Assembly: GCA_031264605.1 (NCBI GenBank)
Contig: JAISDQ010000182.1
Coordinates: forward strand, 1 to 16,604
Origin: Synergistaceae bacterium
GTDB lineage: Bacteria > Synergistota > Synergistia > Synergistales > Synergistaceae
Length of the DNA stretch: 16,604 nucleotides
Direction of reading: 5' to 3'
In this document: positions 1 through 16,604 of the stretch, in pieces
Numbering within the stretch: position 1 is the stretch's first letter
How the letters are laid out: every line of letters begins with the position of its first letter
Notes under the pieces: generated by a model
The model's database searches: none
What the model saw: the letters and a program-made list of their open reading frames with translations, nothing else
Told to the model about the DNA's origin: nothing
Position numbers and translations under genes: made by a program

Positions 1-862
1 TCTGATCAAGAAAGCGGTCTCCAACGGGGTGCTCAGCTTCCAGATCAATTATCCCGCCGATTCGGTATACGAACTGGAAAATGAGTTTTATTCGCATTTC
101 GACCTTGATAAAGTGGTAATAGTCCCCACCTCCGTGGACGATATCGGCACAAGGATGAAGGATACCTGCGGGATGGTGGCCTCCGATCTGTGCAAGATCA
201 TACGGCCGAACGACATATTGGGGGTTTCGTGGGGCCTCACGATGGATCAGCTCGCCAGCACGATATCCACCGAGATGCTGATAAACAGAAAGTGCGATAA
301 GGTGGTCATGATGAACGGCTCCATAGCGAGCGAGGTGTATTCGACCAAGTCGAGCTACATCGTCGAACAGTTCGCGGACTTCTTCTCCGCCGAGGGATAC
401 CTGCTGCCGGTTCCAATGATCGTCGACAGCAAGGAGTTGGCCGACACGCTAAAGACTGATTCGCACATAAAATACGTCATGGAGTACGCCAATAACTCCC
501 GTCTAGCTGTATTCAGCATCGGAAGCGCGTCGTACGAGTCGGTTTTGCGCAAACGCGGAGCATATTCCAGAGAGGATTACGAGGATGTTTTGACAAGGGG
601 AGCGGTCGGCGATATTTTGGGGCGCTGTTTCGATATAGACGGCCGGTCGGTCGGGGGCGATATAGACGACCGAATCATAGGTATGGACATAGAGACGCTC
701 AAAACCAAGAATACCCGCATTGGGATAGGGGTCGGCGACAAGAAGGCCAGAGCCATAATAGGCGCGCTGCGCGGCGGAATGATCAGCCGCCTTTACACCG
801 ACGGCATGACGGCAAGGGAGGTAGTAAAGCTTCTCAACGCCGCGGACAATGTCGGAACGTAA
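1..862 (+). CDS. SorC/DeoR-family transcriptional regulator, sugar(-phosphate)-binding domain; 5' end (HTH) truncated by window edge
   Basis: The frame is open from base 2 (LIKKAVSNGVLSFQINY...), upstream of the GTG at 29 listed in the track. Motifs typical of the SorC/CggR/DeoR(B. subtilis) effector-binding domain are present: IVPTSVDD, GVSWG, VVMMNGS, VGDILGRCFDIDG and IGIGVGDKKARAIIGALRGG. Stop TAA at 860-862. Confidence 0.8.
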   Translation, partial: LIKKAVSNGVLSFQINYPADSVYELENEFYSHFDLDKVVIVPTSVDDIGTRMKDTCGMVASDLCKIIRPNDILGVSWGLTMDQLASTISTEMLINRKCDKVVMMNGSIASEVYSTKSSYIVEQFADFFSAEGYLLPVPMIVDSKELADTLKTDSHIKYVMEYANNSRLAVFSIGSASYESVLRKRGAYSREDYEDVLTRGAVGDILGRCFDIDGRSVGGDIDDRIIGMDIETLKTKNTRIGIGVGDKKARAIIGALRGGMISRLYTDGMTAREVVKLLNAADNVGT

Positions 863-895
863 TATACGAGCCGATTGCAATCAATTTATACGAGC
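863..895 (+). promoter_or_regulatory. Direct repeat TATACGAGC (x2, 24 bp apart) flanking palindrome ATTGCAAT, between the regulator stop and the first dehydrogenase start; candidate operator
   Basis: Seen directly: TATACGAGC at 863-871 and 887-895, ATTGCAAT at 875-882. A function as an operator is inference only. Confidence 0.25.
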
Positions 896-910
896 GAGGG
901 GATAAAAGCG

Positions 911-1972
911 ATGAAAGCGGTTATGATGTATAAACCAAAGGATCTGAGGATCGAGGATGTGCCGGTTCCGGCTCCGAAAGAAAATGAAGTGCTGGTAAAA
1001 GTCATGGGCTGCGGGGTATGCGGTTCCGACATACCAAGGATCAACAAATACGGCGCGTACTTCGCCCCCATCATACCGGGGCATGAATTCTCCGGAAAGA
1101 TTGTCGAAACCGGACATGCGGTCAAGGACTTCAAGGATGGCGACCGCGTTACCGTCCCGCCGCTCATTCCATGCTACAAATGCGAATGGTGCGGGAAAGG
1201 ACTGTACTCCCTCTGTTCCGGCTATGACTATTTCGGGTCGAGAAGGCACGGCGCGATGGCGGAGTACGTGGCCGTTCCCGAGGCCAACCTGCTGCGCTTG
1301 CAGGATAACGTAGGCTACATCGACGCCGCGACGACCGACCCCTGCGCCAATGCTCTGCACGGGCTCGCGCAGTCGAAGCTCCGGCCGGGCGAGGTTTTCC
1401 TCGCGTACGGCGCCGGCCCCATAGGGCTGTTTGCCTTGCAGGTTGCCCGCGTCCACGGCGCGTCAAAACTCATCACCGTGGACATCGGGGAGAAGAAGAC
1501 CGCGGTAGCGAAAAAGTATGGGGTGGATGTCGTCATTGACGCGTCCAAGGAGGATCCGGTCGAGGTCATAAAGAAGGAAACCGGAGGCAAGATGGCCGAC
1601 GTCGTCATCGATTTTACCGGAGCGCCCCCGGCCCAGAAAAAAGCCATAAACTGCGCCGGAAAGATGTCGAGGGTCGTCCTTCTCGGAATCTCCCACAGCG
1701 GACTCTCGCTGGACGAACACGAGGTCGACAATATCATGAGGGGACAGATATCAGTGATCGGCTCTTGGAATTCGTTCACCAAACCGTTCCCCGGGAACGA
1801 CTGGTTCGAGAGCCTGAAACTGTTCAGCGAGGGTAAAATATCGGCTGGGCATATGATAAGCCACAAGCTGCCACTGGATGAAGCGCCGGACATATTCAGG
1901 CAGATCGACGCCGGCGGCCTGTTTTTCAACAAGGTAATGTTCTTCCCGCACGGCGAGAACTTCGGCGAGTAG
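911..1972 (+). CDS. Zn-dependent alcohol/polyol dehydrogenase (MDR superfamily; sorbitol / galactitol-1-P / threonine dehydrogenase-like)
   Basis: Catalytic Zn ligands in GCGVCGSD and PGHEFSG. Structural Zn site CYKCEWCGKGLYSLC. Rossmann motif LAYGAGPIGL. ATG at 911 preceded by GAGGGG; the track's TTG at 875 is less likely. No N-terminal extension. Confidence 0.85.
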   Translation: MKAVMMYKPKDLRIEDVPVPAPKENEVLVKVMGCGVCGSDIPRINKYGAYFAPIIPGHEFSGKIVETGHAVKDFKDGDRVTVPPLIPCYKCEWCGKGLYSLCSGYDYFGSRRHGAMAEYVAVPEANLLRLQDNVGYIDAATTDPCANALHGLAQSKLRPGEVFLAYGAGPIGLFALQVARVHGASKLITVDIGEKKTAVAKKYGVDVVIDASKEDPVEVIKKETGGKMADVVIDFTGAPPAQKKAINCAGKMSRVVLLGISHSGLSLDEHEVDNIMRGQISVIGSWNSFTKPFPGNDWFESLKLFSEGKISAGHMISHKLPLDEAPDIFRQIDAGGLFFNKVMFFPHGENFGE

Positions 1973-2014
1973 ACGGATTTACACGCGTTTTGAGCGTATA
2001 TTGAGGAGAACATC

Positions 2015-3055
2015 ATGCTGGCTTGCGTATTCAAAAACGGAAAGTTTGAACTTGCCGAAAAACCTGTCCCGAAGGCCTCTTCCGACAGCGCGGTCGTAAA
2101 AATAAAGGCGACGTCCATATGTGGTACTGATTTCAGGACGTACGTCCACGGCAGCAAGAAGATACTCGAAGGCATAACCGTGGGGCACGAGCTTTGCGGC
2201 GAGATAGTCGAGATAGGAGAAAGCGTGGCCGGGTTTGCCAAAGGAGAAAGGGTTACGGTCGCGCCGGCGCTAGGCTGCGGGGAGTGCTACATGTGCAGAA
2301 AAGGGCACTCCAATATGTGCGACAATCTCAAGACTCTGGGGTATCATTTCGACGGTTCCTTCGCCGAGTACATGGAGATTCCGTCTCCGTTCTTCACGCG
2401 CGGACACGTCAATCATGTCGCGCCGTCGGTCGGCTCCGACCAGGCCGCGCTGGCGGAACCGGTGGCATGCGCCGTCAACGCGCAGGAGTTTTTGCGTATA
2501 GAAAAGGGCGACTACGTCGGAATTTTCGGTTCTGGATTCATCGGATGCAGTCACGCTGAACTTGCCGCGGCGCAGGGCGCTGAAAAGATCATAATGATAG
2601 AGCCCAACGCCGACAGGCTTGAGATTGCCAAACGGACGATCCCCGGAATATACGGGATCACCGGCGACGCCGACGTCGCGTCGTCCGTCAGGAAAATAAC
2701 GGATGGCAGGGGCGTTGACGTCGCCATCGTCGCTTGTTCCGTAGGCCCGGCTCAGACGGCCGCGATCGAGATCGCGGCAAAGCGGGGGAGAGTAAGCCTC
2801 TTCGGCGGACTTCCGGGCGAAGGCAGAGGATTTGTGGACAGCAATCTCATCCACTACAACGAACTCGGAATCTTCGGCGTACACGCTTCCACGCCGCAGC
2901 AAAACCGGCATGTCCTCGATTGGCTGGCCAGCGGCAAAATAGATACGGCGAAGTATATAGCGAAGAAATACCCTCTCGGAGATATCATGCAGGCTTTCGA
3001 CGACATAGCGAAAAAGGGCATCATGAAGGCCGTTATAGCCGACGAGGGCTATTAG
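2015..3055 (+). CDS. Zn-dependent alcohol/polyol dehydrogenase (MDR superfamily), second paralog
   Basis: Catalytic Zn ligands in SICGTD and VGHELCGE. Structural Zn site GCGECYMCRKGHSNMC. Rossmann motif IFGSGFIG. GAGGAG RBS before ATG 2015. Confidence 0.85.
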   Translation: MLACVFKNGKFELAEKPVPKASSDSAVVKIKATSICGTDFRTYVHGSKKILEGITVGHELCGEIVEIGESVAGFAKGERVTVAPALGCGECYMCRKGHSNMCDNLKTLGYHFDGSFAEYMEIPSPFFTRGHVNHVAPSVGSDQAALAEPVACAVNAQEFLRIEKGDYVGIFGSGFIGCSHAELAAAQGAEKIIMIEPNADRLEIAKRTIPGIYGITGDADVASSVRKITDGRGVDVAIVACSVGPAQTAAIEIAAKRGRVSLFGGLPGEGRGFVDSNLIHYNELGIFGVHASTPQQNRHVLDWLASGKIDTAKYIAKKYPLGDIMQAFDDIAKKGIMKAVIADEGY

Positions 3056-3106
3056 GCGGAAGCGACAGCCGGACACGGAGCGAATCGCCTGACGGTAGGT
3101 GTTATT

Positions 3107-3748
3107 ATGGACGAGGGACGCGTCAAACTCGAGGTCGAGATCAGAAACGCTGTTTTAATGGCGATATATAAAAAAACCGGTGTGAGATATGTGCCGGTCG
3201 CTGTATCGAACAGGCACGCGCATCTCTCGCGCGCGGATATGGAAGTTTTGTTCGGAGCGGGCCGCAAACTGACGCCCATGAAATCTCTCTCGCAGCCGGG
3301 GCAGTACGCCGCGAAAGAGACTCTCTCGCTGACCGGCCCGAAAGGCAGAATAGACGGAATTCGAGTCCTCGGCCCCGAGAGGGGAAGTTCGCAGGTGGAG
3401 ATATCCGTCACGGATTCGTTCAGGCTTGGCATAACGCCGCTCATCCGCATGTCCGGCGATACGGCCGGCAGTCCAGGGGGACGTGTGGAGACGAAGCTCG
3501 GCTCGGTGGAGTTGAGCGAGGGCGTGATCGTCGCGGCAAGGCACATGCACATATCTTCCGCTCAGGCGCAAATCATGGGCCTCTCCGACGGCCAGGCGGT
3601 ATCTCTCAAGTCCGCCGGCGGACGCGGGGTCGTGTTCGACAATGTGGCCGTCAGGAGCGGAGAGGGTTTCGACCTGGAGGTTCACCTCGACACCGACGAG
3701 GCCAACGCGGCGCTTTTGAGGGACGGGGATCTCCTCGAAGTAGTGTGA
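3107..3748 (+). CDS. pduL: PduL/EutD-type phosphate acyltransferase (phosphotransacylase) with N-terminal amphipathic helix (putative encapsulation peptide)
   Basis: Both PduL repeat signatures are present: VPVAVSNRHAHLS and VIVAARHMHIS. Also QPGQYAAKETL, GPKGRIDGIRVLGPER and DTDEANAA. The first ~25 aa (VKLEVEIRNAVLMAIYKK) form an amphipathic helix before the catalytic domain starts. Confidence 0.85.
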   Translation: MDEGRVKLEVEIRNAVLMAIYKKTGVRYVPVAVSNRHAHLSRADMEVLFGAGRKLTPMKSLSQPGQYAAKETLSLTGPKGRIDGIRVLGPERGSSQVEISVTDSFRLGITPLIRMSGDTAGSPGGRVETKLGSVELSEGVIVAARHMHISSAQAQIMGLSDGQAVSLKSAGGRGVVFDNVAVRSGEGFDLEVHLDTDEANAALLRDGDLLEVV

Positions 3749-4452
3749 ATATGTCTGTGCTGGGTGGGATTTTGGATATCTCGGATGAAAGACAGAGGGG
3801 CTTGCTGATCGGCAGGATCGCTCAGGAGGTATTGTCCCGGCTGAGCGCCCTCGATGCGAAGGATGAAAATGTCTCGGGTACGGTGGTGCTGATGACCTCT
3901 CATATTCCGTCGCCCGCGAGCGCGATGTCAAAATTGAGGGAGAACTTCGGCGGCGAATTGTCCTTCATCGACTTCGGGGTGAAGATTCCGTTTGGTCTCC
4001 CGAATGTCATAGACGCCGGGAAAGAGTCGGAGGGAAGTCTGACGGAGACGGTGGCTTCGGCGGCCGGGGTTGTGCTCCTGGCGCCGAAGATAGGATTGCT
4101 CGACAGCATAGCGAAGGGCGACGACAGGGATTTCATCCCGTATCTCGTGATACGCAGCATGCTGTGGGGAAGAGATGTGAGCGTGCTGCTTGATTTCGAG
4201 CCGCCGCGTTTCAGAAGGAACACGTTTTTTGAGAAACTTGCCGATACGTTCGCGATCCTTCAGGACATGGGGGTCAGACTGCTGACTTATAAATGCGCGC
4301 AAAAGGGCGCCGAGGGTCTGTGCCTCGTCACGGAGGCCGACGTCACAGAAGCCTGGAGAAGCCGCAGGACCGAGATACGCCGGGCGCCGGGCGCTATAAT
4401 TACCCCGGCGGCGAAAGACAAGGCCGGAGAACTCGGGATCAGGCTCAATTGA
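3745..4452 (+). CDS. Hypothetical BMC-associated protein, unknown function; N-terminal amphipathic helix (possible encapsulation peptide). May start at ATG 3751.
   Basis: ORF fills the gap between pduL and the BMC-P gene and overlaps the pduL stop (GTGA). Codon usage matches its neighbours. N-terminal LLIGRIAQEVLSRLSAL helix. No recognisable catalytic motifs (no P-loop, no HxH). C-terminal IITPAAKDKAGELGIRL is vaguely reminiscent of PduM-type BMC structural proteins; this is from memory only and unverified. Confidence 0.5.
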   Translation: MNMSVLGGILDISDERQRGLLIGRIAQEVLSRLSALDAKDENVSGTVVLMTSHIPSPASAMSKLRENFGGELSFIDFGVKIPFGLPNVIDAGKESEGSLTETVASAAGVVLLAPKIGLLDSIAKGDDRDFIPYLVIRSMLWGRDVSVLLDFEPPRFRRNTFFEKLADTFAILQDMGVRLLTYKCAQKGAEGLCLVTEADVTEAWRSRRTEIRRAPGAIITPAAKDKAGELGIRLN

Positions 4453-4494
4453 ATATCTGTTCTCATACCTCAAGACGCCGGACAGGAGAAGCAA

Positions 4495-4794
4495 ATGCAA
4501 TTATGCAGAGTTAAAGGCACAGTGGTTAGCACCAACAAGAGCGAAAAGCTGAACGGTTTGAAACTGCTGATCGTGAAACCCATTGACATCGAGACGTTCG
4601 AGGAAAAGGGCGGTATAGTCGTGGCGATCGACGCGGTGGGCGCCGGCGAGGGGGAGGTGGTGATGTGCGTCGGGGGGAGTTCTTCGCGCCAGACGGGCAT
4701 CACTGACGGAAAACCGGTGGATCAGTCCATCGTGGCCATCATTGATTCCGTGAATATGAACGGCAAGCGTATTTTTGAAAAATTCAAGGTATAA
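4495..4794 (+). CDS. BMC vertex (pentamer) protein, EutN/PduN/CcmL family (BMC-P), paralog 1
   Basis: MQLCRVKGTVVSTNKSEKLNGLKLLIV...VAIDAVGAGEGEVVMCVGGSSSR is a classic EutN/CcmL fold sequence of ~99 aa. GGAGAAG RBS. Confidence 0.85.
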   Translation: MQLCRVKGTVVSTNKSEKLNGLKLLIVKPIDIETFEEKGGIVVAIDAVGAGEGEVVMCVGGSSSRQTGITDGKPVDQSIVAIIDSVNMNGKRIFEKFKV

Positions 4795-4824
4795 GCACAA
4801 CTTTATAATAAAGAGGTCGAAGAG

Positions 4825-6261
4825 ATGGCGCTAAGCGAGGCACAGATCAGACAGCTTGCAAATGACGCGATTCTGGAGGTAAATGGCGCGAAACCATCGG
4901 CGCCTTCGGGAAAACCGGCGTATTCCGTGTTGCCGCCGGCATCTGGGCAGTGGCTGTGCGACGACGCAAACGAAGCGATCGCGAACGCGAAGCGGTCACA
5001 GATGATACTCGCCAGGATGCCGTTGGAGCAGCGGGGCAGGATAATATCGGCAATGAGAGAAGCCGCCGTCAGGCACGCGGAGACGCTTGCCGAACTCGCT
5101 CACAATGAGACCGGTTACGGGAGGGTAGATCACAAGGTTTTGAAGAACCGCCTGGCCGCTGCAAACACGCCTGGCATAGAGGATCTCCGCCCGATGGCGT
5201 ACAGCGGAGACAACGGACTCACCATAGTGGAGGGAGCGCCGTTCGGGGTGATAGGTTCCATAACTCCTTCGACCAATCCTACATCCACGGTCATAAACAA
5301 CTCGATAAGCATGATAGCGGCCGGCAACTCCGTGGTGTACAATCCGCATCCGTCCGCGAAGAATTCTTCCACTGAGGCGATGCGCGTCCTGAATGAAGCG
5401 GCAGCGGCTGCCGGAGGTCCGCCCGCCCTCATGACCACGGTAAAGGTTCCGACTCTGCAGAGCGGAGCTGCCATCATGAGCCACAGGGACGTCAAATTAC
5501 TTTCCATCACGGGCGGCGAGGCCGTCGTCAGCGTGGCGATGAAATCGGGCAAGAAAGTGATCGCCGCCGGGCCCGGAAATCCGCCGGTTATCGTGGACGA
5601 TACCGCCTTCATACCGCAGGCCGCTAAAGATATAGTCGACGGTGCGAGCTTCGACAACAACGTGCTCTGTGTGGCCGAGAAGGAGGTGTTCGCCTTCGAG
5701 GGTATCGCGGGAGAGCTGGTGAGCCAGATGGTACACTGCGGGGCCCACAAAGTTTCCGGAACGGACATCGATAAAATAGTCAATACGGTGTTGGAGAAGC
5801 GCGACGGCAAGTACGTCATAAACAGAAATTTCGTAGGGCGCAGCGCGACCCATATACTCGAACAGAGCGGAGTCCCTTACGTCGGGGAGCCGAGGCTGGT
5901 CATAGCCGAAGTGGACAAGTACCATCCGTTTGTGACGACTGAAATGCTGATGCCGGTGCTTCCGGTCGTCCGCGTCGGCAACATAGACGAAGCCATCGAG
6001 GAAGCGCTTCGCGCGGAACAGGGATATCAGCATTCGGCCATGATTCACTCCACGAACATACGGAATATGTCCGCCGCGGCCTACGCGCTGAACACGACGA
6101 TATTCGTGAAGAATGCGCCGTCATACAGCGGATTGGGCTTCGGGGGGGAGGGCTACGCCACTCTTACGATAGCGACTCCGACCGGGGAGGGCCTGACGAG
6201 CGCGAAGTCCTTTACCCGTGCCAGGCGATGCGTATTGAAGGGCGATTTCAGAATCGTCTGA
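4825..6261 (+). CDS. CoA-acylating aldehyde dehydrogenase (PduP/EutE family) with N-terminal encapsulation peptide and Pro/Ser-rich linker
   Basis: ITPSTNPTST motif. Catalytic Cys in FDNNVLCVAEKE. AAGPGNPP motif. ~478 aa. N-terminus SEAQIRQLANDAILEV (amphipathic) followed by NGAKPSAPSGKPAYSVLPPASGQ linker. Confidence 0.9.
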   Translation: MALSEAQIRQLANDAILEVNGAKPSAPSGKPAYSVLPPASGQWLCDDANEAIANAKRSQMILARMPLEQRGRIISAMREAAVRHAETLAELAHNETGYGRVDHKVLKNRLAAANTPGIEDLRPMAYSGDNGLTIVEGAPFGVIGSITPSTNPTSTVINNSISMIAAGNSVVYNPHPSAKNSSTEAMRVLNEAAAAAGGPPALMTTVKVPTLQSGAAIMSHRDVKLLSITGGEAVVSVAMKSGKKVIAAGPGNPPVIVDDTAFIPQAAKDIVDGASFDNNVLCVAEKEVFAFEGIAGELVSQMVHCGAHKVSGTDIDKIVNTVLEKRDGKYVINRNFVGRSATHILEQSGVPYVGEPRLVIAEVDKYHPFVTTEMLMPVLPVVRVGNIDEAIEEALRAEQGYQHSAMIHSTNIRNMSAAAYALNTTIFVKNAPSYSGLGFGGEGYATLTIATPTGEGLTSAKSFTRARRCVLKGDFRIV

Positions 6262-6268
6262 TTCGATC

Positions 6269-7576
6269 ATGAACGTAGCGGAGATGATTCGCAGCGCCGG
6301 AGTGGTGGGAGCCGGAGGCGCGGGATTCCCGACCCACGTCAAGGTAAACGCGGCTTCGCCCGAGTGCGTCATAGCCAACGGAGCGGAGTGCGAGCCTTTA
6401 TTGCGGGTGGATCAGCAAGTCATGGAGTTCCACGCCGGTTCTGTCATTGAAGGGTTGCGTCTGGTCATGAGCCATACTGACGCGCGTCGTGGCGTCATCG
6501 CCCTGAAGGATCACTACGAGGGCGCGATAACGGCTCTCCGGCGTGAGTTGTCCGGCTCGGACGACATAGGGCTTCACGTCATGAGAAGCTACTATCCCGC
6601 CGGGGACGAACAGCAGCTAGTGTACGATATCTGCGGGCGGGTCGTTCCGACAGGCGGGATTCCTCTTGATGTGGGGGCGGTGGTATTGAACGTCAGCACG
6701 CTTATGCACGTGGACGAAGGGAGCCGGAACATCCCGGTGACGGATAAATATGTGACGGTCGGCGGAGCGGTTCGCAGGCCTGTTACGGTCAAGGCCCCGA
6801 TAGGCGCGCCGATGGACGTTTTACTCGACGCCGCCGGAGGGACGACGGAGAAATGCGGTTACATAATCGGAGGGCCCTGTATGGGCAGAGTTGTCTCAGA
6901 CCTGAGCTTCCCGGTCGTGAAAACTACCGGAGGGATCATAGCGATACCGGAGGGACATCCGCTCCTTCAAAAAAAGAGCGATCGCATGAGCGTGCAGCTT
7001 ATCAAAGCCGTGTGCTGTCAGTGTTCCTTATGCACCCAGATGTGCCCCAGAAACGCGCTTGGGCTTCGCGTCGAACCTCATAAGGCTATGCGCAGCCTGG
7101 CCCAGGGAGTCGACCTGCTAAATGGGGCGAATGGCCTTTTCTCCTGCTGTGACTGCGGGATATGCACATACTACGCCTGCAATTTCGGCCTGAAACCGTC
7201 CAAGGTCATGGGACTGCTGAAGGCTGAAATGCAGAAGGCGGGAGTCAAGCCCAGGAAGGAAGTTTACTCGGCGGCCGACAGGGGGCTCGGCATGAAGAAA
7301 CTGCCCACCGCAAGGCTCATACACAGGTTGGGCATAGGGAAGTACGATGTGGCGGCTCCCATGGAGGAGCGTCCGATTTATACGGCCGTCGTCAGGATAC
7401 CCCTCAAGATGCACATAGGCGCCCCATCCAAGCCGGTTGCCTCGGTCGGACAGCGCGTAAACAGGGGCGATCTGATTGCCGATATACCGGAGGGGGCATT
7501 GGGCGCGAAAGTACACGCGAGCATCGACGGGACGGTTACCGAAGTGACCGGCGAATATATGGAGATAAAGGTGTAG
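6269..7576 (+). CDS. pduS: PduS-like Fe-S flavoprotein (RnfC/NADH-dehydrogenase 51 kDa-like domain plus two 4Fe-4S ferredoxin motifs)
   Basis: N-terminus MIRSAGVVGAGGAGFPTHVK matches the PduS/RnfC signature. Two cluster motifs: CCQCSLCTQMCP and CCDCGICTYYAC. The stop is only 4 nt upstream of the PduT-like gene. Confidence 0.8.
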   Translation: MNVAEMIRSAGVVGAGGAGFPTHVKVNAASPECVIANGAECEPLLRVDQQVMEFHAGSVIEGLRLVMSHTDARRGVIALKDHYEGAITALRRELSGSDDIGLHVMRSYYPAGDEQQLVYDICGRVVPTGGIPLDVGAVVLNVSTLMHVDEGSRNIPVTDKYVTVGGAVRRPVTVKAPIGAPMDVLLDAAGGTTEKCGYIIGGPCMGRVVSDLSFPVVKTTGGIIAIPEGHPLLQKKSDRMSVQLIKAVCCQCSLCTQMCPRNALGLRVEPHKAMRSLAQGVDLLNGANGLFSCCDCGICTYYACNFGLKPSKVMGLLKAEMQKAGVKPRKEVYSAADRGLGMKKLPTARLIHRLGIGKYDVAAPMEERPIYTAVVRIPLKMHIGAPSKPVASVGQRVNRGDLIADIPEGALGAKVHASIDGTVTEVTGEYMEIKV

Positions 7577-7579
7577 CTG

Positions 7580-8128
7580 ATGGGACAGGCGCTTGGAATG
7601 ATTGAACTCATAAGTGTTCCCGCTGGGATCGAGGCCGGCGACGCGATGCTGAAAGCCGCCGCCGTGGAATTGGTGACGGCGCAGGCGGCTTGCGCGGGCA
7701 AATACTTCGTCGCGGTCACCGGCGAGGTGGCCGCGGTGGAAGCGAGCGTCAAAGCCGGCAGGGAAGCCGCGTCCATGAAGCTGATCGACAGTCTCGTGAT
7801 ACCGAATATAGACGCGCAGGTACCCCTCGCCATCAACATGTGCAGCGATCCGGGGGAAATAGAGACGCTCGGGGCGATAGAGACGTTCTCTCTGTGCGCC
7901 GCGATAGTGGCGGCGGACTGCGCCGTGAAAGCCGCGCGGGTACGGCTCATAGAGATCAGGCTGGGCAGAGGGTTGGGCGGCAAGTCGTTCATAACTCTCA
8001 CCGGCGATGTGGCGGCGGTAAAAGCCGCGGTGAAAGCCGCCTCGGAAGTCGAAGAAGTCAGAGGCCTGATGGCGGAGAGCGTGGTAATACCTTCGCCGCA
8101 CCCCGATATGGTCAAGGCGGTATTTTGA
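7580..8128 (+). CDS. pduT: PduT-like tandem-domain shell protein (BMC-T) with conserved pore cysteine (Cys38) for a 4Fe-4S cluster
   Basis: 182 aa with two BMC domains. Aligns along its length to Salmonella PduT: MGQALGMIELISVPAGIEAGDAMLKAA, IDSLVIPNIDAQVPLAI and GAIETFSLCAAIVAADCAVKA...VIPSPHPDM. Cys at residue 38 (TGC 7691-7693) is at the position of the PduT cluster ligand. Confidence 0.8.
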   Translation: MGQALGMIELISVPAGIEAGDAMLKAAAVELVTAQAACAGKYFVAVTGEVAAVEASVKAGREAASMKLIDSLVIPNIDAQVPLAINMCSDPGEIETLGAIETFSLCAAIVAADCAVKAARVRLIEIRLGRGLGGKSFITLTGDVAAVKAAVKAASEVEEVRGLMAESVVIPSPHPDMVKAVF

Positions 8129-8169
8129 ATTTTACAGATACTTTGAATACAATATGAGGAGGACTGAAA

Positions 8170-8481
8170 ATGTCCAAAGAAGCACTGGGAATGGTTGAGA
8201 CAAGAGGGCTGATAGGCGCGATCGAGGCGGCGGACGCTATGGTAAAGGCCGCCAACGTTTCCCTGATCGGCAAACAGCAGATCGGAAGCGGGCTGGTCAC
8301 TGTCATGGTGAGAGGTGACGTAGGGGCCGTGAAAGCCGCTGTCGACGCCGGAGCGGCGGCCGCCAAGAGGGTAGGCGAACTCTACGGCGTGCATGTCATC
8401 CCCAGCCCCCATGGGGACGTGGAAGGCATACTGCCGACGATTAACGCCGCTCCCCCGGCGCCGGCGAAGTCGAAAGCATAA
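8170..8481 (+). CDS. BMC hexamer shell protein (BMC-H, PduA/EutM-like), copy 1, with Ala/Pro-rich C-terminal tail
   Basis: [26 protein letters not shown]...[16 protein letters not shown] is the canonical Pfam00936 domain. Tail [24 protein letters not shown]. Confidence 0.9.
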
Positions 8482-8488
8482 ACGAGCC

Positions 8489-8755
8489 GTGTACGCGGGC
8501 GAGGTCGTCGGGTGCGTAGTAGCTACGGTTAAGGAACCCAACCTGGAGGGTATACCGCTCCTGGTGGTGAGGGTAATCGAAAACGGCAAGCCGGCCAATC
8601 TGGTGGTTGCCGCGGATTCGACCCGTCAGGCCGGCAGCGGCGACCATGTGTACATGATCGGCTCCAAGGAGGCCGCTCGCATGTTCCGTAAGAAGCTGAC
8701 TCCGGTGGATGTGGCGATTGTGGGTTTTATTGACGAATACAGGGAGGAACTTTGA
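8489..8755 (+). CDS. BMC vertex protein (EutN/PduN family, BMC-P), paralog 2; probable GTG start
   Basis: VYAGEVVGCVVATVKEPNLEGIPLLVVRVIENGKP...AADSTRQAGSGDHVYMIGSKEAARMF. The same frame stays open upstream to 8393, but that stretch overlaps the BMC-H tail in another frame and is Arg-rich junk. GTG at 8489 gives the canonical MxxAxVVGxVV start. Confidence 0.7.
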   Translation: MYAGEVVGCVVATVKEPNLEGIPLLVVRVIENGKPANLVVAADSTRQAGSGDHVYMIGSKEAARMFRKKLTPVDVAIVGFIDEYREEL

Positions 8756-8794
8756 GCCCCCCTTATTTGATGATCTGAAAGGTGGAATAAAGAA

Positions 8795-9073
8795 ATGGAG
8801 AAATTGGCGCTTGGTATGGTAGAGACGAGGGGTTTGATAGGCGCGATCGAAGCGGCGGACGCCATGGTTAAGGCCGCTAACGTGACTCTGATTGGCAAGG
8901 AACAGATCGGCAGCGGTCTCGTGACCGCTATGGTGAGAGGCGACGTGGGCGCGGTAAAGGCGGCCGTCGACGCCGGAGCGGCGGCGGCGAAAAGAGTCGG
9001 CGAACTCTATGGCGTACACGTTATCCCAAGCCCGCACAACGACGTCGAGGGTATTCTGCCCGGCAAAAAATAG
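8795..9073 (+). CDS. BMC hexamer shell protein (BMC-H), copy 2 (near-identical protein to copy 1, diverged at synonymous sites)
   Basis: [97 protein letters not shown]. Confidence 0.9.
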
Positions 9074-9082
9074 GGGACGCCG

Positions 9083-9370
9083 GTGAGAATCGCCGCAGTC
9101 GTAGGAAACGTAGTTTCCACGATAAAGGACGAGTCATACCGCGGATACAAACTTATGATCATCGAATACCTGAACGAGGACGGAAAACCGTCCGGGGCGC
9201 GTCAGATAGCGTTTGACGCCGGACAGGCCGGCATAGGCGACGTAGTGCTCGTCAACGTGGACGGGGGAGCGGCGAACATGATGCTCGATAAAGACGTCAT
9301 CGCCGATCTCACAATTTGCGGCGTCCTGGACAGCTATACCTATGACGGGAAGACGAAGGTATTCTTCTGA
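9083..9370 (+). CDS. BMC vertex protein (EutN/PduN family, BMC-P), paralog 3; GTG start
   Basis: MRIAAVVGNVVSTIKDESYRGYKLMII...AFDAGQAGIGDVVLVNVDGGAANMM matches the EutN fold sequence. Confidence 0.8.
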   Translation: MRIAAVVGNVVSTIKDESYRGYKLMIIEYLNEDGKPSGARQIAFDAGQAGIGDVVLVNVDGGAANMMLDKDVIADLTICGVLDSYTYDGKTKVFF

Positions 9371-9383
9371 GGTGGTGGTTGAA

Positions 9384-10133
9384 ATGGATATTGAAAAGAT
9401 CGTGAGCGATGTGCTCAAGGAGGTTCAATCCGGGGGAACTGTTCACGGAAAACCCTCGCCGGGTTCGGTTCAGGCGTGGGAAGTTCCGTCGAAGCTGGAG
9501 CACTCGCTGCTGAACCCGGATGTCGGCCTCGGCAAGATATTGGCGGAGTGCGCCGTCGCGCGGCGGTATTGCGTAGCGGCGGTCTGTGTCGCGCCCTATT
9601 ATGTGTCCGCCGCCGCCGACGTCCTGAGAGGAAGCGGCGTAAAGGTCTGCGCCGCGATAGGTTTCCCGCACGGTTGCATGTCGGCGGCGTCAAAACTGGC
9701 CGAAGCGCGCGAGTGCGTCAAAAACGGCGCGGACGAAATCGACGTCGCGATGAACATTCTTGCGGTAAAATCGGGCAGGATCGCCGACGCAAGGGACGAT
9801 TTCGAACAGATAGCGGCCGCCTCGCGCGGAAAGACTACGCTCAAGGCGGTTTTCGAGCACAGCGTGTACTCCGACGAGGAGAAGCGCGCCGTGCTGGAAA
9901 TCGTGAAGACCTGCGGAGCCGAGTTCGTGAAGATACAAAACGTCCTGAGCGGCAAGGGCGCCGAAACCGAGGACATAAAATATGTGAGGAATATCCTGGG
10001 CCGTAACGTGAAAGTCAAGATCGACGGCGGCGTAAAGACGCTGGCGAAGGCGATGGAACTGTTGTCCGCGGGAGCGGATCGCATAGGACTCACAGCGACC
10101 GCGGCGATCGCGAAAGAGGCGGAGTGTAAATAA
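9384..10133 (+). CDS. Divergent DeoC-family class I aldolase (deoxyribose-phosphate aldolase-like) with N-terminal extension (putative encapsulation peptide)
   Basis: TIM-barrel DeoC architecture: AAVCVAPYYV, AAIGFPHG, EFVKIQNV (Schiff-base Lys retained) and KVKIDGGVKT (second Lys retained). The consensus TSTGF and phosphate-loop GTSSG are replaced by IQNVL and GLTAT. N-terminus MDIEKIVSDVLKEVQS plus a Gly/Pro/Ser linker. ATG 9384 with GAGGTGG RBS; the track's start at 9342 overlaps the upstream gene. Confidence 0.7.
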   Translation: MDIEKIVSDVLKEVQSGGTVHGKPSPGSVQAWEVPSKLEHSLLNPDVGLGKILAECAVARRYCVAAVCVAPYYVSAAADVLRGSGVKVCAAIGFPHGCMSAASKLAEARECVKNGADEIDVAMNILAVKSGRIADARDDFEQIAAASRGKTTLKAVFEHSVYSDEEKRAVLEIVKTCGAEFVKIQNVLSGKGAETEDIKYVRNILGRNVKVKIDGGVKTLAKAMELLSAGADRIGLTATAAIAKEAECK

Positions 10134-10164
10134 AAGGCCTTAATACGATTATTGGAGGAATAAG

Positions 10165-11001
10165 ATGAGCGCGATAGATATCAATGAAATTATCAGGCAG
10201 GTGACTGCCGAGATATGCGCCAACTACGGCGCGGCTTCTTCCGCGCCGGCTGATGAGTACAGTCCGGCGTCGCTGGCGAAGTACATCGACCATACGCTGC
10301 TTAAGCCCGACGCCAGCCTGAACGATATACGCAAGGTCTGTGACGAAGCAAAGAAGCATAACTTCGCTAGCGTGTGCGTGAACACCGGCTACATAAAATT
10401 CGTAGCCGACGCTCTGGAGGGCAGCGGAGTGGCGCCATGCTGCGTCGTCGGTTTCCCGCTGGGAGCCATGATGCCCGAGGCCAAAGCGGCCGAGGCGCTG
10501 TGCGCCGTCAACAGCGGCGCTAAAGAGGTCGACATGGTCATAAACGTCGGAGCGGTGAAATCATCCGACTGGAAATTGGTCCACAGCGACATAGAGGGCG
10601 TCGTGACGGCGGCTCGCGGAAGAGCCATAGTGAAGGTGATAATAGAGACATGCCTCCTCACCGACGAGGAAAAGGTGAAGGCATGCGCGATCAGCAAACT
10701 CGCGGGGGCTCATTTCGTGAAAACGTCCACCGGATTTTCGACCGGCGGAGCGACGGTGGAAGACGTGCGTCTGATGCGCCGGACAATAGGTCCCGATATG
10801 GGACTCAAGGCATCCGGAGGAGTGAGGACGTACGAGGACGCGGTCAACATGCTGAAGGCCGGAGCCACCAGGCTGGGAACCAGTTCAGGAACGAAGATCG
10901 TATCGGGCGACGGCGCGGCGGAGCACAAATGCGTGAACTGCGGAGCGTGCAAAGTCGTGTGCCCGAGCGGCAGGGCCACGGTCATAAAAGGCCTGTACTG
11001 A
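10165..11001 (+). CDS. deoC: Deoxyribose-phosphate aldolase (DeoC) with N-terminal encapsulation-peptide-like extension and C-terminal CxxCxxCxxxCP 4Fe-4S ferredoxin-type motif
   Basis: Canonical DERA motifs: YIDHTLLKPDA, VCVNTGY, VVGFPLGA, HFVKTSTGFSTGGAT, GLKASGGVRT and RLGTSSG. N-terminus MSAIDINEIIRQVTAEI plus an Ala/Ser/Pro linker. C-terminal tail KCVNCGACKVVCP (nt 10930-10965). Confidence 0.85.
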   Translation: MSAIDINEIIRQVTAEICANYGAASSAPADEYSPASLAKYIDHTLLKPDASLNDIRKVCDEAKKHNFASVCVNTGYIKFVADALEGSGVAPCCVVGFPLGAMMPEAKAAEALCAVNSGAKEVDMVINVGAVKSSDWKLVHSDIEGVVTAARGRAIVKVIIETCLLTDEEKVKACAISKLAGAHFVKTSTGFSTGGATVEDVRLMRRTIGPDMGLKASGGVRTYEDAVNMLKAGATRLGTSSGTKIVSGDGAAEHKCVNCGACKVVCPSGRATVIKGLY

Positions 11002-11023
11002 CCTGGGTATCTTTTAAAAATAT

Positions 11024-11779
11024 ATGAGAAAACCGATTATCGCCGGTAACTGGAAGATGAACATGACGCCGTCACAGACGGTGAAGCTGATCGAGGAGAT
11101 CAAGCCTCTCGTCGCGGAGGCGAGATGTGAGATCGTCGTCTGTCCGACCCATACGTGCCTCTTTGCGGCTAAAGAGGCCCTTAAAGGGACGGACAGAATA
11201 TCCCTCGGCGCTCAGGACATGTTTTACGAGGAGAGGGGCGCTTTCACCGGCGAGGTCTCCTGCGAATCGCTGCTCGAACTCGGCGTCAGATACGTGATCA
11301 TCGGACATTCGGAGCGCCGCCAATACTTCGCCGAGTCCGACGAGACGGTCAGCAAAAAAGTCACGAAGGCCCTGGAAAAACGCCTGATTCCGATTGTCTG
11401 CGTGGGCGAGTCGCTCACGCAGAAACAGCGGGGAGTTACGAACGAAACCGTGGGGTTGCAGACGCGTCTCGCGCTTTTCGGCGTCGGCGCCGGAAACGCG
11501 GAGGACGTCGTGATAGCGTACGAACCGATCTGGGCAATCGGAACAGGCATGACGGCCACCAGCGCGGAGGCGAACGGCACGATACGCCGTATAAGAGGCG
11601 TCCTCGCCGAGATGTACAATCCGGAAACCTCGCGGAAAGTCCGCATTCTTTACGGGGGCAGCATGAACGCCGGAAACGCAGGGGAATTGCTTTCAACGAG
11701 CGACATAGACGGAGGACTGATAGGCGGCGCGAGCCTGAAGAGCGGCGATTTCGCGCAAATCGTGGGCAACTTGAGCTGA
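11024..11779 (+). CDS. tpiA: Triosephosphate isomerase
   Basis: IIAGNWKMN, catalytic His in IIGHSERR, AYEPIWAIGTG (catalytic Glu) and YGGSMN. No N-terminal extension. Confidence 0.9.
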   Translation: MRKPIIAGNWKMNMTPSQTVKLIEEIKPLVAEARCEIVVCPTHTCLFAAKEALKGTDRISLGAQDMFYEERGAFTGEVSCESLLELGVRYVIIGHSERRQYFAESDETVSKKVTKALEKRLIPIVCVGESLTQKQRGVTNETVGLQTRLALFGVGAGNAEDVVIAYEPIWAIGTGMTATSAEANGTIRRIRGVLAEMYNPETSRKVRILYGGSMNAGNAGELLSTSDIDGGLIGGASLKSGDFAQIVGNLS

Positions 11780-11797
11780 TATTGACAATGGTTCAGG

Positions 11798-11831
11798 GGA
11801 GTCCGACGATAGCCGGCTCCTTTATTTTTTT
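11798..11831 (+). terminator. Putative rho-independent terminator of the BMC operon
   Basis: GGAG(T)CCG / CGGCTCC stem with one bulge and an 8-nt loop, followed by TTTATTTTTTT. Sits 19 nt after the tpiA stop. Confidence 0.5.
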
Positions 11832-11865
11832 GTGTGTGATTCGGAATGATAAAGCAGGAGAATCA

Positions 11866-11917
11866 CGCAAAGTGACATACCCCCCTGATTCAGCGAATGG
11901 GAGAATGTCACTTTGCG
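11866..11917. repeat. 13-bp perfect inverted repeat (CGCAAAGTGACAT / ATGTCACTTTGCG) with 26-nt spacer, each arm preceded by a GGAGAAT direct repeat
   Basis: Seen directly: 11866-11878 pairs with 11905-11917. GGAGAAT occurs at 11857-11863 and 11900-11906. Lies between convergent tpiA and the minus-strand oxidoreductase gene. Confidence 0.4.
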
Positions 11918-11928
11918 CAGAATTCAAG

Positions 11929-13125
11929 CTAATAGACAACCTCTATTTTCTTGCCGCACTTGGATGATTCGGCAAGGGTCTCCAGAATGACCGCTGCTCT
12001 GTAGCCGTCCTCGAACGTAGCGCATAACGGGCCAACTTCTTTGTCGTTTGCCACACAGTCGAGAAAATGAGCGATCAGATTGATGTGACCGTGTTCCCAG
12101 CCGCAATTATGGCCTGCGGGCCACCATATCTTCATGAACGGATGATTGGGCAGCGTGCAGGAAATTCTTGTAAAGCCGGCAATTTCGGGAACAGGCGCTT
12201 CTCTGAGCTGCACATTGAGATAAGTAGGATCCTCGAGGCTCCATGTAATAGTTCCTTTTGTTCCGTAGATCTCCCAATAAAGATGGTTATACCTGCCGGA
12301 TGCGACTGACATGTTTTCAATGGTTCCGGTAGCGCCGTTGTTAAAGTCAATGAGAGCCCGAATGCTGTCATCATAAGGCACATCGACCATAGCGCCGTTT
12401 TTGCGGGCGGAGGGTCTCTGTTTCGGGATAGAACGCATATCGCCCGTTATCGAAGCAACTTCGCCAACGAGGAATCGAGCCTGGTCAATAAGGTGCGTTC
12501 CCAACCCCTGGGAGTTGCCTGTCATGTTTTGATACCAGACGTTTTCAACAGGGAGATCGAGAGGAAGGGCATATTCCTGATGATATCTTCCGTAAAAGTG
12601 AAGTATGTCGCCGACCGCCCCTTTGTTGATAAGCTCGTACGCAAGCCTGACAGCGCCTTGAAAACGATAGTTAAAACACAGAGCGTTCTTGACGTTTGCC
12701 TTATTGACCGCGTCCAGCATTTTTTTTGACGCTTCTCTGCCCAAGGCCATCGGTTTTTCGCATATGATATGTTTGCCGGCTTCGGCAGCGTCAATACAAG
12801 GCTGCATGTGAAGACTGTCCACACAGACATTGTCAAATACAGAAACGTCAGGATCCGCGATAAGATCTTTCCAGCCGCCATAATGGTTCTTGAAGCCGTA
12901 CCTGTCAGCGGCAGCCTTGGCATTTTCCACGGTGGAAGCGCTAATTGCGATCAGTTCCGGCACATAGTTTGTTTCAAACATATAGCTGATCGTCTTGTAC
13001 GCATTGGAATGAGCCTTGCCCATGAAGCCCCTGCCAAAAAGACCGATTCCGATTTTTTTTCTGGGCTGTGAGAAATCGCCGACACTGTAACCTATACCTA
13101 TGTTTTTTACTTCGCTCATAATCAC
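11929..13125 (-). CDS. Gfo/Idh/MocA-family NAD(P)-dependent oxidoreductase
   Basis: N-terminal Rossmann motif IGIGLFGRGFMGKAHSNAY and the family hallmark EKPMAL. ~398 aa. AGGTG RBS before ATG. Confidence 0.8.
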   Translation of the reverse strand: MIMSEVKNIGIGYSVGDFSQPRKKIGIGLFGRGFMGKAHSNAYKTISYMFETNYVPELIAISASTVENAKAAADRYGFKNHYGGWKDLIADPDVSVFDNVCVDSLHMQPCIDAAEAGKHIICEKPMALGREASKKMLDAVNKANVKNALCFNYRFQGAVRLAYELINKGAVGDILHFYGRYHQEYALPLDLPVENVWYQNMTGNSQGLGTHLIDQARFLVGEVASITGDMRSIPKQRPSARKNGAMVDVPYDDSIRALIDFNNGATGTIENMSVASGRYNHLYWEIYGTKGTITWSLEDPTYLNVQLREAPVPEIAGFTRISCTLPNHPFMKIWWPAGHNCGWEHGHINLIAHFLDCVANDKEVGPLCATFEDGYRAAVILETLAESSKCGKKIEVVY

Positions 13126-13248
13126 CGCACCTTTTTTCTTTGCGTCTTCCTACCCTCTTTTAATACTATTTCCCATAGTACACCCTTATCCGCCGCTCCG
13201 GCTATTTCACGGAATATTTCACAAAGACCTTACCTGGCATGTCTCGCC

Positions 13249-14025
13249 TCACTCATCCCTCCCGGCGTATATGACGGTTGCGTAGCTTGTGCCGGATTCT
13301 ACGCGGCGGCCCAGAATATCCGACGAGTCCGTGTGTTCCATGACGACGCCCTTTACCGCGCCGAGTTCGCTGAACAGACGGAGGACAAGCGACGCGGCTC
13401 TCCGCGCGTCGATATCCAAGCGGCCGGTTTGCATCGGTTCCAGGGCCGTCAGGACTTCGAGAGTCAGTTCGTCCTCCTGGCGCATCGCTTCAGGGGTTTT
13501 GTAATGCGACAGATCCATGCTCAAAATGATCATGTCGCTTTCCAGCGCCGCTTCGAGCATGTATTTTTTCAGCATCAGGAGAGCGATATCGGGTATGTTC
13601 GGTTTCAGCACCATAGGGACGACCGTCGCGTTGGGGAAATACCGCGCGATGAACGGAATGTGGATGGTGATTCCGTGTTCTTCCGCGAAAAGACGCGGAT
13701 TTGACGTGACCACGCTCAAGCCGGAGAAACCGCTTTTCGCGTCGTCGTCGGCTTTAACTGTCCATCCCGCCGTTTGCCAATCATCGCCGCATACCTCGGC
13801 GTAATTTCTTGCCCGTTTGAAATGGTCGGGCGACAGCAGCCACACGCGTCTGACCTTATCCGAGGAAACGCGTTCATAAAACCGCGATATCATGTCCAGC
13901 GCGAGACCGTGGTGCGGCACGATTCCCCCGAGTATCCGCGCTCCGGCGTCCGCGTTCGCTGACGCCGAAAGCGCAAAAAACATGCCGCAGAAAACGGCGA
14001 CAAACAGGCGTTTCTTTGCCGTCAT
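13249..14025 (-). CDS. MEMO1 / AmmeMemoRadiSam-system protein B family protein with N-terminal signal peptide (exported)
   Basis: GGIVPHHGLALD and LSMDLSHY resemble the MEMO1 His/Asp-containing motifs. N-terminus MTAKKRLFVAVFCGMFFALSASANA is a typical Sec signal peptide with an AxA cleavage site. Its start codon overlaps the stop of the upstream gene (ATGA). Confidence 0.65.
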   Translation of the reverse strand: MTAKKRLFVAVFCGMFFALSASANADAGARILGGIVPHHGLALDMISRFYERVSSDKVRRVWLLSPDHFKRARNYAEVCGDDWQTAGWTVKADDDAKSGFSGLSVVTSNPRLFAEEHGITIHIPFIARYFPNATVVPMVLKPNIPDIALLMLKKYMLEAALESDMIILSMDLSHYKTPEAMRQEDELTLEVLTALEPMQTGRLDIDARRAASLVLRLFSELGAVKGVVMEHTDSSDILGRRVESGTSYATVIYAGRDE

Positions 14026-16604
14026 CGCGTGTTTTCCTTAAATTCTCTATACCAGTCGGGGCAGAGCCGTTCCAATTCATTTTCGCGGCCCGGGTCGTAT
14101 ACTATGGCCTTCCATTCCTCGTCCGTCATACGCTCGGACACGGAGCGCTCGAACTCGTAATACGAAAAAACGTAGCCTTTTGTGACGCGGGCCCCGCCGG
14201 ATTTGTCGTTCGCGAATACGTAAATCGCCCGCGGTGTCCCGGAAGCCGCTTCCAGAACCGTCATATCCCAACCGTTCGTCGCCGTATCCGCCACGCACGC
14301 CATCTTCCTCAGCTCTCCGTCGTCCGTCAGCATGCCGTATCCGGGAAGAAGAAGGAATCTGTCGAAAGCGCGCGCTGTCTCCTTGATCGAAGCGTATTCG
14401 CCTGGGGATAGCGTCTCTTTGGTAACTTCCTTCCTCGCGATATCCCTCATAGATTCGAGCATCGCCGAAAATTTTCCGAGTCTGTCGGAATATTTCGTCT
14501 CGCCGTCGCCATCGTTGTCCTCCACGCCGAAGCCTTCTATGAAAGCCCTCAAATTGTCCGTCGCGCCGAGCATCGCTGAGAAGAACTGCGGATCGGGCTC
14601 CACGTAGCCTCTCGGTCGCGGAGGCTCGAATCCGCCGGCATACCAGTTGTCGCCGCCCTCGCCCATCTCCGCCATGCTCTGCTCGGCGTACAAAATGGTG
14701 TCGTGTTTTAGTTCGGCCCATGAAGCCAGATTCGTCGCCAGTTTCTTCCATCGCCACCCCTCGGTTCCGTAAAAAAACTGCTCCGATCCCGAGTCTTTGA
14801 AACCGGCCAGAAACGTTTCGAGCCAGCTAGCGTAGACGGTGTTCTCCCCGGCGAGATATCCGGCGGCTTCGTCTTTCAGTTCCGCAAGGCTGGCTTCGTA
14901 GTTTTCAATGTCGTAATCGTTTTTCGAGAGAGCGTCCGCGGCGGACGACCCGAATACCGCCATGACGTCCGTTCCCTTCGGCATGTTCCGCGGGTTTTCA
15001 TCGGTTCCGACGCTGGGCGACGTAAGCCGGTTCATTATGTAAGCGTCATAGGTGAAGCGTTTGGGCGAGATTCTGAAAACCGCGCTTCTGGATTCGAAAT
15101 CAGCCCCTGCCGCGTCAATCCCCGCGACGCTCCGAATCTTCGGCCCCGAAACGTTTTCCGCGATATCCTCCGCGAGACGGGCAATCACGGCTTCGTCGCC
15201 GAGGAGCGCCCAGGCATCCTGTCCGCCGTCTCCCAAGCGTTTCCGCACGATCCCGCGATAAATTTTCGGGTCTCCGGCGTTGGGAACGCCTATCAGCAAA
15301 GTCATCGCGTCCTCGAACGTCTCCCAGTTTCCCCTCTGCGCGTCCATCGCGAGAGCGATTGCCGCGGCGGCCGCGACGTTGTGCGCGATCGGTTTTCCGT
15401 CCATGCCGAACATCGGCAGTTCGGCGAGCCCGACGTAACTCATCGCGCGAAAGTAGCGTTCGTACTCGGGGGAGATCGTGTAGTGTCCGCGCGGTTTGAA
15501 CAGCGTGTAGTCGATTTTCTGTCCGGTTATACCCGAAACTTCCATTTCGGAGGCCGCCATGATTTTTTCGGTTTCCGCGGCCGCTCGCGGCGATAGTTTT
15601 TCGCCCGCCGGATTTTCCGACAACAGCGCTTGTGCGACCGACAACATATCATGGGCTGTGTCGAAAGACCGCCGCGCGGCGTCCCCGCCGTCCGAGCGCT
15701 TTCGCGCCGCATCCACCAGGCCGATCGCCCCGTTCAAATTCTCCGCGAGCTGGGGCGCGAGGTATGTGCGCTCGAATTTTTGCAGCATCTGGTCGAATAT
15801 GAGATGGAACGAATGGAGAAAAATATCCGCCGTGATGAAATCCGCCTCGTACTCTCCCGTAAGCGAGTAAAGATCGGCCATATCGTCGACACGGACGCCG
15901 TATTCATCAGGCAAAAGAGCCTTGTCGTCTATGAGAAACCCACGTTTTTCGAGCGAATCGGCGAATCGTTCCGGCAGATTTTCGATATTTTCCGCGCCGC
16001 CCGGCTCGGCGCGCAATCTTCGCGACGAGGGTATGAGGGCGCGGTCGGCTTTCGAGTTGTCCGGTTCGTACGAGTCCAGCACGATGAAATCTTCCCCGCG
16101 TCCCCACGCGAAACGGCGGCCTACGCCGGATTCTCCGTCAACCGTGCCGAAGGACATGAGCACATATCCGTCGCGTTTCCCGTACGAGGGAACGATTTCT
16201 CCTTTAAGCAGCGAAAAATCACGCCCCGGCAGATCGCTTTTGCCGCCGCCGGGCATCAGTGAAAGTTCCGGCCCGTCGCGGAGGGCCATATAGAGCGCGC
16301 CGCGGGTTGGTTCGCAATCCGGAAACGGCTCTACGCCGTCCTCGGGAATATAGCCCAGCACGCTGCCGTCATCCGGAGATATGAGCGCGAACCAGCCGCA
16401 TTCGGGACGCAACGTCAGTTTGTTGCCGTAGACGACGACGCCTTCTATATCGTCGCCGTATTCGATCCCGCCGTCGCCGGTTTTGGCGTATTCGCCGCCC
16501 GGCGAGTTCATGATCGGCAGTATTTCCGCGACGACGGTATATTCTCCCTCGCCCGCCGCCTCGCGGGAAGCCGCGCGCGCCTCTCCGTCAAACGCCAGAA
16601 GCAG
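14022..16604 (-). CDS. Large conserved hypothetical protein (>860 aa; possibly DUF3160-like), N-terminus beyond window
   Basis: Continuous minus-strand frame with no stop from 16604 down to 14022, so the ATG at 16511 in the track is probably internal. Codon usage matches a genuine CDS. Acidic and Gly-rich, with no catalytic motif recognisable by eye. Translationally coupled to the MEMO-like gene. Confidence 0.5.
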   Translation of the reverse strand: MLLAFDGEARAASREAAGEGEYTVVAEILPIMNSPGGEYAKTGDGGIEYGDDIEGVVVYGNKLTLRPECGWFALISPDDGSVLGYIPEDGVEPFPDCEPTRGALYMALRDGPELSLMPGGGKSDLPGRDFSLLKGEIVPSYGKRDGYVLMSFGTVDGESGVGRRFAWGRGEDFIVLDSYEPDNSKADRALIPSSRRLRAEPGGAENIENLPERFADSLEKRGFLIDDKALLPDEYGVRVDDMADLYSLTGEYEADFITADIFLHSFHLIFDQMLQKFERTYLAPQLAENLNGAIGLVDAARKRSDGGDAARRSFDTAHDMLSVAQALLSENPAGEKLSPRAAAETEKIMAASEMEVSGITGQKIDYTLFKPRGHYTISPEYERYFRAMSYVGLAELPMFGMDGKPIAHNVAAAAAIALAMDAQRGNWETFEDAMTLLIGVPNAGDPKIYRGIVRKRLGDGGQDAWALLGDEAVIARLAEDIAENVSGPKIRSVAGIDAAGADFESRSAVFRISPKRFTYDAYIMNRLTSPSVGTDENPRNMPKGTDVMAVFGSSAADALSKNDYDIENYEASLAELKDEAAGYLAGENTVYASWLETFLAGFKDSGSEQFFYGTEGWRWKKLATNLASWAELKHDTILYAEQSMAEMGEGGDNWYAGGFEPPRPRGYVEPDPQFFSAMLGATDNLRAFIEGFGVEDNDGDGETKYSDRLGKFSAMLESMRDIARKEVTKETLSPGEYASIKETARAFDRFLLLPGYGMLTDDGELRKMACVADTATNGWDMTVLEAASGTPRAIYVFANDKSGGARVTKGYVFSYYEFERSVSERMTDEEWKAIVYDPGRENELERLCPDWYREFKENTR

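Follow-up and report, generated by a model that had tools for sequence, protein, structure and literature searches.

What is the function of a bacterial microcompartment (BMC) whose operon encodes two DeoC-family aldolases, and does such a locus represent a new kind of system? The locus in question lies in a Synergistaceae genome (GCA_031264605.1) and is seen here through one 16.6-kb contig (JAISDQ010000182.1, whose 16,604 nt are referred to as the window); satellite genes beyond the contig are possible. We estimate at about 80% the probability that positions 3107 to 11779 constitute a complete metabolosome operon of the SPU4 subtype of the "sugar phosphate utilizing" (SPU) class.

The shell operon and its aldehyde-processing enzymes

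The features of the operon, including those with an encapsulation peptide (EP), are as follows.

3107..3748, + strand: PduL-type phosphotransacylase (PF06130, E 7e-69; PRK15070, 240 bits versus a cut-off of 209)
3751..4452, + strand: EP-bearing eut_hyp (TIGR02536)/PduM-related protein of a flavoprotein-fold family (family profiles, AF2 model, Foldseek)
4495..4794, + strand: BMC-P 1, vertex pentamer (PF03319, E 3e-27)
4825..6261, + strand: CoA-acylating aldehyde dehydrogenase (AldDH) of the EutE/PduP type (PF00171; NCBIfam PRK15398, 623 bits versus a cut-off of 403)
6269..7576, + strand: PduS homolog, i.e., metabolosome NADH dehydrogenase (MNdh) (PF01512, PF10531, PF13534, and PF13375)
7580..8128, + strand: PduT-like tandem-domain shell trimer, BMC-T^S/BMC-T^SE (two PF00936 domains; TIGR02526, 112 bits, below cut-off)
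8170..8481, + strand: BMC-H hexamer 1 (PF00936, E 4e-29)
8489..8755, + strand: BMC-P 2, pentamer (PF03319, E 1e-16, residues 36-114 of a longer ORF)
8795..9073, + strand: BMC-H hexamer 2 (PF00936, E 3e-29)
9083..9370, + strand: BMC-P 3, pentamer (PF03319, E 9e-22)
9384..10133, + strand: DeoC-1, divergent EP-bearing paralog of deoxyribose-5-phosphate aldolase (DERA) (TIGR00126, 165 bits versus a cut-off of 117)
10165..11001, + strand: DeoC-2, canonical DERA (TIGR00126, 279 bits)
11024..11779, + strand: triosephosphate isomerase TpiA (PF00121, E 4e-89; profile position 1 at residue 4)
11795..11831, + strand: probable terminator, hairpin GGGGAG...CUCC and then the U-run UUUAUUUUUUU (-14.9 kcal/mol)

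All of the genes are codirectional on the + strand, with intergenic gaps of 2-51 nt. Searches with PF00936 and PF03319 recovered, all on the + strand, the two BMC-H, one BMC-T, and three BMC-P proteins that the first-pass annotation had listed, together with the acylating AldDH (PRK15398) and PduL (PF06130) of its aldehyde core and its two DeoC-family aldolases plus TpiA (TIGR00126, PF00121). The EP-bearing flavoprotein-fold protein and PduS/PduT complete the listed elements, and the E-values of the profile matches are strong enough to exclude chance. TpiA is the final gene, for which a longer in-frame ORF is impossible, and the hairpin and U-run that follow it probably terminate the operon, beyond which the genes are convergent; the energy of the hairpin is by itself unexceptional (z = -1).

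Nineteen ORFs were chosen as likely genes for the profile scan, and none matched a diol dehydratase, ethanolamine ammonia-lyase, glycyl-radical enzyme, or RpiB (PF02502); the window also contains no B12-related gene and no Fe-ADH. The absence of the first three enzymes, as previously annotated, extends to 10 kb around syntenic relatives, and no other signature enzyme was found within 10 kb of loci L002, L004, L087, L088, and L089. The same gene order is found in other Synergistales (L002 and L087), Clostridiales Family XIII (L088), Faecousia/Oscillospiraceae (L008 and L009), Christensenellaceae (L013), and a very common metagenomic organism (L004/L005; protein in 2768 index blocks).

Among the shell proteins, BMC-H 1 ends in a short Pro/Ala/Lys extension, and the start of BMC-P 2 was corrected from ATG 8393 to GTG 8489, giving 88 aa as in the L002 and L087 orthologs (range for orthologs, 88-90 aa). 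The BMC-T gene begins 3 nt past the end of the PduS gene, and its pore cysteine lies within CAGK, where AQAACAGKY aligns with the CPGK of homologs from Dorea, L037, and L061. The protein at 3751..4452 has no Pfam or NCBIfam match on its own, but 17/20 members of its family match TIGR02536 weakly (best E 3e-7) and 8/20 match PduM. Its AF2 model (pLDDT 80) has an N-terminal helix at residues 13-33, and the best Foldseek matches are EpiD, UbiX, PPC-decarboxylase, and DmrB (probability 1.0, TM 0.4-0.5). An eut_hyp-type protein is listed for nearly every SPU4 locus (Sutter 2021, PMC8217296 Supplementary Data 2); what had been annotated as an unknown EP-bearing protein is present and EP bearing but belongs to this already cataloged eut_hyp/flavoprotein-like family of SPU4.

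Amphipathic N-terminal extensions are found on DeoC-1, DeoC-2, AldDH (about 45 residues, amphipathic at residues 7-20), the eut_hyp-like protein, and PduL (29 residues, with the PF06130 domain starting at residue 30). TpiA, PduS, and the zinc-dependent dehydrogenases described below have none, and TpiA, lacking one, is presumably cytosolic. We read the gene set, catalytic residues, N-terminal extensions, and synteny from the sequence, and we infer what the substrate is, that each enzyme is encapsulated, and which way the flux runs. Deoxyribose 5-phosphate (dR5P) would enter the shell of two BMC-H, one PduT-like BMC-T, and three BMC-P proteins, and carbon would pass from dR5P to G3P and acetaldehyde, the latter going to acetyl-CoA and then acetyl-P. 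The encapsulated AldDH would convert acetaldehyde, CoA, and NAD+ to acetyl-CoA and NADH. The PduL reaction converts acetyl-CoA and Pi to acetyl-P and CoA, and here PduL would thereby regenerate CoA within the shell, while G3P would exit and be equilibrated with DHAP by cytosolic TpiA. PduS/PduT would regenerate NAD+, with electrons passing through a shell-pore 4Fe-4S cluster to a cytosolic acceptor.

Biochemistry published for this class makes the earlier statement that none was known outdated. Activity on dR5P has been measured with the purified DERA of SPU6 (Dwyer et al. 2024, PMC11585597), and PduS/PduT have been characterized as the MNdh/BMC-T^SE NAD+-recycling module (Sutter et al. 2024, PMC11626177). 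MNdh carries FMN and two 4Fe-4S clusters and has the same four-domain architecture as PduS of the window (PMC11626177). Given this published function, the adjacent PduS and PduT genes support the SPU4 mechanism.

Two DeoC-family aldolases

DeoC-2, a canonical DERA, is the signature enzyme of the locus. It is 63-66% identical to crystallized DERAs (E 3e-77), and in the alignment it keeps every active-site and phosphate-site residue of the Escherichia coli enzyme (D102, K137, K167, K201, T170, G171, G204, G205, S238, S239, and the terminal Tyr), which supports the aldolase-centered SPU reading and dR5P route of the first-pass annotation. Its N-terminal EP is predicted by AF2 to form a helix at residues 6-22. 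Before the terminal Tyr, the C-terminal tail contains the motif C256-x2-C-x2-C-x3-C-P267 (nt 10930-10965), which is found in 118/120 of the closest homologs and resembles the single 4Fe-4S repeats of polyferredoxins. The tail holds one inserted ferredoxin-type Cys repeat, for which we found no description in an SPU DERA in the literature searched.

DeoC-1 (start corrected to ATG 9384) is 100% identical to a 249-aa database protein (P0141) and 36% identical to DeoC-2, EP included. In an alignment of 61 sequences of the DeoC-1 type, comprising the window protein and 60 relatives, equivalents of D102, K137, K167, and K201 are invariant (61/61), and the substitutions D16E, T18S, T170N, G171M/V, K172L, A203D, S238T, and S239A are invariant or nearly so. 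The equivalent of Y259 occurs in 0/61, the C-terminal Tyr tail being gone; this tail is important for DERA turnover. Positions 171, 203, 238, and 239 are those that we take to line the phosphate site. DeoC-1 has kept the catalytic Asp and Lys residues and remodeled the phosphate pocket, so that a second or different substrate is possible.

The position of DeoC-1 is also distinctive. RPI (PF02502), named as a shared SPU signature (Sutter 2021, PMC8217296), is directly upstream of DERA in 6/6 SPU loci tested with Pfam, and DeoC-1 fills the same slot in the window. RPI is absent from the window and from eight other DeoC-1 loci (counting L004/L005 as one), and DeoC-1 is absent from 21 RPI loci; within the sampled loci, the two are mutually exclusive. 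RPI is also missing from 11/29 curated SPU4 loci (PMC11585597). No description of a conserved DERA paralog at the RPI position was found in the literature searched.

Upstream genes and the rival explanations

Three further genes precede the operon.

2..862, + strand: SorC/DeoR (Bacillus)-type sugar-phosphate-binding regulator (PF04198, E 2e-58)
911..1972, + strand: ADH1, Zn-dependent medium-chain dehydrogenase of the polyol/polyol-phosphate dehydrogenase type (PF08240 and PF00107)
2015..3055, + strand: ADH2, Zn-dependent medium-chain dehydrogenase, threonine/sorbitol-dehydrogenase-like (PF08240 and PF00107)

The regulator, whose gene is truncated at the 5' edge of the window with its frame still open there, is probably part of the SPU system, and homologs adjoin a DERA with the Cys tail in L006, L007, L010, L014, L087, and L089. 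Among NCBIfam profiles, it scores highest against B. subtilis-type DeoR (179 bits, below cut-off). In eight Bacillota loci, of which seven are from Bacillales/Paenibacillus and one is from Clostridium, homologs of about 30% identity lie next to a housekeeping deoC. Membership in the DeoR family and these deoC-flanking homologs would count in favor of the SPU4 reading; the absence of RPI and the CAGK pore motif of PduT in place of CP(G/S)K count against it.

The closest solved relative of ADH1 is E. coli galactitol-1-P 5-dehydrogenase (E 4.5e-62), and those of ADH2 are L-threonine 3-dehydrogenases (E 3e-43). Homologs of ADH1 (45-80% identity) adjoin tail-type DERA in L006, L007, L010, L012, L087, L088, and L089, and ADH2 is coconserved with ADH1 in L006, L007, L087, and L089. 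Neither has an N-terminal extension, for which reason ADH1 is presumably cytosolic. Synteny suggests that both probably belong to the same unit as the SPU operon. Recurrence of SorC and two Zn-dehydrogenases (window positions 2-3055) beside tail-type DERA was not described in the literature searched. An FGGY sugar kinase and a ribose-type ABC transporter also recur in the loci of relatives. A feed of nucleoside-derived dR5P alone leaves the Zn-dehydrogenases, the kinase, and the transporter unexplained.

The true feedstock might instead be an imported sugar or sugar alcohol rather than DNA-derived dR5P, which we consider unlikely. Cytosolic ADH1 and ADH2 and an FGGY kinase (in relatives or elsewhere) would then make the aldolase substrate, DeoC-1 would cleave a noncanonical substrate, maybe nonphosphorylated or 2-hydroxylated, and AldDH and PduL would take the aldehyde. 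Gene neighborhoods speak for this idea: the Zn-ADH pair and SorC adjoin tail-type DERA in the window, L006, L007, L010, L087, and L089, a single ADH does so in L012 and L088, an FGGY kinase is found in L007, L012, L014, and L088, and a ribose-type ABC transporter is found in L089 and L012, while a BLAST screen found such ADHs in only 1 of about 70 loci without tail-type DERA (L058, a non-BMC locus with tail-less DERA). The DeoC-1 family changes of G171 to Met/Val and A203 to Asp, with S238T and S239A, point the same way. However, DeoC-2 is an entirely typical DERA whose phosphate site is intact, DeoC-1 occurs without Zn-ADH in L002, L004, and L008, and the ADH module occurs without DeoC-1 in L006 and L089, which indicates that the ADHs are independent of DeoC-1. 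Furthermore, polyol dehydrogenases are not known to act in any pathway to a 2-deoxy-aldose phosphate, and the ADHs could be mere neighboring sugar-alcohol genes with the same regulator family.

Somewhat less doubtful, but still improbable, is that DeoC-1 is a noncatalytic structural partner of DERA that replaces the catalytically weak SPU "RPI," e.g., in core nucleation or as a heteromer with DeoC-2. In SPU6, RPI and DERA form a complex at a ratio of approximately 1:1; the catalytic Cys is missing from this RPI, and its isomerase activity on R5P is negligible (PMC11585597). DeoC-1 shares the RPI slot directly upstream of DERA, excludes RPI in the sample, and has lost the Tyr tail. Yet the invariance of the catalytic equivalents (61/61) extends to the substituted pocket residues, a pattern that typically marks selection on a specific active site and not a pseudoenzyme. 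Far less probable is a metabolosome of a known type (EUT, PDU, or GRM) with its signature enzyme beyond the window and the aldolases as accessories. AldDH, PduL, and PduS/PduT are common to those types, and the contig is short, but in the 10-kb flanks of syntenic loci (contigs of up to 228 kb) the genes on either side are unrelated and none encodes such an enzyme, each of the two aldolases has an EP-like extension, and the operon closes with the hairpin and U-run, past which convergent genes lie.

Relation to known microcompartments

Comparison with the published locus classification, as the first-pass annotation had proposed, gave an item-by-item match to SPU4 (PMC8217296). Shared with SPU4 are AldDH, PF01791 DERA with an N-terminal EP, PF06130 PTAC, PF00121 TIM, the eut_hyp/flavoprotein-like EP protein, the BMC-P triplet, two similar BMC-H proteins, and a PduS-associated BMC-T^S, with no BMC-T^dp; Dorea, a cited SPU4 host, yields the homologous locus L012. 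Unlike SPU4, the window has the divergent second DERA paralog in place of PF02502 RPI, a DERA whose C-terminal tail carries a ferredoxin-type Cys repeat, a TpiA without an EP, and two Zn-dehydrogenases and a SorC regulator directly upstream. The "unusual gene complement" and "elaborate variant" of the earlier annotation are mostly published SPU4 features (the BMC-P triplet, two similar BMC-H proteins, PduL, TIM, the EP-bearing eut_hyp/flavoprotein-like protein, and the PduS-associated BMC-T; PMC8217296, PMC11585597), whereas the literature searched seems to contain no description of the second aldolase or of the Fe-S-type tail, both of which that annotation had flagged.

The DERA-RPI pair of SPU6 (Chloroflexi), the only SPU enzymes assayed (PMC11585597), likewise includes a signature DERA with D102, K167, K201, and an N-terminal extension, with AldDH encoded downstream, but in SPU6 the EP of AldDH is C-terminal, the shell includes BMC-T^dp, RPI is in a complex with DERA, and PduS and PduL are both lacking. 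The window resembles the MNdh/BMC-T^SE module in its adjacent genes, four-domain PduS with two Cys clusters, and tandem-BMC protein with a pore cysteine (PMC11626177). However, the pore motif is CAGK in the window clade and not the CP(G/S)K described as universal (PMC11626177), and the cargo DERA carries an extra ferredoxin-type repeat outside the described module. The SPU-like BMCs of Hodarchaeales (PMC12747264) also combine DERA, AldDH, PTAC, PduS/BMC-T^S, the BMC-P triplet, and TPI and have a DERA fused to a redox-type module; there, it is a DERA-flavoprotein domain fusion, whereas in the window the flavoprotein-fold protein is separate and DERA has the Cys repeat, and the K/R-rich DNA-binding tail of archaeal BMC-P2 is missing from BMC-P 2 of the window. 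With EUT and PDU, the locus shares acylating AldDH, PduL, cofactor recycling, shell architecture, and EPs, but its signature is a cofactor-independent class I aldolase versus a B12-dependent lyase or dehydratase.

The locus is a fresh Synergistaceae instance of the cataloged SPU4 type and not a new kind of system, in a phylum (Synergistota) missing from the SPU4 host phyla of the 2021 catalog (PMC8217296). The job of the shelled organelle is most likely the cleavage of deoxyribose 5-phosphate and the capture of the toxic acetaldehyde.

Gene content and assignment to the SPU4 class

The contig belongs to a Synergistaceae metagenome-assembled genome, and ORF listing and translation place sixteen co-directional genes between its left edge and position 11779, followed by three convergent minus-strand genes. 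Pfam and NCBIfam scans of the 19 likely-gene ORFs identified the listed genes, and the inventory of the first-pass annotation is therefore correct, apart from two starts that were moved.

Genes of the plus strand, with the matches on which they are identified
2-862, +, SorC/DeoR-type sugar-binding regulator (Reg), truncated by the window edge (Pfam/NCBIfam)
911-1972, +, Zn-dependent medium-chain dehydrogenase, ADH1 (Pfam/NCBIfam)
2015-3055, +, Zn-dependent medium-chain dehydrogenase, ADH2 (Pfam/NCBIfam)
3107-3748, +, PduL phosphotransacylase (PTAC; PF06130)
3751-4452, +, eut_hyp-type protein, 233 aa (identical to NCBI hypothetical protein LBL05_06890)
4495-4794, +, first BMC-P (PF03319)
4825-6261, +, EutE/PduP-type acylating aldehyde dehydrogenase, AldDH (PRK15398, 623 bits)
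6269-7576, +, PduS homolog with four domains (Pfam)
7580-8128, +, PduT-like tandem-domain BMC-T (PF00936)
8170-8481, +, BMC-H1 (PF00936)
8489-8755, +, BMC-P2 (PF03319; start moved to GTG 8489)
8795-9073, +, BMC-H2 (PF00936)
9083-9370, +, third BMC-P (PF03319)
9384-10133, +, DeoC-1 (DeoC family; start moved to ATG 9384)
10165-11001, +, DeoC-2 (TIGR00126, 279 bits)
11024-11779, +, triosephosphate isomerase, tpiA (PF00121)

Intergenic spacing along the plus-strand genes is 2 to 51 nt, and a terminator-like hairpin with a U-run lies 3' of tpiA. Promoter and terminator consensus scans of the window gave counts not above those of shuffles, with no convincing terminator in the ADH2-PduL gap, and Rfam and tRNA scans of the window gave no match. 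In L087 (the closest long Synergistaceae relative; L numbers denote DERA loci fetched from other genomes), the operon is lengthened by a D-2-hydroxyacid dehydrogenase gene (11616-12584) that shares 4 nt with the 3' end of tpiA, at the spot where the window has the hairpin. The three convergent genes (11929-16511) have no apparent relation to the operon, and syntenic loci do not conserve them. One encodes a GFO/IDH/MocA oxidoreductase (top match, under the cut-off, levoglucosan dehydrogenase). Another product is a Memo-like/AmmeMemoRadiSam system protein B homolog; its N-terminus resembles a signal peptide, and its gene has no partners close by. The third is a DUF3160 protein of 829 aa.

The SPU name was given to loci that join a DeoC-like aldolase to a TIM (Axen 2014), and the class was later widened to >280 loci in seven subtypes (Sutter 2021, PMC8217296). 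Supplementary Data 2 of that catalogue lists for SPU4 AldDH, PF02502/PF01791, PTAC, and PF00121 TIM; almost all SPU4 loci also encode an “eut_hyp” (TIGR02536) protein, which is related to PF02441 flavoproteins and carries an N-terminal encapsulation peptide (EP) of 30 to 40 residues, and 14 of 33 contain a PduS-associated BMC-T^S. From 206 curated loci, Dwyer, Sutter and Kerfeld (2024, PMC11585597) proposed DERA as the universal signature enzyme, with D102, K167, and K201 as active-site residues, and counted RPI in no more than 18 of 29 SPU4 loci and in none of SPU5, so that RPI is no longer treated as a universal SPU feature.

Taken feature by feature, the window matches SPU4. DeoC-2 keeps D102, K167, and K201 and thus carries the SPU signature as defined in 2024; AldDH, a PduL-type PTAC, and triosephosphate isomerase are present, and the eut_hyp-type EP protein is recognized at the level of its family, the window protein alone being below significance. 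RpiB (PF02502), which belongs to the 2021 definition, had no Pfam match in the 19 likely-gene ORFs, nor did BLAST with SPU RpiB queries find it in ORFs of at least 50 aa from the window, L087, L088, and L089. The locus is therefore an RPI-less SPU4 locus in a Synergistaceae host, and the 2021 catalogue (PMC8217296) does not name Synergistota as an SPU4 host.

The first-pass annotation had recognized the SPU class correctly, and the published classification bears this out. What it called an unusual complement and an elaborate variant (the pentamer triplet, PduS/PduT, TIM, and the EP-bearing protein) is mostly standard for SPU4, and its statement that the class lacks biochemical characterization is outdated: dR5P cleavage by a purified SPU6 DERA (PMC11585597) and the function of the MNdh/BMC-T^SE module, the PduS/PduT pair (PMC11626177), have been published. 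It had also considered that a signature enzyme might lie just outside. No diol or glycerol dehydratase, ethanolamine ammonia-lyase, or glycyl-radical enzyme occurs among the 19 scanned ORFs, and no such enzyme was found in the 10-kb flanks of the related loci L002, L004/L005, L087, L088, and L089. L002 (Synergistales, 114-kb contig) has TRAP transporter and RraA-like genes upstream and unrelated genes downstream, and L004/L005 (214- to 228-kb contigs) have DeoR and Fe-ADH genes upstream and recA, recX, and miaB downstream.

The product of 3751-4452 has no Pfam or NCBIfam family match by itself, and its relatives weakly match TIGR02536 (17 of 20) and PduM (8 of 20). Its AlphaFold model (pLDDT 80) has an N-terminal helix (13-33) followed by a Rossmann-like domain, for which Foldseek returns the flavoproteins EpiD, UbiX, PPC-decarboxylase, and DmrB (probability 1.0, TM 0.4 to 0.5), that is, a PF02441-type fold. 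It is the eut_hyp-type protein of SPU4.

Shell proteins and the PduS/PduT pair

Three PF00936 proteins, one of them tandem, and three PF03319 proteins lie inside 4.9 kb, and by Pfam they reproduce the SPU4 shell pattern: a BMC-P triplet, two similar BMC-H, a PduS-associated BMC-T^S, and no BMC-T^dp. BMC-H1 and BMC-H2 share most of their sequence; BMC-H1 has a short Pro/Ala/Lys-rich C-terminal extension (8443-8481) that is absent from the otherwise very similar BMC-H2. The longest BMC-P2 ORF starts at 8393, within the BMC-H1 gene, and adds an Arg/Lys-rich N-terminus of 32 residues (8393-8488). This is most likely an out-of-frame artefact, because the orthologs are 88 to 90 aa long, and its likeness to the fused DNA-binding K/R tails of Hodarchaeales BMC-P2 is superficial.

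The four-domain PduS homolog stands directly beside the BMC-T^S, at a gap of 3 nt, as in the MNdh/BMC-T^SE module, which acts as an NADH dehydrogenase and sends electrons out across the shell (Sutter 2024, PMC11626177). The described module has a 4Fe-4S-binding CP(G/S)K pore motif, reported to be universal beside MNdh (PMC11626177), whereas the pore region of the window protein (residues 36-41, ACAGKY) keeps the cysteine in a CAGK motif. CAGK is common to the window, L002, L004, L006, L008, and L013; the Dorea locus L012 has CPGK. Among the loci listed, PduS/PduT is present in all complete loci with a tail-type DERA (see below) and also in L037 and L061, whose DERAs have no tail.

The two DERA-family proteins

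Related loci were collected by a scan for DERA loci in one genome per GTDB species, which kept at least 80 loci from at least 600 candidates, mostly housekeeping DERAs; annotation was by BLAST with the window proteins, with Pfam spot checks. The co-occurrence counts are plain counts from a small sample of few, mutually related lineages, and they indicate a pattern rather than a proof.

DeoC-2 is, as judged from its sequence, a canonical DERA. It matches solved DERAs with an E of 3e-77, its TIM-barrel model has a pLDDT of >90, and the alignment (numbered after E. coli DeoC from NC_000913.3) shows D102, K137, K167, K201, T170, G171, G204, G205, S238, S239, and the terminal Tyr all kept. Its N-terminus exceeds those of solved DERAs by ~35 amphipathic residues with a predicted helix at 6-22, an EP-like segment as expected for SPU and missing from housekeeping DERAs.

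DeoC-2 also carries a CxxCxxCxxxCP tail, which recurs in 118 of its 120 closest homologs, in the DERA of all window-type loci (defined below), and in L006, L007, L010, L012-L015, and L089. Among the loci listed, RpiB-type SPU DERAs outside Bacillota lack it and still end in Tyr, a pattern suggesting that the tail marks a clade. The tail can be aligned with single 4Fe-4S repeats of polyferredoxins and ferredoxins; Pfam Fer4 models match it under threshold, and it is disordered in the AF2 monomer model (pLDDT ~40). The BMC-associated DERAs inspected (L022, L023, L024, L039, L040, L054, L065, L073, and L079) all end in a C-terminal Tyr preceded by a variable Gly/Ser-rich tail, and the clade of the window has the ferredoxin-type Cys repeat as an insertion in this tail, right before the terminal Tyr (10996-10998). 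The Dorea SPU4 loci (L012, 9980-10846 and 18158-18916; L015) encode two EP-bearing DERAs, of which only one has the Cys tail; RpiB is encoded as well, and the phosphotransacetylase is of the Pta type (PF01515) instead of PduL.

Identity between DeoC-1 and DeoC-2 is 36%, and the likeness extends over a homologous N-terminal amphipathic segment, which together argue that DeoC-1 arose through duplication of a presumably encapsulated DERA. In an alignment of 61 DeoC-1-type sequences (the window protein and 60 relatives), D102, K137, the Schiff-base Lys K167, and K201 are invariant in all 61, and eight substitutions (D16E, T18S, T170N, G171M/V, K172L, A203D, S238T, and S239A) are invariant or nearly so. 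The canonical phosphate-binding pocket (G171, K172, S238, and S239) is not kept in this alignment, and none of the 61 sequences has a C-terminal tail or an equivalent of Tyr259. We take positions 171, 172, 238, and 239 to line the phosphate site, and Tyr259 presumably helps proton transfer. These residue roles reportedly go back to Heine 2001, DeSantis 2003, and Schulte 2018. With its catalytic residues kept and its pocket substitutions invariant or nearly so, DeoC-1 gives the impression of a specialist under selection, either for another substrate or as a partner protein, rather than of a decayed copy.

Its position is that of RPI in other SPU loci. In these (from Spirochaetes, Anaerolineae, Acidimicrobiia, Bacteroidales, and others), RpiB lies directly upstream of DERA, as in all six checked by Pfam, and BLAST finds an RpiB homolog in at least 21 loci. 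In the window-type loci (the window, L002, L004/5, L008, L009, L013, L087, and L088), DeoC-1 occupies this slot and RpiB is absent, and no case of RpiB together with DeoC-1 occurs among the loci listed (BLAST and Pfam spot checks), a pattern in which the two appear to be alternatives. The SPU RPI itself lacks the catalytic Cys, is almost inactive on R5P, and forms a ~1:1 complex with DERA (Dwyer 2024, PMC11585597).

The dehydrogenase module and a model for the locus

Homologs of Reg and the Zn-dehydrogenases repeatedly adjoin a tail-type DERA in the loci listed, in varied arrangements: shell operon-Reg-ADH1-ADH2-DERA in L006 and L089, Reg-FGGY kinase-DERA-ADH1-ADH2 in L007, and further cases in L010, L012, L087, and L088. 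The hosts are Synergistaceae, Christensenellales, Family XIII, and Dorea, with one or two polyol-type Zn-dependent dehydrogenases per locus, sometimes alongside an FGGY kinase or a ribose-type ABC transporter. Among the ~70 listed loci with a tail-less DERA, such dehydrogenases occur only in L058, which is not a BMC locus.

Reg/Zn-dehydrogenase regions
Window, 2-3055
L006, 6814-9997
L007, 2264-7886
L087, 1-2968
L088, 86-2781
L089, 6779-9999

This recurrence suggests that 2-3055 is probably part of the same functional unit as the shell operon, which would thus extend beyond 3107-11779. The regulator belongs to the family of B. subtilis DeoR, which responds to dR5P, and ~30%-identical homologs adjoin housekeeping deoC in at least eight Bacillota loci (seven Bacillales/Paenibacillus and one Clostridium), which weakly supports a deoxyribose-phosphate signal. 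The L058 cluster (6237-17265, a Bacillota MAG) joins ADH1/ADH2 homologs to a housekeeping-type DERA that has neither EP nor tail. It further encodes an FGGY kinase, an L-arabinose-isomerase-like protein, a GH1 glycosidase, and an arabinofuranosidase, and it looks like a shell-less counterpart of the dehydrogenase-DERA association. In L014 (8299-9808), the FGGY kinase beside the tail-type DERA is broken into overlapping ORFs, one for the N domain and one for the C domain, possibly by a frameshift or an assembly error.

The published SPU scheme is the best-supported model for the locus. dR5P would enter the shell and be split by DeoC-2 into G3P and acetaldehyde, from which AldDH would form acetyl-CoA and NADH; PduL would recycle CoA as acetyl-P, PduS/PduT would recycle NAD+ through electron export, and TpiA would act in the cytosol. 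DeoC-1, DeoC-2, AldDH, the eut_hyp-like protein, and PduL have N-terminal amphipathic extensions that fit their predicted encapsulation; TpiA has none, and none is possible from its ORF.

The published DNA-detritus model of SPU leaves the regulator and Zn-dehydrogenases, the FGGY kinase, and the ABC transporter unexplained. Erythritol-type tetrose-phosphate and apiose-type pathways were weighed for the ADH, FGGY, TpiA, and RpiB genes and not adopted. A joint reading, to which we give a probability of only about one in five, is that the SPU4 cargo of this clade is wired unlike the described model in tail, DeoC-1, and feedstock. Placed on the flexible DERA C-terminus right before the catalytically important terminal Tyr, the ferredoxin-type repeats could pair between subunits to form an Fe-S module talking to PduS/PduT or, alternatively, could make DERA activity redox-gated. 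DeoC-1 would have replaced the pseudo-isomerase RPI, either as an obligate partner of DERA or as a neofunctionalized class I aldolase. The linked SorC regulator, Zn-dehydrogenases, FGGY kinase, and ABC transporter would point to an imported sugar or polyol as feed, besides DNA breakdown.

The locus type as such is already catalogued. The DERA paralog at the RPI position, the ferredoxin-type DERA tail, and the linked polyol-type dehydrogenases are real, apparently undescribed, and conserved, and they refine a known system rather than define a new one. SPU, a class whose physiology is still largely inferred, ranks among the most widespread microcompartments; the window adds a Synergistaceae host, and its relatives point to a very abundant SPU4 clade of gut bacteria and other anaerobes. 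The clade's three peculiarities are the Fe-S-type tail of the signature aldolase, the conserved second aldolase replacing RPI, and the linked sugar-alcohol-type dehydrogenases. Should they prove functional, they would refine the “DNA detritus” model and widen the picture of electron handling inside metabolosomes.

Follow-up and report, generated by a model that had tools for sequence, protein, structure and literature searches.

The N-terminal segments of five proteins encoded in an SPU4-like sugar-phosphate-utilization BMC gene cluster are very probably encapsulation peptides (EPs, or signal sequences), and most likely a short helix at each N-terminus tags the protein for packaging into the shell. 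The cluster lies on a Synergistaceae MAG contig, analyzed here as a window of 16,604 nucleotides, and its BMC genes encode three BMC-P, two BMC-H, and one BMC-T proteins, an AldDH, a PTAC, PduS, TPI, and two DERAs. An earlier note had read the segments of PduL, P5, AldDH, DeoC-1, and DeoC-2 as putative EPs, a reading supported by their context among shell genes, by the pattern of conserved helix and variable linker, by a Pdu-like arrangement of residues, and by the literature. The finding is correct but ordinary, since such tags are already in the literature for this compartment type, with EPs assigned to exactly these protein classes. The genes are the following:

3107..3748 (+): PduL-type phosphotransacylase, 213 aa (Pfam PF06130, E 7e-69, aa 30-204; NCBIfam phosphate propanoyltransferase)
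3745..4452 (+): P5, PduM/eut_hyp-family microcompartment protein with a flavoprotein-like fold, 235 aa
4495..4794 (+): BMC-P 1, EutN/PduN-type pentamer (PF03319, E 3e-27)
4825..6261 (+): CoA-acylating aldehyde dehydrogenase (AldDH), 478 aa (Pfam PF00171; NCBIfam PRK15398, 623 bits)
6269..7576 (+): PduS homolog (Pfam Complex1_51K from aa 7)
7580..8128 (+): BMC-T, tandem BMC domains, 3′ of PduS (PF00936 in two stretches, E 1e-46)
8170..8481 (+): BMC-H 1 (PF00936, E 4e-29)
8489..8755 (+): BMC-P 2 (PF03319, E 1e-16; GTG start predicted from sequence)
8795..9073 (+): BMC-H 2 (PF00936, E 3e-29)
9083..9370 (+): BMC-P 3 (PF03319, E 9e-22)
9384..10133 (+): DeoC-1, divergent DERA-family aldolase, 249 aa (TIGR00126, 165 bits; cutoff 117)
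10165..11001 (+): DeoC-2, canonical DERA with additions at the N- and C-terminus, 278 aa (TIGR00126, 279 bits)
11024..11779 (+): triosephosphate isomerase, TPI (Pfam TIM from aa 4)

The locus shares with published SPU4 loci (Sutter 2021; Dwyer, Sutter and Kerfeld 2024) a BMC-P triplet, two similar BMC-H, PduS with BMC-T(s), AldDH, PTAC, TPI, pfam01791, and a flavoprotein-related hypothetical protein. In SPU4, N-terminal EPs are assigned to AldDh, most pfam01791 proteins, PTACs, and the flavoprotein-related eut_hyp protein (Sutter 2021, Supplementary Data 2), which is the set tagged here, and an N-terminal amphipathic helix was described for all SPU DERAs (Dwyer 2024). The locus differs from SPU4 in that pfam02502 RPI was found neither in the window nor in 84 related loci, in having two pfam01791 paralogs, both tagged, in carrying Zn-dependent ADHs in place of pfam00465, and in its host, since Synergistaceae, and the Treponema that hold its relatives, belong to phyla absent from the 2021 SPU4 list. 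About half of the TPIs of published SPU4 loci carry a tag but none does here, and the DERA extension of ∼35 aa is shorter than that of SPU6 (a ∼70-aa helix plus two strands).

All five proteins carry a segment ahead of the conserved domain, as had been claimed, and the domain boundaries agree. The PTAC domain of PduL starts at aa 30 in Pfam, and the crystal construct 5cuo, from which the EP was deleted, aligns from aa 29. In AldDH, whose nearest PDB entries are the BMC AldDHs 4c3s and 5jfl, the Pfam domain starts at aa 46, and alignments with AdhE and EutE structures begin at aa 48-50, opposite residues 9-15 of those structures. Alignments of the two aldolases with most solved DERAs begin at aa 35-38, opposite DERA residues 2-8 (PDB DERAs from aa 35 in DeoC-1; aa 36-250 in DeoC-2, with up to 263 bits). 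Most non-BMC homologs of solved structure thus lack the extension. TPI, PduS, and both Zn-ADHs likewise have none, in agreement with the earlier note, and the GNWKM anchor of TPI orthologs stands at position 7 in the 50 in which it was found. The segments were delimited as follows:

3122..3175 (+): PduL candidate helix VKLEVEIRNAVLMAIYKK, aa 6-23 (hydrophobic positions of orthologs)
3787..3852 (+): P5 helix ERQRGLLIGRIAQEVLSRLSAL, aa 15-36 (AlphaFold2; conservation in 35 sequences)
4831..4881 (+): AldDH helix LSEAQIRQLANDAILEV, aa 3-19 (ortholog consensus, profile periodicity)
4882..4953 (+): AldDH linker NGAKPSAPSGKPAYSVLPPASGQW, aa 20-43 (∼70% Gly/Pro/Ser/Ala)
9390..9431 (+): DeoC-1 amphipathic helix IEKIVSDVLKEVQS, aa 3-16 (AlphaFold2, hydrophobic moment)
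9432..9473 (+): DeoC-1 linker GGTVHGKPSPGSVQ, aa 17-30 (AlphaFold2 low confidence, high entropy)
10174..10230 (+): DeoC-2 helix IDINEIIRQVTAEICANYG, aa 4-22 (ortholog conservation)
10231..10269 (+): DeoC-2 linker AASSAPADEYSPA, aa 23-35 (high entropy)

The positions first given for the segments were exact for DeoC-1 (9384-9431) and DeoC-2 (10165-10215) and within one codon for AldDH (4831-4956); the PduL peptide, placed at 3116-3172, had to be moved, and the P5 peptide LLIGRIAQEVLSRLSAL actually spans 3802-3852, its supposed start at 3787 being that of the AlphaFold2 helix.

Ortholog sets of 35-73 sequences per family were drawn from ∼84 shell-linked loci, and amphipathicity was assessed from the hydrophobic moment against shuffles for single sequences and from helical periodicity against column shuffles for ortholog profiles. 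Orthologs of DeoC-1, DeoC-2, and AldDH share one layout, a conserved helix followed by a hypervariable, length-variable Gly/Pro/Ser/Ala linker and then the conserved domain, which was not seen in TPI or PduS orthologs. Helical periodicity at 90-95 degrees was significant for these three families and P5 (reached by 0.4-3% of column shuffles), and no significant N-terminal periodicity was found in the TPI and PduS ortholog profiles used as controls.

The signal was strongest in DeoC-1, in which the moment of 0.63 was reached by 0.3% of shuffles (0.3-2% across tests), hydrophobic residues 3, 6, 10, and 14 are conserved (n = 73 sequences), and 35-71 residues precede the domain anchor through a linker of high entropy; AlphaFold2 predicted a helix at 3-16 (pLDDT ∼75) and disorder at 16-26 (pLDDT <50). 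The DeoC-2 helix is near-invariant in 44 orthologs (MDINEIIRQVTEEIC.KYG), is hydrophobic at 6, 9, 10, 13, 17, and 21, and precedes a linker that is 70-90% Gly/Pro/Ser/Ala/Thr/Asn/Gln across orthologs; its single-sequence amphipathicity is moderate, within a range shared with P5 (11-18% of shuffles), and 2% of column shuffles reached its profile periodicity. The AldDH segment is amphipathic at the family level only: the moment of the window sequence is weak and not above shuffled background, but the ortholog profile has a periodicity of 90 degrees reached by 2% of column shuffles, with a helix consensus MALTKEQIRQIAEQT that keeps hydrophobic residues at 3, 8, 11, and 19. The AldDH linker has the top entropy of the region, with 60-90% of orthologs gapped there and 25 to 57 residues ahead of the domain anchor.

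In P5, a member of the PduM/eut_hyp family with a flavoprotein-like fold, AlphaFold2 predicted a helix at 15-36 and low confidence at 37-40, so that a helix was recovered in both modeled proteins, P5 and DeoC-1. Hydrophobic residues 18, 21, 22, 25, 26, 29, 30, and 33 are conserved (n = 35 sequences), and the ortholog profile peaks at 90 degrees (0.4% of column shuffles). For PduL, neither the moment of the single window sequence nor the ortholog profile (peak 85 degrees; 37% of column shuffles) rose above background; hydrophobic residues are kept across orthologs at positions 8, 12, 16-17, and 20-21 of the window protein, and the segment is hydrophobic rather than amphipathic. The description of all five segments as amphipathic therefore stands for DeoC-1, to a moderate degree for DeoC-2 and P5, and by profile for AldDH, but not for PduL. 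Similarly, the Gly/Pro/Ser/Ala linker attributed to most of the segments is present in AldDH and both aldolases, whereas in PduL and P5 it is absent or very short, the helix joining the body almost directly. The Salmonella PduL MDKELLQSTVSKVLDEMRQRPIPLGVSNRH has this same layout; a PduL EP is restricted to BMC-associated homologs (PMC4784909), and Salmonella ssPduL is described as a weak signal (PMC12108088).

The Salmonella enterica Pdu signals (PduD 1-18, PduP 1-18, PduL 1-20, PduM 1-23) are also N-terminal helices with alternating hydrophobic and polar residue pairs, and the hydrophobic pattern i, i+3/4, i+7/8, i+11 is common to the five segments and to the PduD, PduP, and PduM signals of this real pdu operon. 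Gene order is shared as well (pduL, pduM-like, pduN-like, AldDH, pduS), with a 4-nt pduL/pduM overlap in both, although the signature enzyme is an aldolase here and a B12 diol dehydratase in Salmonella. Beyond the pattern, only P5 and PduM can be aligned: by this alignment, the P5 helix matches TLQRIVEEIVSRLQ of PduM, whose residues 1-23 are an experimentally validated signal sequence (PMC12108088). P5 is ∼70 aa longer than Salmonella PduM, with a fuller flavodoxin-like domain. A Hodarchaeales SPU-type system (bioRxiv 2025.11.08.687404) likewise has predicted EPs on DERA, AldDH, PTAC, and a DUF protein, for which EP-dependent shell recruitment was reported, and a flavoprotein domain associated with DERA. 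The archaeal genes are fusions, of flavoprotein with DERA and of PTAC with citrate synthase, whereas here the genes are separate.

It is unlikely that the helices, those of the two aldolases at least, are instead intrinsic structural or oligomerization elements of a DERA subfamily (dimer or tetramer contacts, stability) with no role in targeting. Most solved homologs lack the extension, but the comparison with non-BMC proteins was not uniform: helical extensions of ∼28-30 aa occur in the Thermotoga maritima DERA (PDB 3r12/3r13; ∼28 aa, MIEYRIEEAVAKYREFYEFKPVRESAG), at the same position before the TIM barrel as in DeoC-2, and in a Chloroflexi DERA (P0372, locus L088; MAIHIKEMVEQAKAYLVQLPELPEMKPV) that aligns with the DeoC-2 helix and lies among housekeeping genes. 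To our knowledge, T. maritima has no BMC and no shell genes. Since DERAs in a non-BMC context carry similar helices, an N-terminal helix on a DERA alone is not diagnostic of encapsulation, and the oligomeric state of PduL is known to change with its EPs (PMC4784909). The T. maritima extension, however, is rich in aromatic residues, has a short linker, and has an unremarkable hydrophobic moment, and P0372 may be a satellite gene, given that SPU6 BMCs exist in Chloroflexi (Sutter 2021, Supplementary Data 2). The DeoC-1 and DeoC-2 helices are set off from the barrel by the hypervariable linker, as a structural helix packed against it would not be; the same helix type occurs within a single operon on proteins of four unrelated folds; and only 24 of 150 nearest DERA cluster representatives lack an extension, which fits a single large clade of BMC type.

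We also consider it quite improbable that the helices act by condensing cargo with cargo (core-first assembly or scaffolding) without direct shell contact, the link to the shell being made by P5/PduM-like or other proteins; this would be a variant of the EP explanation, not an alternative identity. When pduB is deleted in Salmonella, signal sequences including ssPduM go to the cargo core rather than the shell (PMC12108088), EPs cause PduL aggregation (PMC4784909), and the hydrophobic pattern common to the five helices would permit mutual association; other work, however, modeled EPs as binding the groove between shell hexamers (PMC11157265), and pull-downs of archaeal SPU cargo reportedly showed EP-dependent binding to shell particles (bioRxiv 2025.11.08.687404). 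That the extensions are start-codon artifacts, with the real proteins starting downstream of untranslated codons, is hardly credible, even though automated annotation of SPU enzymes varies at the N-terminus (Dwyer 2024) and the start of P5 is ambiguous (GTG 3745, ATG 3751, or TTG 3772). The P5 helix is retained with even the most downstream of these; the upstream ATGs of DeoC-1 (GGTGGTGG, 5′ of the ATG at 9384), DeoC-2 (GGAGG), AldDH, and PduL each follow a Shine-Dalgarno-like motif; deposited proteins are annotated with the extension in place (P0001, 249 aa; P0121, 233 aa); and protein-level conservation of the helices holds between phyla, at 44% to 86% overall identity.

If the segments act as EPs, each would be a helix of 14-22 residues with one hydrophobic face (i, i+3/4, i+7/8, i+11), which in AldDH and the aldolases would be spaced from the catalytic domain by the flexible, poorly conserved linker and in PduL and P5 would extend almost directly from the protein body. 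By analogy with Pdu and Eut, the helices would target the cargo during assembly, their hydrophobic face binding either other cargo, in core coalescence, or the hydrophobic groove between tessellating shell hexamers. The lumen would then hold the two aldolases together with AldDH, which consumes acetaldehyde, PduL, which recycles CoA, and P5, a PduM-like protein of structural or flavoprotein-like character, such that acetaldehyde from aldol cleavage would be oxidized before it escapes. TPI, PduS, and the Zn-ADHs would either stay outside or be recruited in another way.

Shell genes adjoin the relatives of DeoC-1 in nearly all of the ∼84 loci that contain them, the exceptions ending at a contig edge, and residues D120, K183, and K212 of DeoC-1 were invariant in the comparison. 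This divergent, BMC-exclusive aldolase family sits in loci without RPI. The C-terminal tail of DeoC-2 carries a conserved ferredoxin-type CxxCGxCxxxCP motif.

The genes from position 1 to 11779 of the window form one cluster, all on the + strand:

1-862, +: SorC-type regulator, its ORF open at the first base and its N-terminal DNA-binding part missing
Between the SorC regulator and PduL, +: two Zn-dependent alcohol dehydrogenases (Zn-ADHs)
3107-3748, +: PduL, a phosphotransacylase (PTAC)
3745-4452, +: P5, a 235-aa protein without a Pfam match
4495-4794, +: BMC-P
4825-6261, +: CoA-acylating aldehyde dehydrogenase (AldDH)
6269-7576, +: PduS
7580-9370, +: BMC-T, BMC-H, BMC-P, BMC-H, and BMC-P, in this order
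9384-10133 and 10165-11001, +: two DeoC/DERA (deoxyribose-phosphate aldolase) aldolases, DeoC-1 and DeoC-2
11024-11779, +: triosephosphate isomerase (TPI)

This gene set is that of a sugar-phosphate-utilization (SPU) metabolosome, with SPU4 (Sutter 2021 Supplementary Data 2; Dwyer 2024) as its nearest subtype, and it includes the BMC-P triplet, two similar BMC-H, AldDH, PTAC, TPI, and pfam01791 DERA by which that subtype is recognized. The SPU4 flavoprotein-related eut_hyp protein (TIGR02536) with an N-terminal encapsulation peptide (EP) corresponds to P5, here with a putative EP. The truncated regulator indicates that the contig begins inside the SorC gene, and the locus may extend upstream. 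An ORF for RpiB-type ribose-5-phosphate isomerase (RPI; pfam02502), the usual partner of DERA in SPU compartments, was found neither in the window nor in 84 related loci with an approximate E. coli RpiB query. RPI is missing from 11 of 29 published SPU4 loci (Dwyer 2024), so its absence is compatible with an SPU4 assignment. The locus further differs from published SPU4 in having two tagged DERA paralogues, an untagged TPI, Zn-ADHs instead of an iron-type ADH, and new host phyla, and its compact DERA extension of ∼35 aa contrasts with the roughly 70-aa extension of the SPU6 DERA. An FGGY kinase and a class II aldolase gene occur nearby in loci of Christensenellaceae and in related loci. By eye, the first domain of the tandem-domain BMC-T (7580-8128), directly downstream of PduS, contains AACAGKY, which looks like the Cys-containing pore motif known from Fe-S shell proteins of the PduT type.

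Related loci were obtained from a scan for the DeoC-1 family (80 loci, one genome per species), with four more from exact-protein look-ups. Hosts of the family include Synergistaceae, Christensenellaceae, Oscillospiraceae/Faecousia, Pseudoflavonifractor, Treponema, and Limiplasma; Synergistaceae and Treponema are additions to the hosts of this locus type. BMC-H and/or BMC-P adjoin the DeoC-1 relatives in nearly all of the ∼84 loci, the exceptions being cut at a contig end, and the usual companions are DeoC-2, PduL, P5, AldDH, PduS, and BMC-T.

Five proteins of the window, specifically PduL, P5, AldDH, DeoC-1, and DeoC-2, had been proposed to carry N-terminal amphipathic-helix extensions acting as EPs. 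All five segments lie within the first 36 residues, in genes interleaved with six shell genes, and all five precede the conserved domain. In PduL, the Pfam PTAC domain begins at aa 30, and the alignment with 5cuo, a crystal construct lacking the EP, starts at aa 29; in AldDH, Pfam Aldedh begins at aa 46, and alignments with AdhE-/EutE-type structures start at aa 48-50, opposite residues 9-15 of those structures. For ∼15 solved DERAs whose source organisms have no SPU locus, the alignment starts at aa 33-40 of DeoC-1 or DeoC-2, opposite residues 2-16 of the solved protein. TPI, PduS, and both Zn-ADHs begin directly with their Pfam domains and have no extension, in agreement with the earlier note. 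The coordinates given in the earlier note were exact for DeoC-1 (9384-9431) and DeoC-2 (10165-10215) and right to within one codon for AldDH (4831-4956), but the PduL peptide lies at 3122-3175 rather than 3116-3172, and that of P5 at 3802-3852, the start of 3787 given for it being that of the predicted helix. A start-codon artefact as the source of the extensions was rejected on the basis of helix conservation among orthologues and of Shine-Dalgarno-like motifs before the upstream ATGs of DeoC-1 (GGTGGTGG), DeoC-2 (GGAGG), AldDH (AGAGG), and also PduL. A signal peptide or membrane anchor was likewise rejected, because the helices are short, charged on one face, and located on cytosolic enzymes.

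N-terminal anatomy was assessed from alignments of 35-73 distinct orthologues per family. In the AlphaFold2 model of DeoC-1 (26-relative alignment; mean pLDDT 90), residues 3-16 are helical (pLDDT about 75), residues 16-26 are disordered (pLDDT <50), and the barrel starts at about residue 31; the model of P5 (35 sequences; mean pLDDT 82) has a helix at residues 15-36, low confidence at 37-40, and thereafter an alpha/beta domain followed by a small C-terminal domain. In the window sequences, the hydrophobic moment was high only for DeoC-1 (0.51-0.63, reached in 0.3-2% of shuffles; 0.63 and 0.3% for the AlphaFold2 helix), moderate for DeoC-2 and P5 (reached in 11-18% of shuffles), and at background for AldDH and for PduL, in which hydrophobic residues occur all round the helix. 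The validated Salmonella PduP and PduL signals, taken from a real pdu operon, also gave only a moderate moment in the same test; the single-sequence moment is therefore a weak discriminator, and the periodicity of orthologue profiles was added, by Fourier analysis of mean hydrophobicity per alignment column against column shuffles. The profiles of DeoC-1, DeoC-2, AldDH, and P5 peaked at 90-95 degrees, a power reached in 0.4-3% of column shuffles; the PduL peak at 85 degrees was not significant (37% of column shuffles), and the TPI and PduS controls had no significant N-terminal periodicity. The N-terminal helix is thus supported for DeoC-1 and P5 by AlphaFold2 and for DeoC-2 and AldDH by the 3.6-residue hydrophobic periodicity of their orthologues, so that the observation holds for these four proteins. 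Amphipathicity, claimed for all five, is strong in DeoC-1, moderate in DeoC-2 and P5, and evident in AldDH at the family-profile level only, but it did not hold for PduL, where the helix is plausible; the PduL layout mirrors that of Salmonella PduL (a helix, then PIPLGVSNRH).

DeoC-2 orthologues share a near-invariant MDINEIIRQVTEEIC.KYG, followed by a high-entropy Ala/Pro/Gly/Ser stretch and the conserved ADMAKYIDHT, with 37-55 residues ahead of the domain. AldDH orthologues start with MALTKEQIRQIAEQT and continue into a linker where 60-90% of the sequences have gaps (25-57 residues ahead of the domain), and DeoC-1 orthologues start with MDIE.I..EV..EV followed by a variable linker (35-71 residues). 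TPI orthologues always have 7 residues ahead of GNWKM. The flexible linker attributed to these extensions is therefore present in DeoC-1, DeoC-2, and AldDH, as seen from entropy peaks, gaps, length ranges, and the low pLDDT of DeoC-1, but not in PduL or P5, where the connection is only 4-9 residues, as it is in Salmonella PduL and PduM. The PduL consensus, MDK.AVQR.VQLAV.E.VFRKTG, abuts its domain directly; the N-terminal consensus of P5 is LLHKLIELIVAEVVRRVA.

P5 had been described as an unknown protein, and on its own the window sequence had no Pfam or NCBIfam match, falling below threshold in every library; a family-wide scan, however, pointed to the PduM/eut_hyp family. Its relatives matched TIGR04493 (PduM family; 24 of 35, best E 1.2e-7), TIGR02536 (eut_hyp; 22 of 35, 3.6e-7), and NF011957 (PduM; 14 of 35), with weak PF15953 matches in five of the 35. 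An hhalign comparison with PduM of Salmonella, Klebsiella, and E. coli gave E 1e-4 and a probability of 58% over 135 columns. When ∼9000 ORFs were searched with the P5 HMM, the next-best match after its own family and PduL ORFs bearing the P5 module was Salmonella PduM, and the reverse search agreed; this match spans the N-terminal helix (lierivqEVlrrva vs. TLQRIVEEIVSRLQ) and a C-terminal module. The gene lies between pduL and a pduN-type BMC-P gene, with its start overlapping the pduL stop by 4 nt, and Salmonella pduM occupies the same place between pduL and pduN with the same 4-nt overlap. This identification agrees with Sutter 2021 Supplementary Data 2, where the SPU4 eut_hyp protein is described as flavoprotein-related and has an EP of 30-40 aa at its N-terminus; a literature search combining PduM, flavoprotein, and microcompartment returned nothing. 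Salmonella PduM needs its residues 1-23 to be encapsulated normally, and these residues suffice for targeting (PMC12108088); no other indirect evidence backs the P5 helix as strongly.

The C-terminal module of P5 and PduM (∼45 aa; LVTExDV...G.ITPAARD.A.E.GI.L) behaves as a mobile unit. Those Treponema loci that have no P5 gene carry it at the C-terminal end of PduL (E 1e-6 to 1e-8):

L068, 4264-5115: PduL + P5-module fusion
L070, 3986-4837: PduL + P5-module fusion
L065, 4145-5110: PduL + P5-module fusion

No short PduM-like gene that would link P5 with PduM was found in the Treponema loci, which have the module on PduL instead. In protein P0358, the ∼45-aa module is N-terminal to an EP-like helix and the DERA domain.

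Taken as targeting signals, the extensions would be expected to be absent from homologues outside BMC loci. AldDH fits this in comparison with AdhE-type structures, and so do most of the solved DERAs; PduL fits it from the literature, in which the EP is found only in BMC-associated homologues (PMC4784909); P5 had no non-BMC homologues for comparison. Two DERAs were exceptions. That of T. maritima (3r12) has its own 28-residue helical N-terminal extension, and an Ornatilinea-like Chloroflexi DERA (P0372) has an extension alignable with the DeoC-2 helix and lies in a neighborhood (L088) of housekeeping genes (coaE, der, and signal peptidase), with shell genes absent within 8 kb. This DERA clade may therefore have had the N-terminal helix for a long time and recruited it for targeting; alternatively, satellite or ex-BMC genes may account for the exceptions, as Chloroflexi do have SPU6 loci (Sutter 2021 Supplementary Data 2). 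The hypervariable, disordered linker of DeoC-1 and DeoC-2 favors a tethered peptide and argues against a packed structural helix. Among the 150 representatives of 50%-identity clusters nearest to DeoC-2, 24 had no extension, 29 had 25-60 residues, 28 had 61-110 residues, and 63 had an additional preceding domain. Many close DERA relatives are fusions, including one (P0314) with an N-terminal part that by eye is purine nucleoside phosphorylase-like, then a helix, then DERA, and ∼60 other representatives with >110 residues before the DERA domain.

Encapsulation peptides are the best-supported reading of the five segments, and the earlier proposal to this effect gains support from their terminal position in a BMC locus, the orthologue anatomy, and parallels with Salmonella and the literature. 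During assembly, the hydrophobic face would bind to other cargo, to the groove separating shell hexamers, or to both (PMC12108088, PMC11157265), and the helices would place the aldehyde-producing aldolases, the aldehyde-oxidizing AldDH, the CoA-recycling PduL, and the PduM-like protein in the lumen, where acetaldehyde from aldol cleavage would be trapped and oxidized inside the shell. We infer the step from helix to targeting, and the identity of the binding partners, from related systems, in which alone EP-dependent recruitment has been shown (bioRxiv 2025.11.08.687404; PMC12108088). Both aldolases, AldDH, PduL, and P5 are thus probably lumenal cargo, which supports the standard compartment model. 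For this compartment type, all elements of the finding have been published before: Sutter 2021 Supplementary Data 2 gives N-terminal EPs for AldDh, most pfam01791 proteins, the PTACs, and the eut_hyp protein of SPU4, and all SPU DERAs are described with an N-terminal amphipathic helix and SPU AldDh and PTAC with EPs (Dwyer 2024), so no concept is changed. The practical value lies in short tags of high conservation, above all MDINEIIRQVTEEI and MDIEKIVSDVLKEV, as candidates for cargo loading. Likelier to matter are the Fe-S-like tail of DeoC-2, the BMC-exclusive DeoC-1 family (∼84 loci), and the mobile 45-aa PduM-type C-terminal module.

DeoC-2 scored 279 bits and DeoC-1 165 bits against TIGR00126 (cutoff 117), and the catalytic Asp/Lys/Lys triad is aligned and invariant in both. 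In E. coli DERA, the C-terminal Tyr is a catalytic residue. DeoC-1 has no such Tyr tail at its C-terminus; its phosphate-site motifs are altered, and IQNV and GLTAT replace TSTG and GTSSG. DeoC-1 (9384-10133) defines a DERA-like family of its own, ∼250 aa in length and marked by the motifs FVKIQNVLSGKGA, KIDGGVKT, and IGLTAT. Its start, MDIEKIV, is nearly that of the DeoC-2 orthologues (MDINEII), which suggests duplication after the tag was acquired. It is possible, though in our judgment unlikely, that the RPI-less SPU4-like loci form a family with two differently specialized EP-tagged DERA paralogues, DeoC-2 being catalytic and DeoC-1 divergent. Within such a division, the flexible DeoC-2 tail could, from its motif, bind an Fe-S cluster that couples or gates the aldolase to a PduS/BMC-T redox relay, and DeoC-1 may take the packaging-partner role played by a catalytically inactive RPI in other SPU types.

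The DeoC-2 tail itself, AAEHKCVNCGACKVVCPSGRATVIKGLY (10915-10998, aa 251-278), extends beyond the DERA barrel, carries CxxCGxCxxxCP, a canonical motif of the ferredoxin type, and has the conserved Tyr as its last residue. No mention of this tail motif was found in Dwyer 2024. It occurs in 54 of the 61 DeoC-2 ORFs from related BMC loci, and the tail has weak matches to Fer4 and ferredoxin HMMs. Eleven other DERA representatives have CxxC...C...C motifs in their N-terminal extensions instead.

Follow-up and report, generated by a model that had tools for sequence, protein, structure and literature searches.

What does the protein do whose gene lies between pduL and the first vertex-protein gene of a microcompartment locus in Synergistaceae? 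The gene, here called X, is carried on a contig of a Synergistaceae MAG and is annotated in GenBank as hypothetical protein LBL05_06890. An earlier note on this DNA had recognised no enzyme family in its product by eye, and had left two readings side by side: a novel lumenal enzyme or a scaffold. Within the window, by which we mean the whole stretch of 16,604 nt that was analysed, the genes of the locus are arranged as follows.

29-862, + strand: SorC-type regulator
875-1972, + strand: Zn-dependent alcohol dehydrogenase, first of two
2015-3055, + strand: Zn-dependent alcohol dehydrogenase, second of two
3107-3748, + strand: pduL, PF06130 phosphotransacylase, the conserved upstream partner of X
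3745/3751-4452, + strand: X, the target
4495-4794, + strand: BMC-P vertex protein, PF03319, the conserved downstream partner of X, in the PduN/EutN position
4825-6261, + strand: AldDH
6269-7576, + strand: PduS/RnfC-like protein
7580-8128, + strand: tandem BMC-T with Cys38
8170-8481, + strand: BMC-H
~8441-8755, + strand: BMC-P
8795-9073, + strand: BMC-H
9083-9370, + strand: BMC-P
9342-10133, + strand: DeoC aldolase, first of two
10165-11001, + strand: DeoC aldolase, second of two
11024-11779, + strand: TPI

This is an SPU4-like sugar-phosphate microcompartment locus of Synergistaceae. The window holds the SPU4 gene set, namely AldDH, DeoC (pfam01791), PTAC, TPI, a BMC-P triplet and an eut_hyp-type protein. 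RpiB (pfam02502), the SPU4 signature enzyme, is absent from the window and from nearly all of the 68 related loci described below, and is also missing in 11 of 29 curated published SPU4 loci.

X is a real gene. Compared with four Synergistaceae orthologues, its dN/dS is 0.14-0.23, indicating purifying selection, and a word-indexed search returned 20 close homologues, all of them unnamed; the open reading frame at 3745-4452 is thus coding, as the earlier note had held. Three starts are available: GTG 3745 (235 aa), ATG 3751 (233 aa) and TTG 3772 (226 aa). The same note had proposed translational coupling to pduL, through a GTG that overlaps the pduL stop codon as GTGA or through the ATG at 3751. 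Both codons lie where it placed them, and the linkage to pduL is supported, but translation probably begins at TTG 3772, 23 nt past pduL, to give a product of 226 aa. The TTG is favoured by comparison among orthologues, since four of them (L012-L015) keep the 'TTG GAC' found at window position 3772, two of these (L013 and L014) have an in-frame stop upstream of it, and a GGTGG motif ahead of the TTG is common to the window, L012 and L013. On the same comparison, the GTGA-overlap start at GTG 3745 was judged less likely. Overlapping or abutting PduL-X junctions are present in more distant relatives, as well as in Salmonella and Listeria. Residue numbers given here follow the 233-aa form, within which these features can be placed.

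3751..4452, + strand: X coding sequence, eut_hyp/PduM-type accessory protein (GenBank annotation, 233 aa)
3762..3769, + strand: GGGTGGGA, Shine-Dalgarno-like motif just 5' of the conserved TTG 3772
3787..3849, + strand: predicted N-terminal amphipathic helix, residues 13-33, 'ERQRGLLIGRIAQEVLSRLSA' (AF2 model, hydrophobic moment)
3850..3879, + strand: poorly conserved, low-confidence linker, residues 34-43 (pLDDT 54, conservation 0.19)
3880..4290, + strand: predicted Rossmann-like alpha/beta core of the HFCD/UbiX/EpiD flavoprotein fold, residues 44-180 (AF2 model)
4315..4446, + strand: C-terminal beta-alpha-beta-alpha module of ~45 residues, 189-232, 'LVTEADV...AIITPAAKDKAGELGIRL', the most conserved region

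Searched alone, X has no significant match in Pfam (the best, TXNDC16_N at E 0.14, is at chance level) and none in NCBIfam, where TIGR02536 (eut_hyp) is not reached even at E <= 10. Nor does X itself match the PduM models PF15953 and TIGR04493, whose cut-offs are 27 and 50 bits, and a sequence search of the PDB with both the close and the broad profile of X gave no real matches. To this extent the description of X as an unknown protein is accurate, yet it was overstated, as an eut_hyp-type protein is listed for such loci by Sutter et al. 2021 (PMC8217296). The wider family is more informative. An exhaustive HMMER search with an alignment of the 20 homologues returned 345 cluster representatives at E <= 1e-3 and 165 at E <= 1e-10, mostly of 215-250 aa. 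For the comparisons we used two alignments, a close clade (A1) and a broad set of 121 full-length members (A2), each member of the latter being scanned individually. TIGR02536 was matched by 111 of the 121 at E <= 0.01 (best E 7.8e-13), with a top score of 48.5 bits among 20 members scanned singly, which falls below the model's cut-off of 152.6. Sub-threshold matches to the PduM model TIGR04493 were found in 39 members, 20 matched the PduM model PRK15428, five matched PF15953 (PDU_like), and seven matched positions 3-51, the N-terminus, of the EutQ model NF012001.

Profile-to-profile comparison points the same way. With hhalign, A2 aligned to Listeria TIGR02536 at 97.6% (E 4e-12), and the close clade at 89.5% (E 1.9e-6) over 181 columns that include the N-terminal helix. 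Against an alignment of 15 PduM sequences, A2 reached 94.2% (E 1.2e-7), pairing X residues 101-233 with PduM 41-162. Significance against PduM was obtained only when the broad family profile was combined with the PduM alignment: the close clade alone gave no significant match to PduM, and its comparisons with single PduM or C. difficile TIGR02536 sequences were weak. X almost certainly belongs to the eut_hyp/PduM superfamily, and by these sequence comparisons it is a distant relative of both PduM and the eut_hyp protein. The earlier note had been struck by a PduM-like motif at the C-terminus, a likeness now borne out by the alignment. Profile searches found no family unrelated to microcompartments to which X could be assigned; the related families are BMC-specific.

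The AF2 model of X is of moderate confidence (pLDDT 80.3, pTM 0.63) and resolves into a helix at 13-33, a low-confidence linker, an alpha/beta core at 44-180 and a beta-alpha-beta-alpha module at 190-228. The second part of the core, residues 101-180, is common to PduM, while residues 44-100 are missing in PduM and weakly conserved; the predicted secondary structures of the two proteins agree with an offset of 60 residues. This accounts for the observation that X is some 70 aa longer than PduM, the extra ~60 residues being the first part of the predicted Rossmann-like core. Across the X family, the mean top-residue fraction is highest in the C-terminal module (0.53), followed by the C-terminal part of the core (0.44), the N-terminal helix (0.35) and the N-terminal part of the core (0.28), with the linkers below 0.2. 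It is the predicted fold that relates the core to HFCD flavoproteins, since hhalign comparisons with E. coli UbiX and Dfp were not significant (E 0.15).

The N-terminus, described previously as resembling an EP, has the architecture of one: a terminal amphipathic helix followed by a poorly conserved linker ahead of the body of the protein. Its hydrophobic moment (muH 0.44-0.47) is the highest of any 18-residue window in X, at about the 95th percentile of shuffles. The helix resembles PduM 1-23 ('LQRIVEEIVSRL' against 'LIGRIAQEVLSRL') and the N-terminus of Listeria TIGR02536. In related loci, an HMM of the helix hits the terminal EP positions in DeoC, in PduL and in a class II aldolase as well; these matches are weak, as would be expected over ~20 residues. 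In PduM, residues 1-23 have been validated experimentally as a signal directing proteins to the MCP core, and weak association with MCPs persists when they are removed (PMC12108088).

At the other end of the protein, conservation in the X family peaks at the 'IITPAAKDKAGELGI' motif, which agrees with the C-terminus of PduM. No Pfam model covers the module in which it lies. An HMM built from X residues 189-232 aligns end to end with E. coli EutQ 2-45 (24.5 bits), and it also matches PduM and the two TIGR02536 proteins at their C-termini. The matched EutQ segment overlaps the published shell-binding H1/H2 region, residues 9-41. In a 2025 study of Salmonella EutQ, this region was found to bind the shell and H3/H4 to bind the EPs of cargo, and deletion of either pair uncoupled the shell from its cargo; the published EutQ model shows H1/H2 as helices only (PMC12487888). 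The module is not confined to proteins of this family. N-terminal copies are carried by EutQ-type cupins (L085, E 1e-12; L086, E 4e-10), by the EutT-type adenosyltransferases of Firmicutes and by RpiB where it is encoded in SPU loci of Calditrichaceae, Bacteroidota and Cytophagia; PduL has a C-terminal copy in Coatesbacteria-type loci. The RpiB extension was called simply a typical EP in a 2024 paper on SPU.

Whether X occurs in other BMC loci, a question raised when the gene was first described, can be answered from its neighbourhoods. Using the close alignment and one genome per species, we recovered 68 other loci that encode full or near-full X homologues, in Synergistaceae, Christensenellaceae (including Christensenella hongkongensis), Oscillospiraceae/Faecousia and Anaerotruncus colihominis. 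A BMC-P gene lies 3' of X in all 68, and PduL lies directly 5' in 60 of the 62 that have upstream sequence; Anaerotruncus loci are without PduL upstream of X. The usual downstream order is AldDH-PduS-BMC-T-BMC-H...DeoC-DeoC-TPI, almost always without RpiB. A corresponding order is found in Salmonella (pduL-pduM-pduN, with a 4-nt overlap between pduL and pduM) and in C. difficile and Listeria (eutD of PduL type, TIGR02536, eutN). Distant members of the X family (P0187 and P0163) are encoded in canonical SPU loci with DeoC, RpiB, TPI and a BMC-P triplet. Natural fusions also occur, one joining PduL to X (P0069) and others joining PduL to one or two C-terminal modules (P0161, L080 and L082). Two further apparent fusions (P0043 and P0060) have an identical C-terminal part and unrelated N-termini; they were judged likely mis-assemblies and are uncounted. 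X would be expressed together with PduL and BMC-P, the vertex protein.

We lean towards the reading that X is a non-catalytic shell–cargo linker of the SPU4-like microcompartment. Its anatomy would suit that role, with a helix that seeks the cargo core at one end, a shell-docking module at the other, and a gene in the same genomic slot as PduM/eut_hyp. The N-terminal helix, on its flexible linker, would join the cargo core in the manner of PduM 1-23, together with the similar helices that AldDH, PduL and both DeoC aldolases carry. The central domain, with a flavoprotein fold but no recognisable flavin motifs, would serve as a structural and probably oligomerising body, possibly a trimer as in HFCD proteins; Listeria TIGR02536 is itself predicted in a 2026 structural atlas to form a trimer stacked on an EutL trimer (PMC13181095). 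The C-terminal module would attach to the shell from its lumenal side, as H1/H2 of EutQ does. Deletion of pduM partly separates the shell from the cargo (PMC9132943), and the homology to PduM supports the earlier suggestion that X is a scaffold or other structural protein. While family membership, architecture, synteny and module distribution are direct observations, we infer the binding partners, the oligomeric state and the lack of a cofactor by transfer from PduM and EutQ, whose corresponding parts have experimental support, and from TIGR02536, all three being distant relatives.

Other roles have to be weighed against this one. X might act on PduL in particular, as an adaptor or regulator that places the phosphotransacylase beside the vertex or shell, rather than as a general linker. 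The almost constant position of PduL directly 5' of X speaks for such a role, as do the PduL-X junctions of relatives, which are often tight or overlapping, and the natural fusions of PduL to X or to its module. We nevertheless think it improbable. In the canonical SPU4 loci L006 and L007, X lies between TIM and AldDH and the PTA_PTB enzyme is encoded far away, and the Anaerotruncus loci have no upstream PduL at all. The phenotype of the pduM deletion is a global uncoupling of shell and cargo (PMC9132943), and the C-terminal module cannot be specific to PduL, since it is also found on RpiB, EutQ and EutT.

Two further readings would give the core an active part, and they fare differently against the same evidence. 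If X were a functional flavoprotein-like binder of flavin, nucleotide or phospho-sugar, it could handle a cofactor or redox equivalents in the compartment, for instance with the adjacent PduS/PduT pair. This is unlikely, but it is kept alive by an unexplained cluster of polar residues (D125, R135, D148, R156, N157, T158 and E161) that is invariant in the close clade and might form a ligand site instead of an interface. None of the 121 A2 members matches PF02441 at E <= 0.01, and there is no PDB sequence match. The N-terminal half of the core, which in HFCD enzymes supplies the flavin-phosphate loop, is the least conserved part of the core and has no counterpart in PduM. By eye, X appears to have substitutions at the Ser/Asn/Thr of the PASANT-type motif, and EUT2 loci carry TIGR02536 without PduS. 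Far less probable still is a new lumenal enzyme, such as the sugar-phosphate isomerase or mutase feeding the DeoC aldolases that had been proposed at the outset. The absence of RpiB from this type of locus would leave room for an unassigned pathway step, and the AF2 model has a Rossmann-like core. Against this, X matches no catalytic family, canonical SPU4 loci have X and RpiB together, and the strongest conservation falls in the docking module rather than in a pocket-forming core. With no catalytic signature found, we rejected the enzyme reading.

A broader hypothesis can be built on the shell–cargo linker, which we offer tentatively and think somewhat doubtful. PduM, TIGR02536 and the SPU protein X may form one ancient flavoprotein-fold adaptor family that has lost flavin binding and is perhaps trimeric. 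Its ~45-residue 'LxTExDV…IITPxAxDxAxELGI' module may be a portable, folded shell-docking domain, reused on EutQ, EutT, RpiB and PduL across PDU, EUT and SPU. Beside amphipathic encapsulation peptides it would then stand as a separate, second general class of signal for targeting to microcompartments. If the linker model holds, a single mechanism of shell–cargo coupling would link PduM, EutQ and the uncharacterised eut_hyp protein, which experiments have so far treated separately, and would extend to SPU. That microcompartment type is poorly characterised but among the most widespread, and Christensenella, Anaerotruncus and Faecousia are examples of gut commensals that have it. The model would also provide a name for several hundred 'hypothetical proteins'. 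For engineered shells, the small docking module may offer a candidate loading tag.

That a protein of this type exists, and broadly what it is, is already on record, since Supplementary Data 2 of Sutter et al. 2021 lists for almost all SPU4 loci an eut_hyp-type protein akin to TIGR02536 and the flavoprotein family pfam02441, and reads its 30-40 aa N-terminal amphipathic helix and the region of low conservation as an EP (PMC8217296). That catalogue assigns the protein no function, does not connect it to PduM and does not analyse its C-terminal module. The X locus resembles SPU4 as catalogued there in its PduL-type PTAC, AldDH, DeoC, TPI, BMC-P triplet, two similar BMC-H and PduS with BMC-T(s). 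It differs in its host, Synergistaceae, whereas SPU4 was described mainly in Firmicutes, in lacking RpiB and in having two DeoC genes; the X clade is also too divergent to match TIGR02536 at all.

With TIGR02536 of Firmicute EUT2 loci, X shares full-length homology, the slot between PduL-type EutD and EutN, the N-terminal helix and the C-terminal module. The two belong to different BMC types, and TIGR02536 is itself uncharacterised save for the predicted trimer on EutL (PMC13181095). The predicted Rossmann-like HFCD fold of X recalls the flavoproteins UbiX, EpiD and Dfp (PF02441), although X shows no significant sequence similarity to them, has no recognisable flavin motifs, and carries added BMC-targeting elements at its termini. 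EutQ shares the module alone: E. coli EutQ 2-45 aligns with the C-terminal module of X, and what is C-terminal in X is N-terminal in EutQ. In a Pfam scan X lacks the cupin domain PF06249, and it has no equivalent of the EP-binding helices H3/H4.

With PduM, X shares the gene order, pduL-pduM-pduN being matched in the X loci, and ~120 homologous C-terminal residues. PduM has 163 aa and is without the counterpart of X residues ~50-100; X, at 226-235 aa, has an extra alpha/beta segment of ~60 residues. A 2025 paper describes PduM as having no known homologues outside Pdu MCPs (PMC12108088). Our literature search found no account of homology between PduM and the SPU/eut_hyp protein, of a conserved PduL-X-BMC-P triad across PDU, EUT2 and SPU, or of the module as the shell-binding segment of EutQ and its spread over RpiB, PduL and EutT. 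The homology of X to PduM, the triad and the identity of the module are modest extensions of the known record.

The C-terminal module of X, the eut_hyp/PduM-type accessory protein, spans approximately 45 residues and is covered by no Pfam model. It is found alone, without the rest of X, on three types of enzyme in the following related loci:

L078, 9983-10633; L081, 9986-10669; L083, 9974-10639: N-terminal extension of RpiB
L080, 56-871; L082, 9200-10156: C-terminal extension of PduL
L085, 9992-10714; L086, 9998-10660: N-terminal extension of EutQ-type cupins

In every RpiB, PduL and cupin case, a low-complexity linker separates the module from the enzyme. Natural fusions involving PduL are also present among X-family proteins: P0069 (412 aa) combines PduL with X minus its N-terminal helix, and P0161 (367 aa) combines PduL with two tandem copies of the module.

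Among related loci, that of Clostridia bacterium MS499-83 (BNUG01000009.1; L002 / L025) shares with the window locus a core of PduL-X-BMC-P-AldDH-PduS-BMC-T-BMC-H. DeoC was not detected in this locus; its flanks instead hold a class II aldolase along with two genes of the URO-D family (PF01208). This locus may represent another substrate module on the same chassis. Two loci of Anaerotruncus colihominis (L066, L070) contain both X and BMC-P, yet PduL is missing upstream of X, its place being occupied by a class II aldolase; AldDH was undetected there by tblastn at the threshold used.

Towards the contig start, the SorC-type regulator ORF (window 29-862) comprises only the sugar-binding domain, whereas its L001 orthologue has 325 aa and includes an HTH. 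The missing N-terminal portion of the window regulator is therefore probably encoded either ahead of the called start codon or beyond the edge of the contig. Three genes lie downstream on the opposite strand, with nothing obvious connecting them to the microcompartment:

11929-13125, minus strand: GFO/IDH/MocA oxidoreductase
13249-14025, minus strand: Memo-like protein
14022-16511, minus strand: large DUF3160 protein

Within the window locus, PduL (3107-3748), AldDH (4825-6261) and both DeoC paralogues each carry a short, encapsulation-peptide-type helix at the N-terminus. Of the two DeoC proteins, the first (9342-10133) is divergent, with a PF01791 score of only 28 bits, and RpiB is absent from the window. 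The second DeoC ends in a tail:

10165-11001, plus strand: second DeoC/DERA paralogue, C-terminal tail at about 10921-10998

This tail of approximately 25 aa, EHKCVNCGACKVVCPSGRATVIKGLY, closes the protein. It contains a complete ferredoxin-type CxxCxxCxxxCP motif, and it is matched weakly by Fer4_7/Fer4_8. Across three bacterial families, 30 related loci encode a counterpart of this DeoC in which tail and motif are both conserved. To our knowledge, aldolases bearing a Cys motif of the Fe-S type have not been described.

Two further proteins are encoded in the same locus as the Cys-motif DeoC:

6269-7576: PduS/RnfC-like flavo-Fe-S protein, directly upstream of the tandem BMC-T
7580-8128: tandem BMC-T, Cys at position 38

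The Cys38 BMC-T directly follows the flavo-Fe-S protein, and the two would constitute an electron-relay pair of the PduS/PduT type. PduT likewise has a Cys at position 38, its Fe-S pore residue.

Follow-up and report, generated by a model that had tools for sequence, protein, structure and literature searches.

Two adjoining genes of a Synergistaceae MAG probably encode an electron-export module of the MNdh/BMC-T(SE) (PduS/PduT) type in a sugar-phosphate-utilisation (SPU) microcompartment, an assignment based on gene identity, domain layout, conserved motifs, the adjacency of the pair and the content of the operon. Only 3 nt lie between the two genes, which are part of a 16-gene operon in the window, which is the whole 16,604-nucleotide stretch of DNA that was analysed. 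The pair is an unexceptional case of a system already described, the mechanism of which has been published and applied to SPU loci. The genes and their motifs lie at these positions:

6269-7576, forward strand: PduS-type NADH-oxidising Fe-S flavoprotein (MNdh), 435 aa, identified by Pfam, RnfC and PduS alignments
6308-6331, forward strand: GAGGAGFP (aa 14-21), the glycine-rich stretch of the NADH/FMN site, conserved with RnfC and Salmonella enterica PduS
7013-7048, forward strand: first 4Fe-4S motif, C249-x2-C252-x2-C255-x3-C259-P, invariant in the PduS alignment and found in 80 of 80 related loci
7145-7180, forward strand: second 4Fe-4S motif, C293-x2-C296-x2-C299-x4-C304, with the x4 spacing of S. 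enterica PduS, found in 80 of 80 loci
7580-8128, forward strand: PduT-type single-layer tandem BMC-T (BMC-T(SE)), 182 aa, two PF00936 domains (E 1e-46)
7691-7702, forward strand: pore motif C38-A-G-K, its C38 pairing without gaps with Cys38, the cluster ligand in S. enterica PduT

The original prediction of a PduS-like Fe-S flavoprotein with two 4Fe-4S motifs agrees with the open reading frame, its domains and both cysteine motifs. The Pfam domains are PF01512 Complex1_51K (E 2.1e-44, aa 7-148), PF10531 SLBB (aa 161-205), PF13534 Fer4_17 (aa 249-308) and PF13375 RnfC_N (E 1.8e-13, aa 374-428), which is the order PF01512 - PF10531 - 4Fe-4S dicluster - PF13375 that characterizes MNdh, as do the two 4Fe-4S motifs in combination with the glycine-rich FMN/NADH site. 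Alignment to S. enterica PduS, proposed earlier as a check, gives 42% identity over the full length, with both Fe-S motifs equal in spacing. The match to RnfC structures (E 1.6e-54) falls into two stretches, with residues 363-426 (the RnfC_N part) aligning to RnfC 22-83 and residues 4-302 to RnfC 124-413, and the protein thus displays the circular permutation typical of PduS/MNdh. RnfC (e.g., 7zc6_C) has the NADH/FMN domain, SLBB, two 4Fe-4S clusters and the NGAECEP motif in common with the window protein (TIGR01945 rnfC, 250 bits), whereas the barrel-sandwich RnfC_N domain of the latter is at the C-terminus and its partner is a shell protein, not a membrane complex; no other Rnf subunits are encoded near it. 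The protein is devoid of an encapsulation peptide and also starts without the 14 additional N-terminal residues of S. enterica PduS. Its placement in the lumen would follow the published docking model; half of the AlphaFold docking solutions had MNdh outside the shell (Sutter et al., 2024, PMC11626177).

The neighboring gene encodes a single-layer tandem PF00936 protein with the size (~180 aa) and layout of BMC-T(SE). The best solved matches are PduT-type trimers, namely 3nwg (E 2e-48), 3pac (E 2e-39) and 3n79 'PduT' (E 3e-35), all aligning without gaps through residue ~105, and full-length identity to S. enterica PduT is 39%; NCBIfam TIGR02526 eut_PduT scores 112 bits, under the equivalog cut-off of 250. 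The E-values of the domain and structure matches of both proteins are much too low for coincidence. The pore cysteine predicted for this protein is encoded by TGC at 7691-7693 and corresponds to Cys38 of S. enterica PduT in the alignment; by analogy, it is predicted to bind a 4Fe-4S cluster in the pore, with one cysteine from each trimer subunit. The loss of this residue in orthologs had been named as an observation that would speak against such a cluster, and CAGK, with its Cys38, recurs in each of the 120 nearest database homologues and at 77/77 genome loci. Cysteine occupies position 38 in only 102 of 146 family-wide representatives at 50% identity, and therefore Cys38 is not a trivial invariant of the family; the motifs among the cysteine-bearing representatives include CPGK (70), CAGK (11), CPGR (9) and CSGK (7). 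The pore motif CP(G/S)K has been termed 'universal' (Sutter et al., 2024, PMC11626177), and CAGK departs from its literal form here and throughout the clade, while S. enterica PduT and the solved relatives 3nwg and 3pac have CPGK. As cysteine, glycine and lysine are retained and the sole change is from proline to alanine, we read CP(G/S)K as probably too narrow in its published form, and CAGK would not be a sign of non-membership.

Conservation of the gene pair was followed in 80 related loci from Synergistaceae, Christensenellaceae and Oscillospiraceae, in 77 of which the contig continues past PduS. The PduT gene is downstream of PduS in all 77, with a gap of -4 to +21 nt in 76. In the published survey, the MNdh gene is directly beside a pore-Cys BMC-T(S) gene in 97% of loci (Sutter et al., 2024, PMC11626177), and the same direct adjacency is seen in the window, where the gene of an acylating aldehyde dehydrogenase (AldDH) of the same microcompartment locus is located directly upstream, ending 7 nt before the PduS-type gene. 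The remainder of the operon comprises the following features:

29-862, forward strand: SorC/DeoR-type sugar-binding regulator, N-terminal DNA-binding part lost at the contig end (PF04198, E 2.4e-58)
911-1972, forward strand: Zn-dependent polyol/sugar-alcohol-type dehydrogenase 1 (PF08240, PF00107; top NCBIfam match galactitol-1-P 5-dehydrogenase, sub-cut-off)
2015-3055, forward strand: Zn-dependent dehydrogenase 2 (family matches; no extension)
3107-3748, forward strand: PduL-type phosphotransacylase, CoA recycling (PF06130, E 6.8e-69; PRK15070, 240 bits)
3751-4452, forward strand: conserved hypothetical protein in the pduM slot, 235 aa (N-terminal helix and Rossmann-like domain, PF02441 'Flavoprotein'-like predicted fold)
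4495-4794, forward strand: BMC-P pentamer protein 1 (PF03319, E 2.6e-27)
4825-6261, forward strand: CoA-acylating aldehyde dehydrogenase, lumenal NAD+ consumer (PRK15398, 622.8 bits, cut-off 403)
8170-8481, forward strand: BMC-H hexamer protein 1 (PF00936, E 3.5e-29)
8489-8755, forward strand: BMC-P pentamer protein 2 (PF03319, E 1.1e-16), the start most likely being GTG 8489, just past the BMC-H stop
8795-9073, forward strand: BMC-H hexamer protein 2 (PF00936, E 2.9e-29)
9083-9370, forward strand: BMC-P pentamer protein 3 (PF03319, E 8.8e-22)
9384-10133, forward strand: divergent deoxyribose-phosphate aldolase (DERA) paralogue, DERA1 (TIGR00126, 165 bits; PDB DERA match E 1e-40)
10165-11001, forward strand: DERA2, acetaldehyde-producing signature enzyme (TIGR00126, 278.6 bits; PDB DERAs E 3e-77)
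10930-10965, forward strand: C-terminal half-ferredoxin motif CxxCxxCxxxCP of DERA2 (C256-P267), within a 28-aa tail (nt 10915-10998)
11024-11779, forward strand: triosephosphate isomerase (TPI; PF00121, E 3.7e-89, domain from aa 4)

The claim of an aldolase microcompartment is borne out by the locus, which has acylating AldDH, PduL and two DERAs as enzymes and, by Pfam search of the window ORFs, a shell gene set of three BMC-P, two BMC-H and one BMC-T. It thereby combines the marks of an SPU locus, i.e., a PF01791 DeoC-type aldolase with an N-terminal extension, AldDH and shell genes with at least three BMC-P. N-terminal helical extensions are present on AldDH (~40 aa; PF00171 domain from aa 46), PduL (~29 aa; PF06130 domain from aa 30), both DERAs and the PduM-like protein. 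TPI is without any extension and hence presumably cytosolic; no terminator-like site was found after its gene in the scan. With described SPU loci (Axen, 2014; Sutter, 2021; Dwyer, 2024), the window shares DERA and AldDH, each with an N-terminal extension, as well as PduL, PduS, TPI, the BMC-P triplet and one BMC-T(S), and it is free of BMC-T(dp), as are SPU1 and SPU4. It differs in having the second, divergent DERA paralogue instead of an RpiB-type isomerase (no PF02502 match among the window ORFs) and in the extension-free TPI, an N-terminal extension having been reported for that of SPU4. RpiB occurs in most SPU subtypes, including 18 of 29 SPU4 loci, is missing from SPU5, and is not required by the curated SPU definition, which asks for AldDH with DERA or RPI. 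The gene composition fits SPU1 or SPU4.

Both aldolases deserve a closer description. DERA1 has an N-terminal amphipathic helix and keeps the catalytic Asp/Lys/Lys positions, with KIQNV instead of KTSTG, and DERA2 has an encapsulation-type N-terminal helix (aa 6-21, AF2 model). The cysteine tail of DERA2, modeled by AF2 at pLDDT below 50, is kept by 36/43 orthologues from genome loci and by 118/120 database homologues. No literature report of this CxxCxxCxxxCP tail was found, and it is not described in Axen (2014), Sutter (2021) or Dwyer (2024). It is conceivable, if rather far-fetched, that in this widespread CAGK-type SPU clade the tail could assemble a lumenal Fe-S centre (e.g., dimeric 2x[4Fe-4S] ferredoxin-like) in physical or electronic contact with the PduS/PduT wire, where it would act as a redox-controlled tether or as a sensor by which aldehyde production and NAD+ recycling are connected; if true, the MNdh system would have a component not described before.

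The closest experimental counterpart is the pair from Clostridium botulinum GRM1, in which the complex co-purifies and oxidises NADH with a kcat of 20 per s, the BMC-T cluster is reduced by NADH in EPR, potentials are graded by voltammetry, and O2 serves as the in vitro acceptor (Sutter et al., PNAS 2024, PMC11626177). The window pair shares with it the four-domain order with C-terminal RnfC_N, the two 4Fe-4S motifs, the FMN/NADH site, the adjoining pore-Cys single-layer tandem BMC-T gene and the acylating AldDH; it differs in its CAGK motif and Synergistaceae SPU-type locus. How the cluster forms, how the two proteins dock, which way electrons flow and what the pair does in the cell would, by analogy, be as in this homologue. 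In the lumen, deoxyribose-phosphate aldolase would yield acetaldehyde, which the acylating AldDH would convert to acetyl-CoA while reducing NAD+ to NADH, and CoA would be recycled by PduL. The PduS-type flavoprotein, bound to the PduT-type trimer from the lumenal side, would oxidise NADH at FMN and deliver single electrons via its two 4Fe-4S clusters to the pore 4Fe-4S cluster held by three Cys38, from which they would leave to a cytosolic acceptor of the anaerobic host. No acceptor candidate (ferredoxin, flavodoxin, hydrogenase) is encoded in the window, and no conserved one was found in the flanks of the relatives L067, L003, L005 and L001. L005 belongs to the cultured Christensenella hongkongensis HKU16, whose operon is the same and likewise free of an Fe-type alcohol dehydrogenase.

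The original prediction regarded NAD+ use by AldDH as the only cofactor-consuming step in the lumen; the NAD+ part stands and the 'only' does not, since CoA is also consumed there, presumably to be recycled by the PduL of 3107-3748. Its mechanism, including the retention of all aldehyde for acyl-CoA, is plausible and not new, being what Sutter et al. (2024, PMC11626177) put forward as the MNdh/BMC-T(SE) model, and MNdh has been named as an alternative NAD+-recycling route in SPU microcompartments (Dwyer et al., 2024, PMC11585597). The claim that no alcohol dehydrogenase is encapsulated also survives: none of the ORFs on the 16.6-kb contig encodes an Fe-type alcohol dehydrogenase (Fe-ADH), and neither Zn-dependent dehydrogenase (Zn-ADH) has a terminal extension, the true start of the first being ATG 911, preceded by a GAGGGG ribosome-binding site. 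Because the operon has no encapsulated-type alcohol dehydrogenase, the pair is probably the only NAD+-recycling route, with no acetaldehyde lost as ethanol. The window thus falls into the class without alcohol dehydrogenase, comprising 361 loci, for which the same gain, the avoidance of an alcohol by-product, has been proposed (Sutter et al., 2024, PMC11626177).

NAD+ might instead be regenerated mainly by a Zn-dehydrogenase reducing acetaldehyde, by an alcohol dehydrogenase encoded elsewhere or by NAD(H) exchange through the shell, with the pair being only accessory, which we consider unlikely. An alcohol dehydrogenase accompanies MNdh in most loci (1,725), and knocking out either pduS or pduT merely slows the growth of Salmonella (Sutter et al., 2024, PMC11626177). 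Oscillospiraceae relatives have an Fe-ADH directly upstream of PduL, in the position held by the Zn-ADH pair in the window, and the contig covers only 16.6 kb of the genome. However, no Synergistaceae or Christensenellaceae locus among the relatives has an Fe-ADH within 10 kb, and the best family matches of the extension-free Zn-ADHs are polyol-phosphate, inosose or threonine dehydrogenases, not ethanol-forming enzymes. In relatives, the Zn-ADHs co-occur with the SorC regulator, an FGGY kinase and sugar transporters, and one Synergistales relative with the same microcompartment core has a TRAP-transporter/RraA module in their place; this changing genomic company points to substrate-feeding rather than core enzymes. 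As candidates for the missing alcohol dehydrogenase, the Zn-ADHs were rejected on these three grounds, namely the lack of extensions, the polyol-type matches and the association varying with feeder modules.

The outward flow of electrons has its own competitor, in which the PduT pore cluster is a redox or oxygen sensor, a gate, or a device for Fe-S insertion into or repair of PduS, with inward electron flow also possible. PduT Cys38 mutations have been linked to altered permeability and the fourth ligand of the cluster is left open (Sutter et al., 2024, PMC11626177), and the possible lumenal Fe-S site of DERA2 hints at redox chemistry beyond NADH oxidation. Nevertheless, no lumenal enzyme consuming NADH or electrons is encoded among the window ORFs, and the strict adjacency of PduS and PduT, together with the published EPR and voltammetry (PMC11626177), favors an outward wire from NADH, which makes this explanation improbable.

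Comparison with the S. enterica pdu operon is instructive for the role of the PduS-type protein. The block PduL - PduM-like - BMC-P - AldDH - PduS - PduT of the window is collinear with pduL-M-N-(O)-P-(Q)-S-T except for the adenosyltransferase gene pduO and the alcohol dehydrogenase gene pduQ, which the window lacks, as it does a B12 enzyme. The 235-aa hypothetical protein in the pduM slot is probably a PduM-family structural protein, with weak sequence evidence (E 0.004-0.008), and its N-terminal helix suggests that it is probably lumenal. It was also considered as a flavoprotein acceptor on the basis of its PF02441-like fold and rejected, since the helix makes a lumenal position probable and a PduM-type structural role is likelier; the Ser/Thr-Ala-Asn-Thr flavin-contact motif is presumably absent from it. 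S. enterica PduS was originally proposed as a cobalamin reductase, and it is scarcely credible that the window protein, for all its similarity to S. enterica PduS, which NCBI annotates as 'cobalamin reductase PduS', acts in this way for a B12-dependent enzyme with PduT in support, as precisely pduO and pduQ are missing from the otherwise collinear block, DERA needs no cofactor, the B12 role is disputed in general (Sutter et al., 2024, PMC11626177), and no B12-dependent enzyme, PduO, reactivase or B12-binding domain, the first of which had been named beforehand as a finding that would tell against electron export, is encoded by any ORF of the 16.6-kb contig.

The general idea behind the MNdh/BMC-T(SE) reading is that of the shell as a redox-separating membrane, in which a protein wire recycles NAD+ without aldehyde being wasted as alcohol. 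The window adds one more example, from a Synergistaceae MAG, and documents that CAGK takes the place of the published CP(G/S)K in a large clade that is frequent in samples from guts and termite guts. As their loci encode no alcohol dehydrogenase, the Synergistaceae and Christensenellaceae members would be clean test systems for an 'MNdh-only' compartment.

The window is occupied by a single long + strand operon, running from its left edge to about position 11,779, and by a convergent minus-strand set that appears unrelated to it.

Genes of the microcompartment operon and its flank, in order
First gene, + strand: SorC-type sugar-binding regulator, truncated at the contig end
After the SorC regulator, + strand: two Zn-dependent dehydrogenases
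After the Zn-dehydrogenases, + strand: PduL phosphotransacylase
Between PduL and BMC-P, + strand: 233-aa hypothetical protein (PduM-like position)
Between the hypothetical protein and AldDH, + strand: BMC-P
Directly before the PduS-like gene, + strand: acylating aldehyde dehydrogenase (AldDH; PRK15398, 623 bits)
6269-7576, + strand: PduS-like gene
7580-8128, + strand: PduT-like gene
After the PduT-like gene, + strand: BMC-H, BMC-P, BMC-H, BMC-P
9384-10133, + strand: DERA1, divergent DeoC paralogue (TIGR00126, 165 bits)
After DERA1, + strand: DERA2, canonical deoxyribose-phosphate aldolase (TIGR00126, 279 bits; ~60% identity to crystallised DERAs)
11024-11779, + strand: triosephosphate isomerase (TPI), last operon gene
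11929-16511, minus strand: GFO/IDH/MocA oxidoreductase, Memo-like protein, 829-aa DUF3160 protein

By published definitions this is a sugar phosphate utilisation (SPU) microcompartment locus (Axen et al., 2014; Sutter et al., 2021; Dwyer et al., 2024). On the minus strand, the N-terminus of the Memo-like protein resembles a signal peptide.

The PduS and PduT reading frames lie exactly at the coordinates originally predicted, with the PduT start codon 3 nt beyond the PduS stop. Profile searches of PduS identified PF01512 (E 2e-44), SLBB and 4Fe-4S dicluster domains and a C-terminal RnfC_N, and the protein aligns over its full length with annotated S. enterica PduS at 42% identity. Both Cys motifs agree with that protein, as anticipated for a PduS-like flavoprotein with two 4Fe-4S motifs, and the two proteins share the unusual x4 gap within the second one (CxxCxxCx4C). 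Against RnfC structures the match is broken into two stretches, corresponding to the circular permutation that sets PduS and its homologues (MNdh) apart from RnfC. S. enterica PduS carries 14 additional N-terminal residues, whereas the window PduS has no N-terminal extension, so that a lumenal placement would depend on docking to the shell protein. The closest solved relatives of the tandem-BMC PduT are the PduT-type trimers 3nwg, 3pac and 3n79, and a gapless alignment places the predicted Cys38 (codon TGC, 7691-7693) opposite the cluster-ligating Cys38 of PduT.

A residue other than Cys at position 38 of orthologues had been named beforehand as evidence against this assignment. Cys was found in all 120 of the best database homologues, which reach down to 59% identity, and, across 80 related genome loci, in every PduT gene located after PduS (77/77). 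This conservation is informative, since in the family as a whole Cys occupies the position in just 102 of 146 representatives taken at 50% identity, the others bearing Ser, Thr or another residue. The entire pore motif (window 7691-7702) is C-A-G-K across the clade, in all of the database homologues (120/120) and genome loci (77/77; L001-L080). Family-wide, the 146 representatives include CPGK (70), CAGK (11), CPGR (9), CSGK (7) and non-Cys (44) forms, which ranks CAGK second among Cys-containing variants (11/102); to our knowledge, no CAGK protein has been characterised so far. The window PduT and its clade thereby differ from the published description of the MNdh/BMC-T(SE) system, in which a CP(G/S)K pore motif was termed 'universal' (Sutter et al., 2024; PMC11626177). 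We take this to mean that the motif was drawn too narrowly, and not that the window PduT falls outside the family.

A cobalamin-reductase role for the PduS-like protein, serving a B12 enzyme encoded nearby, had also been named beforehand as counter-evidence; it is very unlikely, as none of the contig ORFs is B12-related and pduO is missing from the collinear block. Salmonella pduL-M-N-O-P-Q-S-T is collinear with PduL-(PduM-like)-BMC-P-AldDH-PduS-PduT of the window, the genes missing from the latter being exactly pduO (adenosyltransferase) and pduQ (alcohol dehydrogenase). In Oscillospiraceae the locus has an Fe-alcohol dehydrogenase directly upstream of PduL; none occurs within 10 kb in any Synergistaceae or Christensenellaceae version. 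N-terminal helical extensions precede the catalytic domains of AldDH, PduL, DERA1, DERA2 and the hypothetical protein, in agreement with the encapsulation reported for SPU enzymes. Both Zn-dehydrogenases were correctly predicted to have no such extension, the first having its start codon at ATG 911, preceded by a GAGGGG ribosome-binding site. TPI also begins without one (Pfam domain from aa 4; DERA2-TPI gap only 22 nt) and is therefore probably cytosolic, in contrast to SPU4 TPI, for which an N-terminal encapsulation peptide was reported (Dwyer et al., 2024; PMC11585597).

The best family matches of the Zn-dehydrogenases, all below cut-off, are polyol-phosphate, inosose or threonine dehydrogenases. 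Together with SorC they form the window's feeding module (29-3055), which is exchanged or moved among relatives with a conserved BMC core, placing them in a variable substrate-feeding module. In the closest relative (L001, 1-5600), which also has SorC, an aldose epimerase and an FGGY kinase precede the two Zn-dehydrogenases; in Christensenella (L005, ~14000-21000) a SorC-ZnADH-FGGY kinase unit sits between two DERA genes, adjoining a sugar ABC transporter; and in L067 (2240-6592), a Synergistales relative that shares the BMC core, a GntR/TRAP-transporter/RraA-like module takes the place of the Zn-dehydrogenases. This variation suggests that different entry substrates feed one common aldolase compartment. 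Given this evidence and the absence of an Fe-alcohol dehydrogenase, the window belongs to the class with AldDH plus PduS/PduT and no alcohol dehydrogenase. Neither the window nor the flanks of the relatives show an evident electron-acceptor gene.

DERA2 continues 28 aa past its aldolase domain (aa 251-278, window 10915-10998). This C-terminal tail, HKCVNCGACKVVCPSGRATVIKGLY, holds one ferredoxin-type CxxCxxCxxxCP motif (C256-P267, window 10930-10965). The tail is kept in 36/43 orthologues from related loci and 118/120 database homologues, 116 of the latter ending in Tyr, and is absent from solved DERAs; no mention of it was found in the SPU paper or the SPU literature searched. The tail is a possible lumenal Fe-S site. 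The AF2 model gives it no confident fold (pLDDT <50), and loci with tail-less DERA2 variants still contain PduS/PduT. DERA1, the weaker TIGR00126 match of the two, has its own N-terminal amphipathic helix; it retains the catalytic Asp/Lys/Lys positions, and its KTSTG phosphate-site segment has become KIQNV. Other SPU subtypes have an (inactive) RpiB partner where the window has DERA1, and RpiB is not present in the window locus.

Six related loci contain the PduM-like/BMC-P/PduS/PduT/shell block without AldDH within 10 kb. Four, from uncultured Oscillospiraceae (L014, L017, L019, L020), have DUF6076, Fe-ADH and PduL in its place, and two, from Anaerotruncus colihominis (L018, L026), encode an APH-family kinase, an IF-2B-family isomerase, a class II aldolase and an Fe-ADH, a set resembling the 5-deoxyribose/methylthioribose 'DHAP shunt'. 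Unless AldDH is encoded elsewhere, these loci seem to depart from the pattern 'MNdh only with AldDH'.

The original proposal, that PduS and Cys38 of PduT could carry electrons from lumenal NADH across the shell in place of an encapsulated alcohol dehydrogenase, is supported but already known. Electron transport by PduS/PduT in non-B12 loci was raised by Axen et al. (2014), who noted PduS in SPU loci. Sutter et al. (2024; PMC11626177) renamed PduS homologues MNdh and found them in 2,172 of >7,000 BMC loci, with a Cys-bearing BMC-T^S immediately adjacent in 97%; 361 MNdh loci are without alcohol dehydrogenase, and SPU is counted among the non-B12 types. Their C. botulinum pair forms a stable complex and oxidises NADH (kcat 20 per s); EPR showed that NADH reduces its BMC-T cluster, and the potentials are graded. 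The model was extended to SPU by Dwyer et al. (2024; PMC11585597), who report PduS homologues in every subtype but SPU6 and name MNdh as the alternative NAD+-recycling route. Homology to this experimentally characterised MNdh/BMC-T(SE) system supports the predicted electron export by the window PduS and PduT, whose proposed mechanism is that of the published model with the same stated benefit, namely that the entire substrate would be converted to the CoA product.

Follow-up and report, generated by a model that had tools for sequence, protein, structure and literature searches.

The window analysed here is the whole 16,604-nt stretch of a contig from a Synergistaceae bacterium (GenBank assembly GCA_031264605.1, JAISDQ010000182.1). 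It carries a microcompartment operon with two neighboring genes of the DeoC (deoxyribose-phosphate aldolase, DERA) type, of which the first, here called DeoCdiv, is strongly divergent. The following genes were assigned:

29-862, plus strand: SorC/DeoR-type sugar-binding regulator (HMM matches)
875-1972 and 2015-3055, plus strand: two Zn-dependent polyol-type dehydrogenases (HMM matches)
3107-3748, plus strand: PduL (Pfam/NCBIfam)
3745-4452, plus strand: unannotated 235-aa protein, in a conserved position after PduL
4495-4794, plus strand: BMC-P, first copy (Pfam/NCBIfam)
4825-6261, plus strand: acylating AldDH (Pfam/NCBIfam)
6269-7576, plus strand: PduS/RnfC-like protein (Pfam/NCBIfam)
7580-8128, plus strand: BMC-T (Pfam/NCBIfam)
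8170-8481 and 8795-9073, plus strand: BMC-H, two copies (Pfam/NCBIfam)
8489-8755 and 9083-9370, plus strand: BMC-P, second and third copies (Pfam/NCBIfam)
9384-10133, plus strand: DeoCdiv, divergent DeoC/DERA-fold paralogue, 249 aa (ORF, ribosome binding site, HMM and structure matches)
10165-11001, plus strand: canonical DERA partner, 278 aa (TIGR00126, 279 bits)
11024-11779, plus strand: triosephosphate isomerase, last gene of the operon (PF00121, E = 4e-89; TIGR00419)

The SPU4 type of sugar-phosphate-utilisation (SPU) microcompartment has been described as comprising AldDH, PTAC, a pfam01791 aldolase, a pfam00121 isomerase, a BMC-P triplet, two BMC-H and, optionally, PduS and BMC-T(s) (Sutter et al. 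2021, PMC8217296 supplement); all of these are found in the window, PduS and BMC-T included. The order of the core module (3107-9370) is common to 80 related loci and to the loci L081, L083, L084 and L086, and the triosephosphate isomerase gene comes after DERA in most related loci. The regulator and dehydrogenase genes (29-3055) vary with lineage, being located between the two DeoC genes in Christensenella and absent from Oscillospiraceae loci, and the flanking catabolic genes in general differ between lineages, with no conserved additional substrate pathway visible. The canonical partner shows 57-59% identity to solved DERAs and has all canonical motifs, an N-terminal encapsulation-peptide-like helix and a Cys-rich C-terminal tail. 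The original prediction had called DeoCdiv the second paralogue; in gene order it is located upstream of the canonical DERA and does not follow it. A scan of positions 9000-12100 for promoters and terminators gave counts at chance level and no sign of separate transcription of the paralogues.

The 235-aa protein encoded after PduL has an amphipathic helix at aa 21-34 and no Pfam or NCBIfam match; it is a possible counterpart of the eut_hyp-type (TIGR02536-like) protein of SPU4 loci, which has an encapsulation peptide at its N-terminus. No homology was found by BLASTP (E = 5.9) between this protein and the unannotated N-terminal halves of 420-516-aa DERA fusions, which are themselves without a Pfam match.

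Within and directly upstream of the DeoCdiv gene the following features were located:

9369-9375, plus strand: Shine-Dalgarno-like GAGGTGG, ending 8 nt before the ATG at 9384 (read from the sequence)
9387-9431, plus strand: N-terminal amphipathic helix, aa 2-16, encapsulation-peptide-like (helix at residues 3-16 in the AF2 model)
9432-9473, plus strand: Gly/Pro/Ser-rich linker, aa 17-30, poorly conserved (low AF2 pLDDT, low column conservation)
9498-9518, plus strand: beta-1 motif EHSLLNP (canonical DHTLLKP), with E39, S41 and N44 corresponding to E. coli D16, T18 and N21
9741-9743, plus strand: D120, equivalent of the catalytic Asp102, present in 80/80 family members from genome loci
9924-9947, plus strand: beta-6 motif FVKIQNVL with the Schiff-base lysine K183, aligning with E. 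coli FIKTSTGK
10017-10031, plus strand: beta-7 motif KIDGG (E. coli KPAGG), with K212 corresponding to E. coli K201 and D214 in place of Ala/Ser
10086-10100, plus strand: beta-8 loop GLTAT in place of the phosphate-binding G-(A/T)-S-S-G; RIGLTAT aligns with E. coli RFGASS and with RLGTSSG of the neighbor

The GAGGTGG element overlaps the stop codon of the preceding BMC-P gene. An alternative start at ATG 9342 was rejected, as it lies inside that BMC-P gene while the ATG at 9384 has a good ribosome binding site.

By model searches DeoCdiv is a member of the DERA family, scoring 165.3 bits against TIGR00126, above the curated equivalog cutoff of 117.3 and about half of the 278.6 bits reached by its canonical neighbor; it also matches PF01791 (E = 1.4e-6). 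Its best match among solved structures is the DERA 6D33 (HMMER, E = 1e-40), and the AF2 model (pLDDT 90.9) superimposes on this structure in Foldseek with a TM score of 0.92, an rmsd of 1.4 Å and 37% identity. DeoCdiv thus has the DERA TIM-barrel fold. The closest enzymes are DERAs (EC 4.1.2.4) of the Gram-positive/Thermotoga type, represented by BH1352 of B. halodurans (PDB 6D33) and the T. maritima enzyme (3R12). Common to these and DeoCdiv are the TIM barrel, the catalytic Asp/Lys/Lys, the equivalents of K137, E141 and C47 and the GG of beta-7. DeoCdiv differs from them by D16E, T18S, T168I, S169Q, T170N, G171V/M, S203D, T237L, S238T, S239A, T142H and other substitutions, as well as by about 30 extra N-terminal residues that comprise the amphipathic helix and the linker.

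The motifs had originally been read by eye. We therefore aligned DeoCdiv to solved DERAs with HMMER, to a verified E. coli DERA with MAFFT and to the neighboring paralogue with BLASTP; the consensus motifs were not restored and every motif described was reproduced. The catalytic triad is retained, with D120 corresponding to E. coli D102, K183 (in FVKIQNV) to K167 and K212 (in KIDGG) to K201. The predicted exchange of the TSTGF that follows the Schiff-base lysine for IQNVL appeared in the alignments, I184, Q185, N186, V187 and L188 standing in place of T, S, T, G and F/K, and that of GTSSG for GLTAT in the phosphate-binding loop was likewise recovered. In place of the canonical pocket signature, K-T-S-T-G together with G-(A/T)-S-S, DeoCdiv thus carries K-I-Q-N-V and G-L-T-A, and in full the exchanges are KTSTGF to KIQNVL, KASGG to KIDGG, GTSSG to GLTAT and DHT to EHS. 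In close DERAs of the Gram-positive type the residue following TSTG is Phe or Tyr and not Lys, so the change from F to L at this position is a mild one. Also present is the change from LLKP to LLNP, which had been listed among the altered motifs; its diagnostic value is rejected and it carries little weight, since E. coli DERA itself has Asn21.

Among the 80 genome loci of DeoCdiv, which span 45-100% identity, the new motifs are nearly invariant. In beta-6 the lysine and N186 are found in 80/80 members and I184 in 77/80, while the next position is Q in 63 and S in 17; in beta-7, K212, I213, D214, G215 and G216 each occur in all 80 aligned members, the contiguous KIDGG being present in all but one ORF; and in beta-8 the glycine is found in 80/80, L in 70, T in 65 (S in 15) and A in 79. 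Taking these loci together with the 120 closest homologues, E39, H40, S41, D120, K154, E158, K183, N186, K212, I213, D214, G215 and G216 are invariant or nearly so. The divergence of DeoCdiv is therefore not due to chance or sequencing noise. KTSTG is near-invariant in the paired canonical partners (at least 73/78 at each position), and both KTSTG and G-x-S-S are invariant in the four aligned solved DERAs.

The substrate pocket of the divergent family has a mean column entropy of 0.47, compared with 1.40 in the rest of the barrel (p = 1.5e-8), and is about as constrained as that of the canonical partner. These values indicate that the pocket is under strong purifying selection. At the same time the family consensus differs from the canonical one at 19 of the 32 pocket positions, among them G171 (M/V/A), S239 (A), S238 (T), T18 (S) and A/S203 (D). 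In published mutagenesis, phosphate binding was linked to G171, S238, S239 and N21; substitutions at these positions diminish retro-aldol cleavage of dR5P and increase the self-aldol reaction of acetaldehyde, and T18S changes the stereoselectivity (PMC8403123). Engineered phosphate-site DERAs (S238D, S239E/D, G171A/S, G204A, N21K/S, T18S) show lower dR5P retro-aldol activity and favor non-phosphorylated aldehydes. The natural changes in DeoCdiv hit positions 171, 238, 239, 21, 18 and 203 of the engineered enzymes; the residues introduced, however, are different ones (M/V, T, A, N/D, S and D), and the changes around the Schiff-base lysine (I184, Q185, N186, H159 and E39) have no engineered counterpart. 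The phosphate site is not abolished, since DeoCdiv keeps the beta-7 GG, the beta-8 Gly and a residue with a hydroxyl group (T/S237). As most contacts to phosphate come from backbone amides, a phosphorylated substrate could still be accommodated.

At its N-terminus DeoCdiv carries the helix DIEKIVSDVLKEVQ with a hydrophobic moment of 0.67, in which I3, I6, V10 and V14 as well as D2, E4 and E9 are kept across the family. BLASTP aligns this helix with the one at the N-terminus of the canonical partner. In the AF2 model the pLDDT of the linker is below 50 at residues 16-25 and 51-56 in the blocks covering residues 11-30. The helix and the linker, predicted to be disordered, look like an encapsulation peptide, the combination of a terminal amphipathic helix of about 15-20 residues with a poorly conserved linker being the one expected of encapsulated cargo.

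More than 100 homologues carry the DeoCdiv signature; they come from Synergistaceae, Christensenellaceae, Oscillospiraceae (including Faecousia) and Treponema. The sub-type occurs in the cultured gut species Christensenella hongkongensis (strain HKU16) and Faecousia intestinalis (strain CLA-AA-H192), in MAGs from rumen and gut, and in those of Synergistaceae and Treponema. In our survey the gene was found only within microcompartment operons, where its position is nearly fixed: it directly follows the last BMC-P gene in 72 of the 79 scorable related loci and a BMC-H gene in the remaining 7. Of 80 loci, 75 also contain a canonical DERA, which is seen wherever the contig is long enough to show it. 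The NCBI and JGI records name the protein deoxyribose-phosphate aldolase. Neither the SPU papers nor keyword searches yielded a description of a second or divergent DERA in microcompartment loci, and DeoCdiv is not mentioned in the searchable text and supplements of PMC11585597 and of the 2014 and 2021 catalogues.

Dwyer, Sutter and Kerfeld (2024, PMC11585597) described the signature DERA of SPU compartments, and their description fits the neighbor at 10165-11001; DeoCdiv shares with it the SPU-type locus, the encapsulation-peptide-like N-terminal extension and the catalytic residues, and is an additional paralogue. The same study reported an RpiB-like protein (RPI) of pfam02502 in which the catalytic Cys is lost in all SPU loci (Cys66 to Asp). 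RPI has no catalytic activity, binds DERA in a 1:1 complex and has been proposed to act in packaging; it has an encapsulation peptide, and its gene is adjacent to DERA and, in SPU1, to two BMC-P genes (PMC11585597). According to the SPU literature, RPI is present in only 18 of 29 SPU4 loci. In the 1.19 Mb comprising 86 loci and the window no tblastn match to RpiB below E = 1 was obtained, and pfam02502 is absent from the Pfam contexts of the related loci inspected. A search for RPI-containing SPU4 loci with the 235-aa protein as query returned only 125 close relatives, all from the same lineages. Like RPI, DeoCdiv is a second conserved cargo gene with an encapsulation peptide, in its case a predicted one, and an enigmatic enzymatic role. 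The folds, in contrast, are unrelated, and whereas RPI has lost its catalytic Cys, DeoCdiv keeps the catalytic residues in the window's clade. A complex with DERA, as formed by RPI, is for DeoCdiv a hypothesis.

Not all relatives retain the active site. The Schiff-base lysine is missing in 8 of 29 non-canonical cluster representatives, several of the 29 being fragments, and lysine-less relatives hold the same operon slot in the loci L087, L088, L089 and L090. Of these, L087 and L088 are without a canonical DERA, while in L090 the lysine-less member adjoins one; in two lysine-less contexts a PF01116 aldolase is found in place of DERA. The pocket match of these relatives is down to background. 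In one group (P0376) all 13 members, at 45-80% identity, are without the Schiff-base lysine, and their N-terminal helix visibly belongs to the best conserved parts of the protein. Loss of a catalytic residue, the mark of a pseudoenzyme, thus applies to the 8 cluster representatives and all 13 P0376 members and not to the protein of the window. Trees were built by neighbor-joining only, and our claim of nesting is limited to the better supported groupings: four lysine-less relatives nest within the lysine-retaining clade with at least 99/100 bootstraps. For the divergent family as a whole, long-branch lysine-less sequences included, monophyly had only 38/100 bootstraps. Two clusters, P0254 and P0256, appear as basal intermediates; their contigs are only 1.1-1.4 kb long and their contexts uninformative.

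The reading we prefer, which we consider evenly poised between right and wrong, is that DeoCdiv, derived from DERA and encapsulated, is an accessory protein whose role across the family is structural and whose pocket, in the window's clade, is functional and retargeted. It would belong to the fixed core of an SPU4-like sugar-phosphate-utilisation microcompartment without RpiB, taking the place held in other SPU microcompartments by the catalytically inactive RpiB-like protein, and would organise or recruit cargo inside the shell. A structural role across the family is suggested because the nested lineages lost the Schiff-base lysine, and their pocket degenerated, while they kept helix, barrel and slot. 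In the window's clade the pocket would still be functional and would no longer fit deoxyribose 5-phosphate: at the phosphate site, residues have become bulky or apolar (G171 to V/M, A237 to L, S239 to A and, at position 21, Lys to Asn/Asp), and the new polar residues E39, H159, Q185, N186 and D214 lie around the Schiff-base lysine. From this combination, the most likely ligand or substrate of DeoCdiv is another small carbonyl compound, probably one without phosphate, with acetaldehyde, aldol products of the 3-hydroxybutanal type or free 2-deoxyribose as candidates. The canonical neighbor would cleave dR5P, the acetaldehyde passing to AldDH and PduL and the G3P to triosephosphate isomerase. Several points speak against the preferred reading: the near-invariance of triad and pocket in this clade is explicable by catalysis alone, without a structural role; conservation of the pocket needs a second explanation if the role is structural; part of the phosphate site persists; DeoCdiv still scores above the TIGR00126 equivalog cutoff; and the bootstrap support for monophyly of the whole family is low.

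The original prediction had offered a different substrate or a non-catalytic scaffold. This is partly supported, as both sides gain evidence, the former from the pocket constraint and the latter from slot, helix and lysine-less relatives, and neither is proven. Taken by itself, the catalytic option would make DeoCdiv purely a second enzyme, a class I aldolase whose physiological substrate is a new one (possibly free 2-deoxyribose, a different deoxy-sugar or aldols formed from acetaldehyde). It would work inside the shell, either in series with the canonical DERA or alongside it, and have no special structural role, the lysine-less relatives being later degenerations in loci with changed chemistry. 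The triad in 80/80 members, a pocket as constrained as in canonical DERA and substitutions at positions that control phosphate binding and stereochemistry all fit this option, and the PF01116 aldolase in two lysine-less contexts shows that the pathway has changed there. Hard to explain by catalysis only, however, are nested lysine-less lineages kept at 45-80% identity with helix and slot; moreover the lysine-less L090 member still adjoins a canonical DERA and no extra pathway is conserved in the flanks, and we regard a purely enzymatic role as rather unlikely. Quite unlikely, in our view, is the opposite case, a non-catalytic scaffold or adaptor in this organism too, which would recruit DERA or other cargo to the shell like the inactive SPU RPI, the GRM1 AldDH copy or CcmM and in which Asp/Lys/Lys and pocket serve only folding or the binding of partners or ligands. 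The precedents cited in PMC11585597 are of this kind, namely, in GRM1 loci, an inactive copy of AldDH that carries an encapsulation peptide, and the gamma-CA domain of CcmM. As in these, a cargo-enzyme paralogue is kept with targeting features and the catalytic lysine is lost in several lineages of the DeoCdiv family; the slot beside the BMC-P genes, the helix, the lack of RPI and a barrel that evolves faster than that of the partner agree with it. In contrast to the dead paralogues, the active site in the window's clade is intact and strongly constrained: variability in the pocket is a third of that in the rest of the barrel, and no catalytic residue varies in 80 loci at 45-100% identity. Where the lysine is truly lost, the pocket has decayed to background level; a role that is only structural therefore does not preserve it.

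The trivial alternative of a redundant DERA is unlikely, and in its plain form, an ordinary isozyme as annotated that diverged through drift only, we consider it very improbable. The passed equivalog cutoff, the database names and the conserved triad and fold would suit such an isozyme. Yet the near-invariant canonical motifs are all replaced and the replacements themselves nearly invariant, drift would not yield a pocket entropy as low as that observed, and engineered changes at the same positions strongly cut dR5P activity (PMC8403123).

The preferred reading, an encapsulated accessory protein with a retargeted pocket, has a more far-reaching version, which we put forward tentatively and hold to be rather unlikely. 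DeoCdiv would then represent a hitherto unrecognised class of core organiser in metabolosomes that arose from the signature enzyme itself, a DERA paralogue that hetero-oligomerises with the catalytic DERA or docks on the BMC-P/BMC-H shell layer via barrel and N-terminal helix, nucleates the cargo core and replaces the RpiB-like protein. The active site would be free to stay for ligand sensing or aldehyde buffering, as in the window's clade, or to be lost, as in the lysine-less clades.

SPU compartments count among the most widespread microcompartments of bacteria, and DeoCdiv bears on how their cargo is organised and on why a catalytically silent RpiB-like protein accompanies DERA. It marks an SPU4-like sub-type in which a remodelled DERA copy appears to occupy the accessory position of that protein. 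Annotation pipelines call both genes 'deoxyribose-phosphate aldolase', which overstates what is known of DeoCdiv. Its naturally rebuilt pocket alters positions that DERA engineers target for non-phosphorylated aldehydes, and the family, having both pocket-constrained and lysine-less members, is a natural experiment that separates catalytic from structural roles of cargo paralogues. If the core-organiser version is true, DeoCdiv would be a heterotrophic counterpart of CcmM or CsoS2.

The divergent DeoC, a DERA-fold paralogue of 249 aa, is encoded on a contig of a metagenome-assembled Synergistaceae genome, within a single tightly packed microcompartment operon on the plus strand, as delineated by ORFs and by Pfam and NCBIfam matches. 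Gene order and neighboring features in the window are as follows:

29-3055, plus strand: SorC/DeoR-type regulator and two Zn-dependent polyol-type dehydrogenases, operon start
plus strand, after the two dehydrogenases: PduL
3745-4452, plus strand: unannotated 235-aa protein, between PduL and the first BMC-P
plus strand, after the 235-aa protein: first BMC-P, then acylating aldehyde dehydrogenase (AldDH), then PduS/RnfC-like flavoprotein
plus strand, directly 5' of the divergent DeoC: BMC-T, BMC-H, BMC-P, BMC-H and BMC-P, in this order
9384-10133, plus strand: divergent DeoC, after the last BMC-P
10165-11001, plus strand: second DeoC gene (the canonical partner, 278 aa), after the divergent DeoC
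10930-10965: Cys-rich motif of the canonical DeoC (aa 256-267), with its C-terminal Tyr at 10996-10998
plus strand, after the canonical DeoC: triosephosphate isomerase (TIM), final operon gene
11929-16511, minus strand: three genes converging on the operon

Ahead of the divergent DeoC start at 9384, a GAGGTGG ribosome-binding site overlaps the preceding BMC-P stop codon, the gaps from this gene to its neighbors are 13 and 31 nt, and a consensus scan found no promoter or terminator signals above chance between them. For the second BMC-P, the 89-nt overlap of its mechanical ORF (8393-8755, plus strand) with the preceding BMC-H, a Pfam match beginning at residue 36 and homologues of 88 aa make a GTG at 8489 the probable true start. 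The 235-aa protein carries an amphipathic helix (aa 21-34, internal-N-terminal) and has no Pfam or NCBIfam match; it is kept in the module of most related loci reaching that far upstream, was not detected in Treponema loci, and is probably the 'eut_hyp-type' protein of SPU4, a sub-type of sugar-phosphate-utilisation (SPU) microcompartment. The convergent genes encode a GFO/IDH/MocA oxidoreductase (its top NCBIfam match, levoglucosan dehydrogenase, stays below the cutoff), a Memo/AmmeMemoRadiSam-B-like protein and an 829-aa DUF3160 protein. The three are not kept beside the module in the other contexts examined, and the oxidoreductase alone recurs in 2 of 80 related loci (L022 and L075).

Residues 35-243 of the divergent DeoC align to solved DERAs with E = 1e-40 (HMMER). 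Identity to these is 34-38%, versus 57-59% for the canonical partner, which has every canonical motif (DHTLLKP, FVKTSTGF, KASGGVR, RLGTSSG); the two proteins share 36% identity across 247 residues. MAFFT alignment to the E. coli DERA sequence, verified against 1JCL, placed D120, K183 and K212 on D102, K167 (the Schiff-base lysine) and K201, I184-Q185-N186-V187-L188 on T168-S169-T170-G171-K172, I213-D214 on P202-A203, L236-T237-A238 on A237-S238-S239, and E39, S41 and N44 on D16, T18 and N21. All motifs listed in the original prediction, namely both lysines retained and IQNVL, GLTAT and LLNP in place of TSTGF, GTSSG and LLKP, were thus reproduced by HMMER and MAFFT, and a structure-based comparison did not restore the consensus. 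The replacement of TSTGF is real, with the correction that the closest DERAs carry Phe or Tyr, not Lys, after TSTG; the Asn of LLNP is likewise present, but does not count as a departure from DERAs as E. coli DERA also has Asn. An AlphaFold2 model built from 34 family members (mean pLDDT 90.9) was closest to B. halodurans DERA 6D33 (TM 0.92, rmsd 1.4 A), with TM 0.83 to the T. maritima and 0.79 to the E. coli enzyme.

Searching 5.8 billion proteins yielded 691 matches at E <= 1e-10, the best 120 of which are all about 250 aa long and 52-100% identical. In these 120 and in the 80 related loci, taken from one-genome-per-species contigs, the divergent signature is near-invariant: E-H-S near beta-1, K-I-[QS]-N-[MVA]-L after beta-6, K-I-D-G-G at beta-7 and G-[LCM]-[TS]-A-[TS] at beta-8. 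This signature is carried by Synergistaceae, Christensenella, Oscillospiraceae/Faecousia, Pseudoflavonifractor and Treponema, including the cultured C. hongkongensis HKU16 and F. intestinalis. Judged by sequence, the divergent DeoC is a family member and not an accident. When 1.84 billion cluster representatives were searched with a family profile, the matches switched sharply to canonical KTSTG/KASGG below about 220 bits; 29 non-canonical representatives were found among the best 150 matches, most of them above this switch. In 94 of 100 bootstraps no canonical DERA falls among the lysine-retaining divergent sequences (all trees are neighbour-joining, with modest deep-node support). Many of the next-best matches (P0258-P0300) are proteins of 420-516 aa that end in a canonical DERA domain and begin with about 250 residues lacking any Pfam match or BLASTP similarity to the 235-aa protein; they may be flavoprotein-DERA or RPI-DERA fusions described for other SPU/archaeal compartments (RPI being the RpiB-like pfam02502 protein).

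We defined the pocket as the 32 positions lining the active and phosphate sites of E. coli DERA, transferred by alignment, and compared column entropy in non-redundant sets. In 45 divergent sequences entropy was 0.47 in the pocket and 1.40 in the rest of the barrel (p 1.5e-8), in 32 canonical partners 0.39 and 1.04 (p 4.2e-6), so the divergent pocket is constrained as tightly as that of a working DERA. The consensus residue nevertheless differs at 19 of 32 positions, and changes concentrate at the C-terminal ends of beta-1, 5, 6, 7 and 8 (AlphaFold2 strand assignment). In DERA phosphate is bound by Lys172, Ser238, Gly205 and the backbones of Gly171, Val206, Gly236 and Ser239; S238D, S239E/D, G171A/S, G204A and N21 variants lose retro-aldol cleavage of deoxyribose 5-phosphate (dR5P) and gain acetaldehyde self-aldol activity, while T18S alters stereoselectivity (PMC8403123). 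The divergent family naturally carries (E. coli numbering) M/V/A at 171, T/S at 238, A at 239, S at 18, N/D at 21 and Leu at 237, and beside the relay lysine position 203 has become Asp. From these substitutions at mutagenised positions we infer that dR5P is unlikely as preferred ligand and a smaller or non-phosphorylated carbonyl compound more likely; the GG loop and the hydroxyl of T/S237 (divergent DeoC numbering) are still present, so that phosphate may yet be bound.

ORFs of the 80 loci were compared against the window proteins. In 72 of 79 scorable loci the gene directly 5' of the divergent DeoC encodes the last BMC-P, in the remainder a BMC-H, and the conserved upstream module reads PduL, unannotated protein, BMC-P, AldDH, (PduS, BMC-T), BMC-H, BMC-P, BMC-H, BMC-P. 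Canonical DeoC is present in 75 of 80 loci, the other five being short or truncated contigs, usually immediately 3' of the divergent copy and followed by TIM; a regulator and two dehydrogenases intervene in Christensenella, and Treponema and Limiplasma have the canonical copy 5' of PduL. Catabolic and transport genes on the flanks vary by lineage among the contexts examined (TRAP transporter with RraA-like; ABC transporter, FGGY kinase and class II aldolase; DeoR with Fe-ADH; MFS transporters), so that the constant unit is a shell-plus-core module with two DeoC genes. Its near-identity in three phyla suggests spread by horizontal transfer, with lineage-specific feeder pathways. The SorC-type regulator and two Zn-dependent dehydrogenases move as a cassette (29-3055 in the window, 10759-13850 in the related locus L081), which precedes the module in Synergistaceae, separates the two DeoC genes in Christensenellaceae and is missing from Oscillospiraceae. 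Three Treponema loci (L063 2606-4263, L065 2325-3985, L069 984-2735) carry two canonical-type DeoC upstream of PduL, of which only one has a Cys-rich tail, and the divergent copy at the operon end, giving three DeoC paralogues per operon.

Residues 2-16 of the divergent DeoC form a predicted helix (hydrophobic moment 0.67) with conserved hydrophobic positions 3, 6, 10 and 14 and acidic positions 2, 4 and 9, followed by a low-confidence, poorly conserved Gly/Pro/Ser linker to residue 30. A similar helix in the canonical partner, DINEIIRQVTAEI, aligns with it. Such helices are an accepted hallmark of microcompartment cargo, and we regard this one as a putative encapsulation signal. The SPU literature predicts encapsulation helices for DERA, RPI, AldDH and PTAC. 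The canonical partner ends in H-K-C-V-N-C-G-A-C-K-V-V-C-P-S-G...Y, a single ferredoxin-type C-x2-C-x2-C-x3-C-P motif matched weakly by several Fer4 Pfam models; the motif occurs in 65 and the C-terminal Tyr in 76 of 78 partner DERAs. To our knowledge DERAs seldom carry an Fe-S-type tail. It could link the canonical DERA to the PduS/BMC-T redox pair; the 2024 SPU paper does not mention such a tail (PMC11585597).

Among the 29 non-canonical representatives, several being fragments, 8 lack the Schiff-base lysine and have T, S, E, S, G, Y, V and V in its place. Pocket-consensus match is 0.28-0.53 in these eight, no better than the rest of the barrel, and 0.62-0.88 in lysine-retaining outliers. At least 99 of 100 neighbour-joining bootstraps place four of them within the lysine-retaining clade, and the eight always fall into three or more groups. 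Their genes occupy the same slot, 3' of the shell genes (L087 10001-10732, L088 10001-10768): P0376 and P0308 belong to complete modules (L087 and L088) without any DERA, which carry a PF01116 class II aldolase, Zn-ADH and 2-hydroxyacid dehydrogenase, while P0267 lies at an operon end and P0252 adjoins a canonical-length DeoC. The L087 and L088 modules, which also contain a GntR regulator and whose PF01116 aldolase is of FBP/tagatose-bisphosphate type, may represent a distinct, undescribed locus type derived from an SPU4-like one. In the P0376 group (13 members, 45-80% identity) the lysine is missing in 13 of 13, and one of the visibly best conserved stretches is the N-terminal helix, M-D/E-L-D/E-A-L-I-A-Q-I-T-E-E-V. 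Maintained so long without the nucleophile, the lysine-less proteins must, as far as sequences tell, be under selection for something besides aldol chemistry.

The two-DeoC module matches the published SPU4 sub-type (PMC8217296), except that RPI is missing: a verified E. coli RpiB query gave no pfam02502 match below E = 1 in 1.19 Mb of loci. According to Dwyer et al., RPI occurs in only 18 of 29 SPU4 loci; the SPU RPI is inactive and complexes 1:1 with DERA, and a cargo-organising role has been proposed for it (PMC11585597). SPU compartments and their DERA are already known; the searchable text of Dwyer et al. and of the 2014 and 2021 catalogues does not mention a second, divergent DERA, and the literature searched holds no description of the divergent paralogue family, its fixed pairing with canonical DERA, the RPI-less association or the lysine-less offshoots.

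A redundant DERA would be served by the retained triad, but the rebuilt pocket speaks against dR5P; we consider redundancy very improbable. A purely enzymatic second aldolase would account for the constrained pocket and leave the lysine-less relatives aside, and appears possible but rather unlikely. Conversely, a purely structural protein would fit those relatives and leave aside the pocket of the window clade; this we hold to be distinctly unlikely. To a model combining a structural accessory core protein with a retargeted pocket in the window clade we give about an even chance. The divergent family would then have arisen by duplication of DERA and been taken into the core of an RPI-less SPU4-like compartment as an accessory protein. 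The canonical partner is the obvious dR5P aldolase and would supply AldDH and PduL with acetaldehyde and TIM with glyceraldehyde 3-phosphate. What all members of the divergent family share is the barrel, the targeting helix and the operon slot, for which reason a structural or cargo-organising role, like that proposed for the inactive SPU RPI, is put forward family-wide; in the window clade a triad that is intact and a rebuilt pocket under tight constraint point to a further function, in which the protein would bind or convert some ligand that is not dR5P.

Follow-up and report, generated by a model that had tools for sequence, protein, structure and literature searches.

Sugar-phosphate-utilising (SPU) microcompartments belong, according to published reports, to the most prevalent of all microcompartment types, but they have hardly been characterised. 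The system has been described by Axen 2014 (PMC4207490), Sutter 2021 (PMC8217296) and Dwyer, Sutter & Kerfeld 2024 (PMC11585597). SPU deoxyribose-phosphate aldolases (DERA, DeoC) are reported to carry N-terminal encapsulation peptides (EPs); the DERAs of E. coli and of SPU6 are dimers, and activity has been demonstrated only for one SPU6 Chloroflexi DERA (PMC11585597). In the SPU literature, SPU5 and 11 of 29 SPU4 loci have no RPI. Previously, an N-terminal targeting peptide was taken to be all that sets the signature enzyme apart from cytosolic DERA. Published SPU descriptions give only this N-terminal extension and no C-terminal Cys tail. In the main text of PMC11585597 the words 'iron' and 'ferredoxin' are absent, and 'cysteine' is used only for RPI and mass spectrometry.

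The DNA analysed here (the window, 16,604 nt from a Synergistaceae bacterium) encodes a DERA with such a tail. According to the earlier note on this DNA, a fusion of this kind is not known to have been described; no mention of one was found in the searchable literature, and the database names for the tailed protein are only 'deoxyribose-phosphate aldolase', with the tail not mentioned.

The microcompartment locus and its aldolases

On gene content, the locus is assigned to the SPU type. The window contains BMC-H, BMC-T, three BMC-P, AldDH and a DeoC with an EP-like extension (Table 1), and synteny is seen in more than 30 loci. The composition matches that published for SPU, and is most like the subtypes with PTAC, TPI and PduS and without BMC-T(dp) (SPU1/SPU4). 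It differs in having no RPI and, instead, a second divergent DeoC paralogue: RpiB-type RPI (PF02502) found no match among the window ORFs scanned, which covered all assigned genes. Because published SPU5 loci and some SPU4 loci also lack RPI, its absence does not exclude SPU. The regulator at the window edge has NCBIfam NF053881 (DeoR) as its best match, over profile positions 52-310 of 311, at 178.8 bits against a cutoff of 420; this below-cutoff likeness to B. subtilis DeoR fits deoxyribose-5-phosphate as the predicted substrate.

Table 1. Features of the window, with positions in nucleotides
Feature	Position	Strand	Basis and remarks
SorC/B. subtilis-DeoR-type sugar-binding regulator, 5' end cut by window edge	29..862	+	PF04198
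Two Zn-dependent polyol/alcohol dehydrogenases	875-1972, 2015-3055	+	NCBIfam for both; ADH_N and ADH_zinc_N for 875-1972 only
PduL-type phosphotransacylase	3107..3748	+	PF06130, 231.6 bits
Conserved locus protein, 235 aa	3745..4452	+	no Pfam/NCBIfam match; syntenic in most related loci, 29-64% identity
BMC-P (EutN/CcmL) pentamer protein 1	4495..4794	+	PF03319
CoA-acylating aldehyde dehydrogenase (AldDH, metabolosome core)	4825..6261	+	PF00171; syntenic in related loci
PduS/MNdh-type flavoprotein, two 4Fe-4S motifs	6269..7576	+	Complex1_51K, SLBB, Fer4_17, RnfC_N
PduT-like tandem-BMC shell protein (BMC-T), pore Cys in 'CAGK'	7580..8128	+	two PF00936 domains
BMC-H shell protein 1	8170..8481	+	PF00936
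BMC-P 2	8393..8755	+	PF03319; ORF 120 aa, EutN domain at residues 36-114
BMC-H shell protein 2	8795..9073	+	PF00936
BMC-P 3	9083..9370	+	PF03319
Upstream DeoC paralogue (DeoC1)	9342..10133	+	TIGR00126, 165 bits
Tailed DeoC/DERA gene	10165..11001	+	278 aa plus stop; ORF and translation; TIGR00126, 278.6 bits
N-terminal extension, residues 1-36	10165..10272	+	amphipathic EP-like helix and low-complexity linker
DeoC TIM-barrel, residues 37-246	10273..10902	+	HMM match; pLDDT >90
Gly/Ala-rich variable linker, residues 247-255	10903..10929	+	last short helix to first Cys
C-x2-C-x2-C-x3-C-P motif CVNCGACKVVCP, residues C256-P267	10930..10965	+	single ferredoxin-type motif
Distal arm SGRATVIKGLY, residues 268-278	10966..10998	+	ferredoxin-like 'G-x-A-x-V' strand, K275, C-terminal Tyr278
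Triosephosphate isomerase (TPI), directly 3' of tailed DeoC	11024..11779	+	PF00121, 298.9 bits

The pore motif CAGK of the BMC-T protein is found in 26 of 29 related loci. The true start of BMC-P 2 is probably downstream of the BMC-H stop; its orthologue in a related locus (L005) occupies 8330-8596 in the coordinates of that locus. DeoC1 likely starts at the Met of 'MDIEKIV' (nt 9384). It has an EP-like N-terminus, and lacks both the Cys tail and a terminal Tyr; all 33 of its orthologues keep D/K/K, with FVKTSTGF changed to FVKIQ.

The tailed DeoC is identical to NCBI MDR1133884.1, from a Synergistaceae MAG. Its profile matches lie above the curated cutoffs (117.3 bits for TIGR00126, which covers residues 37-246; 63 against 23.8 bits for PF01791) and identify it as a DeoC/DERA class I aldolase. 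The earlier note had called it canonical; the DeoC identity stands, and the protein departs from the canonical form by an extra EP-like N-terminal helix (residues 6-22 in the AF2 model, nt 10180-10230). The N-terminal extension is missing in 30 ordinary DeoC proteins, the matches of which begin at query residue ~31-37. The catalytic triad is D123 (EVDMV), K186 (FVKTSTGF) and K215 (GLKASGG), invariant in 41 homologues and matched to E. coli D102, K167 and K201 by motif, not by structure-based alignment. The phosphate-binding loop G238-T-S240-S241 corresponds to the G236/S238 loop of E. coli, and G238 and S240 are invariant in the same 41 homologues. The enzyme is predicted to cleave deoxyribose-5-phosphate to G3P and acetaldehyde.

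Conservation and ferredoxin likeness of the tail

The translation of 10165-11001 (+) ends in ...GDGAAEHKCVNCGACKVVCPSGRATVIKGLY*. The CxxCxxCxxxCP motif lies exactly where it had been reported, with C256 beginning at nt 10930 and P267 finishing at nt 10965. It is the only such motif in the protein, and sits in a tail of 32 residues (the module itself is about 30). The preceding linker is variable in length and 25-65% conserved, with pLDDT below 50 at residues 251-254.

The C-x2-C-x2-C-x3-C tail is present in 118 of the 120 best database homologues (70-97% identity), and the majority of the tailed matches listed among these also end in Tyr. At the level of species, the four-Cys tail is found at 43 genome loci, 42 of which encode a terminal Tyr. 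The hosts are Synergistaceae, Christensenellaceae, Oscillospiraceae and other Clostridia; every named host belongs to Synergistota or Clostridia, mostly as gut and digester MAGs, and cultured isolates are included (Christensenella hongkongensis HKU16, WP_082103602.1; Ruminococcaceae Marseille-P2935). C256, C259, G260, C262, C266, P267 and G269 are invariant in the 43 species, and the first six are also 100% conserved in 41 database homologues. Over the 43 species, conservation is 18-55% for the residues flanking the invariant set, 81% on average for the barrel and 83% for K275. The earlier description of an exact ferredoxin motif holds for the window protein; it does not hold as a fixed spacing, since Cys3 and Cys4 are separated by 3 residues here and by 2 to 6 across relatives.

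Both TGC and TGT are used at each of the four Cys positions in relatives, and one homologue cluster is present on at least 1000 contigs. Composition-preserving shuffling of the tailed DeoC gave the exact motif 3 times in 300,000; a chance origin is negligible. The earlier note had named absence from orthologues, or an assembly error, as grounds for abandoning its reading. Both are ruled out by the recurrence in homologues and species given above, and an assembly or frameshift artefact also by the synonymous Cys codons. A recent event joining DeoC to a small ferredoxin gene next to it was considered and rejected: every tail-less relative DeoC is free of C-x2-C-x2-C-x(2-6)-CP ORFs within 1.5 kb. 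The half-ferredoxin unit is in-frame with DeoC in 43/43 species and is not free-standing.

The tailed DeoC forms a compact clade and is not a general DERA or SPU feature. Among the best 150 representatives at 50% identity (all-library phmmer with the C-terminal 79 residues), only six have the tail. It can also be lost, because in one Synergistaceae lineage (L004 and P0006) the reading frame meets a stop codon ahead of the tail and Cys1 has become Arg. Other SPU DERAs are without it (P0155/L084, P0162/L085 and L079); the loci compared (L079, L084, L085) are SPU6-like or partial, with no PduS seen, and the SPU6-like DERAs of L079 and L084 have no four-Cys tail.

Within the sampled clade, the tail tracks shell genes. 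Each tailed copy with enough flank is found in a shell-gene locus or in a satellite operon, and none of the eight EP-bearing tail-less paralogues has a shell gene within 10 kb. The co-occurrence of tailed homologues with BMC shell genes, which the earlier note proposed to look for, is borne out in this clade.

The window tail gives sub-threshold matches to nine Fer4 families (PF00037, 18.1 bits against a gathering threshold of 21.1; Fer4_7, 21.0 against 27; Fer4_8, 21.3 against 27). Among 41 tailed members, matches at E<0.01 are found to Fer4_9 in 38, to Fer4_7 in 37 and to PF00037 in 26; no zinc-binding family is among the profile matches of these members. In phmmer against the PDB, the tail aligns to single repeats of FwdF polyferredoxin, NuoI/TYKY, RnfC and clostridial ferredoxins; these alignments include HKCVNCGACKVVCPSGRATVIK against FwdF. 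As in the bacterial 2x[4Fe-4S] ferredoxin domain (PF00037, PF12838), the motif is exactly C-x2-C-x2-C-x3-C-P with Gly after Cys2, and the flanks are also similar, with D/E-x-K before Cys1 and CP-x-x-A-x-V after. The profile matches of the family and these alignments show that the ferredoxin homology goes beyond the cysteines.

Unlike that domain, the tail has one motif only, equivalent to half of the (beta-alpha-beta)x2 fold, and scores below the gathering thresholds; unlike in classical ferredoxins, the Cys3-Cys4 spacing varies among its relatives. It amounts to one of the two halves of a 2x[4Fe-4S] ferredoxin repeat, like a 'semidoxin', and is a putative cluster-binding unit. In canonical ferredoxins, Cys1-3 and the fourth Cys (CP) ligate different clusters. 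Since the fourth Cys ligates the other cluster in true ferredoxins, either two tails would pair or the motif would bind non-canonically.

A possible cluster-dependent lid and its rivals

The module is inserted into the flexible C-terminal arm of DERA and not simply appended. It lies after the phosphate-binding loop and last short helix (~238-247) and before the C-terminal Tyr278. An ordinary DeoC ends about 8-15 residues past the same helix, often in ...G-x-x-Y; Tyr is terminal in 26 of 50 tail-less representatives of at least 200 aa. The arrangement is like that of E. coli DERA, where the phosphate-binding G-x-S-S loop leads into a flexible C-terminal arm with Tyr as its last residue. In the E. 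coli enzyme, 21 residues without a metal site separate Ser238 from Tyr259; in the tailed DeoC, 38 residues with a four-Cys knot separate S240 from Y278. Tyr259 of the E. coli enzyme reportedly reaches into the active site (Schulte 2018, via PMC8403123). A catalytic role of the terminal Tyr is documented only for E. coli DERA.

An AF2 model of the apo monomer was built with a 41-sequence alignment. The barrel is confident; residues 251-278 have pLDDT of 42-51, and the tail is neither folded nor docked on the barrel. A cofactor- or partner-dependent fold would give such low values; the model does not inform the tail geometry. The nearest solved PDB DERAs align to residues ~36-251 and none extends past ~252, so there is no tail template. 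A search for barrel residues conserved specifically in tailed sequences, as a docking patch, gave none that is convincing (D60 and Y76 weakly).

We tentatively favour the reading that a selected half-ferredoxin module in the mobile arm of this microcompartment DERA serves as a cluster-dependent lid or brace. We infer cluster binding, the lid geometry and a regulatory consequence along the following lines. The four invariant Cys would bind [4Fe-4S], either in cis or shared by two tails that rebuild a two-cluster ferredoxin fold. The cluster would take no part in aldol chemistry; it would give the disordered arm the fold of a lid or brace at the active-site mouth, and the arm, with K275 and Tyr278, could close productively only while the cluster is intact. 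Acetaldehyde release in the shell would then be conditional on anoxic, Fe-S-competent conditions, the same conditions on which the NAD+ recycling chain (PduS/MNdh to BMC-T), itself Fe-S-dependent, relies.

The strict conservation of the tail, its position in the arm, its ferredoxin homology and its terminal Tyr count for this lid reading, as does the fact that only shell-linked copies, in anaerobes, carry it. Half-ferredoxins of ~30 aa that bind clusters (PMC12648291) make it feasible, and the low pLDDT of the arm in the apo model agrees with it. Several observations count against it. The window Fer4 scores are sub-threshold and only a half domain is present; binding in cis would be non-canonical given the ligation by the CP Cys in ferredoxins; the Cys3-Cys4 spacing varies; the AF2 tail is undocked and the barrel offers no convincing docking patch; the terminal Tyr is not universal among DERAs; and the tail is lost in one lineage and absent from other SPU DERAs.

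The earlier note had listed a sensor gating activity among its suggestions, and insertion into the arm with the terminal Tyr kept favours that idea. In its strongest form, a redox- or O2-gated lid (with either a 3-Cys cluster that leaves an iron site open or a two-cluster clasp between subunits) would cover the aldolase active site, and acetaldehyde would be made only when the lumen is anoxic and Fe-S NAD+ recycling is intact. This specific form is doubtful.

The main rival to the lid is cluster-mediated oligomerisation or cargo cross-linking, which we consider rather unlikely. Here two tails, from the same or different dimers, would pair in the manner of semidoxins as a metal-dependent 2x[4Fe-4S] clasp that helps to condense or organise the aldolase core; the terminal K-x-x-Y would be part of the fold or interface and not catalytic. 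A single motif is half a domain whose Cys1-3 and Cys4 serve different clusters in ferredoxins, the tail looks autonomous (undocked, without co-adapted barrel residues) and it is confined to shell-linked copies, all of which suit pairing. So do the dimeric state of E. coli and SPU6 DERAs (PMC11585597) and the two clusters in each designed semidoxin homodimer (PMC12648291). However, aggregation and encapsulation already have their handle in the N-terminal EP, a ferredoxin fold does not explain a strict Tyr as the very last residue, and the tail has been lost in one lineage.

It is improbable that the tail is not an Fe-S site but a structural Zn(Cys)4 knuckle, or a thiol/disulfide switch via two CxxC pairs, that stabilises or regulates the tail. 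The Cys3-Cys4 spacing of 2-6 resembles loop-type structural Zn sites, the Fer4 scores are sub-threshold, and both Zn dehydrogenases of the window have a structural-Zn-type C-x2-C-x2-C-x7-C loop, as read from their translations. The tail differs from this MDR alcohol-dehydrogenase loop (in ADH_N) in its spacing of x3 (x2-x6 in relatives) and in lying outside any ADH fold. Against a zinc or thiol site also stand the ferredoxin hallmarks (hydrophobic residue after Cys1, Gly after Cys2, Pro after Cys4, G-x-A-x-V after CP), the Fer4 matches in 38 of 41 members with zero zinc-binding families, and the strictly anaerobic hosts, in which Fe-S use is common.

A role in docking on, or relaying electrons to, the PduS/MNdh - BMC-T(SE) conduit, or in just tethering DERA beside it, is quite improbable. 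The cluster of the tail would here exchange electrons with the lumenal NADH dehydrogenase or with the cluster of the shell pore. The window, like most related loci, has genes for PduS and for a BMC-T with a Cys, and NAD+ recycling is proposed to run over MNdh/BMC-T(SE) as an Fe-S electron conduit (PMC11626177). In the published model, however, MNdh sits directly on BMC-T(SE) with cofactors 7-9 Å apart, and an extra relay is unneeded (PMC11626177). DERA has no redox substrate to give or take electrons; satellite operons have a tailed DeoC beside only a BMC-H. The earlier note had suggested a tether to PduT or PduS. The locus does have this pair, but a pure tethering role is weakened because two otherwise complete loci (L020 and L023) lack PduS-PduT and keep the four-Cys tail intact.

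That the tail is an artefact or neutral relic, a functionless ferredoxin fragment fused by frameshift, is barely credible and effectively refuted by the conservation data: the stop codon ahead of the tail in one lineage would suit it, but the tail persists in homologues and species that include cultured isolates, its ligand residues are invariant while their codons change synonymously, and no ferredoxin-like ORF accompanies the tail-less relatives within 1.5 kb.

Implications and comparison with known systems

With a strictly conserved module of Fe-S type in its catalytic arm, the enzyme may hold a control point, so far unrecognised, at the toxic-aldehyde step, and the tail may link aldehyde production to iron-sulfur or redox status in organelles that are themselves proposed to use an Fe-S electron conduit (MNdh/BMC-T) for cofactor recycling. 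We know of no Fe-S precedent in a class I aldolase or in a microcompartment signature enzyme. If the gated lid were true, it would be the first Fe-S-regulated class I aldolase and the first redox-gated microcompartment signature enzyme, and it would give extant 'semidoxins' a functional role. For DERA as an industrial biocatalyst, a metal-controlled lid would provide a new engineering handle.

Parallels for a regulatory or structural Fe-S cluster in a non-redox protein include B. subtilis PurF (glutamine PRPP amidotransferase) and FNR, although folds and ligand motifs differ. In both, the [4Fe-4S] cluster is O2-labile and its integrity reports O2 or Fe-S status.

The tail itself can be compared with half-ferredoxins, and would be a widespread natural one with a plausible function; this bears on work on ferredoxin origins. 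Designed semidoxins (~30 aa) homodimerise to bind two [4Fe-4S] clusters; they have redox activity at low potential, and in vivo their sensitivity to O2 is marked (PMC12648291). The natural protodoxin PD1 binds [4Fe-4S] both as a monomer (one cluster) and as a dimer (two clusters); natural semidoxins are free-standing peptides, rare (55 candidates) and without known function (PMC12648291, JACS Au 2025). Like semidoxins, the DeoC tail has ~30 residues, a single CxxCxxCxxxCP motif and anaerobe hosts (Synergistota, Clostridia). Unlike them, it is covalently part of an enzyme arm, ends in a conserved K-x-x-Y and is found in dozens of species.

A deoxyribose-phosphate aldolase with a four-cysteine tail

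The 278-aa translation of the tailed DeoC aldolase (DERA) ends in ...GDGAAEHKCVNCGACKVVCPSGRATVIKGLY*, and the C-x2-C-x2-C-x3-C-P motif C256-P267 lies exactly at nt 10930-10965. Translation and matches to TIGR00126 (278.6 bits, cutoff 117.3) and PF01791, both over residues 37-246, confirm the earlier note, which had placed a ferredoxin-type motif here in a DeoC aldolase. AF2 predicts an N-terminal amphipathic helix (residues 6-22), which fits the encapsulation peptides (EPs) described for DERAs of sugar-phosphate-utilising (SPU) microcompartments (PMC11585597).

The NCBI record from this Synergistaceae MAG (MDR1133884.1) is named only 'deoxyribose-phosphate aldolase', as are all database names found for the tailed enzyme; InterPro or PROSITE may carry an automatic '4Fe-4S ferredoxin-type domain' flag. 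The earlier note knew of no account of such a fusion, and a literature search across 8 million full texts likewise gave no description of a DERA or DeoC with an Fe-S tail. The 2024 SPU characterisation discusses an N-terminal extension as the only DERA extension, and the words 'iron' and 'ferredoxin' are absent from it (PMC11585597). The enzyme and the organelle are known; what appears new is a strongly conserved, previously undescribed putative metallo-insert.

As read from its genes, the window holds a complete metabolosome locus, and its gene order was found again in more than 30 fetched loci. It matches the published SPU microcompartment, whose signature enzyme is DERA; among SPU subtypes it is nearest those with PTAC, TPI and PduS and without BMC-T(dp) (PMC4207490, PMC8217296, PMC11585597).

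Features of the window and satellite operons in related genomic loci (L numbers)
Feature	Position	Strand
B. subtilis-DeoR-type regulator	29-862	
Two Zn-dependent polyol-type dehydrogenases	875-1972, 2015-3055	+
PduL	3107-3748	
Conserved unknown protein, 235 aa	3745-4452	+
BMC-P	4495-4794	
AldDH	4825-6261	
PduS	6269-7576	
Tandem-BMC PduT-like protein	7580-8128	+
BMC-H	8170-8481	+
BMC-P	8393-8755	+
BMC-H	8795-9073	
BMC-P	9083-9370	
DeoC1, divergent DeoC paralogue	9342-10133 (likely true start 9384)	+
Tailed DeoC	10165-11001	+
TPI	11024-11779	
Divergently oriented downstream block	11929-16511	-
Satellite operons with tailed DeoC, apart from main shell locus	L025 7264-11134; L049 7237-11130; L018; L015 2264-7889	

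DeoC1, directly upstream of the tailed DeoC, has an EP-like N-terminus (MDIEKIV...) and neither Cys tail nor terminal Tyr. The D/K/K catalytic triad is retained in 33 of 33 orthologues; FVKIQ replaces the phosphate-side FVKTSTGF, and T replaces S240. It could be an aldolase acting on another substrate or, like RPI in SPU6, a scaffold partner. The 235-aa protein has a counterpart (29-64% identity) at the corresponding point of most related loci, bears a '...IITPAAKDKAGELGI' motif at its C-terminus and has no match in Pfam or NCBIfam. The PduT-like BMC-T adjoining PduS has the pore motif C-A-G-K (residues ~36-41), found as CAGK in 26 of 29 related loci and CPGK in three; the paper on MNdh/BMC-T(SE) gives CP(G/S)K as universal beside MNdh, the PduS-type flavoprotein (PMC11626177). 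The second BMC-P ORF overlaps the preceding BMC-H by ~90 nt; since its EutN domain begins only at residue 36, its true start is probably just past the BMC-H stop.

Best matches of the two dehydrogenases are galactitol-1-P 5-DH, scyllo-inosose 3-DH and threonine DH. In gut Clostridia loci an Fe-ADH takes their place; elsewhere, two Zn-dependent dehydrogenases accompany a regulator, an FGGY kinase and tailed DeoC, company that could point to a feeder pathway for polyols or deoxy-sugars. Encoded in the downstream block are an 829-aa DUF3160 protein, a Gfo/Idh/MocA oxidoreductase whose best match, levoglucosan dehydrogenase, scores below cutoff, and a homologue of AmmeMemoRadiSam system protein B whose N-terminus resembles a signal peptide.

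Conservation and distribution of the tail

The earlier note had proposed a search for tailed homologues and for their co-occurrence with shell genes. The C-x2-C-x2-C-x3-C tail is present in 118 of the 120 best homologues (70-97% identity; 5.8 billion clustered proteins searched), and scanning a single genome for each species recovered 43 distinct tailed loci in Synergistaceae, Christensenellaceae, Oscillospiraceae, Family XIII and other Clostridia. Among the sources are Christensenella hongkongensis HKU16 and Ruminococcaceae Marseille-P2935, both isolates, and a human-gut reference MAG. Among the matches listed, tailed homologues mostly have 273-282 aa and a C-terminal Tyr; one homologue cluster is carried by at least 1000 contigs, the longest of 1.35 Mb.

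C256, C259, G260, C262, C266, P267 and G269 are 100% conserved among the 43 sequences; conservation falls to 18-55% at the positions between them, and the linker ahead of the motif is of variable length. Each tail Cys position is encoded by TGC in some sequences and by TGT in others. Most sequences have three residues between Cys3 and Cys4; in some lineages the number ranges from 2 (CKTCP) to 6 (CKNGGTSCP). Shuffling the tailed DeoC itself gave the exact motif in 3 of 300,000 trials. This pattern indicates that the tail is genuine and under selection; an artefact or neutral relic is hardly credible.

Most tailed sequences group within one large clade, made up of EP-bearing enzymes, in a rough neighbour-joining tree built from the barrel region. 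The tail occurs in only 6 of the best 150 50%-identity representatives (all-library phmmer, last 79 residues), and the tailed family is a compact clade. All tailed copies with enough flanking DNA lie in a shell-gene locus or a satellite operon. One satellite type, found beside spoIIIA genes, comprises a SorC regulator, FGGY sugar kinase, tailed DeoC and a lone BMC-H; the other (L015) has regulator, kinase, tailed DeoC and two Zn-ADHs.

Eight tail-less DeoC have an EP-like N-terminal helix (L034, L037-L041, L045, L058); no shell genes were found within 10 kb of them, and six also miss the terminal Tyr. One MAG carries both tail-less L039 and tailed L030. ORFs adjoining L037 have N-termini resembling, by eye, cysteine synthase, NifS and NifU. 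The other SPU DERAs inspected, namely L079 (Anaerolineales), P0155/L084 and P0162/L085 (P numbers denote homologous proteins), combine long N-terminal extensions with normal ...G-x-Y ends and lack the Cys motif. One Synergistaceae lineage has lost the tail naturally or is losing it by decay: in L004 (MAG Po218_bin34, ~10755-10840) an in-frame stop lies just ahead of the motif (...SGDGGA*RKRANCGVCKAVCPSGRAAIINGVY*) and Cys1 after it is Arg, and P0006, from an independent assembly, is the same truncated 253-aa product.

The tail within the aldolase arm

The chain exits the barrel straight after beta8 and a short helix (E236-239, H242-247; AF2), at the phosphate-binding loop. Ordinary DeoC of the fetched loci end 8-15 residues past this helix, many in ...G-x-x-Y (e.g. 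SGVKIVQGLTSDSDY, IMKGEEASGDY); 26 of 50 tail-less representatives (at least 200 aa) have a terminal Tyr. According to a review (PMC8403123, citing Schulte 2018), E. coli DERA binds the substrate phosphate through Ser238 of a G-x-S-S loop, and its disordered C-terminal tail can close, bringing terminal Tyr259 into the active site. The tailed family likewise has an equivalent loop (G238-T-S240-S241); in 42 of 43 species the chain still ends in Tyr, and K275 is also conserved. Loop Ser and terminal Tyr are about 16-21 residues apart in ordinary DERAs but 38 in the tailed family. Because both ends are kept and the distance between them is lengthened, the tail is best described, at sequence level, as a four-Cys knot inserted into the catalytic arm of DERA itself rather than an appended domain. 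Since the chain leaves the barrel at the phosphate-binding loop, TIM-barrel topology, rather than coordinates, implies that the knot should lie near the active-site mouth; no solved DERA structure with such a tail was found in the PDB.

Our best, if tentative, reading is that a [4Fe-4S] cluster, bound by the four Cys, would give the arm the fold of a lid or brace. The arm would then close productively only with an intact cluster, and acetaldehyde release within the shell would depend on the cluster too. MNdh/BMC-T(SE) has been proposed to recycle NAD+ in an Fe-S-dependent way (PMC11626177), and such an arm might add a fail-safe beside it. Against this, the tail is unfolded in the AF2 apo monomer (pLDDT 42-51), a search for barrel residues specifically co-conserved with the tail found none, and the terminal Tyr is not universal among DERAs.

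Ferredoxin likeness and alternative roles

The last 32 residues match nine Fer4 Pfam families weakly, every one under its gathering score. Among 41 family members, matches at E<0.01 are to Fer4_9 (38), Fer4_7 (37) and PF00037 (26), and no zinc-binding family is among their Pfam matches. PDB phmmer aligns the tail to single repeats of FwdF polyferredoxin, NuoI/TYKY, RnfC and clostridial ferredoxins. The likeness goes past the cysteines: shared with the ferredoxin repeat are a hydrophobic residue after Cys1, invariant Gly after Cys2, invariant Pro after Cys4, an acidic/Lys pair ahead of Cys1 and a G-x-A-x-V strand past CP. The tail reads as half of a 2x[4Fe-4S] ferredoxin repeat of the bacterial type. 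In ferredoxins, one cluster has Cys1-3 as its ligands and the Cys-Pro cysteine serves the other; a single motif is therefore an incomplete domain, and the closest described counterparts are semidoxins, half-ferredoxins of ~30 aa.

The main rival to the cluster-folded lid is a semidoxin-type clasp between two tails, organising cargo, which we consider possible although rather unlikely. A Zn or thiol site is improbable: the Cys3-Cys4 spacing, which varies, and the structural-Zn loops (C-x2-C-x2-C-x7-C) in the adjacent ADHs favour it, but the ferredoxin hallmarks speak against it. Docking or electron relay to PduS/PduT is more doubtful still. The earlier note suggested such a tether, and the pair is indeed encoded in the window; however, two Oscillospiraceae MAG loci (L020, L023) have the full syntenic gene set minus PduS-PduT and keep all four Cys. 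Their gap between AldDH and the first BMC-H lies at 7746-7808 and 7714-7771, respectively, and their tails have the shortened C-x2-C-x2-C-x2-CP form.

Designed semidoxins are homodimers that bind two clusters, and are especially O2-sensitive in vivo; in the natural semidoxin PD1, monomer and dimer alike bind a cluster. Few natural candidates exist; they are free-standing and restricted to anaerobes (PMC12648291).
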